A stretch of DNA of 64,000 nucleotides from Acidobacteriota bacterium (GTDB lineage: Bacteria; Acidobacteriota; JAAYUB01): the NCBI GenBank assembly GCA_040768985.1, contig JAXGLX010000002.1, forward strand, positions 4,485,871-4,549,870, given 5' to 3'. Below, piece by piece: positions 1 to 64,000 of this stretch. The translations under genes were made by a program, and so were the position numbers. The notes below the pieces were generated by a model. The model was not told the DNA's origin and ran no database searches. It was given only the letters and a program-made list of their open reading frames with translations. Within the stretch, counting starts at the first letter, position 1. Each line of letters opens with the position of its first letter.

Positions 1-2346
1 GTCGTCGGGATTGATCTCGAGCATCCCTTCCGTCAGGAGCATCCGGGATCCCTCCACCCAGACGGACAGGGGGAACCCGCGATGAGAATGCTCCACAGCG
101 GAAACCGTCAACAGGTACGTTCCCCGTTCGGCAGTCACAGCCGCTATCCCCGCCTCACCGCTTCTGCCGGTGTCCGCCATCCGGCCGTGCCACCGGAACG
201 GGGCGGGATCACGACGGGCCAGGCCGGCCTCCCGGTGATACGCGCCGATGAACCGGCCCATTTCCGCGCGGATCTCTTCCACGTTCCTGAATTCAAAGCC
301 GACGGCGCCCATCCGACGGGCAATGCGGCAGAGAATCTCCCAATCCGGCAAAGCATTGCCGGGAGGTGGGACGGCCCGCCGGACCATCTGCACCCGGCCC
401 TCACCGTTGATGAAGGTTCCGTCGGATTCGGTGGCCGCCGCCGCCGGCAGCACCAGGTCTGCGGTGCAATAGGGCTCCGGCGGGTAGATGTTCTGGAAAA
501 TCAGGAAATCGGCCGGGACTTGCGGCGCGGGGGGCAGCTCGCCCAGCAGGTACAACACCCGGCTCCGCTGTCCGGCCCAGAGCCGCCAGGCGTTCCAACT
601 CCCGTCCGCGGGCGCCAGGGGCACCCCCCAGATCTGTTCCGCGAGCCGGCGTTGCGCGTCGTCGTCCAGCGGCACGCCGCCTGGGAGAACCTCCGGGTAG
701 GCGCCGGCCATCAGCGAACCGACCAGGTTGTTTTGCGCCGGCAGGGGCATGAACCGGGCTCCGGTGGCGTCGGCCAGCTCGGTCAGGATCGCGAGGATTT
801 CCGCCGCCCCGTCGCACTGCATGAACTCGGAGCCGACCAGGATCACGGTGCGTTTGGATTCCCGCAGCAGCCGGGCGGCCTCACCGAGGTCGCTGTCCCG
901 GCCGGCGGCGCTCGCCCCGGCCGGAGCCGCAGCCGCCGGCTGGACGCGGTCCAGCAGGCTGCGGAGCAGGCCGGCTTCGCCGCCCGACGGCGGTTGCAGC
1001 CAGATCTGGGCGAGCAGGCTGTAGCTGTGGCGATGCGGATTCACGGTGATGAGGCGGATCCCCTGCTTGAGCGCCCGCCGCAGGGCCACCCCGACCACCG
1101 AGCGTCCGAAGCGGGAATCCAGACCCACGGCCAGGATGACCTCGGCCGCGGACAGGGCCGACAGCGGCACGCTCCGGCCCAGGAGGCGGAGGTAGGGGTC
1201 GAACGCCGGCCCGTAGAAGATCCGGGCCGTGGTGTCCACCTGGTGGGAGCGCATGACCACCCGGGCGAACTTCTGGGCGACGTACAGGTCCTCGGTGCAG
1301 CAGTTGGTGGATGCCAGCAGGGCGAACTCCTCCGGCGGACAGGCGGCGAGCTTCTCGGCCATCAGCGCGGTGGCCTGGTCCCAGGAGATTTCCGTGGGGA
1401 TCGAGCCGTAGCGGGCATAGGGGTTCCGGAGCCGCCGGTAGCCGCTGACCAGCTCCGTGTTGCAGAAGCGCCCCTTGACGCAGAGCTGCCCCTGGTTCAC
1501 CACGGGATCGTCGGCGGGCAGGCTGCCGATGACCCGTTCGTCCTTCACCAGCAGCCGGAGCTGACAGCCCACGCCGCAGAACGAGCAGGTGGTGGTCTCC
1601 TCCCGGTCGGGCTTGCCCTCCCAGGCCCGGGCTTTCTCGCGCAGGGCGCCGGTCGGGCACACCGCCACGCAGGCGCCGCAGAACTCGCAGCCGCCCGCCA
1701 TGTGGGTGCGGTGGAAGGCCGGCCCGATGATGGTGTTGCGCCCGCGGTTCTTGTACGCCAGCACGTTGGCGGTCCGGACCTCCTGGCACATCCGGACACA
1801 CCGCCCGCAGAGGATGCACAGGTTGTAATCGCGGTCGTAGAAGGGATCCTCCGTCTCCACCCGGAGGTTGCGGTAGTAGATCGGGTGATCGATGCGGTCG
1901 ATGCCCATGGATTCCGCCACCGCCTGCAGCTCGCACAGCGTGTCCTTGGGGCAGTACCGGCAGCCCGTGGTGACCCCGGACTTGCGGATGGTGGGCATGA
2001 ACTCCTTGCACTCGGCCTTCTCGTCGCAGACCAGGCAGCTGGAGGTGTGCTCCGTCAGGAAGAGCTGCAGGATGTCCCGGCGCATGGCCTCGATCTGCGC
2101 GGTCCGGGTGCGCACGATCATCCCCTCTTCCACCGGGGTGGTGCAGGCGGTCGGAAAGGTGCGCACCCCTTCGACCTCGACGATGCACATGCGGCATCCG
2201 CCGTGCGCCGACAGGCCGTCGAGGTAGCACAGGGTGGGTATCTCGATGCCATGGGCGCGGGCCGCCTCCAGAATCGTGGCGCCCCGGGCGGCCGTGATCG
2301 TCCGATTGTCAATGCTCAACGTGATGGGAATCTGCTCGGTGCTCAC
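1..2346 (-). CDS. NuoG-like Fe-S / molybdopterin-oxidoreductase-family subunit, partial (C-terminus beyond window start); GTG start overlapping the NuoF-like stop
   Basis: Own reverse-complement translation of frame 0 runs open from 2346 to position 1: N-terminal 2Fe-2S motif (C-x10-C-x2-C), His-ligated cluster HTSSCLVCDEKAEC, two ferredoxin-type CxxCxxCxxxCP motifs, then MopB-type TTCSFCGVGCQL...C. Not in the ORF track because it has no stop in the window. Confidence 0.75.
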   Translation of the reverse strand, partial: MSTEQIPITLSIDNRTITAARGATILEAARAHGIEIPTLCYLDGLSAHGGCRMCIVEVEGVRTFPTACTTPVEEGMIVRTRTAQIEAMRRDILQLFLTEHTSSCLVCDEKAECKEFMPTIRKSGVTTGCRYCPKDTLCELQAVAESMGIDRIDHPIYYRNLRVETEDPFYDRDYNLCILCGRCVRMCQEVRTANVLAYKNRGRNTIIGPAFHRTHMAGGCEFCGACVAVCPTGALREKARAWEGKPDREETTTCSFCGVGCQLRLLVKDERVIGSLPADDPVVNQGQLCVKGRFCNTELVSGYRRLRNPYARYGSIPTEISWDQATALMAEKLAACPPEEFALLASTNCCTEDLYVAQKFARVVMRSHQVDTTARIFYGPAFDPYLRLLGRSVPLSALSAAEVILAVGLDSRFGRSVVGVALRRALKQGIRLITVNPHRHSYSLLAQIWLQPPSGGEAGLLRSLLDRVQPAAAAPAGASAAGRDSDLGEAARLLRESKRTVILVGSEFMQCDGAAEILAILTELADATGARFMPLPAQNNLVGSLMAGAYPEVLPGGVPLDDDAQRRLAEQIWGVPLAPADGSWNAWRLWAGQRSRVLYLLGELPPAPQVPADFLIFQNIYPPEPYCTADLVLPAAAATESDGTFINGEGRVQMVRRAVPPPGNALPDWEILCRIARRMGAVGFEFRNVEEIRAEMGRFIGAYHREAGLARRDPAPFRWHGRMADTGRSGEAGIAAVTAERGTYLLTVSAVEHSHRGFPLSVWVEGSRMLLTEGMLEINPDD

Positions 2347-4232
2347 TGTTCACTCCGCCTGGACTCGAAAATGACGGCGTTGCCCGCCAATTGGTCGTAT
2401 CGGCACACTTCGTAGCAGGCCTTGCATTTGATGCAAAGGGCCAGGTCGATCCGGTGCGCTTCGGACCGCGCCCCGGAGATGGCGTGGGTCGGGCACACCT
2501 CGACGCACCGCTGGCACCCGTTGCAGCGCGCAGGATCAATGCGGTACTCCACCAGTTCCTTGCAGACGGCGGCCGCACAGTGACGCTCTTTGGCGTGCTG
2601 GAGATACTCGGTGCGGAAGTGCCGCAAGGTGGTCAGGACCGGATTGGGCGCGGTCTGGCCCAGTCCGCACAGCGAAGCCCGTTTCACCGTCTCGGCCAGG
2701 TGCTGCAGTTTGGCCAGGTCCTCCGGTTGGCCGCGTCCGGCCACCAGGTCCTCCAGCAGACGGACCATGTGCCAGGTGCCCACCCGGCAGGGGGAGCATT
2801 TGCCGCACGATTCCGCCTGGGTGAAACGAAGGAAGTACAGGGCGAGGTCCACCGCGCAGGTGTCCTCGTCGACCACGATCATGCCGCCTGAGCCCATGAT
2901 GGACCCGGCTTCGGCCATGGCCTCGTAGGCCACCGGCAGGTCGAGAAACTCCTCCGACAGGCAGCCGCCTGAAGGCCCGCCGGTCTGGACCGCCTTGAAC
3001 CGCTTCCAGGATCCGCCCCCGATGTCGAAGACAATCTGGCGCAGCCGGATGCCCAGCGGCACCTCGATCAGGCCCGGCCGCCGGACCTTGCCTACCAGGG
3101 AAAAGGTCTTGGTGCCATAATTGCCTTCCACTCCGAACTGACGGTACCACGCCGCGCCGTTGCGAAGAATATGGGGCAGGGTGCCCAATGTTTCCACGTT
3201 GTTGATGATGGTGGGGTGGCCGTTGAGGCCGGCGATGGCCGGGAAGGGCGGGCGCGAGCGCGGCATGCCCCGGCGGCCTTCGCACGAGGCGATGAGCGCG
3301 GTCTCTTCACCGCACACGAATGCGCCGCCGCCCTCCTTGAGGGTGATGCCGAAGCTGAAATCTGTTCCCAGCACCCGCTCACCCAGCAATCCGTGAGTGG
3401 TCATCTGGGCGATGGCCTGGCGTAACCGGGCGATGGCCAGGTGGTAATCCGAGTTGATGTAGATGTAGCCGTGGCCGGCGCCGATGGCGTACGCCGCGAT
3501 GAGCAGGCCTTCCAGTACGGCATGGGGATCGCCTTCGATGAGCGCCCGGTTCATGAACGCACCCGGATCACCCTCGGAACAGTTGCAGATCACGTACTTG
3601 GTGGTTCCGGCGGCGCCGCGGCAGATCTGCCATTTCCGCCAGGTGGGGAAGCCGGCCCCGCCCCGGCCGCGCAGCCCCGCCTCCTTGACCATACCGATGA
3701 CATCCTCTGGCGTCATCCCGAGCGCCTCATTCAGTCCCGCATAACCGTCATTGGCCAGATAGTGCTCGATGTCCTCGGGGTCGATGAAGCCGCAGTTACG
3801 GAGCACCAGCCGGACCTGGTGACGCATCATCGGCGTGTCAAAAAAGCGCGGCAGCCCGGCAGTGAGCGGATCGCCGTTGGAGCCGAAATGAGCAAAGGCC
3901 AGGTCCGCTGACGGATCGCCGTGCAACAGCAACCGCTCCAGAATCCGTTTCACCCGGGACGGATCCACGTTGGCATACGTGATGCGGGGATGGTTCGGCA
4001 GCCGCACGTCCACGAGCGGCTCCAGGTAGCAGGGGCCGATGCAGCCCACGGGGACCACCCGAGCCTCCACCTGGAGCTCCAGGAGTGTCTGTCGGATGGC
4101 GTGCAGCACATTTCCGGCACCGGCGGCAAGTCCACAGGTGGCGGCACCGACGTAGATGACCGGGACCGGGCTCTCCTCAAGACGGGCCCATTGTTGCCTG
4201 GCGGCAGATTGGATGGTCGAGAAGTTACTCAC
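2343..4232 (-). CDS. NuoF-like NAD(H)-binding flavoprotein subunit (51-kDa-type; HndC/HoxF-like) with C-terminal 2x[4Fe-4S] ferredoxin domain
   Basis: Track ORF; GLRGRGGAGFP NADH/FMN motif, ESCGKCSPCR cluster motif, C-terminal CNGCQRCVEVCP and CIKCKACYEVC motifs. Confidence 0.9.
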   Translation of the reverse strand: MSNFSTIQSAARQQWARLEESPVPVIYVGAATCGLAAGAGNVLHAIRQTLLELQVEARVVPVGCIGPCYLEPLVDVRLPNHPRITYANVDPSRVKRILERLLLHGDPSADLAFAHFGSNGDPLTAGLPRFFDTPMMRHQVRLVLRNCGFIDPEDIEHYLANDGYAGLNEALGMTPEDVIGMVKEAGLRGRGGAGFPTWRKWQICRGAAGTTKYVICNCSEGDPGAFMNRALIEGDPHAVLEGLLIAAYAIGAGHGYIYINSDYHLAIARLRQAIAQMTTHGLLGERVLGTDFSFGITLKEGGGAFVCGEETALIASCEGRRGMPRSRPPFPAIAGLNGHPTIINNVETLGTLPHILRNGAAWYRQFGVEGNYGTKTFSLVGKVRRPGLIEVPLGIRLRQIVFDIGGGSWKRFKAVQTGGPSGGCLSEEFLDLPVAYEAMAEAGSIMGSGGMIVVDEDTCAVDLALYFLRFTQAESCGKCSPCRVGTWHMVRLLEDLVAGRGQPEDLAKLQHLAETVKRASLCGLGQTAPNPVLTTLRHFRTEYLQHAKERHCAAAVCKELVEYRIDPARCNGCQRCVEVCPTHAISGARSEAHRIDLALCIKCKACYEVCRYDQLAGNAVIFESRRSEQ

Positions 4233-4713
4233 GGTTTTGCAAGATCTCCTTCAGCTGGGTGACCATTGTCCGGGCGTGGATCTTCTCGTTGACTTGGACC
4301 ACCGGGGCCAGCGCACAGCACCCCAGGCAGTTGACTCGCTGAAAATCGAATGCTTTGTCTTTGGTGGACTGTCCCACGGTGATGCCGAGTTGCCAACCGA
4401 GGGTGTCGCTCAGAAATCCGCCACCGTGGACGTGGCAGGCGGTACCCATGCACACCTTGATGGACTTCCGGCCAGGCTCGTCGAAGCGGAACTTTGAAAA
4501 AAATGAGGCCACCCCGAAGATCTGGTTTTCGGACAGGCGCAGAAACTGCGAGATCCGCCGCACCGATTCCTCGGAAATGTAGCCGAACGTTTCCTGCACC
4601 CGGACCAGAATGGAAATCAGCTCCCCCTCCTGGCCCTTGAACTGCTGGAAGAGGTCATGGTAATCCCGCGGGTCGGTGCCGGCGCCGGCCTCCGGGGTGT
4701 CGAGTGGATTCAT
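4225..4713 (-). CDS. NuoE-like 2Fe-2S thioredoxin-fold subunit (24-kDa-type; HndA/HoxE-like)
   Basis: Track ORF 162 aa; Cys motifs CMGTACHV and CLGCCALAP; 8-nt overlap with the NuoF-like start suggests translational coupling. Confidence 0.85.
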   Translation of the reverse strand: MNPLDTPEAGAGTDPRDYHDLFQQFKGQEGELISILVRVQETFGYISEESVRRISQFLRLSENQIFGVASFFSKFRFDEPGRKSIKVCMGTACHVHGGGFLSDTLGWQLGITVGQSTKDKAFDFQRVNCLGCCALAPVVQVNEKIHARTMVTQLKEILQNRE

Positions 4714-5988
4714 TCAGTCATCCTCGCTTTGTTGGACTCGGTTCAGGTGGATACAGTCGGTGAGCTTCACTTCGCCCCGCACAAAATCCTCCGCAAAGGC
4801 CATGCAGGTGGGCGATCCGCAACATCCGCAATCGATTTGTTTCAGTTTTTGATAGACGCGCTCCCGCTCTTTCATCCGCTTGATGGACGTCTCCAGGTCC
4901 GTGTCGAAGTAGCGGATCGGACGCGGCATGATCGGATACTCGATGGTGAAATATCCTGCCTGCATCTTCTGCTCGATGTCGTGGGTGTCGATCTCGATCC
5001 GCTCCTGATACTTTTCACCCTGTCGCAGGGCATTGACTCGGGCGATGTACGGGTTTTCCACGTTGAAGGTGCCGCCGACGCAGCCCAGCATGTGGGCCGA
5101 CGCCTCGATGAAGGTGACATTGCGCAAGCGGGAGTTCTCGATGTCGTCCAAAATTTGCATGACGTGGTCCAGACCCGCAATCACCAGCCAGTTCTCCCGC
5201 TCCGCCGCCCGGGTCAAGCTGCCCGACGTGACCCACTCCGAGTTGAACGAGAAATTCTCCGGCACCTGCTTCACGTCGAATTCCTTGTGGATGGCCATCA
5301 CGTGAGGCATGATGATGGAGTAGATCCCGCGCACCGACACCACGCCGTCGAACCAGGATTTATTCTTTTCAGCCGGCTGCTGAACGGAGGCGATCTTCGC
5401 CGGACAGGTGGCCACATAAAACACGCCGATCTCCTCGGCGGTGAGGCCCAACTGTTCGGGCAGGTCCTTTTTGATTTCCCGGGCCGTGATTTCACGCGGC
5501 ACTTCCATGGGGACGATCAGCTCCACCAGGTCGGGAAATTTCACCTGGATGAGCCGAACCACGCATGGGCAATAGGACGCGATCAGTGGCAGGCGGCCGC
5601 GGTATTCCTTGAGGTACAGTTCCAGCGCCTTGGCCAGGGCCACCGTGGAGGTATGCACGTCGATCACGCTGTCGAAACCGATTTCCTTTAGCGCCAGGTG
5701 AATCACGTAGGGGTGGATGTGGGCGTCGAACTGGGCGTACAAGACGGGGGACGGCACGATGACCTTGTGCCGGAAGTGGGAGAGTCCATTGACCATGTCA
5801 CTGTCGACAACAATGGCGTTTTCCGGACAGATGCCGATGCAGTTGCCGCAGTCGACGCAGAATTCGTCCGAGATGACCGCTTTGCCGTTGCGCACCCGGA
5901 TGGCCTGAGTGGGGCAGATGCGCATGCAGGCCATGTGTCCCCGGCATTTCGCCGGGAGGACTCTGTGGGCATGGAAATAGCGGGTCAT
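4714..5988 (-). CDS. Sensory-type (HydS-like) [FeFe]-hydrogenase-like protein: N-terminal 2x[4Fe-4S] ferredoxin, divergent H-cluster domain, C-terminal Cx2Cx4Cx16C motif
   Basis: Track ORF 424 aa; CxxCxxCxxxCP-type motifs at N-terminus; H-cluster-like motifs SYCPCV, ATCPAK, SAHMLGCVGG; C-terminal DCGCCGSPTCMAFAEDFVRGEVKLTDC. Confidence 0.7.
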   Translation of the reverse strand: MTRYFHAHRVLPAKCRGHMACMRICPTQAIRVRNGKAVISDEFCVDCGNCIGICPENAIVVDSDMVNGLSHFRHKVIVPSPVLYAQFDAHIHPYVIHLALKEIGFDSVIDVHTSTVALAKALELYLKEYRGRLPLIASYCPCVVRLIQVKFPDLVELIVPMEVPREITAREIKKDLPEQLGLTAEEIGVFYVATCPAKIASVQQPAEKNKSWFDGVVSVRGIYSIIMPHVMAIHKEFDVKQVPENFSFNSEWVTSGSLTRAAERENWLVIAGLDHVMQILDDIENSRLRNVTFIEASAHMLGCVGGTFNVENPYIARVNALRQGEKYQERIEIDTHDIEQKMQAGYFTIEYPIMPRPIRYFDTDLETSIKRMKERERVYQKLKQIDCGCCGSPTCMAFAEDFVRGEVKLTDCIHLNRVQQSEDD

Positions 5989-6007
5989 GGCAGTGGCTCT
6001 CTGCGCG

Positions 6008-6820
6008 TCAGGCTGTCGGTGGGCGAATGGAGAATTTCATCCGCAACCGGGTTCCCCGGCCGACCTCACTTTGGAGGTCCAACTCATCCGAATTTCTTTT
6101 GATGTTCGGCAAACCCATGCCCGAGCCGAAACCCATGGCCCGTTGTTCTTCGGTGGCCGTGGTGTACCCCTCCTGCATCGCCTCGGTCACGTCCGGAATG
6201 CCCTTGCCCTCGTCGTCGAGGATCACCTCGATGGCGTTGGGGGTGACCGCCAGGCTCACCTGGGCCCGCTTGGCGTGCATGATCACATTCATCTCACCCT
6301 CGTAGGTGGAGATGGCCACGCGCCGGACGATCGTGGGATCGACCCCGATCTTCTTCAGGATGGATTTCACTTCGGTGGATACCAGACCGGCCCGCGAGAA
6401 ATCGCTCCCTTCGATCAGGAACTGGTTATTCAACAGGATGGACTCGGACGGTGGCGGGATTTCCATGGGCAAACCCGCCAGGCCGGACTCATGGGTCAGG
6501 GTGTAAATCCGGACGCAGCTTTCGTACATGTCCAACTGGGTGGACATCAACACGATGTTGTGTTCCCGGGCGAATCGCTCGGCGCCGTCCTTGGTCTTTT
6601 TGCCACGGATCAGAACAACCCCGCGGAATTCGGCCATGTGAGCGGAGATGACCGACTGCTGGGAGGCGAGACCGGTCAACAGGATGGAGTCCGGTTTTCC
6701 GAACGCGAGCACGTCGCTCATCAGGTCCGAGGCGTAGATTTCCGTGATGTCGGTGGAGAGGAGATCCTCGCGGGCCAGCACGGCGGCTTCCAGCGCGAGT
6801 CTGATGGCATCAATCTTCAT
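6008..6820 (-). CDS. DRTGG-domain protein fused to HATPase_c-type anti-sigma regulatory factor-like Ser/Thr kinase domain
   Basis: Track ORF 270 aa; C-terminal ATPase G-box-like GFGSGMGLPNIKR; N-terminal half resembles DRTGG domain. Confidence 0.65.
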   Translation of the reverse strand: MKIDAIRLALEAAVLAREDLLSTDITEIYASDLMSDVLAFGKPDSILLTGLASQQSVISAHMAEFRGVVLIRGKKTKDGAERFAREHNIVLMSTQLDMYESCVRIYTLTHESGLAGLPMEIPPPSESILLNNQFLIEGSDFSRAGLVSTEVKSILKKIGVDPTIVRRVAISTYEGEMNVIMHAKRAQVSLAVTPNAIEVILDDEGKGIPDVTEAMQEGYTTATEEQRAMGFGSGMGLPNIKRNSDELDLQSEVGRGTRLRMKFSIRPPTA

Positions 6821-6904
6821 TCACACGCTCAGGGGACGGCGGTTCATTCAGCGTCTGGGCCGGGCCGATCCGCGAACGAGCAGGTTGTCGAACAGATACT
6901 GACG

Positions 6905-7240
6905 TTACTTGGCGACGAGTCCGAGCGAGTATAGTTTCCCGACCAGGTCGAAAGTCATCGTGTCAGTAGCGAGGAGGGCAATGTTATGACGGTTGGCCAG
7001 TTCGATGGTTTCCGGTGGGACACTCTTGCCGTTGGGGATGATGACGGCCGCAACATCCACCAGGTTGGCTGCCGGGACGATGCTCTTGTGGGTTTGCACG
7101 GTCACCCAGAGATTGCCGGATTTTGCGCCCGCCATGACATCACTCAGCATGTCGGAGATGAACACGCCGCTGATCTCCCGGTGCTCAAACTGGCTCAACG
7201 GCTTCAGCCCGAGGATGTCGATCACTTCTTTTGTCGTCAT
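6905..7240 (-). CDS. DRTGG-domain protein (small regulatory partner)
   Basis: Track ORF 111 aa; similar in sequence to the N-terminal half of the 6008-6820 product (ISDMLSDVMAG vs ASDLMSDVLAFG). Confidence 0.6.
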   Translation of the reverse strand: MTTKEVIDILGLKPLSQFEHREISGVFISDMLSDVMAGAKSGNLWVTVQTHKSIVPAANLVDVAAVIIPNGKSVPPETIELANRHNIALLATDTMTFDLVGKLYSLGLVAK

Positions 7241-7283
7241 AGTTCAAGCTCCGTGCAAAGATGGATGTTGGTCCCGGTTGCGA

Positions 7284-7826
7284 TTAAAACAACGGCTTTC
7301 GTTCCACCAGCGGCTTCTGCGAGAGCATGCCGACATCATGGATGAACTCACCCCGGCACAGGGCGATCTTCGGGATCCGGTCGAAGGAAATGAATCGGAC
7401 GGTGGACCGCGAGGTGTCGCGGCGCTGGTTGAAATACGCGCCGAGTATGTCCAGCCGCCTCTTGCTGATCGGGGTCCGCAGCCCGTCCGGCAGGTTGGAA
7501 AAGGCGACCAGGATCCAGGTCCGCTTTTTCTCCGCCCGCTTGCGGATTTTCTCCACAGCGCAATCGGGCAGGCAGGAGGTGCAGTACATCAGTCCCAGCA
7601 GGTCTTGGAAACTTTCACGCCGCTGGCAGAGCGCGCACTCGAGGTTGAAGCGGATGGTCTGGGCGTTCTCGACGATGCTCCAGGTGCAGTCTCCTTCCTT
7701 GTACTGATCCCACGTGTCCTGGGTGGAAAAGTAGGTCCGGAGTTCCTGGCAATGGGAGCAACGCTCGAAGACCGAGAAACCGAACTGGACGTCCACCATT
7801 TTCCACGCATGCTGGCAATGTGACAT
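7284..7826 (-). CDS. Cys-rich zinc-ribbon-like hypothetical protein (start moved to internal Met MSHCQ)
   Basis: Track ORF 7284-7877; CxxC pairs (CSHCQ, CALCQ, CTSC) plus further Cys/His; first gene of the minus-strand cluster. Confidence 0.45.
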   Translation of the reverse strand: MSHCQHAWKMVDVQFGFSVFERCSHCQELRTYFSTQDTWDQYKEGDCTWSIVENAQTIRFNLECALCQRRESFQDLLGLMYCTSCLPDCAVEKIRKRAEKKRTWILVAFSNLPDGLRTPISKRRLDILGAYFNQRRDTSRSTVRFISFDRIPKIALCRGEFIHDVGMLSQKPLVERKPLF

Positions 7827-8289
7827 CAGTGCACACCTGATAACAAAATAACAAGCCAGGCCTGCCGCCTGATCCAATGTGCGTACAAGAATGACCGGAA
7901 CAGTCTGAGTCAGGTTAATTCAGCAATACCGCGATGTCAAGGGATTGTTGCCGGAATCCAGGTTCGTCGGCACGCCGGGCGATGAAACAGAACGGTGCCT
8001 CCGACCCGAATCGCCGCGCTCGGATGGCCGGAATCAGCGGAGTTGCGGCGTTAATGAACGAGTCACAGCCGGAGCATGGTCGGTTGATGATCAATCCCAT
8101 GCTGAAATCCTGTTCGACCCGCCGCGTGCCGTGGGTCGCCGGGAGGGACGCCTGAAGGTTGTGCGTGGCCCAGGTGCGCACGGTACGGGGGGGGCGACGG
8201 GCCCATCCATCACCACGCCGACTGTTTGGTTCCGGCTCCGCCGGGTTGGGATTACGAATCAGGATGACGCGCTCGAACCATCAACGACC

Positions 8290-8650
8290 AACTATCCGCG
8301 ATACTGTGAACCTGTGAATCCGTGAACATTCCAACGTTCGAACATTCAAACGGCTCCATTACGAACACGATCACGATTACGGATTACGAGCTGGAACCAT
8401 CAACTCTCAATGAGCGGAAACGAGCCTCGAGCCTCGAGTCTCTAGCCTCGATTACGATCACGATTACGAATTACGATTACGAATCTCGATTACGATTACG
8501 AATCACGAGCACGAGCCATCAACTCTCAATGAGCGGAAACGAGCCTCTAGCCTCGAGCCTCTAGCCTCGATTACGATCACGATTACGAATCTCGATTACG
8601 ATTACGAATCACGAGCACGAGCCATCAACGATCAACCATCAACGATCAAC
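8290..8650. repeat. Minisatellite array: two tandem ~105-120-bp units (approx 8397-8515 and 8516-8620) built from GATTACGA / CACGAGCACGAG / CCATCAAC / GAGCCTCTAGCCTCGAG submotifs, plus flanking partial units
   Basis: Direct reading: unit ccatcaactctcaatgagcggaaacgagcctc[g/t]agcctcgag...cgattacgatcacgattacgaat...cacgagcacgag occurs twice in tandem; second unit lacks one 13-nt tacgattacgaat subunit. Confidence 0.8.
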
Positions 8651-8684
8651 AGTTGGCGAGCTTTCCAACCCCGGGCGCAGGCAC

Positions 8685-17747: not shown

Positions 17748-19109
17748 ATGCGGGCGTTGCTGACTGTCGGGTTGATCGGCATCTTGCTGGCCCTGGCGGC
17801 CGCCCAGGGGGATCCGCGGGACCTGCCGCGGGTGCAGAGCGCCAACATCGTCTACCTGGGCTCCTTCGCGCTGCCGGAGGGCGACTTCGGCGGCTCGCGG
17901 TTCGGCTACGGCGGCAAGGGACTCTGCTTCTACCGGGAGCCGTCCGGCACGCCCTCGTTGTTCCTGCAGGGGCATGACTGGTACCCCGGGTTCGTGGCCC
18001 AGGTGTCCGTGCCGGACCTGGGCGGAACGGCGACCGTGCTCCAGGAGTTCCGCGACGTCACCGACGGCGCGCTGGCGACGCTGGCCACGTCGGATTCGTT
18101 CGTTTACGGCATGATGGTGTACGACGGGCGGCTCATCGTGGGCGCCTCGTGCTACTACGACGGGGACGCCAGCCAGGTGAACTCCCACGGCGTCTCGACC
18201 TTGAACCTGGCCGCCCCCGACGACTTCCAGGGATTTTACCCGATGGCCGCCGAGGCCAATCCGCGCTCCCTGGGGGGCTACATGACGGTGATCCCCGCCG
18301 AATGGCAGGCGCTGCTGGGCGGACCGGCGCTGACGGGCAAGGGATGCCTGTCCATCATCTCCAACAACAGCGCCGGACCGTGCGCCACGGTGTTCGACCC
18401 CGACGACGTGGGCGCCGCCAGCCCGATCCCCGGCTTCACCCTGATCTTCTACCCGCTGGCGCACCCGCTGGCGCCGGAGACCACCACCAACGAGCTGTTC
18501 AACCTGGCCACCCACATGGCGGGCATCGCCTTCCCGCCGGGGAGCCGGAGCGTGCTCTTCTTCGGGCGGCAGGGGACCGGGACCTACTGCTACGGCGTCG
18601 GCGGCGGCGTGGAGTGCGACGACCCGTGCGACGACAGCCACGGCACCCACGCCTGGCCGTACCGCCATCAGGTGTGGGCGTACGACGCCGCCGAGCTGCT
18701 CCAGGTGCGGAGCGGCGCGAAGGCCTGCTGGGAGATGCGTCCCTACGCGGTCTGGGCGCTCGAGGGGATGACCGGCGGCACCTGCGCCGACATGGAGGGC
18801 GCCGCGTACGATCCGGCGACGGGCCGCCTCTACGTCACCGAAAGCTACGCCGAGGAGCCCCGCGTGCACGTCTACCGGATCATGGTTCCGTCGGCGGTGA
18901 CGCGGGACGGCGACATCAACGGCGACGGCGGGTGCGACGTGCGCGACGCCGTGGTGCTGGCGGTGACGCTGGCGGGCGGCCTCGCCTCCGGCACGCCCCC
19001 CTGCGCGCGCCCGCTGGCGTGCGATTTCACCGGCGACGGGTCGCTGGACGCCGAGGACCTGCTGATCCTGGGCGCCTACTTCGCCGGCAGCCGGACCGCG
19101 CTTCCCTGA
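17748..19109 (+). CDS. Secreted hypothetical protein with C-terminal dockerin-like duplicated Ca-binding segment
   Basis: Track ORF 17745-19109; signal-peptide-like N-terminus; DINGDGGCDVRD and DFTGDGSLDAED loops each followed by a hydrophobic helix. Confidence 0.7.
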   Translation: MRALLTVGLIGILLALAAAQGDPRDLPRVQSANIVYLGSFALPEGDFGGSRFGYGGKGLCFYREPSGTPSLFLQGHDWYPGFVAQVSVPDLGGTATVLQEFRDVTDGALATLATSDSFVYGMMVYDGRLIVGASCYYDGDASQVNSHGVSTLNLAAPDDFQGFYPMAAEANPRSLGGYMTVIPAEWQALLGGPALTGKGCLSIISNNSAGPCATVFDPDDVGAASPIPGFTLIFYPLAHPLAPETTTNELFNLATHMAGIAFPPGSRSVLFFGRQGTGTYCYGVGGGVECDDPCDDSHGTHAWPYRHQVWAYDAAELLQVRSGAKACWEMRPYAVWALEGMTGGTCADMEGAAYDPATGRLYVTESYAEEPRVHVYRIMVPSAVTRDGDINGDGGCDVRDAVVLAVTLAGGLASGTPPCARPLACDFTGDGSLDAEDLLILGAYFAGSRTALP

Positions 19110-19285
19110 CCGGGCCGGTGTCGGGATCACCGGCCGGGCCGCAAACCGGCCGGCCTCGTTGATTCACGCGCCGATCACTTCACCACCACCTTGAGCAGCG
19201 TACCAGCCGGCAGGGCGTCGTCGAGCTGGACGCCGTTGAGGATCGCCGCCGCCTCGAGCTTGTCCGCGGCCACGCCCAACTGCTG
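19011..19285. repeat. Left copy of a ~275-bp diverged direct repeat (about 90% identity to 30423-30700) covering the dockerin-gene 3' end, the intergenic hairpin and the M48-peptidase 3' end
   Basis: Direct alignment of the two regions by eye. Confidence 0.8.
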
Positions 19286-19450
19286 GAATGCGAGCAGGGG
19301 GTGGTCGAAGGTCTGGCCCTCGCCGTAGCCTTGGCGGAGTCTTCACCGACAGCCCTGACAGGGCCGGTTGCGCCTGGCTGTACCGAGGCACGCTGCGACG
19401 CGCCGCTTTCGTGACGTCCTCGGGTGAGGTTCAACCCGTCAGGGTTTGTG
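19175..19450 (-). pseudogene. Decayed remnant of an M48 peptidase gene (paralogous to 30586-32067) with an internal deletion
   Basis: Reverse-complement reads ...RQGYGEGQTFDHPLLAFQQLGVAADKLEAAAILNGVQLDDALPAGTLLKVVVK*, matching the intact peptidase C-terminus but missing about 440 bp; right boundary uncertain. Confidence 0.6.
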
Positions 19451-19562
19451 GAGATAATCGGTGCGGGGCATCCTGTGTTCAATCTGCCGACTCCATCCGG
19501 TTGCGGAGGCTCTCGAAGCCCTCGCGCAGGGACTCCCGGCACTTCCGGCGTCTGCTAGCTTC

Positions 19563-19592
19563 TTGATTGAGTGTAGGTATTATGTGTAATAT
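19563..19592 (+). promoter_or_regulatory. Candidate promoter TTGATT-N18-TAATAT in an AT-rich patch upstream of the giant gene
   Basis: Hexamers read directly; locally low GC in an otherwise GC-rich window. Confidence 0.3.
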
Positions 19593-19664
19593 ATCCAACA
19601 TTCCCACAATCAGGCGGGACGCAGTTTGCGGGTGATGTTTTCCGGCCGGAAGGGTAGGTGAAAC

Positions 19665-22600
19665 ATGTTCAGATCGTCCCTGACACGGCACGGCAGCTTC
19701 TTCACCGGTCAAGAGCGGACGGATCGCCGGCAGCGTCCGGCCGGTCGCGTCGGACGCTGCGGGTTCGCGGTCGGGATCGTATTCATCGCCCTGGCCCGGC
19801 TGGGCGCCCAGGACCTGGAGATCGCCGGCGACCCATCGATCAACCGGTGCGAGGCCAAGGTCTACACCCTCACCCTGCAAAACGATTCCGGAAATCCGTT
19901 GACCCGCCTGGTGGCGAGTGCCGATCTCTCGCTGTTGACGGGATTTTCGTACGTGCCCGGCAGCACCTCGATTTGGGTCAACGCCGAGCCGGTGTTCTGC
20001 ACCGCCGATCCTGCGGCCGGCGGCGGCTCCTTGATCTGGGACCTGGATGCGCTTTGCGGCCCGACGGTGGGCCTGGACGATGGCGACACGCTGAGTGTCA
20101 CCTTTCAGCTTCAAACGGCGTGCGCCGCCGTCTCCGGTTCCCTGGGCAGCCGGTTTAACTATGACATTGCGGGGACGCCGTCCGAGATCTTAGCGGCCCG
20201 CGCCATCCAGGTGTTGCCGGGCCGGCTGAGCATCCGGAAAACCCCCAGCGTCATCTCCCAGGAGGTGGGTCAAAACGTCACCTGGACCATCGCCGTGGAG
20301 AACACCGGCCTGGGAACGGTCCGGAACGTGGTGGTGACCGACGGGTTGGGGGCGGGCCTCGAGTACGTGGCGTCGTCGCCGGCCGGCCTCAACGCCGGGC
20401 CGACGACCCGCTGGGATGCGGCCCAGGTGCCGGGCCTGGCGCTGATGGTTCCCGGCGACATCATCACCCTCGACGTCACGGTGAAAGTCATCGCCTGCAC
20501 CGGCCTGGACAATTCCGCCGACGCGCGGTGGGGCTGCAACCCGGCGACCGACTGTTTCGACACCGCCGTCGACGGCGGGACGGCCACCGCGGTGGTGCAG
20601 CGGATCCCCCGTTCTCCCAGCCTGAGCTTGACGCCCCCCGACATCGGTTTCTCATACTGCGAGGACAGCGGCCCGCAGGCCTTGAGTGTGGAGAATATCG
20701 GTGACGGGACGGCCCGAGCGGTCGAGCTGTGGATCGACTTCAGCCCGCTGGCCGTCGCCGCGTCGTCGGTCCCCTACAACGCCGCCGGTTACTTTGAGCT
20801 GCCCGACATCGCCGCTGGCGGCCGTGTCGACGTGACGTTCACCCTGGCGTACGCCGGCTGGTGCGGCGGAGCCGACCTGGCGGGAACGCTGATCTGGCAA
20901 CCGCGCTACGCCGACGACTGCGGCGGCGCCTATTTCGCCCCGGTGGAATACAGCGAGATCCTCCCGGCAACCGGGACGCCCGGCCTTTCGGTCGACGTCA
21001 CCGGCGCCCCCGACGTCATCTCCATCGGGGACGCGGTCACGTACGCCGTCACATCCAACTATTCGGGGACCTTGAACTGCGGCGCGGGGAGCGTCGGGGC
21101 CGTCACCGTCACCGACACGGTCCCCGCGGGCTTCACCGTCGTGGACGCCGGCGGCGGGACCTGGGTTCCCGGGGCCGGCGGCACCGGCGGCGCGGTGACC
21201 TGGGCCTATCTCCCTCCCGCCACCCTCGCCACGACGCTGACCCTCCAAGCGCCCCTCCGGGACGAGTGCGAAACCTGGTGCTTCACCACGTTCGCCAACT
21301 CCGTCGAAGCCTCCGTCACCGACTGCTGCGGCTGTGAGCACACGGCGGCGGCGTCGCAGTCTTCGGCGATCGTGTGCGAGGAACTGGTCATGGTCACCCG
21401 GACCGCCACGCCGGCCACCGCGGAGCGCTGCTCGAATATCCTGTACACCAACATGTATGCATTCGACGGCTCGGCCGGCGCCCTCCTCAACGAGTTGGTG
21501 TTCACCGAACGGGCCGACCATCAGCAGCAGTACGTCCCCGGATCGCTGACCGTCACTTTCGACGGCGGTGACGTCACCGGATGCGTGCTCGTCACCGACA
21601 CGACCCCGGGCGGGACGCTGACCCTCGACTTCTCCGGTTGCGCCGCCGCCGCGGTGGGCGCGAAAGCGCTGGTCATCACCTACCAGCTGACCATCACCGA
21701 GGCCACCGCCGCCGCCTGCGGGGGAACGGAATTCTACGCCTGGTCCGCCCTGCAGCAGGGGAGCACCGGATCCCAGTGCCTTGTGGACGGGACCATCTAC
21801 GAGGCCGTCGCCGTCGCCGTCGAGGCGCCGGCCATGTCTCTCCGGTTGTCGGGCCTGTCGACGGTCGTGGACCGGTGCCGGACGGAGACGGTGACCCTCA
21901 CCCTGGCCCAAACGTCCATGGCCGCCAATCCCCGGGACGTCCGGCTCGTGCTGTCCGGCCTGAACTATTACGTGGTCAATCCAAGCGCAGCCATTTGCGC
22001 CGGCGACGTTTCGCCCATCTCCTGCACCCCCGCCCTGGTGGGGGACGACTTCGTCTGGTATTTCGGCGACGGATTCACCGGTGCCGGGCAGAGTTGCGTC
22101 CTCCAGTTCCAGGTGCAGAAGCGCTGTTCCGGCGGGGGGAGCCTGGAGGCCACGGCCTTCTTCGACGACCGCTGCCACGACGACGGCGTTTATGACGATA
22201 CCTGCTCCGTGAGTGGCGGCCTGACCCCCGCCGCCATCCGCGGAGGCGACCTGCTGGTGGAAGTGAGTCCGGAGGTCTACCAGGCCGCCTCCTCTTCGGT
22301 GGAGTGGAAGGTTTTCGTCACCAACCGGGGCGCGGGCACCGCCGCCAACGTGTGGGTGGATCACTTCCTGGGCGCCGGGCTCGATTTCAGTTCCGCTGTC
22401 GTCGACGACATGACCGGCGTCACCGTCACCGCCGACATGGACCACACCGGGGGCGCCGTCAACGGCGCCACCGTCGCCATCGACGCCCTGGCGCCCGGCG
22501 AGCGGCGGGAAATTTCCTTCCACGCGGTCCTGATCGACACCTTTAACCTGACCCTCGACGTGGCCGCCGCCTGGGGCTGCGTCGGCGTCGACTGCCAGTC

Positions 22601-25600
22601 GGCCGTGCGGGACAGTTCCACGGTGGAGACCCTCACGCCCATGCTGGTGGACACCGCCGTCGTGACCACTCCCGTGGATGCCTGCGGCGGCTCCACGGGC
22701 ACGCTCACGCTCCGCAACGCCGGACAGACCGCCTGCTACAACGGCCAGGTCACGGAGACGTTGCCGGCCGGCCTGCGGTACGTCTCCGGCACGACCCGCT
22801 GGCGGGTGAACGGCGGAGCATGGAACGGGCCCGACGCCGCCTACGACCCCAATCCCACCGTCTCTCCCCTGCGCTGGACCGCCACCGGGATCCCGGGATT
22901 GGCGGTTCTGAACCCGGGGGACACCCTGGATGTGGACTACGACTTGTCCGCGGACTGTCCCTTCACCGGCGGGCCGGTCACGGTCACCGTGTCGTACGAG
23001 GACCCCGGCGGGCAGGTCATCAACAATCCGGCGTCCACCTTCTCCGTGGCGTTCCGGGCGCCCGACCTCCGGGTGACGAAAACCCGGGCCGACCAACCGG
23101 TAAGCTGCGGGGAACTCATCGAGTGGACCATCGCGGTGGAGAACCAGAGCGGCTACACGCTTCCCATCGTCTGGGTCGAGGACACCCTGGATGCCGCCTT
23201 TACCTTCAACTCCTCGGTGGGAGACCCGCCCTACACGGCCGACGACGGCACCTTTGACGGCGTGAATCGGGTCAGCTGGGAACTGAGCTATCTTGGTCCC
23301 GGAGAAACCGCGATTCTGACCTTGCGGGCCTCATTGGATTCATCACCCTGCAGCCCGGACCTGGACAACACGGTCCGGGCCTGGTGGGGTTGCGGAACCG
23401 CCGACGGCTCGTCTGCAACCCAGCCAGGCGTGGATCCTCCCGATAACGGCCTTTGTCTGAACCCGACGCCGGTGAGCTACGTACGCACCGAGACCCGGCA
23501 GCCGAGCTTGACCGATTTCGCCGTCGGCCTCTCCCCCGCATCCATCGATGCCTGCAACGGCGGCACCGAAGTGACCTTCGCGTGCGCCAACACCGGCACC
23601 ACGGATGCTTTCCTCCTCGATGTCGAGATCTCCCTGCCCGCCGGGCTGACGTACAATCCCGGGACCGCCCGACTGTATGTCGGAGCCGACGGCACGGGCG
23701 CCACCACACCCATCGCCGATCCCGCCGTTTCGGGGAATCGGCTGATCTTTTTCGACACGGCCGACAAGGTCAACAACCTGGTCGATGTGCTGCAGGCCGC
23801 CGGTGGCAGCGACACGCTGGTGCTGAAATTCGAATTGCGATCGGATTGCTTTTTCGCGGCCGACCTGGGATACGCCGTGCGCTTCTACGACTGCTGCGGC
23901 GACACCCAGTACCAGCTCAGCGGCAGCCAGACAGTGCCGGCGCTCAACCCCGAGCTGACCGTCACCCAGGCGCCGGCATCCGCGCAGATCGCCTGCGGGG
24001 GACAGCAGGCCTGGACCATCACCGTCACCAACACGGGGGCGGGTAACGCCCAGGTGGTCCGAATCGAGGACACGCCCGGCGCCTGGATTACCGTGGACCC
24101 GGGCGCCTCCACCGCCGGGCTGACGGACCTGGGCTCCGGAAAGTGGGGCTGGGAGATCAACGATCTCGCCTCCGGCGGCGCGCAGGTCTTCACCCTGGCG
24201 GGAACCCTGAACCCGGCCGGGAACGGCTGCGATGCGTCCCGGCGCGAAAACAACGTCCGGGCTGTCTGGGGGTGTGGCACCGCCGGCGATGCCACCGACG
24301 GCGATCCCCTCACCCAAAGTTACGACTGCACCTCGGCGGTCTGGGCGACCGCCCCGACCGCCATTCTCCGGCTGCCCAACCTGGCCGTTGGCGCCGTCGC
24401 GCCTGCGGCCGCCTGCGCCGCCGACGGATCCTTCACCGGCAGCATCGCCGTCTCGATCGTCAACGCCGGCGACGGGAGCACCGGCGGCGGCTTCCTGATC
24501 CAGGCCGCCGACGGGCAGGGCTGGACCGGCACCTTCGCTTGCGCCAACATCCTCGCCGCCGGAGAAACTCTGAACCTCGACATCCCGGGCTCCTCCTGGT
24601 CGCCGGCGTGGGTGCCCGCCTGCACCCCCTGCGCCGCGGCCTCGCCCTACAGCTTCACCGTCGTGCTCGACCCGACGGGCGCCGTCTGCGAGTGCGACGA
24701 GAGCGACAATGCCCTGGCCGGGATCCTCTTCGACGTGCACCGCCCCGAACTGGCGGTGACGGACATCGATTTTGCGCTCGTCGCCTGTTCCGGCGACCAG
24801 GTCGCCGGCGCCATCCGCGTCCGCGTGGACAACACCGGGTGCGCAGACGCGGCCGGGGTCGTGGTTCGACTGACAGCCGACTGCGGGCTCACCTTCGGCG
24901 ACCAGATCACCAATGTGCCGGCGGGATCCCACACCCTGGCCGAGTTCCCGATCGTTGACGGTGCTTGGAACGACTGCGCCGACGAAACCTGCGCCTTCAC
25001 GGTCGCGGTGGATCCGGCGGGGCTGATCTGCGAGTGCGTGAGCGGCGGCGACACCCTCGGACCCGTGACCCACACGCTGTCCCTCCCGGACCTTGAGGTG
25101 ACCGACATCGAGCTGGGCGCCCTGAGTTGCGACAGCGGCGTCGTGTCCGGTTCGGCGTCCGTCACCGTCCGCAACGCGGGGAGCGGCGCGGCGGGCGCCT
25201 TCAGCGTCAGCCTGTCCACCCCGGCCGGCCTGGCGTTCACCGACCAGCCCGTCGCCGCGCTGGCTGCGGGCGAGAGCATCACCCTCGTATTCCCCGCTGC
25301 GGGGAGCCTGCCCGACTGCTGCCTCTGCGCGGCCGATTTCACCGCCGCGGCCGACGCCGCCCAGGCTGTCTGCGAGTGCCGGGGGGACAACAACGTCCGC
25401 ACCGTCCGGCCCGCGGCTGCGGACAAGATCTACTGGACGGACGAGAGTGCCGGCGCCATCCAGCGCGCCGAGGCCGACGGCGCCTCCGTGGAAGCGGTGC
25501 TCGCCGGGCTGGCCGGACCCCGCGCCGTGACCCTCGACGGGACCGGCGGCAAGATGTACTGGCTCGAGCCGGCCGGCGGCGTTCTCCGCCGGTCGAACCT

Positions 25601-28600
25601 GGACGGCACCGATCCCGAAACCCTGCTGGACAGCCTGTCGGCGCCGGTGGCCCTGGCTCTCGATCCGGCCGCCGGTCTGCTCTACTGGACCGACGCCGCG
25701 GGGGTGCACCGGGCTGGCCTCGACGGCGCCGATCCGGAGAATCTCATCCCCTCCGTGACGGATGCCGCCGGCATCGCCGTCGACTCCATCACCGGACGGC
25801 TCTATTTCGCCCAACCCGACGGCCGGATCCGCGGGGCGAACCTTGACGGCAACGACCTTCAGGAGGTGATCGCGGGCCTGGGCAGTCCCTTCGGCCTGGC
25901 GCTGGACATCCGGAACGGCATGCTCATATTCTCCGATCCGCTGACCGGCCTGATCCAGCGGATCTATCCGGACGGCACCGGCCTGACAACCGTGCTCGGC
26001 GGCCTGGAGTCCGCGGTGGGGTGCCTGGCCCTGAACGCGGAGGCCGAAACGGTCTACTACGAGACCCGGGGCGCCGCCATCCGCCGGGTGGGCCTGGACG
26101 GCGCGGGGGACGCGGCGATCGTCGACGGCCTGGACCAGTCGGGCGGTGTGGCCGTCCTGAAACTCAACACGGCGCCTACGGCCACGGAGATGAACCAGAC
26201 CCGCGACTATCTCCAGGGCGCCGCGACCGTGCCGCTCAACGATATCGTCGTGACCGATCCGGACTTCTGCGATACGGTCATGGCCGTCCTGATCCTGGCC
26301 GACCCGTCGTTGGGCGGTCTGTCCGACAGCAGCGGGCACGGCGAAACCTACGACGCCGCGGCGGGCCGGTGGACGGTCACCGGATCCGTGGCGGACGTCA
26401 ACGCCGCCCTGGCCGACGTCGCCTTCCTTCCGGTCCCCGACAATCCCGATGCCGAAACCGTCACCGTCCGGATCCGGGACGCTTCGGGGGCAGGCCCCGC
26501 CGATGGCGCCGTGGTCCTGGGCGTGATTCCCTATCCGGTCATTTCCGGGAGCGTCCGGCTCAACGGCGCCGGTGTCGCCGGCGTGGCGATGAACGGCCTG
26601 CCGGGCGGCATCGCCACTGACGCCTCCGGCGGCTACAGCGCCGTGTTGCCCCACGACTGGTCCGGGACAGTCACCCCGGACCTCGCCGGTTACCATTTCA
26701 CTCCCTCCAGCCGGACCTACGCCAACGTCGCCGTGGACCAGCCGGACCAGGACTATACCGCCACGGCCGCCACCGCCGCCGTCCTGGTTTCGGAACCGAA
26801 TCCATCGGTCTTCGGCGATCCGGTGACCCTGACGGTGACGGTCTCTTCCGCCGCCGGCCCGCCGCCCGGCACGGTGCGTTTTCTCGACGGCGCCGTCGAG
26901 ATCGGATCGGGGACACTGTCGGCCGGAGCCGCCGCTTTCTCCACCAGTCTGCTCTCCGGCGGGCTCCACGTCCTCACCGCCGCATACGACGGCAGTCCCG
27001 GCTACGAGACATCGGTTTCACCGCCCGTGAACCACCCGGTCAACCCGGCCGCCACGGCGACGAACCTCTCGTCGGCGCCCAATCCCTCGGTCTTCGGCGA
27101 CGCCGTGACCCTGACGGCCGTGGTCAGCTCCGGAGCGGGCACGCCGTCCGGGACAGTCACCTTCTTCGAGGGAGCCACGGTTCTCGGGAGCCAGGCGCTG
27201 GCGGGCGGTGTCGCCACTGTGGTTATTCCGTCGCCCCCTGGCGGCATTCACGGCTACAGCGCCGCCTATTCCGGCAACGCCGACCACCAGCCGTCCGCTT
27301 CGGCCGTCCTGAACCACTTGGTTCAACCCGCCCCCACCGCCACAACCCTGTCGTCGGCGCCCAATCCCTCGGTCTTCGGCGTCGCCGTGACCCTGACGGC
27401 GGTGGTGGTCTCTCCCGTCCCGGCGCCCGCCGGGAGTGTGGCCTTCCGCGACGGCGTCGTGGTGCTGGGAACGGTCGTCCTCTCCGGCGGCGGGACCGCG
27501 GTGTTCACCACGTCCGCGCTCACCGGGGGGACGCATTCGTTGACGGCCGAGTATCTCGGGACCGCGAACCACGCGGCCTCCACCTCCCCGGCCGTCCTGC
27601 AAACGGTTCGCCGGGCCGCGACCGCCACGACGGTCTCGTCGTCCGTCAACCCGTCCCGGTACGGACAGCCGGTGACGTTCACCGCCGCGGTGGCCGGCCC
27701 CGGGAGTCCGCCCACCGGCACCGTCGTTTTCCGGGCGGACGGCGCCGATCTCGGTCCGGCGGTGCCCCTGTCGGGCGGCATGGCCGTCCTGACCACTTCC
27801 GACCTGGCGGTGGGCGGCCACACGATCACCGCGCACTACCGGCCCATGGCCGACCCGAATCACCTGCCCAGCGAGGAGTCGCTGACCGGCGGGCAGAACG
27901 TCGTCAAGGCAGACACGACGACCGCCCTGACGACCAGCCGATCGTCGAGATATGGAGAAGCGGTCAACCTCACGGCCGTCGTGGCGGTGATCCCGCCCGG
28001 GAGCGGAATGCCCTCGGGAACGGTGACGTTTTTTGACGGAGTGACTACCCTGGGAACAGGTACACTGTCGGGCGGAACGGCGACCTTCACCACGACGGCC
28101 CTGGCGGTGGGGCCGCACCAGCTGGCGGCCCGGTTCGAGGGGAACGCCTCGCTGAATCCCAGCGTATCGCCGTCCACATTCCACCGGGTGTATATGGCCC
28201 TAACCGGCACGGTGCTGGCGGCCGCGCCGAATCCCTCGCACCGGGGCCAGACTGTGACGTTCACGGCGACGGTGACGGCGACACCTCCGGGAGCGGGAAC
28301 GCCCACCGGGACGGTGACGTTCCGGGACGACGGGGTCGCTCTCGGCAGTGCGCCGCTGTCGAACGGTACGGCGACGTGGGCTACCGCGCAGTTGACGATG
28401 GGCACGCATCCTATCACCGCGGGATATTCCGGTGACGAGAATTTTCGGTCGAGCGATTCGGAGATCCTGTCCCAGGCCGTGGAACGGGCGGAGACGGCCA
28501 CCACGCTCCATGTGTCACCGAGCCCCGTCTGTCCGGGCGGGACGGTGACCTTGACGGCCATGGTGTCCGTCGTGCCCGCTGGTGAAGGGACACCGACGGG

Positions 28601-30341
28601 GAGTGTCGAATTCCGGGACGGCCCGGAGCTGCTGGGAACGGTGGCGCTGGACGGCAATCTCGCGGTGTCGATCACCCTCGCTGCCCCGGAAGCGGGGACC
28701 CTGATCGTTTCCGCCGCTTACTCGGGTGACGGGGAGTTCATGGGAAGCAGTTCCGATCCGCTGGACCTGGAGGTGGCGGAGCCGCCGGCGGTGACCCTGG
28801 ATCCGATCCCGACCACGGTCGGATCGTGGGCGAGCGCCGCGCTCACGGTGGAATACTCGGGGACGGAACCCGTCTCGATCCAGTGGTACGAGGGAGCCAG
28901 CGGCGACACATCCCTGCCGGTGCCGGGAGCGACCGAGGCCACCCTCGCCACTCCGGCGGTGGACTGGGATACCGGCTACTGGGCCCGGTTGCAAAACGAC
29001 TGCGGCCAGACGGACAGCGCGGCGGCGGCCGTGACGATCCGGAACACCTATTACCTGGCGCACGTGGCCATGGACGACTTGTGGTGGACGTCACTGACGG
29101 CGGTCAACTGGAGCGAACACGATCACCCGGTGGTCTTGGAGGCGTTTGGCGCGGACGGCACTTTGCTGGAAACGCGCACGCTGGATCAACTGGGTTCCCG
29201 GTGCCAGTTGGCGCAGGACGCGTCGGAGTTGTTCTCCGCGGAAACGCTGGCGCAGGACGTCTGGGTGAGAACCACCACCGCTTCGGACCTGAAGGGCCTC
29301 GTGGCGTTCGGGACCACCGACGGGGAAACCCAGGCCAACCTGCCGTTCCTGAAGGCGGCGTCCTTCCACTCGGCCTTCCCCTACGTGGTAACGGGGGTGG
29401 CCGGCTGGTACACCGGACTGACCTTGGTGAACACCGACGAGACGCCGGCTTCGGTCCGGCTGACCGCTCGGGATGAAGACGGCGGCATCCTGTCGGAGCA
29501 GGCAGTCGCCATCCCGGGCTATGGGAAGTACGTCCGGTTTCTTGAGGAGATTTTCCCGGACGTCGCCGATCCGACGCGGCTCCGAAACGTCCGGGTGCTT
29601 TCGGACCGGCGCCTGGTGGGATTCGAACTCTTCTGGAACCTCGACCTGGCGGGCCTCGCCGGATTGCCCGCTGTGTCCATGGACGAATTGCCGCCGGACG
29701 GCGGCACATACGATCACTTCTTCAACGAGATCCCGGATTCGGGTAGTTACTATACCGGCATCACCTTCGTGAATCTGGATCAGGCGCCGGCTGCCATCGC
29801 CGCCGCCGCCTTCGATGCGGCCGGATCGCAGTTGGGGACGGAATATCTTGAACTGCCTCCCGGCAGCCAGTTGACCCGGGAGCTGCAGGCCGTGTTTCCG
29901 CCCCCGGACTATGCCGCGGCCGCGTACATCCGCTGGGACGCCCCGCAGCGCGTGACGGGTTTCGAGCTGGTGCTGACCCGGGATGGAGAATTCCTGTTCG
30001 ACGGCCTGGTGGGAGGGCTGGAACCCTGGCACCGGCTGGTGTTCCCGGCGGCCTCGCCCTCGGGCGGTTCAGTGCGGCTGCGGCTGACGAACCAGGAGAA
30101 CCTCCACCTGAATCTGGAGATCACGGCATACGACGCGGCGGGGGTGGCGCTGGCCACCCGCCCGGCAGACCTCGACGCGTACCAGTTGCTGGACCTGAAC
30201 CTGGGAGCCGACCTGGCGCCGGTGGCGGCGGAGATCGCCTGGGTGGAAGTGGAAGGCGACGGCCTGATGGTGGGCGACGCGTTCATCATCTCGGCCGACG
30301 GAAAGCGCCTGGTCATCTATGCCGGCTTTCCGGCGTGGTGA
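19665..30341 (+). CDS. Giant (3558 aa) secreted/cell-surface multi-domain protein: DUF11-like repeats, CARDB-like domains, YWTD-type six-bladed beta-propeller, seven Ig-like repeats, C-terminal repeated beta-sandwich-like modules
   Basis: Single uninterrupted track ORF; signal-peptide-like N-terminus; YWTD-like blades (KIYWTD, KMYWLE, LLYWTD, RLYFAQ, MLIFSD, TVYYET); repeated PNPSVFG...VTLTA Ig-like units; CECxxxDN motifs ending CARDB-like units. Confidence 0.85.
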   Translation: MFRSSLTRHGSFFTGQERTDRRQRPAGRVGRCGFAVGIVFIALARLGAQDLEIAGDPSINRCEAKVYTLTLQNDSGNPLTRLVASADLSLLTGFSYVPGSTSIWVNAEPVFCTADPAAGGGSLIWDLDALCGPTVGLDDGDTLSVTFQLQTACAAVSGSLGSRFNYDIAGTPSEILAARAIQVLPGRLSIRKTPSVISQEVGQNVTWTIAVENTGLGTVRNVVVTDGLGAGLEYVASSPAGLNAGPTTRWDAAQVPGLALMVPGDIITLDVTVKVIACTGLDNSADARWGCNPATDCFDTAVDGGTATAVVQRIPRSPSLSLTPPDIGFSYCEDSGPQALSVENIGDGTARAVELWIDFSPLAVAASSVPYNAAGYFELPDIAAGGRVDVTFTLAYAGWCGGADLAGTLIWQPRYADDCGGAYFAPVEYSEILPATGTPGLSVDVTGAPDVISIGDAVTYAVTSNYSGTLNCGAGSVGAVTVTDTVPAGFTVVDAGGGTWVPGAGGTGGAVTWAYLPPATLATTLTLQAPLRDECETWCFTTFANSVEASVTDCCGCEHTAAASQSSAIVCEELVMVTRTATPATAERCSNILYTNMYAFDGSAGALLNELVFTERADHQQQYVPGSLTVTFDGGDVTGCVLVTDTTPGGTLTLDFSGCAAAAVGAKALVITYQLTITEATAAACGGTEFYAWSALQQGSTGSQCLVDGTIYEAVAVAVEAPAMSLRLSGLSTVVDRCRTETVTLTLAQTSMAANPRDVRLVLSGLNYYVVNPSAAICAGDVSPISCTPALVGDDFVWYFGDGFTGAGQSCVLQFQVQKRCSGGGSLEATAFFDDRCHDDGVYDDTCSVSGGLTPAAIRGGDLLVEVSPEVYQAASSSVEWKVFVTNRGAGTAANVWVDHFLGAGLDFSSAVVDDMTGVTVTADMDHTGGAVNGATVAIDALAPGERREISFHAVLIDTFNLTLDVAAAWGCVGVDCQSAVRDSSTVETLTPMLVDTAVVTTPVDACGGSTGTLTLRNAGQTACYNGQVTETLPAGLRYVSGTTRWRVNGGAWNGPDAAYDPNPTVSPLRWTATGIPGLAVLNPGDTLDVDYDLSADCPFTGGPVTVTVSYEDPGGQVINNPASTFSVAFRAPDLRVTKTRADQPVSCGELIEWTIAVENQSGYTLPIVWVEDTLDAAFTFNSSVGDPPYTADDGTFDGVNRVSWELSYLGPGETAILTLRASLDSSPCSPDLDNTVRAWWGCGTADGSSATQPGVDPPDNGLCLNPTPVSYVRTETRQPSLTDFAVGLSPASIDACNGGTEVTFACANTGTTDAFLLDVEISLPAGLTYNPGTARLYVGADGTGATTPIADPAVSGNRLIFFDTADKVNNLVDVLQAAGGSDTLVLKFELRSDCFFAADLGYAVRFYDCCGDTQYQLSGSQTVPALNPELTVTQAPASAQIACGGQQAWTITVTNTGAGNAQVVRIEDTPGAWITVDPGASTAGLTDLGSGKWGWEINDLASGGAQVFTLAGTLNPAGNGCDASRRENNVRAVWGCGTAGDATDGDPLTQSYDCTSAVWATAPTAILRLPNLAVGAVAPAAACAADGSFTGSIAVSIVNAGDGSTGGGFLIQAADGQGWTGTFACANILAAGETLNLDIPGSSWSPAWVPACTPCAAASPYSFTVVLDPTGAVCECDESDNALAGILFDVHRPELAVTDIDFALVACSGDQVAGAIRVRVDNTGCADAAGVVVRLTADCGLTFGDQITNVPAGSHTLAEFPIVDGAWNDCADETCAFTVAVDPAGLICECVSGGDTLGPVTHTLSLPDLEVTDIELGALSCDSGVVSGSASVTVRNAGSGAAGAFSVSLSTPAGLAFTDQPVAALAAGESITLVFPAAGSLPDCCLCAADFTAAADAAQAVCECRGDNNVRTVRPAAADKIYWTDESAGAIQRAEADGASVEAVLAGLAGPRAVTLDGTGGKMYWLEPAGGVLRRSNLDGTDPETLLDSLSAPVALALDPAAGLLYWTDAAGVHRAGLDGADPENLIPSVTDAAGIAVDSITGRLYFAQPDGRIRGANLDGNDLQEVIAGLGSPFGLALDIRNGMLIFSDPLTGLIQRIYPDGTGLTTVLGGLESAVGCLALNAEAETVYYETRGAAIRRVGLDGAGDAAIVDGLDQSGGVAVLKLNTAPTATEMNQTRDYLQGAATVPLNDIVVTDPDFCDTVMAVLILADPSLGGLSDSSGHGETYDAAAGRWTVTGSVADVNAALADVAFLPVPDNPDAETVTVRIRDASGAGPADGAVVLGVIPYPVISGSVRLNGAGVAGVAMNGLPGGIATDASGGYSAVLPHDWSGTVTPDLAGYHFTPSSRTYANVAVDQPDQDYTATAATAAVLVSEPNPSVFGDPVTLTVTVSSAAGPPPGTVRFLDGAVEIGSGTLSAGAAAFSTSLLSGGLHVLTAAYDGSPGYETSVSPPVNHPVNPAATATNLSSAPNPSVFGDAVTLTAVVSSGAGTPSGTVTFFEGATVLGSQALAGGVATVVIPSPPGGIHGYSAAYSGNADHQPSASAVLNHLVQPAPTATTLSSAPNPSVFGVAVTLTAVVVSPVPAPAGSVAFRDGVVVLGTVVLSGGGTAVFTTSALTGGTHSLTAEYLGTANHAASTSPAVLQTVRRAATATTVSSSVNPSRYGQPVTFTAAVAGPGSPPTGTVVFRADGADLGPAVPLSGGMAVLTTSDLAVGGHTITAHYRPMADPNHLPSEESLTGGQNVVKADTTTALTTSRSSRYGEAVNLTAVVAVIPPGSGMPSGTVTFFDGVTTLGTGTLSGGTATFTTTALAVGPHQLAARFEGNASLNPSVSPSTFHRVYMALTGTVLAAAPNPSHRGQTVTFTATVTATPPGAGTPTGTVTFRDDGVALGSAPLSNGTATWATAQLTMGTHPITAGYSGDENFRSSDSEILSQAVERAETATTLHVSPSPVCPGGTVTLTAMVSVVPAGEGTPTGSVEFRDGPELLGTVALDGNLAVSITLAAPEAGTLIVSAAYSGDGEFMGSSSDPLDLEVAEPPAVTLDPIPTTVGSWASAALTVEYSGTEPVSIQWYEGASGDTSLPVPGATEATLATPAVDWDTGYWARLQNDCGQTDSAAAAVTIRNTYYLAHVAMDDLWWTSLTAVNWSEHDHPVVLEAFGADGTLLETRTLDQLGSRCQLAQDASELFSAETLAQDVWVRTTTASDLKGLVAFGTTDGETQANLPFLKAASFHSAFPYVVTGVAGWYTGLTLVNTDETPASVRLTARDEDGGILSEQAVAIPGYGKYVRFLEEIFPDVADPTRLRNVRVLSDRRLVGFELFWNLDLAGLAGLPAVSMDELPPDGGTYDHFFNEIPDSGSYYTGITFVNLDQAPAAIAAAAFDAAGSQLGTEYLELPPGSQLTRELQAVFPPPDYAAAAYIRWDAPQRVTGFELVLTRDGEFLFDGLVGGLEPWHRLVFPAASPSGGSVRLRLTNQENLHLNLEITAYDAAGVALATRPADLDAYQLLDLNLGADLAPVAAEIAWVEVEGDGLMVGDAFIISADGKRLVIYAGFPAW

Positions 30342-30414
30342 GTCTGGAGGAGTGGAATATCCTGAACCGTCGGGGCGTCCGGCCTGGTTGGGGCGGGAAC
30401 AGCCCACCCGGAAT

Positions 30415-30520
30415 GCTGCCCCCGCTGGCGTGCGATTTCACTGATGACGAGTCGCTGGACGCGGCGGACCTGCTGATCCTGGACGCCTACTTCGCCGGCC
30501 GCCGGACCGCGCTTCACTGA
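30415..30520 (+). pseudogene. Dockerin-like C-terminal module fragment, out of frame (+2) with the giant ORF
   Basis: Track ORF 30335-30520 tail ...LPPLACDFTDDESLDAADLLILDAYFAGRRTALH matches the C-terminus of the 17748-19109 product. Confidence 0.5.
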
Positions 30521-30700
30521 CCGGGCCGGTGTCGGGATCACCGGCCGGGCCGCGGACCGGCGGGCTCCGGTGATTCACGCGCCGCTTACTTCACCACCAC
30601 CTTGAGCAGCGTGCCGGCCGGCAGGGCGGCGTCGAGCTGGACGCCGTTGAGGATCGCCGCCGCCTCAAGCTTGTCCGCGGCCACGCCCAACCGCTGGAAC
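30423..30700. repeat. Right copy of the ~275-bp diverged direct repeat
   Basis: Aligned by eye to 19011-19285. Confidence 0.8.
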
Positions 30701-32067
30701 GCCTGGCGGGCGGTGCCGGCCGCGGCGGTTTTCCGGAGCGTCAGCTTGTTCGGCTTGGCGTTGAGCTTCGCCGGATCCGTCAGGTTGTTGAAGCCGGCCA
30801 TGGTTTGCTTGAACACGGAAAAGTAGCGGTCGAACAGCGACGGGTCGGTGTAGCTGTGGAACACGTAGACGTACTTGTCCTTCTGAATGAAGGACGACGC
30901 GACGCGGATGTTTCCCTGCTCCAGCGCGACGTCGGAGACCAACTGCTGTGCGAGCAAGCCGTTGATCCGCGCGGCTTGTGATTGAAGGATGGACGCCTGG
31001 CTCTCCTGCCGGAACGCCTCCGCGGCCGCCGCCGGCGAGGCGCCGGGGGCCATGGAGAACAGGATCACCGCGTCCTGCTGCGCGGCGTAGAGCTGCACCT
31101 GGGCCGCGGTGTTGTTCACCTTCCAGCCCGAGGGCACCGGGAACTGGAACGCGAGCTGGGGATGATAGAAAGTCTGCCCCTCGACGTAGCCCTGGCGGGG
31201 GTCTTCGCCGAAGACGAGCCCCTCGAGGCGGCTGAGGTACCCGTCGCGGTTGGTGACGAACGCCGCGCCTGCCAGCTTTTCCTGCCAGACCTGGGCGTCG
31301 CGCCGGATGGCCGCGATCCGGTCCGGAGGGTTGGGGTGGGTGGAGAACCAGCCGGGCAGGCCGCTGCGGTCGGAGCCCGGGTTGAGCCGCTCCAGCGTGA
31401 CGAACATGTTGGCCATGTGGTTGGCGTCAAACCCGGCCCGGGAGGCATACTCGACGCCCAGGGCGTCCGCCTGGCGCTCGTCGTCGCGGCTGAACTTCAG
31501 GAAGAGCATGCTCAGCCCCAGTTGGGCGATGCCGGCGTACTTCTGGAACGTCTCGGAGAACATGCTGCCCACGCCCAGCCCCAGCATGGCCAGTTGCGCC
31601 TGGCTGTACTGGCGCACGCTGTGGCGCGCCGCGATGTGGCCGATCTCGTGCGACATGACGCCGGCCAGCTCCGCCTCGTCGTTGAGGTAGGAGAGCATCC
31701 CCCGGGTCAGATACACGTACCCGCCGGGGACCGCGAAGGCGTTCACCACGTCGCTGTCCACCACCTGGAGGGTGTAGGTCAGGTCCGGCCGGTGGCTCAG
31801 CGCGCCCAGCTTGTGGCCCAGCGCGGCCACGTAGGCGTCGAGTTCCGGGTTGTTGTACTTGCCGTACGTCTGCAGGATCTCGGGATCGAGCTGCTTGCCC
31901 AGGGCGATCTCGTCGGCGGTGGAGACGAGCATCAGCTCCCGTTTGCCCGTGACCGGATTCTTCGCGCAGGACATGCTCCAGATCACCAGGGTGGCCGCCA
32001 CGACCACGGCAGCGGTCCGCCAAACGATGGAACGACGCATCGCGCACCTCCTGATAGTGGGAACCAA
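30586..32067 (-). CDS. M48-family zinc metalloprotease with C-terminal extension
   Basis: Track ORF 493 aa; HEIGH zinc-binding motif; N-terminal signal/lipobox-like region; alternative start at MRRSIV (32040). Confidence 0.85.
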   Translation of the reverse strand: MVPTIRRCAMRRSIVWRTAAVVVAATLVIWSMSCAKNPVTGKRELMLVSTADEIALGKQLDPEILQTYGKYNNPELDAYVAALGHKLGALSHRPDLTYTLQVVDSDVVNAFAVPGGYVYLTRGMLSYLNDEAELAGVMSHEIGHIAARHSVRQYSQAQLAMLGLGVGSMFSETFQKYAGIAQLGLSMLFLKFSRDDERQADALGVEYASRAGFDANHMANMFVTLERLNPGSDRSGLPGWFSTHPNPPDRIAAIRRDAQVWQEKLAGAAFVTNRDGYLSRLEGLVFGEDPRQGYVEGQTFYHPQLAFQFPVPSGWKVNNTAAQVQLYAAQQDAVILFSMAPGASPAAAAEAFRQESQASILQSQAARINGLLAQQLVSDVALEQGNIRVASSFIQKDKYVYVFHSYTDPSLFDRYFSVFKQTMAGFNNLTDPAKLNAKPNKLTLRKTAAAGTARQAFQRLGVAADKLEAAAILNGVQLDAALPAGTLLKVVVK

Positions 32068-32190
32068 CCGATGATCCTATTATAGTACTTTTGTGGCGTG
32101 CTCACCCGAAATCAGGGGTTCCGGTTCCTGTCGAACGGGGGTGGCGATGACGGTCGTGACGCCGGTGGCCCGTCATCAGGTGGCGGTTTC

Positions 32191-33108
32191 TTAAGGGCCG
32201 AGCACCAGGCCCAGACGGGCGGCGTCGTATGCCGGCGTCGCGCCGGAACGCGATGCCACGTAGGCAGCCAGCCGGCAGGCGTCGGCCAGGACCGCCGGCC
32301 AGGGGGGCGTCGCCCGGGCGGTCAGGGCGGCGGCGAGCACGGCGGTAAAGGCGTCGCCGGCTCCCACCGTGTCACGGACGGTCACCGGCTCGGGCCGGCA
32401 GCGGTGCCAGCGTCCGTGATCCAGGAGGATCGCGCCGTCGGCGCCCAGGGTGACGCAGATCCGACGGCATCCGGTGCGCCGTTGCAGCGCCGCGACGGCC
32501 GCTTCCAGGGGGGTGCCGGCAGCGGCGCCCGACAGCACCAATAGCTCCTGCCGGTTGAGCTTGAGCAGGTCCGCCCGGCGGGCGAGCCGCAGGGCCCGGG
32601 CCCGGTCATCATGGGGGGGGCGCAGGTTGATGTCGCAGATGCGGATGGCCGCGGTTGCTTTCAGTAGCCGGGCCAGCGTTCGCCGGTTCGGGGCCTGGCG
32701 GAGGGCCAGGCTGCCAAAGACGACGGCGTGCGGATTCTCAGCGGCGATCGCCGCTGCACCGCTGGGGTTGGGAATCCGATCCCAGGCGGCGGGTTCGGCG
32801 ATGGTGAAGCGGGGGTTGCCGTCCGCATCCAGCGAGACGCGCACTGTGCCGGTGGGCAGGTCCCGCCGGATCGCCACGGCCCGCGTGTCCACGCCGAGGC
32901 GGTTCAGGGTGGCCAGCGCTTCGGCGCCCGGGCCGTCGTCGCCCACCGCCGACACCGGCAAGGCCCGGCGGCCTAGACGGCGCAGGTGTACGGCCACGTT
33001 CAGGGGTGCCCCGCCCATGAACCGGCCGGTGGGCAGGTGGTCCCAGAGGATCTCGCCGAAGCAGAGGATCGGTCCCGTCGGCGGACGCTCGCCCGCGGCC
33101 CGGTTCAT
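32191..33108 (-). CDS. PfkB-family carbohydrate kinase (fructokinase-like)
   Basis: In-frame part of track ORF 32191-33795 from MNRAAG; GAGDAF-type PfkB motif (DTVGAGDAFTA); ATGA overlap with the upstream gene stop. Confidence 0.8.
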   Translation of the reverse strand: MNRAAGERPPTGPILCFGEILWDHLPTGRFMGGAPLNVAVHLRRLGRRALPVSAVGDDGPGAEALATLNRLGVDTRAVAIRRDLPTGTVRVSLDADGNPRFTIAEPAAWDRIPNPSGAAAIAAENPHAVVFGSLALRQAPNRRTLARLLKATAAIRICDINLRPPHDDRARALRLARRADLLKLNRQELLVLSGAAAGTPLEAAVAALQRRTGCRRICVTLGADGAILLDHGRWHRCRPEPVTVRDTVGAGDAFTAVLAAALTARATPPWPAVLADACRLAAYVASRSGATPAYDAARLGLVLGP

Positions 33109-35174
33109 GATCCGGCCACCTGGAGTTCGTGGCAGGTCCGGATGAACTCCGCTGCCGACCAGGCCTGGTAACGTTTGCCCATGGGCCGTCCCGTCACTCC
33201 GTGGGCCCATTCGTTGAATTCCCACTCCCCGGCGATGCCGGTCCGGTTGAGCTCGGCCAGTCGGACCAGCTCCTGGCGAGCGAGTTCGGGGAGGCCGATC
33301 CGGTGGATGAACCGGACCCACTGGGCGCCGATGAACGGCCACACGCCGCCGTTGTGATAGTGGTGGGGCAGATTCATCAGGTTGACGGTGTAATACCGGC
33401 GCCAGTCCGGGTCGCCGCCCGTCACCACCGGGTAGAGGTTGGCCACCGGGAAGGGCTGGTTGACGCCCACTCCCCACATGAAGCGGAACGCCTGCCGCGC
33501 CTTCTCCAGATCCAGCACCCCGTACAGGAAGGCCATCACGTTGCCCAGGACGTCGCACCGCCAGCTGTAATCGAACGGAGTGACCTGGGCGATCAGGTAG
33601 CGGGCATCGCCCAGCGCGAACTGCTGGTCGGCGAAACTGGGCCCCTCGCCGGGAGCGGGCTGGCTGGTGCTGGGCCAGAAGTGAAGCAGGATTTCCTTCT
33701 TGATCACCTGGGACCAGCGCAAGTAGTCGCCGGCCCGGGCATCTTCCCCCAGCAGCTCCAGCATCCGGCCGAAACAGATGTTGGCGCGGTACCACAGGAT
33801 CTCATCATAGAGCACGTTGTAGCTCCGGCCGAACAGGTCGGTCCAGTCACCGGCTTCGGGGATTTCAAGAAGGGCGTCGTTGTTGCCGTCGTGGGCGCTG
33901 AGCCAGTCCATGGCCCGCTGCAGGCGGCCGGCGTGCCGGCGCAGGAACTCCAGGTCATGGGTCGCCTTGGTGTACTCGTAGCAGGCGATGACAAGCCACA
34001 GGCCGCTGTCGATGGAGCAGATGCTGCCGATCCCCGAGTAATCGGGCCGGCCTGAATCGATGGCCACGTTGGTGGGGATCTGCCCGTTGGGCGACAGGTT
34101 GCCCAGCAGGGTCTCCAGGGTGGCGAGCTGGCACCGACGGATGGACTCGTCGCCGGCGAGCGGCAGCGATCCGCACACGGCGATGGAACCATCCCGGGCC
34201 CAGACGCTCCGGTAATTGATGTCGGTGCCCGAGGGATCGTTGTCGGGCAGCGAGCACGCCGAAAAGCCAACCGAGGTCACGTTCCTGCGCAACGCCTCCA
34301 CCGCCCGCCCGTAGGCCAATCGGATGAAGGCCTCCTCGTTGCTGACCGGTCGTTCTGTCCGGCCGTGATCGGGCAGAAAGGGAACCTGGCCCGCGTCGGT
34401 CTCGGTCTCCGGTAGTTTCGCACCGGCGGGGAACACCTGGTAATGGCTCAATCCCTCCACCACGCCCCGGGCGCAGGGCGCCGCCGCGTGGTAAAAGGGC
34501 CGGTGCTTGGTGGCCTGGTACAGTTCCGGCTGGGCGTTGCCCACCACGATCCCCTTGACCTGATCGATGAGGAACATGGCCAGGTCGTTGCCGCTGTCAC
34601 CGGCCACCAGGACATGATCGGCTCGGATCTTCAAGTGGCGGATCAGCCAGCGCAGGGCATTGCCCTTGTTCGCCCAACGGGGCAGAATGTCCAGGTGGAG
34701 GGAACTGGAATACACCACCACCACGTCCAGCCCGGCTTTGGTCAGCCGCTTTTCGACCAGGGCCAGTTGCTGGGGCTCGGCGTTTTCCAAAAACCAGCTG
34801 GATTTGAACCGGTTCTGAAAATGGTTGGGCTGGCGGGTGATGGGCAGGTCCACCTGGCGGATGATCCCGTCCACCCGGGCCAGGTTCCATCCCTCTTCCA
34901 GGATTTCTGAAAACTCCTTGATGAGGCGGCCCTGGCGGCGGTCGAAGATGCCCGTGCCGACGCCGGCGATGATGAAATCGGCCTCCGGCAGCCCCTCCTG
35001 CCGACAGACGGCTGCGGTGTCATCCAAAAGCCGGCCCGTGTTGTAGCAGAGCAGGGGCCGCCGGCCGGAATCGAGCGCCTCCCATTGCATGCGGAAGAAA
35101 TGGGTGGCGGGCGGATCACCCAACAGGGTGCCGTCCAGATCGGACGCAAACAGCTTGATCGTGGCGGTGCGCAT
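33105..35174 (-). CDS. Fusion protein: N-terminal HAD-type sucrose-phosphate-phosphatase-like domain, C-terminal (alpha/alpha)6-barrel glycoside hydrolase-like domain (GH100 neutral-invertase-like)
   Basis: Track ORF 689 aa; HAD motifs DLDGTL and GDSGND; C-terminal glycosidase-like blocks. Confidence 0.7.
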   Translation of the reverse strand: MRTATIKLFASDLDGTLLGDPPATHFFRMQWEALDSGRRPLLCYNTGRLLDDTAAVCRQEGLPEADFIIAGVGTGIFDRRQGRLIKEFSEILEEGWNLARVDGIIRQVDLPITRQPNHFQNRFKSSWFLENAEPQQLALVEKRLTKAGLDVVVVYSSSLHLDILPRWANKGNALRWLIRHLKIRADHVLVAGDSGNDLAMFLIDQVKGIVVGNAQPELYQATKHRPFYHAAAPCARGVVEGLSHYQVFPAGAKLPETETDAGQVPFLPDHGRTERPVSNEEAFIRLAYGRAVEALRRNVTSVGFSACSLPDNDPSGTDINYRSVWARDGSIAVCGSLPLAGDESIRRCQLATLETLLGNLSPNGQIPTNVAIDSGRPDYSGIGSICSIDSGLWLVIACYEYTKATHDLEFLRRHAGRLQRAMDWLSAHDGNNDALLEIPEAGDWTDLFGRSYNVLYDEILWYRANICFGRMLELLGEDARAGDYLRWSQVIKKEILLHFWPSTSQPAPGEGPSFADQQFALGDARYLIAQVTPFDYSWRCDVLGNVMAFLYGVLDLEKARQAFRFMWGVGVNQPFPVANLYPVVTGGDPDWRRYYTVNLMNLPHHYHNGGVWPFIGAQWVRFIHRIGLPELARQELVRLAELNRTGIAGEWEFNEWAHGVTGRPMGKRYQAWSAAEFIRTCHELQVAGS

Positions 35175-35183
35175 GGAACGGCC

Positions 35184-36506
35184 CTAGCCTTCGTGGACTA
35201 TTATGGCGGGCGATTCGCGATCCTCCACGGTGCGGATCAGTTGCTGGGCGATCCCGGTCCAGGTGAAGTAGCTGCGCACTCGGTGGGCACCCTCCTGGGC
35301 CAGCCGCCCGGCCAGGTGGCGGTAGCGCAGCGTCTTGACCATGGTGATGCCGAGGTCCTCCGGGTCGAACGGATCGGCGCAGAGCGCGTGGACGCCGTAG
35401 GACATGGTCCGGATCAGGCCGCCGTGCACCGTGATGACAGTGGGGGTGCCGCACGCCATGGCCTCGATGGCGGTCATGCCGAAGGGTTCGTATCGGCTGG
35501 GCAGCACGAACACGTCAGCCGCACGGTAGAAATCGGCCATCTCCTCGTCGGGCAGGGAGCCACGGAACCGGATCCGGTCCGCCAGGCCGGAGCGGTCGGC
35601 CTGTTCCCTGAGTTCCGCAAGCAGCGGGTCGCCTTCCAGGTTCGGCGACTCAGTTCCCACGGCCAGCACCAGGATGGCATCGGGTACGCGCGGGGCGACC
35701 ACCCGGAAGGCGTCCAGCAGCAGGTCGAATCCCTTGTTGCGGGCCAGCCGCCCCACGGAGGCGATGACCCGGTGACCGGTGTAGCCGAGCTGGTCGCGCA
35801 ACAGGTCACGGGACGAGTCGCTGAGCGGGAAAAAGCGATTGTCGTCGTAGCCGGGCGGGATCACCTGGATCTTGTCTGCTGCTGTGCCGTAATCCTTACG
35901 GATGATGTCCAACTGGGGCGGCGAGGTGGCCACCACCAGGTCGCAGTCCTTGAAAATCCGGCTTTCGCTCGCGATGCGCTGCCGGAAATTGTAGGTGGCC
36001 TCGAATGCCGCCTCCTCCTCGGGATGGTCCTGCTGCATCTGCTGTTTCTTCCAGGAGCCAAGGGAATGGGGGGTGAACAGGTGCATGGCCCCCACGGCGT
36101 CGGCGATGTACTGGCCGGCCAGGCCGGCGTCCCAGTAGTGGCTGTTGATGAACTGGTAGTTCAGCCGGTCCCGGGAAATCCAGCGCAGGGCCCGTTCGGC
36201 CCACTCCGGGATGTGCTCGTGCAGGTACTCCTTGGGGATGAAGTTCGGCCCGCCGCACGGGACGCGCAGGATGCGCACGCCCGGTCCGGCGGATTCCTCG
36301 GCGGGCTGCTCCTCGAAGCGGCGGGTCCAGATGTCCACCTGGTAGCTGAGCTGAGCCAGCTTGCGGGACAGTTCCAGCACATACACCACCTGCCCGCCGG
36401 TGTCGGGAGCGCCGAGGGGCGGCTCGGCTGACACGTAGCCATGGGTGGAAATCATGGCGATGCGCCGCTTGACGCGGGGCCGCCGACGTTGCGGGAGGGG
36501 ATTCAT
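35184..36506 (-). CDS. Sucrose-phosphate synthase-like GT4 glycosyltransferase
   Basis: Track ORF 440 aa; N-terminal SPS-type block MISTHGY...DTGGQVVYVLEL; GT4 C-terminal blocks. Confidence 0.8.
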   Translation of the reverse strand: MNPLPQRRRPRVKRRIAMISTHGYVSAEPPLGAPDTGGQVVYVLELSRKLAQLSYQVDIWTRRFEEQPAEESAGPGVRILRVPCGGPNFIPKEYLHEHIPEWAERALRWISRDRLNYQFINSHYWDAGLAGQYIADAVGAMHLFTPHSLGSWKKQQMQQDHPEEEAAFEATYNFRQRIASESRIFKDCDLVVATSPPQLDIIRKDYGTAADKIQVIPPGYDDNRFFPLSDSSRDLLRDQLGYTGHRVIASVGRLARNKGFDLLLDAFRVVAPRVPDAILVLAVGTESPNLEGDPLLAELREQADRSGLADRIRFRGSLPDEEMADFYRAADVFVLPSRYEPFGMTAIEAMACGTPTVITVHGGLIRTMSYGVHALCADPFDPEDLGITMVKTLRYRHLAGRLAQEGAHRVRSYFTWTGIAQQLIRTVEDRESPAIIVHEG

Positions 36507-36748
36507 GATCGGTTCTCCAAAAAATGGTTTTCTACGACGTCCAAACCGCTCCTGGCGGAGGCCACGCGATGCACAGAATTGAGGAACTTGTCGTGCCGGC
36601 GACGACGGCTGGCGTGTGGTGGATCGAGAGCAGACCGCGACGGGTTTCGCATGAGCCAGAGCGTGATTTTCCGGACACCTCAGGTCGCAGTGAACTCATT
36701 GTAGCATCTGGAGTTGAAATCATCAACCCCAAAACGGGCGGCCGCGCG

Positions 36749-38518
36749 TCACATCGGCTCCAGCCGACCGGTCCGCGCCCGATGCTCCATCGCCTGCTGG
36801 CGCCACATGGCCGCGTAGAGGCCGCCGGCGTCGATCAGCTCGTTGTGGCGGCCGGTCTCGACGACGCGGCCCCGGTCCAGCACGTAGATGGTGTCGGCAT
36901 GGGCGATGGTGCTCAGCCGGTGCGCGATCAGGATCACCATGTGCTGCCGGCTGCGCGAGATCTCGCGCAGGGCGCCGGTGATCTCGCCCTCAGTGAGCGA
37001 GTCCAGCGACGAAGTGGCTTCGTCGAAAATGAACAGCCGGGGCGCGCGCAGCAGCGCGCGGGCGATGGCGAGGCGCTGCCGCTCGCCGCCGGAAACCCGC
37101 AGCCCGCCCTCGCCCAGGCGCGTGTCGAGCCCCTGGTCCGACCGCGCCAACAACGGGCCCGCCGAGGCGCGGCGCAGCACGTCGAGCATCTCGGCGTCGG
37201 TGGCCTCCGGCTTCACCAGTTGCAGGTTTTCCCGGATGGTGCCCGAGAAGAGCTGGGCGTCCTGGGCGACGAAGCCGATCTGGCGGCGGACGCGGTTGTA
37301 GCGCAGCTCGTTGATGGGGACCCCGTCCACCGACACGACGCCGCCGTTCGGGGCGTAGAGCCCGAGCAGCAGCTTGACCAGCGTGCTCTTGCCGCAGCCC
37401 GACGGGCCGGCGAAGGCGATGGTGTCGCCGAGCCGCGCCTCAAACGAGATGTGGTCGATGGCGTTGTCGGCCGCCCCCCGGTACCGGAAGACCACGTCGT
37501 CGAATTGCAGCCGCTCGATCACGCCGATCTCGACGGGTTCGTCCGGCCGCTTTTCGATGGGCGTCTGCATGAGCCGGTCGAACGCCAGCAGCGAGGCCTC
37601 GGACTCGCGGTAGCTCAGGATGACCCGGCCGAGCTGATGGAGCGGGCCGAAGATCGTGTTGAGGATCAGCTGGAACGACACCAGCTCGCCGGCCGACAGG
37701 GCCTGGCGGAAGATGAGCCAGAGCAGGATGAACAGGATCGACTGCCGCAGGAGGTTGATGAGCGTGCCCTGCAGGAAGGCGAGGCCGCGGATCTTGCGGA
37801 CCTTTTCCATCTCGAGGTCGAAGATCCGCCGGGTGTGGACCTGCAGCCGGCGGATCTCCGGCCAGGTGAGCCCCAGGCTCTTGACCAGCTCGATGTTGCG
37901 GAGCGACTCGGTGATCTGGCCGGACTGGCGCACGCTCTCGCGGACGATGGCGCGCTGGACGGTCCGGATCTTGTGGCTGAGCAGACCCGTGAACCCGGCC
38001 ATGAGCGCGACGCCGATCCCGAACACCGGGATCAGCAGCCAGTTCTTGGTCACGCCGTACCAGACGATGAAGCCGATGCCCACGGCGGAGGAATAGAGGA
38101 TGGTGACAGCCGCGTCCAGGAAGCGCTCGGTGTCGGTGCGCACCTTCTGCAGCAGGCCCATCGTCTCGCCGCTGCTGCGCGCCTCGAGCTCCACGAACGA
38201 CAGCCGCAGCGTCTGCTTGAGGCCGTCGTTGAACATCTCCGTTCCGGACTTGCCCACCACGAGCCGCAGCAGGTACTCCTGGACGGCCGTGGCGGCGCGG
38301 GCGGTCAGGGCGATGGCCACCGCCAGGGCCAGCCAGCCCAGCGCGCCGCGGACGAGTTCCGCTTCCGAACGCCCGCCGGGATTGAGCACGTAGTCGTCCA
38401 GGATCCGGCCGAAGATCAGCGGATCGACGAGCGCCAGCACCTGGGCGAGGCCGGCCAACATCAGGATCAGCGCGATGAGCCCGCGGTGCGGTCGGAGGTA
38501 GCGCCAGAGTATTTTCAT
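36749..38518 (-). CDS. ABC transporter fused permease/ATP-binding protein (type I exporter)
   Basis: Track ORF 589 aa; Walker A GPSGCGKST, ABC signature LSGGERQR, Walker B LFIFDEATS. Confidence 0.9.
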   Translation of the reverse strand: MKILWRYLRPHRGLIALILMLAGLAQVLALVDPLIFGRILDDYVLNPGGRSEAELVRGALGWLALAVAIALTARAATAVQEYLLRLVVGKSGTEMFNDGLKQTLRLSFVELEARSSGETMGLLQKVRTDTERFLDAAVTILYSSAVGIGFIVWYGVTKNWLLIPVFGIGVALMAGFTGLLSHKIRTVQRAIVRESVRQSGQITESLRNIELVKSLGLTWPEIRRLQVHTRRIFDLEMEKVRKIRGLAFLQGTLINLLRQSILFILLWLIFRQALSAGELVSFQLILNTIFGPLHQLGRVILSYRESEASLLAFDRLMQTPIEKRPDEPVEIGVIERLQFDDVVFRYRGAADNAIDHISFEARLGDTIAFAGPSGCGKSTLVKLLLGLYAPNGGVVSVDGVPINELRYNRVRRQIGFVAQDAQLFSGTIRENLQLVKPEATDAEMLDVLRRASAGPLLARSDQGLDTRLGEGGLRVSGGERQRLAIARALLRAPRLFIFDEATSSLDSLTEGEITGALREISRSRQHMVILIAHRLSTIAHADTIYVLDRGRVVETGRHNELIDAGGLYAAMWRQQAMEHRARTGRLEPM

Positions 38519-38611
38519 CAGTCACCCTGCCTGTCCGGCAGATGGCAGGCGGCGGATCGGCGCGCAGGCGGAATATGTCCGCGGCGAGGCGGCCGTCGCC
38601 GCGGTTGTCCG

Positions 38612-39535
38612 CTAGCGGCGGCGGTACACGTCGGTGCTCAGGTACTTGAGGCCGGAGTCGCACAGGAGCGTCGCCACGCGGGCCTGCGGACCCAGCCGCT
38701 CGGCCACTTGGAGCGCGGCGATGACGTTGGCGCCGGACGACGTCCCCGCAAAGAGGGCCTCCTCCTTCGCCAGGCGGCGGGTCATCGCCTTCGCATCCTC
38801 GGTCGGCACGGCGATGATCTCGTCCACCAGCGCCGGCTCCCAGAGCGGCGGCACGTAGCCGATCCCGACCCCCTCGATCTTGTGGGGTCCCGGCGCGCCG
38901 CCCAGCATCACCGACGATTCGGCCGGCTCCACGGCGACGATCCGGACACCCGGGTGGCGGCGCTTCAACACGGCGGCGACTCCGCGCAGTGAAGCCGCCG
39001 TGCCCACGCTGTGCACGAAGGCGTCGATCCGGCCCTCGGTCTGCGCCCAGATCTCCTCGCCCAGCGGATGGTACCCCGCGATGGCGTCTTGGTTGTTGAG
39101 CTGGTCGGTCCAGAACGTGCCGGGCTCCCGGCTGATCCGGCGGGCGGCTTCGATCATGTCCAGGATCAGCTGCTTGGTGGTGAGGCCGCCCTCGCTGGGG
39201 ACGAGCGTCAACTCCGCGCCGAGCGCCGCCATGTGGTCGCGCTTTTCGGCGCTGAACGCGTCGGATGTGACGATCCGGATGCAGTACCCCCGGGCGGCGC
39301 ACACCAGCGCCAGCGATGTCCCGGTGGAGCCGCCCGTGTACTCGACCACGGTGCCGCCGGGCGCGAGCCGGCCGTCGGCCTCGGCGCACGCGATCACCGC
39401 CTGCGCCATCCGGTCCTTCATGCTGCCGGTGGGGTTCTCCCACTCGAGCTTGGCGAACAGGGCCGCGCCGTTGGCGGGGACGATCCGGCGCAGCCGGACC
39501 AGCGAGGTGTGGCCGATGGTCTGGAGCACGTCCAT
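38612..39535 (-). CDS. Cysteine synthase family PLP-dependent enzyme (CysK/CysM-like)
   Basis: Track ORF 307 aa; PLP-lysine context NPTGSMKDR. Confidence 0.85.
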   Translation of the reverse strand: MDVLQTIGHTSLVRLRRIVPANGAALFAKLEWENPTGSMKDRMAQAVIACAEADGRLAPGGTVVEYTGGSTGTSLALVCAARGYCIRIVTSDAFSAEKRDHMAALGAELTLVPSEGGLTTKQLILDMIEAARRISREPGTFWTDQLNNQDAIAGYHPLGEEIWAQTEGRIDAFVHSVGTAASLRGVAAVLKRRHPGVRIVAVEPAESSVMLGGAPGPHKIEGVGIGYVPPLWEPALVDEIIAVPTEDAKAMTRRLAKEEALFAGTSSGANVIAALQVAERLGPQARVATLLCDSGLKYLSTDVYRRR

Positions 39536-39671
39536 GGACGGGACCTCCTGCGAATCACGAGTGGCACGATCAGTCTACCACGCCCGGAACGGATCCTGTT
39601 TGAAACCCTGCGGATTACGATGTATCATTTTTACGGTGTCCGGATTTCGAATCGCATGCAGGAGCAAACCG

Positions 39672-40511
39672 ATGAAGCCACTGCCAACCGTCTGGATGGG
39701 CGCGCTGATGCTGGTGGCGCTTGCCGGCGCCGCCGCGGGCCAGCAGCAAGACGCCCGGGAATGCAAGGACCACCCGCTGTTCACACGGATGCCCGGCTAC
39801 TGGATCCACAGTTGCGTCGAACGGCAGTTCGACGCGTTCGACTTCATTGTGGGCCCGAACAAGAAAACCAGCCATGTGGAAGGCCAGTTGTGGAAAATCA
39901 ACTACTACCCCCAGAACAGCCTCAATCCGAAACCCAGTGAGCTCCAGATCCAGCGCAACTTTCAGAACGCGGTCCAGAAGCAGGGCGGCAAGGTGGTCTG
40001 GACCGAAAAGGCCCAGGACACCTACATGCTCGTCAAGGACGGCGTGGAGGTCTGGGTGCATCTCAGGGCCGAATTCACCGGCAAGTACTTTCTGACCATC
40101 GTCCAGAAGCAGGCCATGGCGCAGGACATCGTGGTCGACGCGGCCGCGCTGGCCCAGGGGCTGGCCGCCGAGGGGCACATGACGGTGGAGGGGATCTATT
40201 TCGACACCGGCAAGGCGGTGATCAAACCCGAGTCGGCGCAGGCCATCGGCGAGATCGCCGGTCTGCTGAAGTCGGATCCGACCCTCAAGGTGTTCGTGGT
40301 GGGGCACACCGACAGCGTCAGCACCGTGGAGGTGAACCTGAAGCTGTCCCAGGACCGGGCCCAAGCGGTGCTGCAGGCGCTGGTTAGCCAGCACGGCATC
40401 GATCCCGCCCGGCTCCGGGCGCACGGCTGCGGCCCCTTCGCCCCCGTGGCCACCAACGCCACCGAGGCGGGCCGGGCCAAGAACCGCCGGGTGGAACTGG
40501 TGAAGCAATAA
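39672..40511 (+). CDS. OmpA-family protein (C-terminal OmpA-like peptidoglycan-binding domain) with signal peptide
   Basis: In-frame tail of track ORF 38880-40511 from MKPLPTVW; C-terminal NRRVEL motif; paralog of 46986-47831. Confidence 0.8.
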   Translation: MKPLPTVWMGALMLVALAGAAAGQQQDARECKDHPLFTRMPGYWIHSCVERQFDAFDFIVGPNKKTSHVEGQLWKINYYPQNSLNPKPSELQIQRNFQNAVQKQGGKVVWTEKAQDTYMLVKDGVEVWVHLRAEFTGKYFLTIVQKQAMAQDIVVDAAALAQGLAAEGHMTVEGIYFDTGKAVIKPESAQAIGEIAGLLKSDPTLKVFVVGHTDSVSTVEVNLKLSQDRAQAVLQALVSQHGIDPARLRAHGCGPFAPVATNATEAGRAKNRRVELVKQ

Positions 40512-40541
40512 CCAGGCACTATCCGCCGCGGGTCCGGCGGA

Positions 40542-42239
40542 TCAGGAGCCAAAAAACCGCAGAAACTTCCGCTCGCCGTCGTCGGTGCCGATGAGGATCA
40601 GTTCGGCGCCCGCCGCGAGGGGCGTCGCCGGATCGGGGTTGATGGCCAGGCCGCCGTCGGCCCGGATCGCAATGACGGAACAGTCCGTGGCCGCGCGGAT
40701 CCCCGATTGGGACAGGTTGCGGCCCACCAGTGACGCCGGAACCGCCAGGCTGAAGATGTTCAATCCTTCGGCCAGCATCCAGGTGTCCTCGTTGCGCAGG
40801 AAGTTGAAGATGGCGTCGGCGCCCAGCGCGGCGTACGACATGACGAAGTCGGCCCCGGCGCGGTGCAGCGTCGAGACGTTGCGATTGAGATTGGCGCGGC
40901 TGAGGATCTGCATGTCCGGCCGCAGGCTGCGCAGGTACTTGGTCAGGTAGATGTTGACGGCGTCGTCGTGGGTGGTGATGAGGGCGGCGGGGGTCTTGTC
41001 GATCCAGGCCCGCTGCAGCGTGCGGATATCGGCGGCGTCGCCGATGACGTGGTGCTCCTGGTCCTCCACCTGTCGCGGGTTTTTCTCGACGACCCGGTAG
41101 GGGCTGCCCCGCTCCTTGAACCGCGCGGCGATCGTGTCGCCCACCCGGCCGCTGCCGACGATCAGGATCGGATCCTGGGTCAGCTCGCGGAGATGGTAGC
41201 GTGAGAACTCCGCGTCGAACGCCGCCAGCCCCGCTTCGGCGCCGGCCAGCACGAGGGCGCTGGTGCGGCCGATGCGGCGGTCGGCGCGCGGAATCTCGAA
41301 CCGTCCCCGCTCCCAGATCCCCACGATGCTGAGTCCGAATCGCTCGCGCAGCCGGCTCTCGGCCAGCGTCTGGCCCACCAGCGGGGTGCCCATGGCCGCG
41401 AACTCGGCGATCACCAGCTCGTCGAAGCGGCTGATGATGTTGGCGCGGCAGTCGCCGCCCACGGTCCAGGCGGCCAGGGAGCGCCCCAGGATGTCGTAGA
41501 TCTGGATCACCTTCGTGCTGCCGGCCATCTCCAGGATGTCCACGGAGTGGGGGGAATCGGCGGTGGTGAGGACGGGAACCTCCTCGCTCAGCTCCCGGAC
41601 GGTGAAGGCGACGTTGGTGTTGATCTCGTCGCGGCTGGTGGCGACGACGAGCGCCGCGCGGTCGGCGCGCAGCCGGCGATATGTCTCCGGGTCATCGATA
41701 GCCCCCACGGCCACCCGGATGCCCACGTCGTACAGCTCCAGCGCATGCTTGAAGTCGTCCACCACGAGGACGTAGTCGCAGCGGTGGGCCTGCAGCTTCT
41801 CGATCAGGGCGGCCGTAACCGGATCGTAGCTCGTGATGATGACGTGACCCCGCGTCCCGGGCGGCAGCTCGCGGGGAGCGCGGTTGCGGGCCTCGGCCTC
41901 GATCCAGGGGCCGTAAAAGAACTTGATGAACATGAAGGGGAGCAGGGTCAGCAGGAAGATCATCCCGGACAGCAGCACGACGATGGAGAACGCTTTGCCC
42001 AGGTCCGTCGCGAAGGTGATGTCGCCGAAGCCCAGCGTGGACATGACCGTGAGGGTCCAGTACACCCCCGTGATCCAGGAGTGGTCCTGCCCTTCCGCGG
42101 CCATGATGTAATGGAAGATTACGCTGTAGACGGCCACCATGCCCGAAAGGACAAGGAGAAAATTGAGCAGCTGACGGAGATTGCGCCGGGTGCTGGCCCG
42201 CTGGAAAAAATAGCTGACGACGGCGGGATTGAATTTCAT
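40542..42239 (-). CDS. Potassium channel protein with two RCK/TrkA-like domains
   Basis: Track ORF 565 aa; selectivity filter TLGFGD; two Rossmann-like blocks downstream. Confidence 0.85.
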   Translation of the reverse strand: MKFNPAVVSYFFQRASTRRNLRQLLNFLLVLSGMVAVYSVIFHYIMAAEGQDHSWITGVYWTLTVMSTLGFGDITFATDLGKAFSIVVLLSGMIFLLTLLPFMFIKFFYGPWIEAEARNRAPRELPPGTRGHVIITSYDPVTAALIEKLQAHRCDYVLVVDDFKHALELYDVGIRVAVGAIDDPETYRRLRADRAALVVATSRDEINTNVAFTVRELSEEVPVLTTADSPHSVDILEMAGSTKVIQIYDILGRSLAAWTVGGDCRANIISRFDELVIAEFAAMGTPLVGQTLAESRLRERFGLSIVGIWERGRFEIPRADRRIGRTSALVLAGAEAGLAAFDAEFSRYHLRELTQDPILIVGSGRVGDTIAARFKERGSPYRVVEKNPRQVEDQEHHVIGDAADIRTLQRAWIDKTPAALITTHDDAVNIYLTKYLRSLRPDMQILSRANLNRNVSTLHRAGADFVMSYAALGADAIFNFLRNEDTWMLAEGLNIFSLAVPASLVGRNLSQSGIRAATDCSVIAIRADGGLAINPDPATPLAAGAELILIGTDDGERKFLRFFGS

Positions 42240-42377
42240 GGCCCCTCACCACCTGGGTGGTAATCGATCGATGTCGTCGGGCAAAACTGATCTTAGAGGC
42301 TTTCTCGGTGGCTGTCAATCAACCGAGCGCCCGCTGATGGTCGGAACGGCCGGCCCCGCCGAAGGTGTCAGGACGTA

Positions 42378-42822
42378 CCACCTTCGACCCGCCTCGCGGG
42401 TCGCGGCTCAACGATGATTGGTTCAATACACCCCGGGCTCGCGTCCGGGGTTACCCATGCGCGTTGATGAGACTGCCCTTGGTTACAGGTTATTAATTTC
42501 CAGCAAGGAGATTGTCGGCGGGGAAACGACCCGCGGCACGCGGGTCGAATATGGGTAGCCCCGGGTGAAACCCGGGGGCCGTTCCGCCCCGCCGTGAGCC
42601 GGGGCGACCCGCGTCGCGGGTCGAATAGGATCGGCCGCCGGAGCGGCTCAGGGCCGGTTTCAACGCCTTGACGGCACCCGTTTGTCGCATCCTCCCACCG
42701 AGCTCCACCCCACCTTCGACCCGCCTCGCGGGTCGCGGCCCAACGATGATCGGCGCCACAAACCCCGGGCTCGCGCCCGGGGCTACCCACCTTCGACCCG
42801 CCTTGCGGGTCGCTTAACCAAT
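42378..42822. repeat. Cluster of REP-like GC-rich palindromic elements: ~80-bp unit in two direct copies (approx 42378-42457 and 42708-42788), a partial copy (42790-42813) and inverted hairpin fragments (42527-42623)
   Basis: Units share ccaccttcgacccgcctcgcgggtcgcgg...ccccgggctcgcg(t/c)ccgggg(t/c)taccca; internal inverted repeats cgacccgc/gcgggtcg and ccccggg/cccgggg. Confidence 0.7.
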
Positions 42823-42944
42823 ACTCTTTCATCCGGTGGGCATTTACAGTAACCTGTGAGCGCCGACTTTCACGAACCGACGGCGCACCGCGGGACCGAT
42901 CCGAGGGGCTTGGGCCGGGCGCCGCCGGCAAGGAGCGAACCGCG

Positions 42945-43763
42945 ATGCATCCAGCGCTTGCCTTCATGAGCCGGCCGGGGCGGATTCTGGCCATGATCCA
43001 CGTCGGGGCCCTGCCCGGCACGCCGCGGAGCCGCGGGTCGATGGCGGAGGTCGTGGAGCGGGCCGCGGCCGAGGCGGCCGTCTACCGCGACGCGGGCGTG
43101 GACGCGCTGCTCGTGGAGAACATGCACGACGTCCCCTACCTGAACCGCGCCGTGGGCCCCGAGATCACCGCCGCCATGACGGTGGCGGCCCAGGCGGCGG
43201 CCCGCGCCGGCGGGCTGCCCACGGGCGTCCAGATCCTGGCCGGGGCGAACCGGGAGGCGCTGGCGGCGGCGCTGGCCGCGGGGTGCGCGTTCGTCCGGGC
43301 CGAAGGATTCGTGTTCGGCCACATCGCCGACGAGGGCTACATCGACGCTTGCGCCGGCGAGCTGCTCCGCTACCGCCGCGCCATCGGCGCCGAAGCGGTG
43401 GCCGTCCTGGCGGACGTGAAGAAGAAGCACAGCTCCCACGCCGTGACCGCCGACGTCGACATCGTGGAGACCGCCCGCGCGGCGGAGTTCTTCGCCGCCG
43501 ACGGCGTCGTCGTCACCGGGGTGGCCACCGCCCGGGAGACGGATCCGGAGGAACTCGCCACCGTGCGCGGCGCGGTGGGCGTCCCCGTCCTGGTTGGTTC
43601 GGGCGTGACGGAGGCCAACGTGGACCGGTACCTTTCGCACGCCCACGGACTCATCGTCGGGTCGCACTTCAAGGTGGACGGCTGCTGGGACCGGCCGGTG
43701 GACGCCGACCGGGTTCACCGCTTCATGGACCGGGTGCGCGCGCTGCGGGAGCGCGGCGCATGA
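42945..43763 (+). CDS. BtpA/SgcQ-family TIM-barrel protein
   Basis: Track ORF 272 aa; N-terminal block ILAMIHVGALPGTP. Confidence 0.75.
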   Translation: MHPALAFMSRPGRILAMIHVGALPGTPRSRGSMAEVVERAAAEAAVYRDAGVDALLVENMHDVPYLNRAVGPEITAAMTVAAQAAARAGGLPTGVQILAGANREALAAALAAGCAFVRAEGFVFGHIADEGYIDACAGELLRYRRAIGAEAVAVLADVKKKHSSHAVTADVDIVETARAAEFFAADGVVVTGVATARETDPEELATVRGAVGVPVLVGSGVTEANVDRYLSHAHGLIVGSHFKVDGCWDRPVDADRVHRFMDRVRALRERGA

Positions 43764-44689
43764 GGATCGTCGTCGTCGGCAGCTCCATCCTGGACGTGGT
43801 CGCCCGGCCCACCTCGCGGGTGGCGCGGGACACGTCCAACGAGGGCGTGGTCACACTGGGGGCGGGCGGCGCGGGGCGCAACGTGGCGGAAAACCTGGCG
43901 CGCCTGGGCTGCCGGGTGACCCTGGTGACGGACCTGGGCGACGATTTCGCCGGGCGCTTCCTGCTGGACAACATCCGGGAGCTGGGCATCGAGGCGCGGC
44001 TGTCCGCGCGGTCACGCACCGGTGTCTACCTGGCTCTCCTCAACGGCGACGGCTCCCTCGACCGGGGTTTCTGCGGCACCGGCACGGAGGCCATCTCGCC
44101 GTTCGCTATGCTGAACGCGCTGCCCGACTTGCAGGACTTTCATGGCGCGGTCATCGATGCCAACCTGTCGGAAACCGCCGTCGCGGCGCTGGCGGAGCGG
44201 TGCCGCCGCCTGAAGGTGCCCTACGCGGTGGAGTCGGTGGCCCACGAGCGGGCCCGGCGGGCGCTGCCGGCCATCCCGGGCTGCGTCCTCATCAAGCCGG
44301 ACCGCGCCGAGGCGCGCACGCTCACCGGCTTGCCCTGCGACACCCCGGCCGAGGCGGCCGCGTGCGCCCGGCGGCTGCGCGCCATGGGTGCCGGCACGGC
44401 CATCGTCAGCCTGGGCGCGGACGGCTTCCACATGGAGCACCCGGAGTTCTCCAGCCACATCCCCGCGCTCCCCGCCGCGGTGGCCAACGTCACCGGCGCG
44501 GGGGACGCGCTGTTCGCCGTCGCCTTCGCGGCGATCCTGAAGGGACTGCCGCCGCGGCTGGCGGCGGAGGCGGGACGCCGCGCCGCCGCGCTCACCGTGA
44601 CCAGCCTCGCCGCCGTGAGCCCCGCCATCACGCCGGAGCTGCTGAACCCGGCCGGATTGAATCCGACGACGGACGGAGGGCGCCCGTGA
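43760..44689 (+). CDS. psuK: PfkB-family kinase, probably pseudouridine kinase
   Basis: In-frame tail of track ORF 43283-44689 from MRIVVVG; ATGA overlap with the BtpA stop; assignment rests on adjacency to the psuG-like gene. Confidence 0.7.
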   Translation: MRIVVVGSSILDVVARPTSRVARDTSNEGVVTLGAGGAGRNVAENLARLGCRVTLVTDLGDDFAGRFLLDNIRELGIEARLSARSRTGVYLALLNGDGSLDRGFCGTGTEAISPFAMLNALPDLQDFHGAVIDANLSETAVAALAERCRRLKVPYAVESVAHERARRALPAIPGCVLIKPDRAEARTLTGLPCDTPAEAAACARRLRAMGAGTAIVSLGADGFHMEHPEFSSHIPALPAAVANVTGAGDALFAVAFAAILKGLPPRLAAEAGRRAAALTVTSLAAVSPAITPELLNPAGLNPTTDGGRP

Positions 44690-45630
44690 AATTCAACGAG
44701 GACCTGATCCACATCGCCGCCGAAGTGGCTGAGGCGCAGCAGGCGCGCCGACCGGTGGTGGCGCTGGAGTCCACGGTCATCGCCCACGGCTTGCCGTACC
44801 CCGACAACGTGGCCGCCGCGCTGGAGATGGAGGAGGCGGTCCGGGCCCAGGGCGCCGTGCCGGCCACCCTGGCGGTGATGGACGGCCGGTTGCGGATCGG
44901 CCTGACGACGGCCGAGATCGAGCGCCTGGCCTGCGGCCGCGAGCCGGTGGCCAAGCTCTCGCGCCGCAACCTGGCCGTGGCCGTGGCCGGGGGCGGACTC
45001 GGGGCCACCACCGTGGCCGCCACCATCATCGGGGCGTGGGTGGCGGGAATCCAGGTGATGGCCACGGGCGGCATCGGCGGCGCCCATCGCGGCGCCCCGC
45101 AGACGTTCGACATCTCCGCTGACCTGGCGGAACTGGCCCGCTACCCGGTGATCGTGGTGTGCGCGGGCGCCAAGAGCATCCTGGACCTGCCCCTGACCCG
45201 CGAGCTGCTGGAGACACTCGGCGTGCCGGTGCTTGGCTACGGCACCGACGAGTTCCCGGCGTTCTACACCCGCACCTCCGGCCTCGGCGTGGACGGGCGG
45301 GTGGATACGCCCGAAGCCGTGATCCGGGTGATCGAGGCGAAATGGGATCTGGATCTGGACGGGGGCGTGCTGGTGGTGAACCCCGTCCCGGAGGCGGACG
45401 CGCTGGACGCGGCCATGGTCGCCGCGGCCGTCGAGCGCGCCCAGGCGGAAGCGGAGGCCCGGGGGATCCGGGGCAAGGACCTGACCCCCTTCCTGCTGGC
45501 CCGGGTGGCGGCGCTCACGGGCGGCGCGTCGCTGGCGGCCAACCGGTCGCTGCTGCGCCACAACGCCCGGCTGGCCGGCCGTCTCGCCGTGGCCCTGAAC
45601 AGTCTCTTCGATGAGGAGGACGATTGGTGA
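44686..45630 (+). CDS. psuG: Pseudouridine-5'-phosphate glycosidase
   Basis: In-frame tail of track ORF 44200-45630 from GTG (VKFNEDL); GTGA overlap with the upstream stop; family blocks ESTVIAHGLPYP and VCAGAKSILD. Confidence 0.85.
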   Translation: MKFNEDLIHIAAEVAEAQQARRPVVALESTVIAHGLPYPDNVAAALEMEEAVRAQGAVPATLAVMDGRLRIGLTTAEIERLACGREPVAKLSRRNLAVAVAGGGLGATTVAATIIGAWVAGIQVMATGGIGGAHRGAPQTFDISADLAELARYPVIVVCAGAKSILDLPLTRELLETLGVPVLGYGTDEFPAFYTRTSGLGVDGRVDTPEAVIRVIEAKWDLDLDGGVLVVNPVPEADALDAAMVAAAVERAQAEAEARGIRGKDLTPFLLARVAALTGGASLAANRSLLRHNARLAGRLAVALNSLFDEEDDW

Positions 45631-46847
45631 TGCACATACCCATTCAGATCCGAATCGTGGTTGTCGTTCTGGCGCTGGTTCTGGCCGGGGGAGTCGCCCC
45701 GGCGCAGGAGTCGCTGAATCCGCTGCTCCAGCCGTACCTGGCCGCGTACGAGATCCCGGCCCTGGCCGCGGCGGTGGTGCAGGACGGACAGGTGATCGCC
45801 GTCGGGGCCGTGGGCACCCGCCGGTGGGGCACCCAGATTCCCGTCACCCTGAACGACCGGTTCCACCTGGGCTCGGACACCAAGGCCATGACCGCCACCA
45901 TGGCCGCGATTCTGGTGGAGCGCGGGAAGCTCCGCTGGGACTCCACCATCGGCGAGGTGTTTCCGGAGCTCGGCGACGAGGCCGATCCCGTCTTCAAGGT
46001 GCTGACGGTGGAGCGGATGCTCTCGCACACCAGCGGGCTCCCCAGTGACAACCTGTCGAAAGACGCCAAGTCATACCTGGACTTCCTCACCAACATGGAC
46101 GGCTGTCCTCCGGGCAACCTCGATGACATCCGGGCCTGGCTGGTGGGCAAGTGGGCGGCCCTGCCCATGCCCGGCCGGCCCGGCGTCCGCTTCGAGTACT
46201 CCAACCTCAACTACACCATCGTGGGCGCCATGATCGAACGCCTGGCGGGGCGGAGCTGGGACGAGCTGATCGTCGAGTGGATCTTCGAACCGCTGGAGCT
46301 GCGCACGGCGGGCCTCGGGCCGCAGTGTTCCCTCGGCCGGGTGGACGCCCCCCTCCCGCACGCCTTCGTCGACGGGAAGATCAAGCCGATGCTCGCCGGT
46401 CCCATGGCGGACAACTCGCCGGTGATCGGTCCGGCGGGGATCGCCCACATGTCGGTGCTCGATTTTGCGCGCTGGGCAAGCTGGAACGCCGGCCAGGGGA
46501 AGCGCGGCCCCGCGATCGTGAGGCCGGAAACCCTGAAGAAGCTCCACACCATGGTTGCCGAGATGCCGCCGGCCAAGGACGCCCCCATCGGCACGCCGCC
46601 GTCGGGCCGGTATGCCTTCGGCTGGGGCGAGATGAAACTGGACAGCTACCCCAATCCGGTCATCTTCCACGGCGGCTCCAACGGCATGAACATCGCCCGG
46701 ATCCTGTTCGATCCGGCCGCCGACTTCGCCGTGGTCATCCTCACGAACATCGCCACGCCGAAATGCGACGGCGCGCTGAAGGTGCTCACACGGGAGCTCA
46801 TCGACAAGTACGCCGGACGAAGCTCCCGGCCGGCCGCTCAACCGTAG
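45624..46847 (+). CDS. Serine hydrolase of the beta-lactamase / penicillin-binding-protein fold, secreted
   Basis: Track ORF 407 aa; SxxK motif SDTK; signal-peptide-like N-terminus. Confidence 0.8.
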   Translation: MVMHIPIQIRIVVVVLALVLAGGVAPAQESLNPLLQPYLAAYEIPALAAAVVQDGQVIAVGAVGTRRWGTQIPVTLNDRFHLGSDTKAMTATMAAILVERGKLRWDSTIGEVFPELGDEADPVFKVLTVERMLSHTSGLPSDNLSKDAKSYLDFLTNMDGCPPGNLDDIRAWLVGKWAALPMPGRPGVRFEYSNLNYTIVGAMIERLAGRSWDELIVEWIFEPLELRTAGLGPQCSLGRVDAPLPHAFVDGKIKPMLAGPMADNSPVIGPAGIAHMSVLDFARWASWNAGQGKRGPAIVRPETLKKLHTMVAEMPPAKDAPIGTPPSGRYAFGWGEMKLDSYPNPVIFHGGSNGMNIARILFDPAADFAVVILTNIATPKCDGALKVLTRELIDKYAGRSSRPAAQP

Positions 46848-46985
46848 CCGGCGACGCGACGCGGAGGCTCCGGCCGCCGGGGGCCCAGCCATTCTTTCCG
46901 CTTGTGTTCCGGCGGAACCTTCTCTATGCTGCCCGTCTTCGCGGAACGGCGGCCGATCCGCGACCTTCAACCAGGAGAAAGAGCC

Positions 46986-47831
46986 ATGAACGCAGTCCGA
47001 CTGATGGTGATGGGCATACTGGTGTTGCTGGCGGCCGTCGTGCCGCTGCGGGCGCAGGACGACACGCCCGGCGGACAGGACCATCCGCTGCTGTCGCGCA
47101 TGCCCGGGTATTTCATCGAGAACTACGACCAGAAGGATTTTGATCGCTTCGAATTCGAAGGCAAGGACGCCGAGCCGATCCCCGTGGAAGGGCGCAAGAC
47201 CTTCATCAACTACCGACCTCGGGAAGGCGCCGCGGTCCCGTCTCCGTTGCAGATTGTGCGCAACTATCAGAACGCCATCACCCGGGTCGGCGGCGTCGTG
47301 GTGTCCCAGTACGTGGATTCCGTGGGTGGTCAAACCACCCTCAAGCTGGTGCGGGGGACGAGCGAGATCTGGATCAAGGTGGGCGTGGGCGACAGCGGGC
47401 AGAACTACCAGTTGAACATCGTCGAGAAGGCGGGGATGCAGCAGGAGATCGTCGCCAGCGCCGACATCTGGAAGGGCGACCTCCATGACACGGGTCATGC
47501 CGCCGTCTACGGCATCCACTTCGATACCGACAAGGCCGAGATCAAGCCCGGATCGGAGAAGTCGCTCGAGGAAATCGTCCGGCTGTTGAAGCAGGACCCG
47601 AAGTTGACCTTGCTGGTCGTCGGCCACACCGACTCGACCGGGGAGATCCCGCACAACATGGCCCTGTCGGAGGCGCGGGCGAAGGCGGTGGTGGCGGCGC
47701 TCACCGGAACGCACGGGATCGCCGCGGCGCGGCTGTCCGCGTTCGGCTGCGGCCCGCTGGCGCCGGTGGCATCCAACGACACCGACGAGGGGCGCGCGAA
47801 GAACCGCCGTGTGGAGCTGGTCAAGCGCTAG
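46986..47831 (+). CDS. OmpA-family protein, paralog of 39672-40511
   Basis: In-frame tail of track ORF 46902-47831 from MNAVRLMV; shared blocks HPLLSRMPGY and NRRVELVK. Confidence 0.8.
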   Translation: MNAVRLMVMGILVLLAAVVPLRAQDDTPGGQDHPLLSRMPGYFIENYDQKDFDRFEFEGKDAEPIPVEGRKTFINYRPREGAAVPSPLQIVRNYQNAITRVGGVVVSQYVDSVGGQTTLKLVRGTSEIWIKVGVGDSGQNYQLNIVEKAGMQQEIVASADIWKGDLHDTGHAAVYGIHFDTDKAEIKPGSEKSLEEIVRLLKQDPKLTLLVVGHTDSTGEIPHNMALSEARAKAVVAALTGTHGIAAARLSAFGCGPLAPVASNDTDEGRAKNRRVELVKR

Positions 47832-47934
47832 GCGCCGGGCCCCATTTTTATTATGATGTGTTAGGGCGAGGTCGGCTCACGGCGGCAACCAGCCGTTCGG
47901 TTCGAGCGTGTTCCATGCAACCGCATCGAATGGT

Positions 47935-47948
47935 ATTATTTAAATAAT
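47935..47948. promoter_or_regulatory. Perfect 14-bp palindrome ATTATTTAAATAAT (candidate operator) upstream of the RND efflux operon
   Basis: Read directly; followed by the direct repeat AATTGA-N3-AATTGA. Confidence 0.3.
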
Positions 47949-47995
47949 TGAATTAATTGATAATGCCATTTGTTCACAAATAAACATTTAAGTAC

Positions 47996-48023
47996 TTGAC
48001 TATTTTTTGATCGGTGATATTCT
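47996..48023 (+). promoter_or_regulatory. Candidate sigma70-type promoter TTGACT-N16-TATTCT with TG extension, upstream of the efflux operon
   Basis: Read directly; ATG of the adaptor gene is about 35 nt downstream, preceded by GGAG. Confidence 0.4.
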
Positions 48024-48058
48024 GGGCCCCGTTCGAACGCGGAGCGAGGAGATAATTT

Positions 48059-49297
48059 ATGCCGAGCAGATACTGGCTGAATCGAGTGATCGCCGCGACG
48101 GCCCTCATGGCTGGGCTCCTACTGTCGGGCTGCGGATCGCAGCCGGCGCCTCCGCCGGCGGGTTCGCCCGAGGTGGCGTTCGTGACGGTCCAGGCCGAGC
48201 GGGTGGTGCTCACCACCGAACTGCCCGGTCGGACGTCCGCCTTCCTGGTGGCCGAGATCCGGCCCCAGGTCAACGGCCTCATCCAGAACCGCCTCTTCCG
48301 GGAGGGCGCCTACGTTCAGGAAGGCGAGCTGCTGTACCAGATCGACCCGGAGCCGTACCAGGCGGTTTACGATCAGACCAAGGCCGCGCTCGGCGCGGCG
48401 GAGGCGGAACTGGCCGTGGCCGAGGCAAACCTGCCGGCCCTCCGGTCCCGGGCCGAGCGCCTCAAGGGGCTCGTGGCGATTCATGCCGTGGGGCAGCAGG
48501 ACTACGACGACGCCAGCGCCGCGCTCCGGCAGGCCGAGGCCAACCTGGCGGCGCGGCGGGCGGCCCTGGAGATCAGCCGGACGGCCGTCGAGAGCGCCCG
48601 GATCAATCTAGCCTACACGCCCATCAAGGCGCCCATCTCGGGACGCATCGGCAAATCCAACGTCACCGTGGGCGCCATGGTGACGGCCTACCAGCCGGTT
48701 CCGCTGGCGGTCATCCAGCAGCTGGATCCCATCTACGTGGATGTCACCCAGTCCAGCGCGGACCTCCTGCGGCTGCGGCACCGCCTCGAGGATGGCCGCC
48801 TCTCCAACGGCGTCTCCAGAAACAAGGTGAAGCTCATCCTGGAGGACGGCGCCACCTACGCGCAGGAAGGCGCCCTGCAGTTCCGCGACGTGACCGTGGA
48901 CCCGACCACGGGCTCGGTGACGCTGCGGATGGTCTTCCCCAACGCCAAACAGATCCTCCTTCCCGGCATGTTCGTTCGGGCCGTCGTCGAGGAGGGCGTG
49001 GACGAACAGGCGCTCTGCGTGACCCAGCAGGGGATCACCCGCGATCCGAAGGGCAGGCCCGTCGCCTGGATCGTGAACGCCGAGAACAAGGTGGAGCAGC
49101 GGGCCCTGACACTGGACCGCGCGCTCGGCGACAAGTGGCTGGTCACCGCGGGGCTGGCGGCGGGGGATCGCGTGATCGTCGAAGGGCTGCAGAAGGTGCG
49201 GCCCGGCATGGCGGTCAAGGCGCAGCCCTTCGGTGCGCCGCCGGCAGGCTCGCCGCGTGACGACACCAACCCGCCGGCCGCCGCGCCGAAGCAGTAG
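48059..49297 (+). CDS. RND efflux periplasmic adaptor subunit (AcrA/MexA family lipoprotein)
   Basis: Track ORF 412 aa; lipobox LLSGC; coiled-coil and barrel blocks. Confidence 0.9.
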   Translation: MPSRYWLNRVIAATALMAGLLLSGCGSQPAPPPAGSPEVAFVTVQAERVVLTTELPGRTSAFLVAEIRPQVNGLIQNRLFREGAYVQEGELLYQIDPEPYQAVYDQTKAALGAAEAELAVAEANLPALRSRAERLKGLVAIHAVGQQDYDDASAALRQAEANLAARRAALEISRTAVESARINLAYTPIKAPISGRIGKSNVTVGAMVTAYQPVPLAVIQQLDPIYVDVTQSSADLLRLRHRLEDGRLSNGVSRNKVKLILEDGATYAQEGALQFRDVTVDPTTGSVTLRMVFPNAKQILLPGMFVRAVVEEGVDEQALCVTQQGITRDPKGRPVAWIVNAENKVEQRALTLDRALGDKWLVTAGLAAGDRVIVEGLQKVRPGMAVKAQPFGAPPAGSPRDDTNPPAAAPKQ

Positions 49298-49306
49298 GGG
49301 GAGTCC

Positions 49307-52300
49307 ATGCTGTCCCGATTCTTTCTCGACCGCCCGGTCTTCGCCTGGGTCATCGCCATCGGCATGATGCTGGGCGGCGGTCTGGCGATTTACAACCTGC
49401 CCATCTCCCAGTATCCGCCCATCGCCCCGCCGTCAATTTCCATCTCCGCGGTCTTTCCCGGCGCGTCGGCCAAGACTGTCGAGGACAGCGTGGTCCAGAT
49501 CATCGAGCAGAAGATGACGGGCCTCGACCGGATGCTGTACATGTCCGCCACCAGCGACTCGTCGGGCACCGGCACCCTCACGCTGACCTTCGCGCCGGGC
49601 ACCGATCCGGACCTGGCCTGGGCGAAGGTGCAGAACAAGCTCCAGCTTGCGCTGGCCATGCTGCCGGAGGATGTGCAGCGCCGCGGCGTCACGGTCAGCA
49701 AGTCCACCCGGAATTACCTGATGATCGTCGGCCTCCGGAGCGAGAGCGCCGACCTGGACCAGCACGACCTGAACGACTACTGCGCGTCCCAGATCCAGCC
49801 GTCACTGGCCCGCGTGCCGGGAGTCGGCGAGGTGGAGGCGTTCGGATCCCAGTACGCCATGCGGATCTGGCTGAACCCGGACCGGCTCACCAAGTACAAC
49901 ATGACCACCAGCGACGTGGTGCTCGCGGTCCGCGCGTACAACGTGGAGGTTTCCGCCGGCCAGTTCGGCGGGATGCCGGCCGTTCCCGGCCAGCGCCTCA
50001 ACGCGTCCATCATCGTGCAGTCCCTGCTCAAGACTCCCGAGGAGTTCGCCGCCATTCCGCTGCGCATCAATCCCGACGGATCGGTGGTGCGGGTTCGGGA
50101 CGTGGCGCGCACCGAGCTGGGGACCGAGTTCTATGACGTCATCTCCAAGCATAACGGCATGCCGATGGCCGGCCTGGCGGTCCGGCAGGAGCCGGGCGCC
50201 AACGCCCTGGACACCGCCGACGCGGTCAAGGCCAAGATGGAGGAACTCTCGCGGTACTTCCCCGCCGGCATGAAGGCGGTCTTCCCCTACGACACGACGC
50301 CCTTCGTGAAGGTCGCCATCTGGGAAGTGGTCAAGACGCTCATCGAGGCGATCATCCTGGTGTTCCTCATCATGTACCTCTTCCTGGGCAACCTGCGGGC
50401 CACCCTGATCCCCACCATCGCCGTGCCCGTGGTGCTGCTGGGCACCTTCGGGGTGCTGGCGCTGTTCGGCTTCTCCATCAACATGCTCACCATGTTCGCC
50501 ATGGTGCTGGCCATCGGGCTGCTGGTGGACGACGCCATCGTCGTCGTGGAGAACGTGGAGCGCGTCATGAGCGAGGAGGGGCTGTCGCCGCGCGAAGCCA
50601 CTCGCAAGTCCATGGGCGAGATCACCAGCGCGCTGGTGGGCATCGGCCTGGTGCTCTCGGCCGTCTTCGGCCCCATGATGTTCTTCCCCGGCTCCACCGG
50701 GGTCATTTACCGCCAGTTCTCCATCACCATCATCTCCTCGATGATGCTGTCGGTGGTCGTGGCGTTGATCCTGACGCCTGTGCTCTGCGCCTCGCTCCTC
50801 AAGCCCGTGGCCAAGGGGCACGAGGCGGCCGAAACCGGCTTCCGCCTGTTCCGGCCGTTCTTCCTCTGGTTCGACCGCGGCTTCAACTTCCTGCGGGAGC
50901 AGTATCAGTCGCTGGTGGGGCACATCCTGCGAGTCAAGGCGCCTTACCTCCTCCTTTTCGTGCTCATCGTCGCGGCCATGGGCTACTACTTCATGCGGAT
51001 GCCCACGTCGTACCTGCCCGACGAGGACCAGGGGATGATGATGGCCATGGTCCAGCTCCCCCCCGGGTCCACCCTGGAGCAGACCGAAGAGGTGATGACC
51101 CGGCTCCGGCACCACTTCCTGGTGGAGCAGAAGGAGGCCGTGGAATCCTGCATGACCATCACCGGTTTCAGCATGGCCGGCCGCGGCCAGAACCAGGGCA
51201 TGTCGTTCATCAAGCTGCGGGACTGGGCGCTGCGCGACCGGCCGGACCTGAAGGTGAAGGCGGTGGCCGGCCGCGCCATGGGCGTGTTCGCCGGCTACCG
51301 GAACGCCCTGGCGTTCGCGTTCCCGCCGCCGGCGGTGGTGGAGCTCGGCCAGGCCAAGGGGTTCGACTTCATGCTGCAGGACCGCGGCGGACTCGGCCAC
51401 GCCCGGCTGATGGAGGCCCGCGGCCTGCTCATGATGCAGGCCATGCAGGATCCGCGGCTGGCGGCGGTCCGGCCCAACGGCCTGCCCGACGTGCCCCAGT
51501 ACAAGGTGGACACGGACTGGGAAAAGGCCGGCACCCTCGGGGTGAGCGTGACCGCCATCCAGGCCACCATCGCCACGGCCTTCGGCAGCGCGTACGTCAA
51601 CGACTTCATCCAGGGCGGCCGCGTCAAACGGGTGTACGCCCAGGCGGACACCGCCTTCCGCATGCTGCCGAACGGTCTGGATCGCCTCTACGTCCGCAAC
51701 AACCTGGGCGAGATGGTGCCCGTTTCCGCGCTGGCCTCGGGGCGGTGGATCTACGACTCGCCCCGGTTGGAGCGATACAACGGCTTCCCGGCGCTGAACT
51801 TCCTCGGCGAGGCGGCGCCCGGCCGGAGCTCCGGCGAGGCCATGCAGGCCATGGAGGAGATCGTCGCGAAACTGCCCCAGGGGCTCGGCCACGACTGGAC
51901 CGGCCTGTCGTACCAGGAGCGCATGGGCCAGGCCCAGACCGGACTGCTGTACACGTTCTCCATTCTGGCCATCTTCCTGGTCCTGGCGGCCCTGTATGAG
52001 AGCTGGACGATCCCCATCTCCATCCTGTTCGCCCTGCCGCTGGGGGTCATCGGCGGCGTGCTGGCGTCCACCTGGCGCGGCCTGCCCAACGACGTCTACT
52101 TCCAGATCGGCCTGCTCACCGTGCTGGGCCTCACCACCAAGAACGCCATTCTGATCGTCCAGTTCGCCAAACTGCGGGTGGCGCAGGGGACCGGTCTCAT
52201 CGAGGCCACCCTCGAGGGCGCCAGGCTCCGGCTCCGGCCCATCGTGATGACGTCGCTGGCGTTCGGCTTCGGGGTGCTGCCCCTGGCCATGGCCGCCGGC

Positions 52301-52483
52301 GCGGGCGCCGGCGCCCAGCAGGCCATCGGCACCAGCGTGCTGGGCGGCATGATCACTGCCACCTTCCTGGCCATCTTCTTCATCCCCCTGTTCTATGTGC
52401 TGGTGGTCCAGGTCTTCGGACGGAAAACGAGCCGCCGGATTGCGTCCCACGCGCCGGATGAGCTCCAGCCGCAGGAGGAATAG
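49307..52483 (+). CDS. RND efflux inner-membrane permease (AcrB/MexB family)
   Basis: Track ORF 1058 aa; N-terminus MLSRFFLDRPVFAWVIAI typical of the family. Confidence 0.95.
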   Translation: MLSRFFLDRPVFAWVIAIGMMLGGGLAIYNLPISQYPPIAPPSISISAVFPGASAKTVEDSVVQIIEQKMTGLDRMLYMSATSDSSGTGTLTLTFAPGTDPDLAWAKVQNKLQLALAMLPEDVQRRGVTVSKSTRNYLMIVGLRSESADLDQHDLNDYCASQIQPSLARVPGVGEVEAFGSQYAMRIWLNPDRLTKYNMTTSDVVLAVRAYNVEVSAGQFGGMPAVPGQRLNASIIVQSLLKTPEEFAAIPLRINPDGSVVRVRDVARTELGTEFYDVISKHNGMPMAGLAVRQEPGANALDTADAVKAKMEELSRYFPAGMKAVFPYDTTPFVKVAIWEVVKTLIEAIILVFLIMYLFLGNLRATLIPTIAVPVVLLGTFGVLALFGFSINMLTMFAMVLAIGLLVDDAIVVVENVERVMSEEGLSPREATRKSMGEITSALVGIGLVLSAVFGPMMFFPGSTGVIYRQFSITIISSMMLSVVVALILTPVLCASLLKPVAKGHEAAETGFRLFRPFFLWFDRGFNFLREQYQSLVGHILRVKAPYLLLFVLIVAAMGYYFMRMPTSYLPDEDQGMMMAMVQLPPGSTLEQTEEVMTRLRHHFLVEQKEAVESCMTITGFSMAGRGQNQGMSFIKLRDWALRDRPDLKVKAVAGRAMGVFAGYRNALAFAFPPPAVVELGQAKGFDFMLQDRGGLGHARLMEARGLLMMQAMQDPRLAAVRPNGLPDVPQYKVDTDWEKAGTLGVSVTAIQATIATAFGSAYVNDFIQGGRVKRVYAQADTAFRMLPNGLDRLYVRNNLGEMVPVSALASGRWIYDSPRLERYNGFPALNFLGEAAPGRSSGEAMQAMEEIVAKLPQGLGHDWTGLSYQERMGQAQTGLLYTFSILAIFLVLAALYESWTIPISILFALPLGVIGGVLASTWRGLPNDVYFQIGLLTVLGLTTKNAILIVQFAKLRVAQGTGLIEATLEGARLRLRPIVMTSLAFGFGVLPLAMAAGAGAGAQQAIGTSVLGGMITATFLAIFFIPLFYVLVVQVFGRKTSRRIASHAPDELQPQEE

Positions 52484-52487
52484 CACC

Positions 52488-53912
52488 ATGAACCGAATCC
52501 TCATTCTCACGGTGGGACTGGCCCTGCTCCTCTGCGGCTGCCCGAAGCGGCAGGCGTACGAACAGCCGGCTCCGCCTGTGCCGGCCGCCTGGCCGGAGCC
52601 GGCCGCCGGCGCGGCGGCGGCCGGGACCGGCGCGCCCGCGGCCGCCGACCTCGGCTGGCGGGAGTTCTTCACCGATCCTAAGCTCCAGGCCGTCATCGAG
52701 CGGGCGCTGGAGCACAACCGGGACCTGCGCATCGCGGCGCTGAACGTCGACAAGATCCAGGCCCTGTACCGCATCCAGCGCGCGGCGCAGTACCCCACGG
52801 TGAGCGCGGCCGCCGCCATCGACGCCTACCGCGTGCCGAAAAACCTGTCGGGCGCCGACGAGTCGGAGACCGTCGCCCAGTACACCCTGAGCCTCGGCGC
52901 CACCGCGTGGGAGATCGATTTCTTCGGGCGCATCCGCAGTCTGAAGGAGCAGGCGCTGGAGCAGTACCTGGCCACGGAGCAGGCCCGCTCGGCCGCCCAG
53001 ATCTCGCTGGTGGCCGCCGTGGCGGCCAGCTACCTGACGCTGGCGGCGGACCAGGAGAACCTGCGGCTGGCCCGGGCCACCCTCGACGCCCAGCAGAAGG
53101 CGTACGAGCTGATCCGCAGCAGCCGGGATTTCGGCATCGCCTCCGACCTGGACGTGCACGAGGCGCAGTCCCTGGTGGAAGCCGCCCGCGTGGACATCGC
53201 CCGCTACAACGGCCTCATCGCCCTGGACCGGAACGCCCTCGACCTGGTGGTGGGCGCGCCGGTGCCGCCCGACGAGCTGCCCACCGAGCTCGACGCGGTG
53301 GCCGACTTCCGGGAGGTAGCCGCCGGGCTGCCCTCCGACGTGCTGCTCCGCCGGCCCGACATCCGGGCGGCCGAGCACCAGTTGCGGGGCGCCTACGCCA
53401 ACATCGAGGCGGCGCGCGCGGCGTTCTTCCCGCGGATCACCCTGACCGCCGGCGTCGGGCTGACCAGCAGCGACCTGGCCGACCTGTTCAAGTTCGGTTC
53501 CCGCTCGTGGAATTTCGTGCCCCAGGCCGTGCTGCCCATCTTCGACTGGGGCACCCGCCAGGCCAACTACCAGGTGTCGCAGGCGGACCGGGACATCGCC
53601 ATCGCCGCCTATGAATCGGCTATCCAGTCGGCGTTCCGCGAGGTCAGCGACGCGCTCAGCCTGCGGGTCACCCTCGTGGAGCAGCAGAACGCGCAGGAGG
53701 CGCTGGTGAAGGTCTTGGATCAAACTTGCCGCCTGGCGGAAGCCCGTTACCAGGCGGGCATCGACGGCTACCTGAACGTCCTTGTGGCGCAGCGGGCGCT
53801 CTACAACGCCCAGCAGGGATTGGTCGTCGTCCGCCTGGCCCGCCGGGCCAACCGGGTGGAGATGTACAAGGTGCTGGGCGGCGGCATCGAGCCGGGCCCG
53901 GCGGCTCCCTGA
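52488..53912 (+). CDS. Efflux outer-membrane factor lipoprotein (OprM/TolC family)
   Basis: In-frame tail of track ORF 52395-53912 from MNRILIL; lipobox LLCGC; AGGAGG RBS. Confidence 0.9.
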   Translation: MNRILILTVGLALLLCGCPKRQAYEQPAPPVPAAWPEPAAGAAAAGTGAPAAADLGWREFFTDPKLQAVIERALEHNRDLRIAALNVDKIQALYRIQRAAQYPTVSAAAAIDAYRVPKNLSGADESETVAQYTLSLGATAWEIDFFGRIRSLKEQALEQYLATEQARSAAQISLVAAVAASYLTLAADQENLRLARATLDAQQKAYELIRSSRDFGIASDLDVHEAQSLVEAARVDIARYNGLIALDRNALDLVVGAPVPPDELPTELDAVADFREVAAGLPSDVLLRRPDIRAAEHQLRGAYANIEAARAAFFPRITLTAGVGLTSSDLADLFKFGSRSWNFVPQAVLPIFDWGTRQANYQVSQADRDIAIAAYESAIQSAFREVSDALSLRVTLVEQQNAQEALVKVLDQTCRLAEARYQAGIDGYLNVLVAQRALYNAQQGLVVVRLARRANRVEMYKVLGGGIEPGPAAP

Positions 53913-53949
53913 CCGGCGCGCGGCGGCGGGATATTATCAGGATAACGAC

Positions 53950-54477
53950 ATGCGCGATCAGCACCTGCAAGCCATCATCGACAAGCTCGACGAGCAGTTC
54001 CCGGACTATGACCACACGGCCATCCGGCTCATCGTGGAGCTGTCCAACGCTTACCACATCCTGACGTCCGTCATGGAGCGGGCGTTCGCCAAATACAAGA
54101 TCACGCCCCAGTCCATGGACGTGCTGACCCTCCTCTACATGAAGCGGGGCCAGGAGTGCGCCCTGGGCGAGATCGGCGAGTTGCTGCTGGTTAGTCCGGC
54201 CAACGTCACCGGTCTGGTCCAGGGGTTGGTTCGGAAAGGACTTGTCGGGCGGCGGGAGGACCCCCAGGACCGGCGGAAGCGCCTGGCGGAGATCACGCCC
54301 CGGGGGATCGCCCTCATGGAGGACTTCCTGCCCAAATGCGCCCGGTTCCTCCAGGACGTGTTCGCGGCCGTCTCGCCCGAGGACAAGCGCCGGCTCTGCG
54401 CGCGCCTCCGGCAGATTGCCGACCTGCTGATGCCCTACTGGGAGAAGCGCATCCTGCCGGAGCTGGAAGGACCGTAA
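53950..54477 (+). CDS. MarR-family transcriptional regulator
   Basis: In-frame tail of track ORF 53782-54477 from MRDQ; winged-helix blocks. Confidence 0.8.
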   Translation: MRDQHLQAIIDKLDEQFPDYDHTAIRLIVELSNAYHILTSVMERAFAKYKITPQSMDVLTLLYMKRGQECALGEIGELLLVSPANVTGLVQGLVRKGLVGRREDPQDRRKRLAEITPRGIALMEDFLPKCARFLQDVFAAVSPEDKRRLCARLRQIADLLMPYWEKRILPELEGP

Positions 54478-54509
54478 ACCCGGCGAAATCAGCCGGTGGA
54501 ACGACAGCG

Positions 54510-56234
54510 ATGATGTCAACGTCAAGTCCTGATACATCGAAAGGCGGCTACCGCAGGGAAACGGTCTGCCTGCTGTTGGCGGCCGTCCTGCTGGGCGCCG
54601 TGGTCCGGTTCTCGGGCCTGACGGAGCGCGGGCTGGCCGAAGACGAGGCGCACAAGATCCGGACCGTGCGGCAGTACCAGCGGGGAGAATTCACCGGCAA
54701 CGCCGAGCATCCCATGCTCATGAAAGGCCTCATCCTGGTGTCGGTCGCCGCGGCCGACCTCTGGAACCGCGGGGGTGCGGAGGCCGCCGGCGGACCGATC
54801 CCCGAGGAGGTGGCGATCCGCATCCCCGGCATCCTGGCGGGCGCCCTGACGGTCATCCCGCTCTTCCTGGTGGGCGCCGCGTTATTCTCCCGCCGGGTGG
54901 GGCTGCTGGCGGCCTTCCTGTGGGCCGTCGGCATCCACGCGGTGTTCATCAACCAGGTGGCCAAAGAGGACACGCTCATGGTGTTCTTCCTGCTGTGGGG
55001 CATCTACTTCCACTGGCGGATGAAGACGACGCCGGACGCAGCCGCCCGGCGGAAGCGCGCGTTTTACCTTCTGTCAGCCGCCTGTTTCGGACTTCTGCTG
55101 GCGTCCAAGTACTTCCCGCACTTCTGGGGCGTGACGCTGCTGTTCTTTTTTCTGCATCGCAAATTCAACCCCGGCCTGTATCCGCCGGACCGCTACGGAA
55201 AGCGGGAGCTGCTGCTCTACGTCGCGGTGATGGGCGCCGTCTTCCTGCTGGCCAATCCCATGATCCTGCATCCCGCGGTGATGGCGCACATTTTCTCCTA
55301 CACGGGCCAGGCCACGGTCACGCACCACGGCTACGTCATGTTCGGCCACCTGTTCCCCAACAGCATCACCCTGACGCCGTTCGGCGGCACGCCGTGGTAC
55401 TTCTATCTGCTGGCGCTGATCGTCAAACTGCCGCCGCTGGTGCTGCTGGCTTTCGTCGCCGGCACGGCGCTGTGCGTGCGGCGATGGCGGGAGGCCGGCC
55501 CCATGTTTGTCCTGCTCTGGCTGGTGTTCTGGCTGGCGCCGTACTCGGTCGTCGGCGTGAAATTCCTGCGCTATATTCTCAGCCTCATGCCGGTGGTGTA
55601 TCTCGCCGCGGCCTTTGGGACGTTCGCCGGAGCCGAGTGGATCGCCGCGCGTCTGTCCCGGTCCGGTTCCCCGGTCTATCGGTGGATCCCCGAGACCGCG
55701 CTGACCGCCCTGGTGGTGCTGGTCTCGCTGGCGGCGCTGGTCGCGGCGCATCCGTTCTATGCCCTCTACGTCAACGTGATCGGCGGCGGGGCGGAGCGCG
55801 CCGCCTATTACTTCCCCCATGACGAGTGCTACGACCTCCGGCTGCGCGAAGCGATCGCCGACACCCTCCGGCAGGCGCCTCCGGGCAGCGTCCTGGTGGG
55901 TGAAACTCCGGCCGTCTTCAGCTATTATCTCGATCGAAGCGGCCGCCGGGATGTTCAGGTGGCGAATCTGTCCGACACCCGGTTCTCCCTGCCGGTGACG
56001 GCGCCCGTCTTCGTCTTCCTGCAGCCGGGCCGGATCTATTACGAAAACGTGGCGTTCCACTCCCGGCTGTGGAACCGGGAGCGGGACCTGTTGAGCGCCC
56101 CGGTCGCCGGGCGGCCGATGGTGCGGGTGTTCCGGCTCGACGGATCGGAGTTCGGCGAGATCGTGGCGAACCGCGACACGGTTCCGTCCCGCGTCCAGGC
56201 GCCGCAAGACATGTATTTTCTCACGACGGATTAG
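54510..56234 (+). CDS. GT39/ArnT-like integral membrane glycosyltransferase
   Basis: In-frame tail of track ORF 54336-56234 from MMSTSS; multi-pass hydrophobic N-terminal half with a soluble C-terminal domain. Confidence 0.7.
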   Translation: MMSTSSPDTSKGGYRRETVCLLLAAVLLGAVVRFSGLTERGLAEDEAHKIRTVRQYQRGEFTGNAEHPMLMKGLILVSVAAADLWNRGGAEAAGGPIPEEVAIRIPGILAGALTVIPLFLVGAALFSRRVGLLAAFLWAVGIHAVFINQVAKEDTLMVFFLLWGIYFHWRMKTTPDAAARRKRAFYLLSAACFGLLLASKYFPHFWGVTLLFFFLHRKFNPGLYPPDRYGKRELLLYVAVMGAVFLLANPMILHPAVMAHIFSYTGQATVTHHGYVMFGHLFPNSITLTPFGGTPWYFYLLALIVKLPPLVLLAFVAGTALCVRRWREAGPMFVLLWLVFWLAPYSVVGVKFLRYILSLMPVVYLAAAFGTFAGAEWIAARLSRSGSPVYRWIPETALTALVVLVSLAALVAAHPFYALYVNVIGGGAERAAYYFPHDECYDLRLREAIADTLRQAPPGSVLVGETPAVFSYYLDRSGRRDVQVANLSDTRFSLPVTAPVFVFLQPGRIYYENVAFHSRLWNRERDLLSAPVAGRPMVRVFRLDGSEFGEIVANRDTVPSRVQAPQDMYFLTTD

Positions 56235-56281
56235 CCGCCGCGACATCATCCGGCCGCGCCTGTCGGGGCGGCCGGAAAAGG

Positions 56282-57319
56282 ATGAGTGTGATGAGTCAAT
56301 CGTCAACGCCCGCGGTTTCCATCGTCGTTCCCTTCCACAACGAGGAGGCGAACATCCCGCTGCTCTACGAGGAGATCACCCGGGTCATGGCCGGGATCAC
56401 CGCCGCGTACGAGCTGATCTTCGTGGACGACAAGAGCACTGACGGCTCCGTGGGCGCCATCCTTGCCCTGGTCCGCCGCGACCCCCGCGTCGTCTGCGTG
56501 AAACTGCGGCGCAACCACGGCCAGACCGGCGCCCTGGCGGCGGGTTTCGACCATGCCCGCGGGGAGATCGTCATCAGCATGGACGGCGACCTGCAGCACG
56601 ACCCGGCCGATATCCCGGCCCTGCTGCAGCCGGTCCGGGAGGACGCGTGCGACATCGCCAGCGGCTGGCGCAAGGAGCGGATCGACCCGTTCCTGTCCCG
56701 CAAGCTGCCGTCGCGGATCGCCAACTGGATCATGGCCCGGTTCTCCGGCCTCGACATTCACGACTTCGGGACCACGTTCAAGGCGTACCGCCGGGACATC
56801 CTCTCCCAGGTCCGGCTCTACGGCGATCTGCACCGGTTCATTCCGGCGCTGGCGCTGGCGTACGGCGCCCGGGTGCTCGAAGTGCCCATCAACAGCCGGA
56901 AGCGACAGCACGGCCGCTCGCACTACACCATCATGCGCACGTTCCGGGTGATGTTCGACCTGATCACCATCCGTTTCCTGCTCAAGTACATCACCCGGCC
57001 GCTGCACTTCTTCGGCCGGCCGGGCCTGCTGTGCCTGTTCGGCGGGATCGGCACCGGGCTGTTCCTGGTGGCCAAGAAGCTGCTGCTGGGCAGCGACGTG
57101 TTCACGCAGCACGCGCCGCTGCTGATGTTCGCCGTGCTGCTGGTGCTGGCCGGCGTGCAGCTCGTCTGCTTCGGGCTGCTGGGCGAGATGCTCACCCGCG
57201 TCTACTTCGAGTCCAGCCAGCGCACCATCTATGCCGTGGAGAAAGTGATTCGCCACGGCGATCCGCTGGCGCCCCGCCGCGCCGAGGCCGGCGGGGAGGC
57301 GGGTGAGGGGACGGCCTGA
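56282..57319 (+). CDS. GT2-family polyprenyl-phosphate sugar transferase (ArnC / dolichol-phosphate-mannose synthase-like)
   Basis: In-frame tail of track ORF 56069-57319 from MSVMSQ; GT2 blocks VSIVVPFHNEE, FVDDKSTDGS and ISMDGDLQHDP; C-terminal transmembrane segments. Confidence 0.85.
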   Translation: MSVMSQSSTPAVSIVVPFHNEEANIPLLYEEITRVMAGITAAYELIFVDDKSTDGSVGAILALVRRDPRVVCVKLRRNHGQTGALAAGFDHARGEIVISMDGDLQHDPADIPALLQPVREDACDIASGWRKERIDPFLSRKLPSRIANWIMARFSGLDIHDFGTTFKAYRRDILSQVRLYGDLHRFIPALALAYGARVLEVPINSRKRQHGRSHYTIMRTFRVMFDLITIRFLLKYITRPLHFFGRPGLLCLFGGIGTGLFLVAKKLLLGSDVFTQHAPLLMFAVLLVLAGVQLVCFGLLGEMLTRVYFESSQRTIYAVEKVIRHGDPLAPRRAEAGGEAGEGTA

Positions 57320-57425
57320 ATGTCCCTGGCAACGTTTGATCCGGAGCGCGCCGGCTGGTCTGCCGGTCGGCGGCTTACCCGGCCTGGAGGCCGGATGCAT
57401 CCCAATCGGTGAGGCAATCAGACCG

Positions 57426-59909
57426 ATGCGACGCACCCGAGGCAGAGCCCTGCGGCTGGGATTGGCGGCCGTGATCCTGATGGCGGTCAACCCCGTCTGG
57501 GCCGGCGCCGCGGGACCGGTGCGGATCACGGTCCGGTTCGCGCTCCCCTCGGGGGGCGTGCAGCCGCTGCCCGGGGCCACCGTGATCCTGCAGCCGGCAG
57601 CCCGGGAACGATCGCTGCAGAGTTTTACCGGCGACGACGGTGGCGTGGAGTTCGCCGACGTCGCGGCGGGCGAGTATGTCGTCGTGGCGGCGATGGACGG
57701 GTTCGTCACCATCCGCCGCAAAGTCACCGTGCTCCGGGAACAGGCGCTGGACGTGGAGCTGACGCTGCCGCTGGAGCAACTCGCCGCCTCCGTGGACGTG
57801 GTGGCCGAGAGCGAACAGGAACAGGCCCGGCAGCCGTCGCTGCCGGCGGAACTGCGCGAGGAGCTGCTCCGCACCGCCCCCCTGGTGAACGAGAAGTTTC
57901 AGGACGCGCTGCCGCTGCTGCCCGGGGTGGTCCGCGGGCCCGACGGTCTGCTCAACCTGAAGGGGGCGCGGGCGAGCCAGAGCGGCCTGCTGGTCAACTC
58001 GGTCAACGTGACCGATCCGGTGACCGGCCAGTACGCCATGGAGCTGCCCATCGAGGCCATCGAGAGCGTGAAGGTGCACGCCAACCCGTATGCGGCCGAA
58101 TACGGCAAGTTCACCGGCGCCGTCACCACCATCGAGACCCGACGGGGCACGGACACGTTCAAGTTCCTCCTGACCAACTTCATGCCGCGCCTGCGCTGGG
58201 TGGACGGCAGCACCCGCGGCTTCGAGTCGTTCACGCCGCGGCTGGCGCTGGCCGGGCCGCTGGTGCGCAACCGCGTCTGGTTCACCCAGCATCTTGAATA
58301 CCGCTTCATCCTGACCGACGTGCCATCGCTGCCGGAACCGGACAACGTGACCCAGTTGGAGACCTTCGATTCATTCACCCGCATCGACTGGGATCCCGGC
58401 GACACCCACGATGTCACGGCGGTGCTGTCCATCTACCCCCAGAACCTGAAGTACGTCAATCTGGACACCTTCCATCCGCCCGCGGTGACCCCCAACTACC
58501 GCCAGCGGGGATACTTCTTCGCGTTCTCCGACCGGATGATCCTCAACCTGAACGCGCTGGTGGAATCCTCCTTTTCGGTCAAGAAGCTGGACGCCCACAT
58601 CTGGGGCCAGTCGCTGGACACCATGACCATCACTCCGGAGACGTGGCGCGGGGCGTTCTACAACACCCAGAATCGTTTCAGCCGCCGCTACGAATGGGCC
58701 CAGACCCTGACTCTGAACCAGTCCCGCTGGCACGGGCTGCACCACCCGAAGTTCGGCTACGTGGTCTCGCGCTCGGACTTCGACGGCACCGACCGGAGCC
58801 GGGCGGTGGACATCCGCCGCGCCGACGGGACGCTGTTCCAGCGATTCGAGTTCCTTGGGGCGGGAGAGTTGTCGCAGGGCGTGACCGAGTGCACCGTCTT
58901 CGCCCAGGACCGGTGGCAGATCGGCACGCCGCTCACGCTGGACGCCGGAGTGCGGCTCGATTGGGACTCGCTGGGTGAGCGCTTCCACGTGGCGCCCCGG
59001 GCCGGGTTCGCCTGGTTACCCTTTTCGAGGGATCCGCGCACCGTCATCCGGGGCGGCCTGGGCCTGTTCTACGACAAGATTCCGCTCAACGCCGGCGCCT
59101 TCACCCAGTATCAGCAGTTCCGGGTGACCAACTATGCCGCGGACGGCCAGACCGTCGTGGCCGGGCCGCTCACGCTGGAGAACATCCTGGCGGACGAACG
59201 GCTGGACAACGCCTGCTCCCTCACCTGGAACCTGGAGCTTGACCGGGAGATTACCCGCGGCCTATGGGCACGGGCCGGCTACCAGAACCGCGAGCAGCGG
59301 AACGACCTGGTGGTGGATCCGGTGGTCGGCGAGACGCCCGATTTGGTGCTAAGCAACCGGGGGAGCTCCAGCTACAAGGAGTGGCTCTTCAGCCTGCGGT
59401 ATCGGTTCCGCCAGGCGGACGAGGTGACCTTCTCCTATGTGCGCTCGTCGGCGGTAGGCAACCTCAACGCCTTTGAGCTGTACTTCGGCAACTACCACTA
59501 TCCCGTCATCCGGATGGACGAAGTGGGACCGCAGCCGTTCGACGTGTCGGATCGGTTCCTCCTCACCGGCGTGACCACCCTGCCGTACGGCATCATCCTG
59601 GCGCCGCTGCTGGAGATCCGCGACGGCTTCCCCTACTCCCTCGTGGACGAGGAGCAACGCTTCGTCGGCGCCCGCAACCGCGGCGGTCGCTTCCCGTTGT
59701 TCGCCTCGCTGGATTTCACGCTGATGAAGAAGGTGGACATCAAGCTTCGGGGGCGCGTGTACCATACCCAGATCGGCGTGAAGATCTACAACCTGACGAA
59801 CCACTGGAATCCCCGCGACGTCCAGAACAACGTGGACAGTCCGGCGTTCGGCACCTTCTACAACAGCGTGGGCCGGCAGTTCCGGGGAAAATTCGAGATC
59901 GATTTCTGA
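57426..59909 (+). CDS. Large outer-membrane beta-barrel protein, TonB-dependent-receptor-like, with N-terminal carboxypeptidase-regulatory-like domain
   Basis: In-frame tail of track ORF 57303-59909 from MRRTRG; signal peptide; C-terminal aromatic residue (EIDF). Confidence 0.65.
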   Translation: MRRTRGRALRLGLAAVILMAVNPVWAGAAGPVRITVRFALPSGGVQPLPGATVILQPAARERSLQSFTGDDGGVEFADVAAGEYVVVAAMDGFVTIRRKVTVLREQALDVELTLPLEQLAASVDVVAESEQEQARQPSLPAELREELLRTAPLVNEKFQDALPLLPGVVRGPDGLLNLKGARASQSGLLVNSVNVTDPVTGQYAMELPIEAIESVKVHANPYAAEYGKFTGAVTTIETRRGTDTFKFLLTNFMPRLRWVDGSTRGFESFTPRLALAGPLVRNRVWFTQHLEYRFILTDVPSLPEPDNVTQLETFDSFTRIDWDPGDTHDVTAVLSIYPQNLKYVNLDTFHPPAVTPNYRQRGYFFAFSDRMILNLNALVESSFSVKKLDAHIWGQSLDTMTITPETWRGAFYNTQNRFSRRYEWAQTLTLNQSRWHGLHHPKFGYVVSRSDFDGTDRSRAVDIRRADGTLFQRFEFLGAGELSQGVTECTVFAQDRWQIGTPLTLDAGVRLDWDSLGERFHVAPRAGFAWLPFSRDPRTVIRGGLGLFYDKIPLNAGAFTQYQQFRVTNYAADGQTVVAGPLTLENILADERLDNACSLTWNLELDREITRGLWARAGYQNREQRNDLVVDPVVGETPDLVLSNRGSSSYKEWLFSLRYRFRQADEVTFSYVRSSAVGNLNAFELYFGNYHYPVIRMDEVGPQPFDVSDRFLLTGVTTLPYGIILAPLLEIRDGFPYSLVDEEQRFVGARNRGGRFPLFASLDFTLMKKVDIKLRGRVYHTQIGVKIYNLTNHWNPRDVQNNVDSPAFGTFYNSVGRQFRGKFEIDF

Positions 59910-60124
59910 TCGGCCGGCGAGTGAATCCCGACGCGATCCGGTCCCGCCGGATGCGTTCGGATTGGGGCATGCCGGCCGGTCCGGGTTCTTGCGGCGAGAT
60001 GATCCCTCCGCCGACGGACACCCTGAGCATCCGACCGGGCAAAAAATCGACCAGCCGTTCAACTATCGTCCAAACGCGCCATCCTAATAGAAGTAACCAT
60101 CATTATCTCAAGGAGGAACACCGA

Positions 60125-60622
60125 ATGAAGCGCGTCTCGTATTGGGTGCTTGTCGTGGCCGTAACGGGGGTGTGCGTGGGGTTCGCTCTGGCTGCCGCGA
60201 CAATGAAGCCGCCGAAAAAGGAACAGAAGCTGGTACGGGTGCCGGGCGACCAGGCGTGGACGGACACGGGCCTGGTCATCACGCGCAAGGACCGAGTTAC
60301 CATTTCGGCTTCGGGCACCGTCTGCTTCCACAATGGCGCCCGCGACTCCGGGGTGGGACCACTGGGCTGGTCCCGGGGCAACTACCAGGCCGCCTGGCCC
60401 GATGACTGGGTCAGCTGCGACGATCCACTCCCGTCGGGCGGACATGCCGGGCTGCTGGCCCGGGTCGGAAGCGAGGAACTCTTCGTCGGCGGCAGCGTCA
60501 CCTTTCAACACAAGGAAGGCCGGCTGTACCTCGGAATCAACGACTGCACGCTGAAGGGGGACTTTTTCAACACCGGCCAGTTCAACGCGACAGTGAAGGT
60601 GGAGCGAAACGTCATTCCGTAA
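60125..60622 (+). CDS. Small secreted beta-sandwich protein, possibly LecA/PA-IL lectin-like
   Basis: In-frame tail of track ORF 59921-60622 from MKRVSY; AAGGAGG RBS; signal peptide; fold assignment is by-eye resemblance only. Confidence 0.5.
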   Translation: MKRVSYWVLVVAVTGVCVGFALAAATMKPPKKEQKLVRVPGDQAWTDTGLVITRKDRVTISASGTVCFHNGARDSGVGPLGWSRGNYQAAWPDDWVSCDDPLPSGGHAGLLARVGSEELFVGGSVTFQHKEGRLYLGINDCTLKGDFFNTGQFNATVKVERNVIP

Positions 60623-60837
60623 CCGCACGGGCGACCAATGGAATCCTGCACGAAATCGTGCTGTCCGCAGGCGTTCGGGTGACCACGGGGCCGCCGAATC
60701 GTCCCATCGGCCGACGGTATCGACTGGACCGGTTTCGGAAATTTGTTGTTCAATTTTGAAACTTTATCATGCGTCAGTGGATCTAACATAAAATATATGC
60801 CCATCAACATATTTCATTCCATCTCAGGAGAAAATCA

Positions 60838-61386
60838 ATGGACCTGATGGAAGTGCTTCTCAACACGGGGGGCGGCGGGGCCATCGGCCAGATCGCCCAG
60901 CAGTTCGGGTTGCAGGAGGATCAGGCGCAGTCGGCGGTGGCCAGCCTGCTGCCGGCGCTGCAGGCGGGGCTATCCCGGAACGTCAGGCAGGAAGGCGGAA
61001 TGGACAGCCTGTTCCAGGCGCTGGCCGGCGGCGGCCACCAGCAGTACATCGACAATCCGGGCATCCTGGGTTCGGCCGACAACATCACGGACGGCAACGG
61101 CATCCTGGGACATATCCTGGGCAGCAAAGACGTGAGCCGGGCCGTCGCCGCCCAGGCGTCCCAGCAGACCGGCATCGGCACGGAGATCCTGAAAAAGATG
61201 CTGCCCATCGTGGCCAGCCTGGTGATGGGTTCGCTGAGCCGCCAGACGAACGCGCCGGCCGCGCCGCAGTCGCCGTTCGGCCAGTCCGGCGGCGGAATGG
61301 ATATCCTGTCCTCGATCCTGGGCGGCGGCGACGACAGCTCCGCCGGCGGCCTGATGGGGATGCTGGGCAAACTCCTCGGCGGTTAG
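60838..61386 (+). CDS. DUF937/YidB-like Gly-rich protein
   Basis: Track ORF 182 aa; AGGAG RBS; N-terminal block LLNTGGGGAIGQIAQQFGL. Confidence 0.6.
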   Translation: MDLMEVLLNTGGGGAIGQIAQQFGLQEDQAQSAVASLLPALQAGLSRNVRQEGGMDSLFQALAGGGHQQYIDNPGILGSADNITDGNGILGHILGSKDVSRAVAAQASQQTGIGTEILKKMLPIVASLVMGSLSRQTNAPAAPQSPFGQSGGGMDILSSILGGGDDSSAGGLMGMLGKLLGG

Positions 61387-61473
61387 TCCGTCGGCTTCGT
61401 ACGAGACCATCCGGACGGCCGCCCGCGCGGCCGGCCTGAACGTTTTATCATCATATCCGGTTAAGGAGGCACT

Positions 61474-61851
61474 ATGGCTTTGAAAGACAAGTACCAGGAG
61501 CTGATGACCCTGGCCACCCGCCTGGAGATCCGGGATCTCGAATTCACGGAGGAGGGGGGCAAGCTCCGCATCAAAGGGACCACCACCTACCAGCTCGAGA
61601 AGGACCTGTTCTGGGACAAGATCAAGCAGTACCCCGAATGGCAATCCGAGGTCGCGGCGGACATCCGCGCCGATCGGACGGACATCCACGGCGTCCACAT
61701 CGTCCAGCCGGGCGACACGCTGTCCAAGATCGCCAAGGTCCATCTGGACGACGCCAAGCGGTACATGGAAATTTTCAACGCCAACAAGGACATCCTGAAG
61801 GACCCGAACCTGATCCAGGTGGGTCAGAAGCTGGTGATCCCCAAGCGCTGA
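61474..61851 (+). CDS. LysM-domain peptidoglycan-binding protein
   Basis: Track ORF 125 aa; C-terminal LysM block HIVQPGDTLSKIAK...ANKDIL...LIQVGQKLVIP. Confidence 0.8.
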   Translation: MALKDKYQELMTLATRLEIRDLEFTEEGGKLRIKGTTTYQLEKDLFWDKIKQYPEWQSEVAADIRADRTDIHGVHIVQPGDTLSKIAKVHLDDAKRYMEIFNANKDILKDPNLIQVGQKLVIPKR

Positions 61852-61969
61852 GCTTCGCCCCATCGTCCGCCGGATCGCCGGACTGCCACTCCCCGGGGAG
61901 TGCGGCGTATCGGGCGGCAACACGTGCATCGAACGGATACACTATTCCACCCAAGAGGAGGAGCTTGAC

Positions 61970-62302
61970 ATGGCCGCAAAGTTTGACTTGAAGATGAGCA
62001 AGAACGGGCGGTTCACATTCAACCTGAAGGCCGCCAACGGACAGGTCATCCTGACCAGTGAGATGTACAACACCAAGGCCGCCGCCGAAAACGGAATCGC
62101 CTCGGTTCAGAAGAACGCGGCGTACGACGACCGCTACGAGCGGAAGGTGGCCAAGGATGGACAGCATTTCTTCGTGCTGAAGGCGGCGAACCTCCAGGTC
62201 ATCGGCAAGAGCGAGCTCTACAAAGCCGCCGCGTCCATGGAGAAGGGCATCGCGTCGGTGAAGAAGAACGGCCCCGTCGCCAAAATCGACGACAAGGCAT
62301 AG
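61970..62302 (+). CDS. YegP-family protein (tandem DUF1508 repeats)
   Basis: Track ORF 110 aa; two internal repeats FTFNLKAANGQVILTSEMY and FFVLKAANLQVIGKSELY. Confidence 0.8.
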   Translation: MAAKFDLKMSKNGRFTFNLKAANGQVILTSEMYNTKAAAENGIASVQKNAAYDDRYERKVAKDGQHFFVLKAANLQVIGKSELYKAAASMEKGIASVKKNGPVAKIDDKA

Positions 62303-62318
62303 ATCCCAACGGGATGGC

Positions 62319-62357
62319 GGCACCAGCCGGAGCAACGGCTGGTGCCGCTTTGTTTTC
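62319..62357 (+). terminator. Rho-independent terminator: 11-bp GC-rich stem (GGCACCAGCCG / CGGCTGGTGCC), 6-nt loop, T-rich tail
   Basis: Read directly, immediately after the YegP-family stop. Confidence 0.6.
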
Positions 62358-62624
62358 ATCGCGCCGGGTGCCGCCAAACGGGGGATCGTCCCGTTGAGCT
62401 TCCTGAACAGCGGGCGTGGCGTGCTGCCGCCGCCAGCGGGCGTTTCGTTTCAACGGTTGCCCCAGCGGCGGTCTGCGGGGGCCGACCGTTCAATCAAACC
62501 ATACTCGGAGGATGCGCCGCTGCTTGGGGCGCGCCCTTTCCCGGACTGCCGGAGCAGCAATCAATATTCTGGTTCTGCGTTACCAAGGCTAAAATGAGGT
62601 GCGTCTGGACAGCCGGTTGTGCCT

Positions 62625-62652
62625 TGACATCTCCGGCCGGGCCGGATACTGT
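62625..62652 (+). promoter_or_regulatory. Candidate promoter TTGACA-N16-TACTGT upstream of the lipoprotein gene
   Basis: Perfect -35 hexamer read directly; weak -10. Confidence 0.3.
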
Positions 62653-62681
62653 CGTCCGAACAAAAGTTGAGCAGGAGCGCA

Positions 62682-63302
62682 ATGAAAAAATTACTGGGTA
62701 CAGCGATGGCCGTCTGGGGGCTGGCCGCCCTGGCGTGGGCCGGTTCCGTCAGTTTTGTCTCGACCTGGAAGAATCCCAACGCCGGCCCGTTGGATCGGAC
62801 CGGCCGGAAGGTGGCCACGTTCGTGATCAATCCGGATGAATCCATGCGGTTGGGACCTGAGGAGACACTGGCCGCGGAGCTGCGCAGTCGCGGGGTGGAT
62901 TGCCTGGCCGGTTACACCGTCCTGCCGGTCGAACTGGCCCGTGACCGGGACAAGGCCCAGGCGTTCCTGAAGCGGGTGGGGATCGCGTACGCCATCCTGA
63001 TCCGGGTGGCAGGCAAGGGGGAGGAGCTTCACTACATGCCCGGCACCGCCTGGTACGCCGGACCGCACTATTCGAATTTCTGGGGTTACTGGGACTACGG
63101 CTGGTCGACGGTGTATTCGCCGGGCTACGTGTATTCGGACACGGTGGTCTCTCTGGAGACGCTGGTTTACTCTATCGAGGAAAACACGCTGCTCTGGGCG
63201 GGATTGTGCAAGGCGACCAATCCGAAGGATATCCGCAAACTGGTCAAAGAGATCGCCGACGCGGCCGGCAAGAAAATACGCAAGGCAGGCTTGATCCGAT
63301 AG
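62682..63302 (+). CDS. Hypothetical secreted/lipoprotein-like protein
   Basis: In-frame tail of track ORF 62667-63302 from MKKLLG; GGAG RBS; signal peptide; no domain recognised. Confidence 0.55.
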   Translation: MKKLLGTAMAVWGLAALAWAGSVSFVSTWKNPNAGPLDRTGRKVATFVINPDESMRLGPEETLAAELRSRGVDCLAGYTVLPVELARDRDKAQAFLKRVGIAYAILIRVAGKGEELHYMPGTAWYAGPHYSNFWGYWDYGWSTVYSPGYVYSDTVVSLETLVYSIEENTLLWAGLCKATNPKDIRKLVKEIADAAGKKIRKAGLIR

Positions 63303-63481
63303 CGGACAGGGAGCTGGCGCCGCAGGGCATGCGACCCGGGTCTCCCGGTTAGAAAAAACACTGTCCATCGGCGGGATAGTGGATACATGCTGAGAAAATC
63401 GCCGGCCGTTCCGGTGTCGAACCTGCCGTGGCGACACTCGGCTGAAATCCACAACACCGCCCTGTCCCTGGTCGGGACGGG

Positions 63482-64000
63482 CTACCCGGCTGAGGCGGCT
63501 TTTCGCCGCGCGAGGTGGCGGTAGACGAACAGGCCCACCAGGGCGACGAGGATCGCCACCACCACGATGTCCACGACGTGGCTGTACTCCATGACCAGGT
63601 GCCAGTTCTGCTTCAGGTAATAACCCACGACCGTGAGGAAGGCATTCCAGAGACCGGCGCCGATCACGGTGTAGATAGAAAACTTGACCAGGTTCATCCG
63701 GGCGATGCCCGCCGGGATGGAGATCAGGTGGCGGACCACCGGGATGAAGCGGGAGATCAGGATCGCCACTTCGCCCCGCCGCGTAAAGAAGCGCTCGGTG
63801 ATCGCCAGGTCGTGCGGGTCCAGCAGGAAGTACTTGCCGTACCGGGTGATGAAGGGGCGGCCGCCGTACTGCCCCATCCAATAGGATAGCAGCGACCCAA
63901 CGAGACTGGCCAGGGTGCTCACCGCGATCACGCCGAAGAAGGAAAACCGCCCTTCGGCGATGAGGAAGCCGGCGAACGGCATCACCGCCTCGCTGGGCAG
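63482..64000 (-). CDS. DedA-family membrane protein, partial (N-terminus beyond window end)
   Basis: Track ORF 63482-63985; frame stays open to the window edge; PSEAVMPFAGFL block typical of DedA proteins. Confidence 0.75.
   Translation of the reverse strand: MPSEAVMPFAGFLIAEGRFSFFGVIAVSTLASLVGSLLSYWMGQYGGRPFITRYGKYFLLDPHDLAITERFFTRRGEVAILISRFIPVVRHLISIPAGIARMNLVKFSIYTVIGAGLWNAFLTVVGYYLKQNWHLVMEYSHVVDIVVVAILVALVGLFVYRHLARRKAASAG

Follow-up and report, generated by a model that had tools for sequence, protein, structure and literature searches.

The dockerin-like stretch that lies out of frame beyond the stop codon of a giant surface-protein gene in an Acidobacteriota genome is very probably a non-functional scar of a segmental duplication, which copied the last 34 codons, the stop codon and the spacer of a neighbouring dockerin gene. 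The locus was analysed in a window of 64,000 nucleotides, the whole stretch of DNA considered here, and its features are collected in Table 1. That it holds ordinary debris of genome rearrangement, and not a lost or frameshifted tail of the giant protein, is well supported.

Table 1. Features of the region between the dockerin gene and the M48 metallopeptidase gene (positions are those of the window)
Feature	Position	Strand	Description
Dockerin gene	17748-19109 (start also given as 17745)	+	Intact; 453-aa secreted protein with C-terminal type I dockerin
Repeat copy A	19007-19291	.	Live dockerin tail 19007-19109, 65-nt spacer 19110-19174, dead M48 tail 19175-19291
M48 peptidase pseudogene	19175-19442	-	Three collinear pieces, directly left of the giant gene
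Left end of inserted segment	19443-19664	+	Upstream of the giant gene, locally AT-rich
Giant surface-protein gene	19665-30341	+	3558 aa, stop TGA 30339-30341; Pfam matches
Flagged ORF	30335-30520	+	61 codons, -1 frame relative to the giant gene; translation
Right end of inserted segment	30342-30417	.	76 nt from giant stop to repeat; unrelated to the dockerin gene
Repeat copy B	30418-30702	.	Dead dockerin tail 30418-30520 (last 34 codons of the flagged ORF), 65-nt spacer 30521-30585, live M48 tail 30586-30702
M48 metallopeptidase gene	30586-32040	-	Intact, 484 aa, convergent with the giant gene; Pfam Peptidase_M48 E = 2.8e-38

A preliminary description of this region had reported a dockerin-like ORF in another frame past the giant stop, and this ORF is real: it starts at a GTG (30335 or 30338), stops at the TGA at 30518-30520 and has the product VVSLEEWNILNRRGVRPGWGGNSPPGMLPPLACDFTDDESLDAADLLILDAYFAGRRTALH. 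Its C-terminus (...LPPLACDFTDDESLDAADLLILDAYFAGRRTALH) matches the end of the protein encoded by 17748-19109, as had been claimed (E = 2.5e-13 for its last 43 residues against the C-terminus of the dockerin protein in a tblastn search within the window, where no other match fell below E ~0.05). The tail had also been placed immediately after the stop codon, which is not where it lies; similarity to the dockerin gene begins sharply 77 nt downstream, at 30418. The match is a repeat of DNA and not a protein module. In blastn, 19007-19288 aligns without a gap with 30418-30699 over 282 nt, of which 91.8% are identical (the alignment can be extended to 285 nt at ~92%), and the repeat ignores gene boundaries altogether: it runs through the dockerin stop codon and the spacer and covers 113 nt of the convergent M48 gene. 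The duplication remnant offered as one alternative in the preliminary description is thereby upheld; the implication of its title, that a tail module belongs to the giant gene, finds no support. Over its first 31 nt (CCGGGCCGGTGTCGGGATCACCGGCCGGGCC) the spacer does not differ between copies A and B, and this motif occurs exactly twice in the window against 0 occurrences expected by chance. The source of the copied tail is the 17748-19109 gene, whose product carries a Dockerin_1 match of 26.8 bits (curated cut-off 22.9) at residues 389-445. The two copies also share a hairpin, a GC-rich inverted repeat whose folding energy is within 1-1.4 sd of shuffled sequences; a consensus terminator scan of it finds no intrinsic terminator, because no T-run follows the hairpin.

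The other border of the giant gene carries the reciprocal fragment. A tblastn search of the M48 protein against 19100-19700 gave three pieces, aa 447-485 (19175-19291), aa 282-299 (19283-19336) and aa 125-157 (19344-19442), with E values of 1e-19, 3e-7 and 4e-5, respectively. This copy is dead: its HEIGH motif is destroyed, it has an internal stop, and it has suffered two large deletions, one of which (450 nt) falls between two copies of GCGTTCCAG. Since the M48 pseudogene and the dockerin scar lie on opposite sides of the giant gene, the two scars are reciprocal, each being a fragment of the gene that is intact at the opposite border.

The stretch had been called a dockerin segment, a name that holds for its second repeat and for nothing more. 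It does derive from the second calcium-binding loop-helix repeat of the neighbour's genuine type I dockerin (PF00404), but it is only half a module; the first of the two tandem repeats is absent, and the ORF alone matches no Pfam family at E <= 0.1 and falls short of the PF00404 gathering score. No decayed first repeat was found in 30342-30417, where Smith-Waterman scores are at shuffle level (scores at least as high as the observed one in 903 of 1000 DNA and 548 of 1000 protein shuffles), or in the last residues of the giant protein, which belong to its own C-terminal domain family. The loop, whose conserved residues have a well-known role in dockerins, has gone from DFTGDGS to DFTDDES and no longer fits the pattern D-x-[DN/T]-x-D-G. 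The fragment is also joined in frame to no carrier protein. The ORF overlaps the giant stop by accident: its frame is open by chance in GC-rich sequence, and the -1 frame runs uninterrupted for another 161 codons upstream of that stop, as is expected at 67% GC.

Three relatives have the single-copy arrangement. In an activated-sludge metagenome contig (L036, ~94% identical) the site is empty: a 65-nt spacer containing the same motif separates the M48 gene from the dockerin gene, the repeat is present once, and the giant gene is missing from the locus. Two sister MAGs (L018 and L019), whose M48 orthologues are 93-94% identical, also lack the giant gene there and have one copy of each tail. The last 34 residues of the dockerin orthologues in all three are identical, and the protein encoded by the live dockerin tail is the same across the four lineages, with 0 replacements among the four live tails. 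With these relatives as outgroups, copy B has the derived state at nine of the ten differences between the two dockerin tails and copy A at one. Seven of the nine (codons of the alignments read by eye) are replacements, R>P, G>D, G>E, E>A, G>D, S>R and P>H, and both of the loop glycine changes are among those derived in the flagged ORF's copy relative to L018, L019 and L036. Constraint is relaxed on the redundant copy only (7 replacements in 34 codons). One derived base is common to copies A and B and absent from L018, L019 and L036, which places the duplication after the lineages split. The slot between the M48 and dockerin genes holds different cargo in each of the four lineages; in L018 and L019 it is occupied by a different gene (a 408-aa membrane protein or a 990-aa ORF), unrelated to the window apart from a trivial antisense overlap with the dockerin tail.

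It could be argued that the giant gene and the duplication were in place before L036 branched off, and that L036 lost both. A pair of 282-nt direct repeats is able to drive just such a loss, and recombination between the copies would restore precisely the L036 arrangement, so the empty site could be secondary; insertion in the lineage of the window therefore rests on parsimony and the one shared derived base. The outer pieces of the M48 pseudogene look older than the core of the repeat (83% and 76% identity versus 92% for the 282-nt core), and this uneven divergence, which is not predicted by a single recent duplication followed by uniform neutral decay, is a counter-point to the explanation preferred here. 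On the other hand, the derived base common to both copies is missing from all three relatives, and L018 and L019 have a different gene in the slot with no trace of a duplication. We consider an older duplication unlikely; under it the interpretation of the stretch as a scar is unchanged and the direction of change is reversed.

The repeat, the reciprocal pseudogene, the empty site of a relative, the polarity of the mutations and the native stop of the giant gene are all observed directly; for the order of events we infer the following. An ancestor had the dockerin and M48 genes tail to tail with the 65-nt spacer between them. A block across both gene ends, which began at dockerin codon 421, took in the spacer and reached M48 codon 125 or further (at least 1.25 kb), was then duplicated. 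A segment of ~11 kb with the giant gene came to sit between the copies, each of which kept the half that was needed: the left copy its dockerin tail, the right copy its M48 gene. The other halves decayed, the left M48 fragment being shortened by deletions and the right dockerin tail gaining replacement mutations. Two candidate routes could lead to this state. Either the block was first duplicated in tandem and the segment later inserted into the dispensable joint, or a circle with a copy of the block integrated in one step through a single crossover (Campbell-type).

The locus shares several features with the gene-fragment pseudogenes found at duplication borders: two direct repeats cross gene boundaries, one functional half is kept per copy, and the halves that are no longer needed gather replacement mutations and lose sequence through deletions at microhomology. 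It differs in that ~11 kb with one giant gene keeps the copies apart, which calls for a second event or another mechanism. Campbell-type integration would give the same topology, homologous segment, insert and homologous segment, with the left copy complete on the left side and the right copy on the right side. The insert here has no integrase, plasmid or phage gene and no att-like site, however, and the likeness is a resemblance only; neither a circular form nor a donor was found, and 19665-30341 of the insert is taken up by the giant ORF, whose Pfam matches are all surface-repeat domains. The ends of the insert showed no terminal repeats or other mobile-element signs apart from a 12-nt chance match. 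The left end gave no consensus sigma-70 promoter, and a counterpart of it was not found by homology in the fetched parts of L018, L019 and L036. The GC content of the insert (65-72%) is the same as that of its flanks with no shift in composition, so nothing marks the segment as foreign, and a source for it was sought and not found. There is a slim chance that the 282-nt repeats act as a recombination cassette, the giant gene entering by single crossover of a circle and leaving by recombination between the repeats. The different cargo in the slot of each of the four lineages fits such a hot spot. If this is true, these Acidobacteriota populations would be polymorphic for the 3558-aa protein, which would be gained and lost reversibly and without an integrase.

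The flagged ORF might instead be a genuine small gene for a half-dockerin peptide of 60 aa, its translation being coupled to that of the giant gene by a GTGA overlap. In several assemblies gene callers do predict a small ORF, whose GTG start at 30338 lies in a 4-nt overlap with the giant stop. The callers disagree on the start, however (60 aa or 35 aa), the small ORF is absent from all relatives compared and is without a Pfam match, and open frames of such length are common at 67% GC. With seven of the nine derived changes being replacements, the pattern looks neutral. A functional small gene is very unlikely.

The preliminary description had also considered that the giant protein once ended in its own dockerin, which a frameshift then cut off. 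In favour of this highly improbable history are the position of the dockerin-like tail, beyond the end of the giant gene and on its strand, and the -1 frame, which stays open through the giant stop. Such a history does not account for the sharp edge of the similarity well past the stop, with nothing dockerin-like before it, or for the presence of just one of the two dockerin repeats, and the copied DNA includes the donor gene's stop codon, its spacer and part of another gene. Relatives, moreover, have no giant gene at the locus, and homologues of the C-terminal domain end where the giant protein ends. The giant protein consists of DUF11/CLIPPER, CARDB and Big_3_5 repeats and a C-terminal domain of 430 aa, and its ...EGDGLMVGDAFIISADGKRLVIY stretch is homologous to the family of that domain and not to dockerins. 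Close orthologues of the giant gene did not appear in two attempts at a word-indexed search, each of which returned only two distant 530-aa proteins, and an exact look-up of the window's giant protein gave no match; because these orthologue searches gave no close match, the ends of C-terminal-domain homologues were taken from a profile-free scan of representatives. Among the 34 homologues whose match reaches the end of the query, 31 stop 0-7 residues past it, and none has a dockerin-sized extension; the in-frame tail that had been suggested as something to look for in orthologues does not occur among these homologues. In one homologue (P0001) the alignment reaches ...YAGFP at its own last residue. 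The stop codon of the giant gene is thus seen directly to be at its native position, and the giant protein should not be called dockerin-bearing or frameshifted.

The remaining proposals, a sequencing indel or a recoding event, are contradicted too. A sequencing or assembly indel near 30335-30345 that falsely splits one gene has nothing in its favour beyond the one-base frame offset and is exceedingly improbable, given eight independent assemblies from different samples with no indel in the region; seven assemblies of JGI, ENA and NCBI samples reproduce 30200-30720 without a gap and with no more than 1 mismatch (30667 A/G), a sediment contig (L038, covering 30079-31564 and hence part of 30200-30720) likewise aligns without gaps, and gene calls give the giant protein 3558 aa wherever an assembly contains the complete gene. 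Programmed -1 ribosomal frameshifting, adding the peptide to a fraction of the giant protein, would agree with the -1 offset and with the 161 codons of open -1 frame before the stop, but it has almost no credibility: the last 380 nt contain no X XXY YYZ heptamer (the sole one is GGGTTTC at 29957), the frameshifted protein would contain only half of a dockerin, its loop glycines mutated, and the two-frame arrangement is not conserved, the relatives being without the giant gene at the locus. A stimulatory structure would sit in 30342-30504, and the folds of 30505-30590, which begin ~165 nt past the stop, do not exceed shuffles in stability (z = -1.05 to -1.25).

The importance of these findings is mainly for annotation. 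In public assemblies the 35- or 60-aa gene that follows the giant gene, and likewise the small ORFs predicted on the minus strand at 19175-19390, should be annotated as pseudogene fragments. The locus is also a clean, datable case of a very large surface-protein gene placed between two housekeeping-type genes, with the pre-insertion state kept in a relative, and it could serve studies of gene turnover in uncultured Acidobacteriota.

The short ORF at the end of the giant surface protein gene is a real dockerin-like feature and is a duplication scar; it is no tail of the giant protein, whether lost, frameshifted or recoded. Its translation is VVSLEEWNILNRRGVRPGWGGNSPPGMLPPLACDFTDDESLDAADLLILDAYFAGRRTALH, the end of which matches the C-terminus (...ARPLACDFTGDGSLDAEDLLILGAYFAGSRTALP) of the protein encoded at 17745–19109 (tblastn within the window, E = 2.5e-13; no other credible match was found there). 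That protein contains a Dockerin_1 domain above the curated Pfam cut-off, so the preliminary description of a dockerin-like ORF one base out of frame at this site is confirmed. The flagged ORF itself has no Pfam match and its stretch has the second dockerin repeat but not the first; gene callers treat it inconsistently, as 60 or 35 amino acids, in a window of 67% GC.

Features of the locus (window coordinates) and of the corresponding slot in two relatives (their own coordinates)
Feature	Position	Strand or frame	Remarks
Dockerin gene	17748–19109	+	
Giant ORF	19665–30341	+	3558 aa; stop TGA 30339–30341
Flagged ORF	GTG 30335 or 30338 to TGA 30518–30520	−1 frame relative to giant ORF	
M48 metallopeptidase gene, intact	30586–32040	−	convergent gene on right-hand side; Pfam E = 2.8e-38
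Repeat copy A	19007–19291		live dockerin tail
Repeat copy B	30418–30702		dead dockerin tail, live M48 tail
Repeat element 1			last 34 codons and stop codon of dockerin gene
Repeat element 2			65-nt spacer; first 31 nt identical between copies
Repeat element 3		−	last 38 codons of convergent gene
M48 fragment, aa 447–485	19175–19291	−	95% identical
M48 fragment, aa 282–299	19283–19336	−	83% identical
M48 fragment, aa 125–157	19344–19442	−	55% identical; HEIGH motif destroyed, internal stop
L018 slot	2474–3700		408-aa multi-pass membrane protein; end overlaps dockerin gene end by 34 nt
L019 slot	11519–14491 and about 14760–15991		408-aa-type membrane protein and 990-aa ORF

The similarity is a DNA-level repeat that is indifferent to gene boundaries. 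Nucleotides 19007–19288 and 30418–30699 align over 282 nt with 91.8% identity and no gaps (blastn, MAFFT); with extension, the aligned length reaches 285 nt. The 31-nt start of the spacer is absent from the window outside the two copies. The left edge of copy B is sharp, and the 76 nt between the giant gene stop and this edge resemble the dockerin gene no more than shuffled sequence does, as DNA or as protein. Three Logan contigs with the dockerin gene (L008–L010) each terminate within the shared 31-nt hairpin, at window position 19135, so assemblers break at the repeat. The window has more direct repeats (8358–8650/9706–9810 and 42378–42457/42710–42789; 80–167 nt, 84–92% identity).

A reciprocal scar lies to the left of the giant gene, where the M48 protein matches three collinear pieces in tblastn. 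A 450-nt, in-frame deletion in this pseudogene falls between two 9-nt GCGTTCCAG copies of the parent gene (M48 amino acids 297–299 and 447–449, joined at window 19283–19291) and is a microhomology deletion. The locus therefore reads dockerin gene (rightward), spacer, M48 pseudogene (leftward), giant gene (rightward), dockerin-tail pseudogene, spacer and M48 gene (leftward), and the original duplicated block extended for some 1.25 kb or more, between dockerin codon 421 and M48 codon 125 or beyond. In public assemblies, the minus strand of the M48 remnant at 19175–19390 is annotated with an ORF of 34 or 72 aa (L001 11428–11532 and L003 6553–6769); these, like the flagged ORF, are probably mis-called pseudogene fragments. 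With 83% and 76% identity to the live gene, the outer pieces of the M48 pseudogene have clearly diverged further than the 282-nt core. Possible causes are gene conversion within the core, a donor that was itself diverged and error-prone repair close to the deletions.

Searched with the M48 protein, species-representative genomes gave orthologues of 93–94% identity in two Acidobacteriota MAGs, L018 and L019, both of which lack the giant gene between the M48 gene and the dockerin-gene orthologue and have one copy of each tail. A third relative, the 317-kb activated-sludge contig L036, is about 94% identical to the window and was found by searching metagenome contigs for the 31-nt spacer motif. 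There the M48 gene (186–1670) and the dockerin gene (1736–3115, opposite strand) are direct neighbours, separated by just a 65-nt spacer that contains this motif, with a single repeat copy, no giant gene and nothing in the slot; this appears to be exactly the pre-duplication state expected from the repeat structure. The slot cargo differs among L018, L019, L036 (none) and the window (the giant gene), and this position resembles a gene-turnover hot spot. A second lineage-specific block adjoins the M48 gene at 32055–36774 and has three minus-strand genes (a PfkB kinase, an S6PP/GH100 fusion and a GT4 sucrose-phosphate-synthase-like protein); it is missing in all three relatives, in which homology skips from about 32054 to about 36655–36775.

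With these three relatives as outgroups, nine of the ten differences between the dockerin tails of copies A and B are derived in copy B. Seven of the nine alter the residue (R>P, G>D, G>E, E>A, G>D, S>R and P>H, codons read from the alignments), and two of these replacements hit glycines of the calcium-loop motif. The live tail has the same protein sequence in the window species as in L018, L019 and L036. By this pattern the copy-B tail appears to be a fragment freed from selection. A derived T at repeat position 97 is common to both copies and absent in all three relatives, so the duplication postdates the split of the lineages. Divergence among the lineages at fourfold-degenerate sites is 0.11–0.12, and the nine derived changes in 103 nt are compatible with neutral decay since about the time of that split.

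The direct repeats, the two reciprocal dead halves, the relative with a single-copy site and the relaxation of constraint in the redundant halves only are direct observations; beyond them we infer the mechanism. Tandem duplication of a roughly 1.3-kb block across both convergent gene ends would leave both genes intact and create a dispensable joint, into which the giant-gene segment (19443–30417) would later have been inserted. Alternatively, a circular molecule carrying a copy of the block beside the giant gene may have integrated by a single crossover; either route would give the observed topology. Neither an integrase gene nor any other mobile-element gene lies in the insert, which also shows no terminal repeats and no compositional shift, and a search for its donor found none.

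Of the explanations first offered for the ORF, the duplication remnant stands, and the lost or frameshifted tail and the indel or recoding event do not. The giant protein's last 430 residues (29052–30338) match no Pfam model but belong to a large family: phmmer, run in full against 1.84 billion representative proteins, gave 1749 relatives of this domain at E ≤ 0.001. Among the 34 listed matches that reach the query end, 31 end 0–7 residues past the match, one ends 20 residues past it and two have unrelated extensions of >270 residues; none has a dockerin-sized extension. The last residues of P0001, a 530-aa distant homologue, (...LVSYLGLP) align with those of the giant protein (...LVIYAGFP; BLASTP). 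The domain therefore has its native end at the TGA at 30339. In its family it almost always forms the very last module of a large multi-domain protein, or else makes up a protein of about 500 aa by itself, and it is internally repeated (matches fall in 2–3 stretches).

For recoding, the −1 frame, where it is open, has a single X XXY YYZ heptamer, 380 nt upstream of the stop; the fold at 30505–30590, which begins about 165 nt beyond the stop, does not exceed shuffled sequence in stability, and the hypothetical product would gain only half a dockerin, its loop residues mutated. As for an indel, exact look-up of the dockerin and M48 proteins (JGI, ENA, NCBI GCA_036769055.1, Logan) found contigs of which seven span 30200–30720, gapless and with no more than one mismatch (30667 A/G), and seven span 18900–19700 with 100% identity; there is also an eighth assembly, a sediment-metagenome contig (99.3% identity in L037, 99.9% in L038, the latter covering from window 30079), that is gapless over the giant gene stop and copy B. 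Since the giant gene is also called at 3558 aa in every assembly holding all of it, a sequencing indel is ruled out as far as assemblies allow.

As a product of genome rearrangement the scar is ordinary; it is of use for correcting annotation and as a tidy example of gene insertion, with the ancestral state kept in a relative.

Follow-up and report, generated by a model that had tools for sequence, protein, structure and literature searches.

A phosphatase-glycosidase fusion in a predicted sucrose synthesis and turnover module of bacteria from many phyla

Introduction

Sucrose metabolism, and the GH100 invertases especially, is usually regarded as a cyanobacterial and plant trait. A locus within a 64,000-nucleotide stretch of an Acidobacteriota contig (the window) encodes a single polypeptide that appears to join a maker of sucrose to a destroyer of sucrose, placed between an SPS-like glycosyltransferase and a fructokinase-like kinase. 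The design is so far unstudied, and no paper describing a phosphatase-GH100 fusion was found in the literature.

Results

Three co-directional genes on the minus strand fill positions 32191-36506 of the window (Table 1) and encode an SPS-like GT4 protein, the fusion and a PfkB kinase, as the sequence-only reading had it. The overlapping stop and start codons that it also described occur at the fusion/PfkB junction (ATGA, with 4 nt in common where the PfkB start lies over the fusion stop codon) but not between the GT4 gene and the fusion, where TAG and ATG are separated by a 9-nt spacer. The PfkB start (MNRAAGE...) was set by gene calls on four public contigs, the mechanical open reading frame being longer (32191-33795). 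A sigma-70-like promoter candidate, recognized by consensus match, sits in the 242-nt gap that precedes the GT4 gene; two promoter-type sites were observed compared to 0.3 expected in shuffles. The three genes are judged to be far beyond chance because 120 full-length homologues are listed and the neighbourhood is kept across phyla.

Table 1. Features of the locus, in positions of the window
Feature	Position	Strand	Basis
GT4 glycosyltransferase, SPS-like, 440 aa	35184-36506	-	Pfam, PDB matches, signature motif
Phosphatase-glycosidase fusion, 689 aa	33105-35174	-	Pfam S6PP + Glyco_hydro_100
Fusion N-terminal HAD-IIB domain, sucrose-6F-phosphate-phosphatase type, residues 7-246	34437-35156	-	PF05116
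Fusion inter-domain linker, variable, residues ~247-285	34320-34436	-	Alignment and AF2 pLDDT
Fusion C-terminal (alpha/alpha)6 GH100-like alpha-glucosidase domain (predicted), residues ~286-689	33108-34319	-	
Fusion stop codon	33105-33107	-	
PfkB-family sugar kinase, fructokinase-like, 305 aa	32191-33108	-	PF00294
Sigma-70-like promoter candidate (TTGATG, 17 nt, TACAAT, extended-10 TG)	36698-36726	-	Consensus match only

The GT4 protein matches Glycos_transf_1 and Glyco_transf_4 in Pfam, and its N-terminus matches the first 37 residues of the GT-B_Sucrose_synth model (31.9 bits; cut-off, 23). The best PDB match is the Thermosynechococcus SPS (TeSPS; 6kih, E 9e-50), with MshA (3c48) and the H. 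orenii SPS (2r60) next. Judged on score alone, the protein fits MshA about as well as SPS, with the NCBIfam models for both falling below their cut-offs (SPS N-domain TIGR02472, 190 bits against 576; MshA TIGR03449, 201 bits against 462.5). Its PDTGGQVVY motif carries the SPS/sucrose synthase signature DTGGQVVY and corresponds to the GGQ of TeSPS, where MshA has GGMNVY, and is found in 57 of the 64 GT4 genes that neighbour fusion loci; in TeSPS, Gln51 contacts the fructose moiety (PMC7264703). The equivalents of the catalytic TeSPS residues His158 (TPHSLG) and Glu331 (EPFG) are kept, as is that of Arg178, and that of Arg105 is Lys, though the catalytic pair and the basic residues that serve the phosphate of F6P are largely common to MshA and so do not discriminate between the two enzymes.

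The N-terminal domain of the fusion matches S6PP (PF05116) with 212 bits over residues 7-246 (cut-off, 20.3) and is closest, by sequence (E 6e-27) and by fold, to the Synechocystis SPP (1s2o), with which it shares ~31% identity; the NCBIfam equivalog for SPP (TIGR01485) scores 150.3 bits, below its cut-off of 183.65. The catalytic aspartates, whose absence the sequence-only reading had named as fatal to a phosphatase assignment, are present on alignment (D12, D14, D193, and D197, for Synechocystis D9, D11, D186, and D190), as are further residues of the DxDxT, (S/T)G, and K + GDxxND motifs (T16, T46, G47, and K170, for T13, T41, G42, and K163). Among the 43 family members, D12, D14, T16, T46 (alternating with Ser), G47, Q115, K124, K170, D193, N196, and D197 are kept in 42-43. 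All seven of the residues that contact S6P in the Synechocystis enzyme (D11, T41, G42, Q107, K116, K163, and N189; bioRxiv 10.64898/2026.09.11.751015) are kept in the HAD domain, including the cap residues Q107 and K116, which are variable in generic HAD-IIB enzymes; in the 43-sequence alignment the equivalents Q115, K124, and N196 occur in 42, 43, and 42 members, respectively. The canonical Ser44 of SPP (Ser54 in AtSPP2), located after motif II, is replaced in the fusion family by Leu (36/43) or Met (7/43), and an S54A substitution abolishes the activity of Arabidopsis SPP2 (PMC5113954).

The two domains are joined by a linker with no consensus across the 43-sequence family alignment and an AF2 pLDDT below 50 at residues 257-274. 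The C-terminal domain, for which a glycosidase fold had been suggested and the family left to be settled, classifies as GH100-like by both profile and predicted structure, with GH63 farther away. Glyco_hydro_100 (PF12899) matches the fusion with 60 bits (cut-off, 23.6) and GDE_C with 39 bits, while the family profile matches InvB, InvA, and AtCINV1 with 114-133 bits (E 1e-37 to 8e-32) and other families with at most 55 bits. The AF2 model of the domain (pLDDT 94.8) has GH100 structures as its best 28 Foldseek matches (TM 0.70-0.80), after which the GH63 enzymes follow (TM ~0.6). The GH100 active site is likewise in place: D446, E655, W612, and W672 align with the acid Asp188, the base Glu414, and the platform Trp376 and Trp434 of InvA and are invariant in all 43 fusion members, and for D446 and E655 the invariance extends to a set of 62 sequences with stand-alone relatives among them. 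Identity to characterised GH100 enzymes is 20-22%. In the wider GH clade, the residues that never vary include R327, D328, D389, W612, D446, and E655, which probably make up an alpha-glucosidase's glucose-binding (-1) site.

The kinase matches PF00294 with 143 bits, and its best NCBIfam match is a fructokinase (NF006957; 93.7 bits, below the cut-off of 450). The best PDB match is also a fructokinase (2qhp, E 1e-39); the next match has E 3e-18.

The fusion had been called unusual, which stands as a description of the concept and fails as one of rarity. Its matches in the database number more than 2000 proteins. Carriers amount to at least 280 reference species genomes, both MAGs and isolates, whose labels span seven or more bacterial phyla and include Verrucomicrobiota, Chloroflexota, Bacteroidota, Rhodothermales, Actinomycetota, SAR324, Sumerlaeota, and Lentisphaerae; Lewinella cohaerens DSM 23179 and Cerasicoccus frondis NBRC 105381 are carriers in culture. 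The best 120 homologues listed are full-length (~690 aa) and 57-87% identical. Across genomes of at least seven labelled phyla, identity is 63-73% for the GH domain and 45-56% for the HAD domain; on sequence grounds, both domains are under purifying selection. Some divergent lineages apparently lack residues of the HAD domain (P0135) or of the GH domain (P0155 and P0246), though the alignment is uncertain there.

Of 61 loci flanked by 1.5 kb or more on both sides, 47 have an SPS-like GT4 gene adjoining the fusion and 10 more have one within 2.5 kb (57/61 in total), and PfkB lies directly downstream in 20. There is also an unfused cluster, in which S6PP, GT4, and PfkB genes lie beside a stand-alone GH gene whose product shares 52% identity with the C-terminal domain of the fusion, as well as a GH-PfkB fusion with intact GH catalytic residues. 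Together with the GT4 and PfkB linkage, these arrangements tie the GH domain to both the preceding and the following pathway steps. Several loci (L070, L073, L081, L071, and L082) have an extra stand-alone SPP-like gene, so that the fused HAD domain could be other than the main phosphatase there; these paralogues also lack Ser at the position-44 equivalent (TGRT or TGRR). Some stand-alone GH relatives adjoin ABC sugar importers.

Discussion

From the domains and linkage observed, we infer the activities, the sugar and the regulation of what is probably a compact operon for sucrose synthesis and turnover. [quoted passage not shown] The last biosynthetic and first catabolic steps would thus reside on a single polypeptide, and one co-expressed unit would both make and remove sucrose, which would serve either as a compatible solute or to buffer carbon over short times. 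The choice of sucrose is strengthened by three predictions that point to it independently, namely the signature and SPS relatives of the GT4, the SPP relatives and S6P contacts of the HAD domain, and the fructokinase-like character of PfkB.

The two activities of the fusion are assumed to be kept apart by regulation, with ionic strength, metabolites, or oligomeric state as possible means, and not to run as a futile cycle. The module yielded no regulatory element or domain. Simultaneous activity of both fusion domains would make it consume NDP-glucose and ATP.

A more specific version, speculative and rather doubtful, is that the SPP-GH100 fusion is a bifunctional switch, with phosphatase and invertase reciprocally controlled in one (possibly oligomeric) protein that sets the cellular sucrose level of heterotrophic bacteria from many phyla. 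PFK-2/FBPase-2 and the RelA/SpoT-type synthetase-hydrolases also hold metabolite-making and metabolite-destroying domains on one polypeptide; the likeness is by analogy only, as they have no homology to the fusion and reciprocal control is hypothetical here. If true, the switch would be a sugar-osmolyte counterpart of PFK-2/FBPase-2, and GH100-type sucrose hydrolysis and sucrose cycling would be widespread beyond the photosynthetic lineage.

The same architecture could serve another sugar, with the GT4 and HAD enzymes making a mannosylfructose-type or other sucrose-like solute or glucoside and the GH domain hydrolysing that compound, a reading that we consider unlikely. In Agrobacterium, SPS and SPP have homologues that act as mannosylfructose-phosphate synthase and phosphatase, and in the present locus the NCBIfam equivalog cut-offs for SPP, SPS, and fructokinase are all missed, Leu or Met takes the place of Ser44, and the GH domain, distant from proven invertases (20-22% identity), belongs to a large clade in which aglycone specificity probably varies, since some of its stand-alone members adjoin sugar importers. 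Sucrose is favoured over such a compound by the cap S6P contacts kept in 42-43 of 43 members, by the predicted glucose-binding residues invariant in the GH clade, and by the fructokinase-like partner.

It is distinctly unlikely, in our analysis, that only one domain is catalytic, the HAD domain being a sucrose or S6P sensor on an invertase, comparable to the SPP-like domains that are inactive in many SPS proteins, or the GH domain being mainly an oligomerisation scaffold for the phosphatase, comparable to the S6PPc domain of plant SPP. The substituted Ser44 (S54A inactivates AtSPP2; PMC5113954), the extra SPP-like genes, and the apparent residue losses in divergent lineages, uncertain as their alignment is, would all fit such an arrangement, as would the multimeric crystals of GH100 enzymes, whose PDB entries hold 6 to 12 chains. 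The main family, however, keeps all catalytic residues of both domains in 42-43 of 43 members, which is not as expected of a degenerate domain, and the absence of Ser at position 44 is shared with the stand-alone paralogues. A constitutive cycle, with sucrose as a transient and fructose-6-phosphate as a recycled carrier in a free-glucose route or an energy-dissipating cycle, would have the net reaction NDP-glucose + ATP -> free glucose + NDP + ADP + Pi, as follows directly from running the four inferred activities simultaneously. It would fit genes that share an operon, a translationally coupled junction and a domain ratio fixed at 1:1 by fusion, but is highly improbable given that its benefit is not evident, no conserved glucose-specific partner (kinase, exporter, or dehydrogenase) adjoins the module, and approximately two thirds of the loci are without PfkB in the immediate neighbourhood.

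A regulated sucrose module would have one of its closest known counterparts in the cyanobacterial and plant pathway, which has the same three enzyme types: SPS, SPP (Synechocystis slr0953, 1s2o), and GH100 invertases (InvA and InvB of Anabaena, AtCINV1). The likeness lies in the catalytic and S6P residues of SPP, the GH100 fold with its Asp/Glu pair, and the SPS signature of the GT4, whereas identities are low (~31% for SPP and 20-22% for GH100), Ser44 has become Leu or Met, and SPP and invertase, separate proteins in cyanobacteria and plants, are one polypeptide here. The hosts also differ, being oxygenic phototrophs in the known pathway and apparently heterotrophic bacteria of many phyla for the fusion. 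The bimodular SPS-SPP proteins of cyanobacteria and plants likewise fuse an SPP module with a consecutive enzyme of the sucrose pathway (bioRxiv 10.64898/2026.09.11.751015). They join two biosynthetic steps, often with an inactive SPP module, whereas the present fusion links SPP to the enzyme that breaks down its product, SPS being encoded by a gene of its own. In a methanotroph, the genes of the pathway are reportedly, according to But et al., ordered sps-spp-fruK-ams in one operon. The enzyme set of Methylotuvimicrobium alcaliphilum 20Z (Sps, Spp, FruK, and Ams; PMC8062543) likewise combines sucrose synthesis, a fructokinase, and an enzyme that consumes sucrose, but that consumer is an amylosucrase (GH13) feeding glucan and nothing is fused, whereas the consumer here is a fused GH100-type hydrolase.

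Should both domains prove active, how the cell escapes a futile cycle becomes a testable question, and the fusion could reveal a new mode of compatible-solute control. The whole sucrose pathway appears to be compacted in genomes labelled as many other bacterial phyla, and a specific annotation would replace "HAD-IIB family hydrolase" or "glycogen debranching protein" in hundreds of genomes. The large bacterial clade to which the GH domain belongs (~1000 clusters at 50% identity) is placed next to GH100.

Organization of the module

The three genes of the module, which probably form a unit for the synthesis and turnover of sucrose with each activity predicted from relatives, occupy 32191-36506 and are co-directional, as the sequence-only reading had described; all lie on the minus strand (table below). 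The overlap of stop and start codons that it had also reported exists between the fusion and the PfkB kinase, where the fusion stop codon and the kinase start share an ATGA, and is absent between the GT4 glycosyltransferase and the fusion, which are separated by 9 nt. A mechanical ORF for the kinase extends to 33795, and the start adopted here is the choice of the gene callers on four public contigs with an identical locus. Exact matches to the window occur in the MAG GCA_036769055.1 and in JGI metagenome contigs. The 242-nt gap upstream of the GT4 contains a sigma-70-like promoter match, and no RNA element was detected in the leader of ~190 nt with Rfam at the gathering threshold. A potassium channel gene precedes the module in the same orientation, a linkage seen only on near-identical contigs; the channel and the module may share a common osmotic theme. 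The window also encodes a second PfkB-family kinase.

Coordinates of the module genes and of other features in the window and at related database loci (L numbers)
Feature	Sequence	Positions	Strand	Remark
GT4 glycosyltransferase, 440 aa	window	35184-36506	-	first gene of trio
Fusion, 689 aa	window	33105-35174	-	second gene of trio
PfkB kinase, 305 aa	window	32191-33108	-	third gene; real start is ATG at 33108
Potassium channel, two RCK (TrkA_N/TrkA_C) units	window	40542-42239	-	4 kb upstream of module
ORF of second PfkB-family kinase	window	43283-44689	+	PfkB domain at ORF residues 161-447
Moco riboswitch	window	17410-17533	-	RF01055, 63.8 bits, full length
NAD-type aldehyde dehydrogenase-family ORF	window	15793-17601	-	PF00171, 315 bits; match from ORF residue 122
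3558-aa ORF	window	19665-30341	+	convergent to module region
572-aa ORF	L057	4054-5772	-	between GT4 and fusion, opposite strand
Stand-alone SPP-like gene	L070	3890-4786		
Stand-alone SPP-like gene	L073	5941-6774		
Stand-alone SPP-like gene	L081	3092-3874		
Stand-alone SPP-like gene	L071	8094-8879		
Stand-alone SPP-like gene	L082	about 8100-8894		
Stand-alone GH relative with ABC sugar importer	L088	1967-6541		37% identical GH

Distribution and gene linkage

The fusion of a domain of sucrose-6-phosphate phosphatase (SPP) type to a GH100-like domain is genuine and widespread but uncharacterised, and the copy in the window is an ordinary example of it. More than 2000 database proteins match the fusion, and the best 120 matches listed are full-length (676-712 aa) with 57-87% identity, under names such as "HAD-IIB family hydrolase", "glycogen debranching protein" and "sucrose-6F-phosphate phosphohydrolase". 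Among GTDB contigs (one genome per species) the fusion is encoded at 280 loci, with host labels that include Chloroflexota, Bacteroidota, Rhodothermales, Verrucomicrobiota, SAR324, Sumerlaeota, Actinomycetota and Lentisphaerae; named carriers are Lewinella cohaerens DSM 23179 (Bacteroidota) and Cerasicoccus frondis NBRC 105381 (Verrucomicrobiota).

Linkage was counted at the 61 loci where both flanks of the fusion extend for 1.5 kb or more. In 47 of them a GT4 resembling sucrose-phosphate synthase (SPS) is the immediate neighbour in the same orientation (30 upstream, as in the window, and 17 downstream); in a further 10 it lies within 2.5 kb without being adjacent, and in four it is absent. 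A PfkB gene directly follows the fusion in 20/61. The GT4 and the fusion therefore make up the core unit, to which PfkB is often added as an accessory. Around the fusion loci, no conserved neighbours beyond the GT4 and PfkB were found. At one locus (L057) an ORF that looks like a multi-pass membrane transporter is inserted between the GT4 and the fusion.

Identity of the GT4 and PfkB proteins

The closest solved relatives of the GT4 are the Thermosynechococcus SPS (TeSPS; E 9e-50), MshA (4e-45) and the Halothermothrix SPS (4e-42), and two NCBIfam models give similar scores, 201 bits with MshA and 190 bits with the SPS N-domain, each far under its cut-off. The N-terminal motif PDTGGQVVY, the source of a Pfam sucrose-synthase N-terminal match, occurs in 57 of 64 GT4 genes near the fusion at other loci; TeSPS likewise has GGQ at this site, and MshA has GGMNVY. 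In TeSPS, Gln51 of the GGQ hydrogen-bonds the fructose moiety (PMC7264703). Despite the similar scores, assignment as MshA was rejected as unlikely based on the SPS-type GGQ, rather than GGM, in the acceptor site and on the linkage to an SPP-type phosphatase in genomes of phyla that are not known to make mycothiol. For the PfkB kinase, the best solved relative is the fructokinase 2qhp (E 1e-39), ahead of the next match at 3e-18.

The predicted phosphatase domain

Residues 7-246 of the fusion match the Pfam family S6PP (PF05116, 212 bits), and the closest solved structure to this N-terminal part is the Synechocystis sucrose-phosphatase 1s2o (E 6e-27). An alignment of 43 family members with the Synechocystis SPP bears out the catalytic aspartates on which the sequence-only reading had staked the HAD assignment (D12, D14, D193 and D197, which include the nucleophile); like the further catalytic positions (T16, T46 or Ser, G47 and K170), they are kept in 42-43 of 43 members. 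The residues of SPP in contact with sucrose-6-phosphate are reported to be D11, T41, G42, Q107, K116, K163 and N189 (Synechocystis numbering), of which Q107 and K116 vary among SPP-like and generic HAD-IIB proteins (bioRxiv 10.64898/2026.09.11.751015). All seven are kept in the fusion family (42-43/43), and the conservation of the Q107 and K116 equivalents argues for a genuine, if predicted, sucrose-6-phosphate phosphatase.

The canonical Ser44 of SPP is replaced by Leu or Met in the same alignment, and the S54A substitution at the matching position of Arabidopsis SPP2 yields an inactive enzyme (PMC5113954). The replacement was not accepted as proof of a dead phosphatase and is weighed as a caveat only, since the Ser is likewise missing from stand-alone SPP-like paralogues at related loci and the remaining catalytic residues are all kept. 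In some Verrucomicrobiota and Lentisphaerae loci such an extra stand-alone gene adjoins the fusion, with intact HAD motifs and TGRT or TGRR as motif II.

The GH100-like domain

The sequence-only reading had left the family of the C-terminal domain between GH100 and GH63 or GH133; Pfam, profile and Foldseek comparisons all rank GH100 first. The Pfam model Glyco_hydro_100 (60 bits, cut-off 23.6) outscores GDE_C (39 bits) and MGH1-like (30 bits), and the nearest solved structures are Anabaena InvA and Arabidopsis CINV1. GH100 enzymes are oligomeric, and the matched GH100 entries of the PDB contain 6-12 chains each. Among 1.84 billion cluster representatives searched, ~1000 clusters proved to be related, many of them stand-alone proteins of 400-440 aa with 30-40% identity that also match Pfam GH100. 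A profile built from the C-terminal domain and 61 of these relatives matches InvB, InvA and AtCINV1 across the whole domain (114-133 bits, E 1e-37 to 8e-32), with all other families at 55 bits or less. In Foldseek, the best 28 matches to an AlphaFold2 model of the domain (61-relative alignment as input; pLDDT 94.8, pTM 0.94) are all GH100 (TM 0.70-0.80), followed by GH63 glucosylglycerate and mannosylglycerate hydrolases (TM ~0.6).

The catalytic acid Asp188 and base Glu414 of InvA (PMC6995568) align with D446 and E655 of the fusion, and Trp376 and Trp434 (bioRxiv 10.64898/2026.07.01.735942) align with W612 and W672. These four positions, together with R327, D328 and D389, show no variation in the GH alignments; judged by its alignment, D389 may be the 'fixer' aspartate of clan GH-G. 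Together, the profile and fold matches and the invariant catalytic residues make it very likely that the domain belongs to a divergent clade of GH100-like enzymes and is active as an inverting alpha-glucosidase, an assignment that leaves the aglycone specificity aside. Weighed between that latitude and the conserved sucrose-6-phosphate contacts of the phosphatase domain, a module that uses a related sugar instead of sucrose appears unlikely. The linker (residues ~247-285) has no family consensus and low pLDDT, and in the model of the full-length fusion (pTM 0.56) its disorder makes the relative placement of the domains unreliable.

Alternative architectures

A contig of JGI 3300043331 carries the module unfused: a stand-alone GH (P0134), 52% identical to the C-terminal domain of the fusion, faces PfkB, GT4 and a separate S6PP gene in convergent orientation. 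In another protein (P0268, 730 aa) the GH100-like domain, with the equivalents of D389, D446, E655, W612 and W672, is joined to a C-terminal PfkB kinase (32% identity to that of the window). The unfused cluster and the GH-PfkB fusion work like Rosetta-stone links.

Divergent S6PP-GH fusions also exist, with GH domains 31-37% identical, a level at which the quick MAFFT alignment is uncertain; in it, the counterparts of the GH acid and Trp residues are missing from P0155 and P0246 and those of HAD D14 and K170 from P0135, so some lineages may retain a single active domain. For the fusion itself, with the Ser44 replacement on one side and the otherwise conserved catalytic residues of both domains on the other, a non-catalytic domain is a somewhat fainter prospect than a different sugar. 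A stand-alone GH relative adjoins an ABC sugar importer (SBP_bac_1 and two permeases), which suggests that the clade includes catabolic members.

Proposed pathway and related systems

In the sucrose pathway that we favor, the SPS-type GT4 would form sucrose-6-phosphate, the HAD domain would dephosphorylate it, the fused GH100-like domain would hydrolyse the sucrose and the PfkB kinase would recapture the fructose. With all four activities on at once, the net result would be the conversion of NDP-glucose and ATP to free glucose, a cost from which the opposing domains are expected to be regulated; nothing found in the analysis shows how. A constitutive cycle, which would pay this cost continuously, is very improbable.

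The components are of known kinds (SPS, SPP, GH100 invertase and fructokinase), and whereas SPP and invertase are separate proteins in cyanobacteria and plants, the window encodes their predicted counterparts in one polypeptide. Known relatives also include the bimodular SPS-SPP proteins and the sucrose genes of methanotrophs, which include amylosucrase and fructokinase (PMC8062543). A full-text literature search, with most subscription journals outside its coverage, found no published description of an SPP-GH100 fusion. For the specialist in sucrose metabolism, the joining of antagonistic activities and its phylogenetic breadth are notable, with familiar parts and a predicted function.

Elsewhere in the window, a Moco riboswitch lies directly upstream of an aldehyde dehydrogenase-family gene that does not obviously encode a molybdoenzyme or act in Moco biosynthesis. 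The 3558-aa ORF, which probably encodes a giant surface protein, contains CLIPPER/DUF11, CARDB, LDL-receptor YWTD and Big_3_5 repeats.

Follow-up and report, generated by a model that had tools for sequence, protein, structure and literature searches.

Hairpin repeats between the K+ channel and BtpA genes of an Acidobacteriota bacterium: a probable REPtron remnant of a subclass 1.2 Y1 transposase

The TrkA-type K+ channel gene and the BtpA gene of an Acidobacteriota bacterium are divergently oriented and separated by a 705-bp non-coding gap, which holds a cluster of palindromic repeats. The question raised by this locus is what kind of element the repeats are and how they came to be there. It was addressed in the window, by which we mean the whole 64-kb stretch of DNA that was analysed, and in related strains, metagenome contigs and distant lineages. 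In our reading, to which a probability of roughly 0.7 is given, the cluster consists of REP-type elements grouped in BIME-like fashion and is the remnant of a REPtron that belonged to a Y1 transposase of subclass 1.2.

The gap contains five copies of hairpin A (TTCGACCCGC-N3-5-GCGGGTCG, 19–21 nt) and three copies of hairpin B (CCCCGGGN-loop-NCCCGGGG, 19–20 nt). These are organized into arms of ~105 nt, each made of A, a 27-nt spacer, B, an 11-nt linker and a second A, and two inverted arms form a composite of 286 nt. The features are given below with their coordinates in the window and their strand or orientation.

40542–42239, minus strand: flanking gene, TrkA-type K+ channel (Pfam domains TrkA_N, TrkA_C and Ion_trans_2)
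42290–42318, minus strand: match to a sigma-70-like promoter of the K+ channel gene, not within the repeats
42378–42459, plus strand: truncated arm 1 (arm profile 45.5 bits, E 4e-13)
42497–42498, unstranded: empty site, at which sister strain L196 has an inserted 572-nt classical IS200 (147-aa TnpA)
42524–42630, inverted orientation: inverted arm
42527–42812, unstranded: 286-nt composite, a REPIN/BIME-like imperfect palindrome (composite profile 301 bits)
42527–42547, minus strand (inverted): hairpin A copy a with a 5-nt loop, then AATATGG (42548–42554)
42527–42578, unstranded: deletion/duplication junction, at which L196 and L172 hold a 761-nt gene-bearing unit
42555–42577, plus strand: GTAG tag (42555–42558) and hairpin B copy b, CCCCGGGT-GAA-ACCCGGGG
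42605–42623, minus strand (inverted): hairpin A copy c, then AATAGG
42631–42709, unstranded: variable centre of the composite, 79 nt
42710–42815, direct orientation: direct arm
42717–42735, plus strand: hairpin A copy d, after CCCACCTT
42763–42812, plus strand: B-A module of B copy e (42763–42782), linker CTACCCACCTT and A copy f (42794–42812)
42945–43763, plus strand: flanking gene BtpA, first of a BtpA-PfkB-Indigoidine_A operon
8111–8138, plus strand: decayed lone A-type hairpin (TTCGACCCGC...GTGGGTCG), a weak match (arm profile, E 0.7; composite profile, E 0.005)

The composite runs from the inverted arm (a-b-c) through the variable centre to the direct arm (d-e-f), and within it the B-A module measures 50 nt with a constant 11-nt linker. 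Truncated arm 1 consists of a CCACCTT foot, A (42385–42403), the 27-nt spacer, B (42431–42450) and a TTACCCA tail; the terminal A hairpin is absent, and the sequence is identical in L196. The flanks of each hairpin are polar and unpaired, with CCAYRTT before A and CTACC after B, the latter being GGTAG ahead of the hairpin on the other strand. Thus GTAG lies directly 5' of B at 42555–42558 and its complement CTAC 3' of B at 42783–42786. Together with its tag, copy b measures 23 nt: GTAG, a perfect 8-bp palindrome and a loop of 3 nt (hairpin proper, 42559–42577). Hairpin A carries a TTCGA / CCAYRTT foot in place of the GTAG tag.

Much of this anatomy had been described in the original prediction, in which an 80-nt unit with two hairpins was said to occur twice in direct orientation, with a partial third copy and inverted hairpins in between. 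The two direct copies were recovered at 42378–42457 and 42710–42789 (89% identical), with A and B in each, the partial third copy at 42786–42813 and the inverted copies at 42527–42623. The 80-mer itself is better replaced by the ~105-nt arm, which is the natural unit. The cluster was also said not to be CRISPR-like, and a CRISPR array is indeed ruled out by the irregular spacing and by the mixed orientation, which runs +, −, + across 42378–42812.

Exact matches to hairpin A (CGACCCGC-N3-GCGGGTCG) were found at 42385, 42605, 42717 and 42794, four against an expected 0.39, a number reached in none of 100 shuffles. A loose B pattern alone was not above chance (5 found against 3.95 expected), so the evidence for hairpin B is its fixed linkage to A. 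The inverted arms of the composite are 82% complementary over 39 nt, and as single-stranded DNA the composite folds into one long hairpin (−96.8 kcal/mol, z = −5.4). Profile searches of the 64 kb returned no clear family copies besides these, the decayed A-type hairpin at 8111–8138 apart. Coding repeats were considered and rejected, as the ORFs overlapping the repeats are without a Pfam match; the repeat region is non-coding. attC sites were likewise considered and rejected.

For a search beyond the window, public genomes were scanned with hairpin A alone, which proved too unspecific: of its 116 matches, most were fortuitous or fell on unrelated palindromes within coding regions, terminators or CPR elements. 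The informative matches were L014, L026, L119 and L109, and true B-A modules were present in Acidobacteriota MAGs only (L014, L026 and L119). A pattern scan of metagenome contigs for B-linker-A returned 74 stretches with ~85 true modules, in which the GTAG/CTAC tag of B is kept. The modules fall into two subtypes, T1 with the B loop CTCGCG and a 3-nt A loop, and T2 with the B loop TTTCA and a 5-nt A loop, and as in the window the two pair tail-to-tail in a composite of ~290 nt. This composite aligns over its full length to ~35 loci whose flanks do not match those of the window; by flank similarity these loci, on related metagenome contigs, group into 19 clusters. Arm geometry is kept across 22 composites.

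All 60 element regions examined are intergenic, and by crude gene calls the copies lie between convergent (10), tandem (16) or divergent (3) genes. Four contigs of one sediment assembly, which have equal coverage (~11.4×) and include the locus orthologous to that of the window, carry at least five composites; we infer from this that there are several composite copies per genome. Target-site duplications were looked for at the flanks of 38 composite ends and none were seen, which rules out a DDE-type MITE.

Whole composites are 63–90% identical between loci. The centre keeps its length (61–86 nt) and has a sequence just 20–75% identical, whereas the hairpin stems are essentially invariant (70–100% conserved); loops, spacers and especially the centre drift. 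Such a pattern would be expected for hairpins that are recognised by a protein. On the equal-coverage contigs of the single assembly, composites are 63–78% identical and their centres, at 20–50%, almost unrelated, so transposition is not recent or the hairpins alone are maintained, which argues for a spread that was old or slow.

A candidate enzyme was found by inspecting the ORFs next to modules in related contigs; tblastn with an approximate E. coli RAYT sequence gave no match. Among the modules of locus L181 lies a 149-aa ORF with a Pfam Y1_Tnp match (E 5e-19), and a copy of this gene, 65% identical to that of L181, is carried by L172, which is orthologous to the window's locus and comes from a related strain (91% identity in BtpA). 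Database protein P0001, whose NCBI source is an "Acidobacteria bacterium" MAG, has the same sequence as the L172 protein. P0001 could be read on 24 contigs, and the K+ channel gene, BtpA or both adjoin it in 8 of the 10 places shown. In the other two (L202 and L205) a DDE insertion sequence lies downstream, and these are read as the same site as the K+ channel/BtpA locus. Across the 10 places shown on related contigs, the 149-aa gene was thus seen at a single locus only.

The relationship between these strains and the window is most easily followed in L196, which equals the window plus two extra segments. One is the 572-nt classical IS200, which is inserted at window position 42497/42498 and encodes a 147-aa TnpA (Pfam, 146 bits); a second copy of this element is found in L198. 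The other is the 761-nt unit, which comprises A hairpin c', centre', A hairpin d', the 149-aa Y1 gene and a second a-b segment. Both the 149-aa and the 147-aa Y1 genes are absent from the window. The breakpoints of the junction cannot be placed more precisely because they lie inside the directly repeated a-b segment. Loss of the gene by homologous recombination is therefore the simplest account, or equivalently its gain by duplication; on the simplest reading, the strain of the window lost the Y1 gene by recombination between the direct a-b copies.

The locus is structurally polymorphic among close strains, with at least six alleles. In L181 the Y1 gene is duplicated in tandem together with its flanks, and a copy from L181 lacks the second His of the HuH. 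In further strains arms have been added, segments between A hairpins deleted, an IS inserted or the K+ channel gene replaced. A number of short-read contigs stop within the cluster. In L172, L196 and L181 the Y1 gene is flanked by hairpins.

Classification of the 149-aa protein was based on its motifs. An alignment of 21 homologues (148–149 aa) showed D-H-x-H, W-Q and Y-x3-Q-x2-HH to be invariant, and P0001 itself has DHLH, with L in the middle position of the HuH, WQ and Y114-x3-Q-x2-HH. The published signature of TnpA-Y1 subclass 1.2 is a length of ~148 aa, DH[ILV]H, WQ, Y-x3-Q-x2-HH and a conserved C-terminal tail (PMC6006769). The protein matches subclass 1.2, to which its sequence would assign it, in length, motifs, C-terminal tail and, apparently, low copy number. 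It does not carry Y-x3-NP, the signature of class-2 RAYTs. The nearest solved structures are those of IS200-type TnpA (2F4F and 2A6M), at weak E values of 4e-4 to 4e-3. Subclass 1.2 was described by Quentin et al. in 2018 as close to IS200 TnpA, not IS-like and low in copy number, as occurring mostly in Cyanobacteria and Bacteroidetes, and as having no associated REP sequences (PMC6006769). Unlike that description, A/B hairpins lie on the flanks at every locus inspected here, and this Acidobacterial lineage has them in dispersed form. In the literature searched, no later paper was found that ties subclass 1.2 to repeats. We know of no demonstration of activity for a protein of this subclass.

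Six further loci with homologues 43–51% identical were then compared: L109 (Cyclobacteriaceae), L206 (Terriglobia), L207, L208 (Algoriphagus), L211 and L213. In all six, B-type and A-type hairpins lie within ~100 nt of the Y1 gene. The B-type hairpin has the form CCnnnGG-TTTCA-CCnnnGG with a CTAT tail, or, on the opposite strand, with (G/A)TAG before it, and the A-type hairpin has a TTCRAC foot. Between lineages the middle three stem positions of B covary (CCGTAGG/CCTACGG, CCGCAGG/CCTGCGG, CCGTGGG/CCCACGG, CCCTAGG/CCTAGGG and CCCCAGG/CCTGGGG), while loop and tail remain constant. Lineages differ in how the hairpins are arranged around the gene; L211, for example, reads A-CCGTGG-GTAG-B, gene, B-CTATTCATGGTT-A, and both it and L109 differ from L196. 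As A/B hairpins flank Y1 homologues in distant lineages, the hairpin pair is a property of the gene family and not of this locus.

When the cluster was compared with known systems, the closest likeness was to REP sequences and their REPtrons. Like REPs and BIMEs, the elements are short palindromes, rich in GC, that lie outside genes. Hairpin B is built exactly like the group-3 REPs of Stenotrophomonas, that is, a 5' GTAG, an 8-bp perfect stem and a 3-nt loop in 23 nt; for those REPs, RAYT cleavage at a nearby CT and a guide role of GTAG were shown experimentally (PMC8266576). The clusters of alternating orientation in the window are BIME-like, and the inverted doublets that fold as one hairpin are REPIN-like. 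As in REPtrons, an HUH/Y1 gene has repeats on its flanks, in this case in sister strains, where it was seen at a single locus, and the gene has been lost by deletion in some E. coli strains (PMC3733652) as it appears to have been here.

There are also differences. The enzyme is of subclass 1.2 (Y-x3-Q-x2-HH, 148–149 aa) and not a class-2 RAYT (Y-x3-NP), and in place of a single REP the repeat consists of B and A in fixed combination, joined by a conserved linker of 11 nt. The copies do not form a near-identical population and are far more diverged than typical REPIN populations. The host is an acidobacterium, with relatives of the system in Bacteroidota, whereas the known REP/RAYT systems are those of E. 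coli, Pseudomonas and Stenotrophomonas.

Several of these properties are shared with IS200/IS605 elements and their PATEs, namely an HUH/Y1 enzyme, subterminal hairpins, the lack of target duplication and small non-autonomous derivatives with two ends. The repeats could accordingly be the ends and gene-less, PATE/MITE-like derivatives of an IS200/IS605-type element that is still autonomous, where either the 149-aa gene or the neighbouring 147-aa IS200 TnpA moves along with its ends. The IS200-type structures nearest to the 149-aa protein fit this proposal, as do the 49.8 bits that the L181 ORF scores against NCBIfam transpos_IS200, the tandem duplicate of gene and flanks in L181, and the IS-like bracketing of the gene in L211 by A-GTAG-B on one side and B-CTAT-A on the other. 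The classical IS200 inserted in the same region in L196, with its second copy in L198, makes a second Y1 enzyme available in some strains.

We nevertheless consider the proposal unlikely. It is close to the REPtron reading and is disfavoured because the 149-aa gene was seen at a single locus, the 24 contigs with P0001 showing the K+ channel and/or BtpA beside it in all but the two of 10 places that differ by the downstream DDE element. The NCBIfam score is under the equivalog cutoff of 55, subclass 1.2 has been described as low-copy and not IS-like (PMC6006769), and in contrast to IS200/IS605 the gene was not found to be multi-copy, tnpB is absent, and the composite is an inverted doublet of like arms and lacks distinct left and right ends. 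Mobilisation by the classical IS200 is disfavoured because its end hairpins (CCCTCGCC-TTCA-GGCGAGGG) differ from A and B, and none of them was found next to the dispersed composites.

A second alternative is that the modules act as RNA, either as small structured RNA genes of the Acido-Lenti-1 type or as cis-acting RNA elements, which would have become numerous by gene duplication. In a covariance-model scan for known RNAs, one of the checks named with the original prediction, the best Rfam match of the region was Acido-Lenti-1 (RF01687) at 42763–42812, with model positions 1 to 46 aligned to the module; its score of 23.9 bits (E 0.003) is under the gathering score of 37. A covariance model was also built from 46 published Acido-Lenti-1 seed sequences and searched over 205 kb. 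In the 64-kb window it matched 42763–42812 alone (26.8 bits, E 2e-4), and elsewhere it matched modules of related loci and, in the unrelated L211, the module 53 nt downstream of the Y1 gene (22 bits, E 0.003). Rfam scans of Y1-flanking regions in other lineages, including L206, returned no RF01687 match.

The resemblance is one of architecture. The seed alignment shows Acido-Lenti-1 to consist of two hairpins and a CUA linker and to occur in multiple, tandemly clustered copies. It shares with the window module an 8-bp hairpin, a ~4-nt loop, a CUA-initiated linker of ~12 nt and a short second hairpin, the last being longer in the window (8 bp against 5 bp). Like the window family it is multi-copy, tandemly clustered and found in Acidobacteria; its copies in Lentisphaera show the same A-spacer-B-linker-A arm, and one environmental seed sequence shares the CGACCCGCCGGGUCG hairpin. 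Because the score is below the gathering threshold and the L206 modules gave no match, the window module is not counted as a member of RF01687, and is treated as a relative that fails the membership threshold. Rfam files Acido-Lenti-1 (Weinberg et al. 2010) as an sRNA of unknown function and records no link to a transposase; as this family is itself multi-copy and tandemly clustered, the label says little on function.

The strong RNA fold of the region (z = −5.9) is in keeping with an RNA element, as is the scarcity of copies in divergent promoter regions elsewhere (3 of 29), which would be expected of 3'-UTR elements. The cluster in the window, however, lies between divergent genes and contains both orientations, and promoters and U-tract or other intrinsic terminators were looked for at the repeats with none found to be associated. 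An RNAalifold analysis of 53 aligned arms gave no compensatory changes, the stems being simply invariant, so the alignment lends no support to a selected RNA structure; the program paired the two identical A hairpins with one another, an outcome that says nothing about RNA structure. The multiplicity of the modules is also better explained by their physical linkage to a DNA transposase gene than by gene duplication. An RNA origin is therefore quite improbable in our estimation, and a role at the RNA level, be it as sRNA, mRNA stabiliser or terminator, might exist as an exaptation.

Of the two identities offered in the original prediction, the structured RNA locus thus finds little support, given the sub-threshold Rfam match, the invariant stems of the 53 arms and the mixed orientation. 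The REP/MITE-type family holds in its REP part, with some 19 flank contexts in related contigs, intergenic siting and a Y1 gene among the repeats of sister strains; the MITE part, in the DDE sense, falls with the absence of target-site duplications. Of the refuting outcomes named with the prediction, a lack of further copies was examined in related assemblies, which do carry such copies.

That the hairpins are structural or regulatory DNA sites maintained by the host (protein-binding, supercoiling or insulator elements between divergent promoters, or recombination sites), with the nearby transposase gene incidental, is very improbable: the conservation of stems where centres have diverged completely does suggest selection on the hairpins, and E. 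coli BIMEs are known to bind IHF, gyrase and Pol I (PMC2817692), but the association with the Y1 gene is not incidental, since analogous hairpins flank it in at least six distant lineages, and the free variation of unit number and arrangement between close strains speaks against a fixed regulatory architecture.

On the REPtron reading, the gap between the K+ channel and BtpA genes would be the home site of a small HUH/Y1 single-strand DNA transposase, the gene for which is kept in sister strains. In the strain of the window, recombination between the direct a-b copies would have removed the gene and left the repeats behind. The subclass 1.2 protein would be the mobilising enzyme, acting in trans. 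By analogy with IS200/IS605 TnpA and RAYT/REP systems, it may bind the folded hairpins on single-stranded DNA, for instance at the replication fork, and cleave beside them with the tag or the linker as guide. It would then rejoin the strands, so that doublets were copied or moved to other intergenic positions with no target duplication. Recombination between the many identical A hairpins would meanwhile make the locus hypervariable between strains.

The class of element is ordinary, and the general biology of REPs is well known. Three points are new: the partner belongs to a Y1 subclass for which no repeats had been reported; two hairpins make up the unit as a fixed module, which is related to an orphan Rfam motif; and the window preserves a "home" locus after loss of the gene. 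A broader proposal, which we regard as tentative and put at somewhat under even odds, is that the B-A module, Acido-Lenti-1 included, is the missing DNA partner of subclass 1.2 and that the two make up a third kind of REP-transposase system. If so, this system would stand beside class-2 RAYT/REP and IS200/IS605, with a range that takes in Acidobacteriota, Bacteroidota and, probably, the PVC phyla. The enzyme would recognise two hairpins together, one with a GTAG/CTAT tag and a TTTCA loop and the other with a TTCRAC foot, and an Rfam "sRNA" family would really be a substrate for single-strand DNA transposition.

For this lineage, the repeat cluster explains both the breaks in short-read assemblies at the locus and the structural differences between close strains in the gap between the K+ channel and BtpA genes. 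For the two families concerned, the findings suggest that an orphan Rfam sRNA motif belongs to a family of DNA-level repeats, and they offer a definite partner, open to testing, for a Y1 subclass that in the 2018 description was neither an insertion sequence nor linked to REPs.

Beyond the sister strains, copies or possible remnants of the Y1 gene, which encodes a 149-aa HUH transposase of TnpA-Y1 subclass 1.2, were found at two related loci, designated L181 and L137.

L181, 1024-1473, 1949-2398 and 2835-3204: Y1 gene with its flanking modules, duplicated in tandem with a 925-nt period
L137, 7373-7522: 50-aa fragment with 46% identity to the C-terminal portion of the Y1 protein

The HuH motif of the L181 protein reads H-L-L, the second His having been lost. 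Directly downstream of the repeat cluster, this locus has a bacterial RNase P RNA (288 bits). The L137 fragment, from a related genome, may represent a decayed second Y1 gene; at the corresponding locus, contigs L125 and L014 carry a single B-A module (hairpin B, an 11-nt linker and hairpin A).

Classical IS200 elements, with end hairpins of the form CCCTCGCC-TTCA-GGCGAGGG, were identified in the sister strains, one of them within the repeat cluster itself.

L196, 5108-5680 (equivalent to window 42497/42498): classical IS200 inserted in the repeat cluster, encoding a 147-aa TnpA (Pfam Y1_Tnp, 146 bits)
L198, 6536-6909: second classical IS200 copy, approximately 5 kb downstream

Neither copy is present in the window. 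In three Acidobacteria MAGs (L012, L038 and L098), an A-like hairpin is enclosed by a different repeat starting GTCATTCTGAGCGGA. This seems to represent a further family of Acidobacterial repeats that has the TTCGACCCGC...GCGGGTCG core in common.

Further features were annotated elsewhere in the window.

8250-8650 and 9600-9820: arrays of non-coding DNA with a 6/7-nt period (CGATTA, CGAGCCT, AACCATC)
8685-9473, minus strand: orphan 262-aa ORF between these arrays
17410-17533, minus strand: molybdenum cofactor (Moco) riboswitch, RF01055 (Rfam, 63.8 bits versus a gathering score of 36)

The riboswitch was the sole Rfam match in the window to exceed a gathering threshold, and the orphan ORF gave no Pfam match. 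A 119-nt higher-order unit is also present in the arrays. About half of the composites (imperfect palindromes) at other loci have comparable 7-nt periodic tracts at most 700 nt away; periodicity scores of at least 0.7 were obtained for 9 of 60, the 95th percentile of the window background being 0.44.

Gene content beside the cluster differs in a strain that is 95-98% identical, represented by L182.

L182, 4620-6620 (orthologous to window ~39600-42500): replacement region of ~2 kb

Here, left of the cluster, a segment coding for other proteins (ORFs of 118 and 465 aa) has replaced the K+ channel gene together with part of the OmpA-family gene. One boundary of the variable gene content falls at the repeat cluster.
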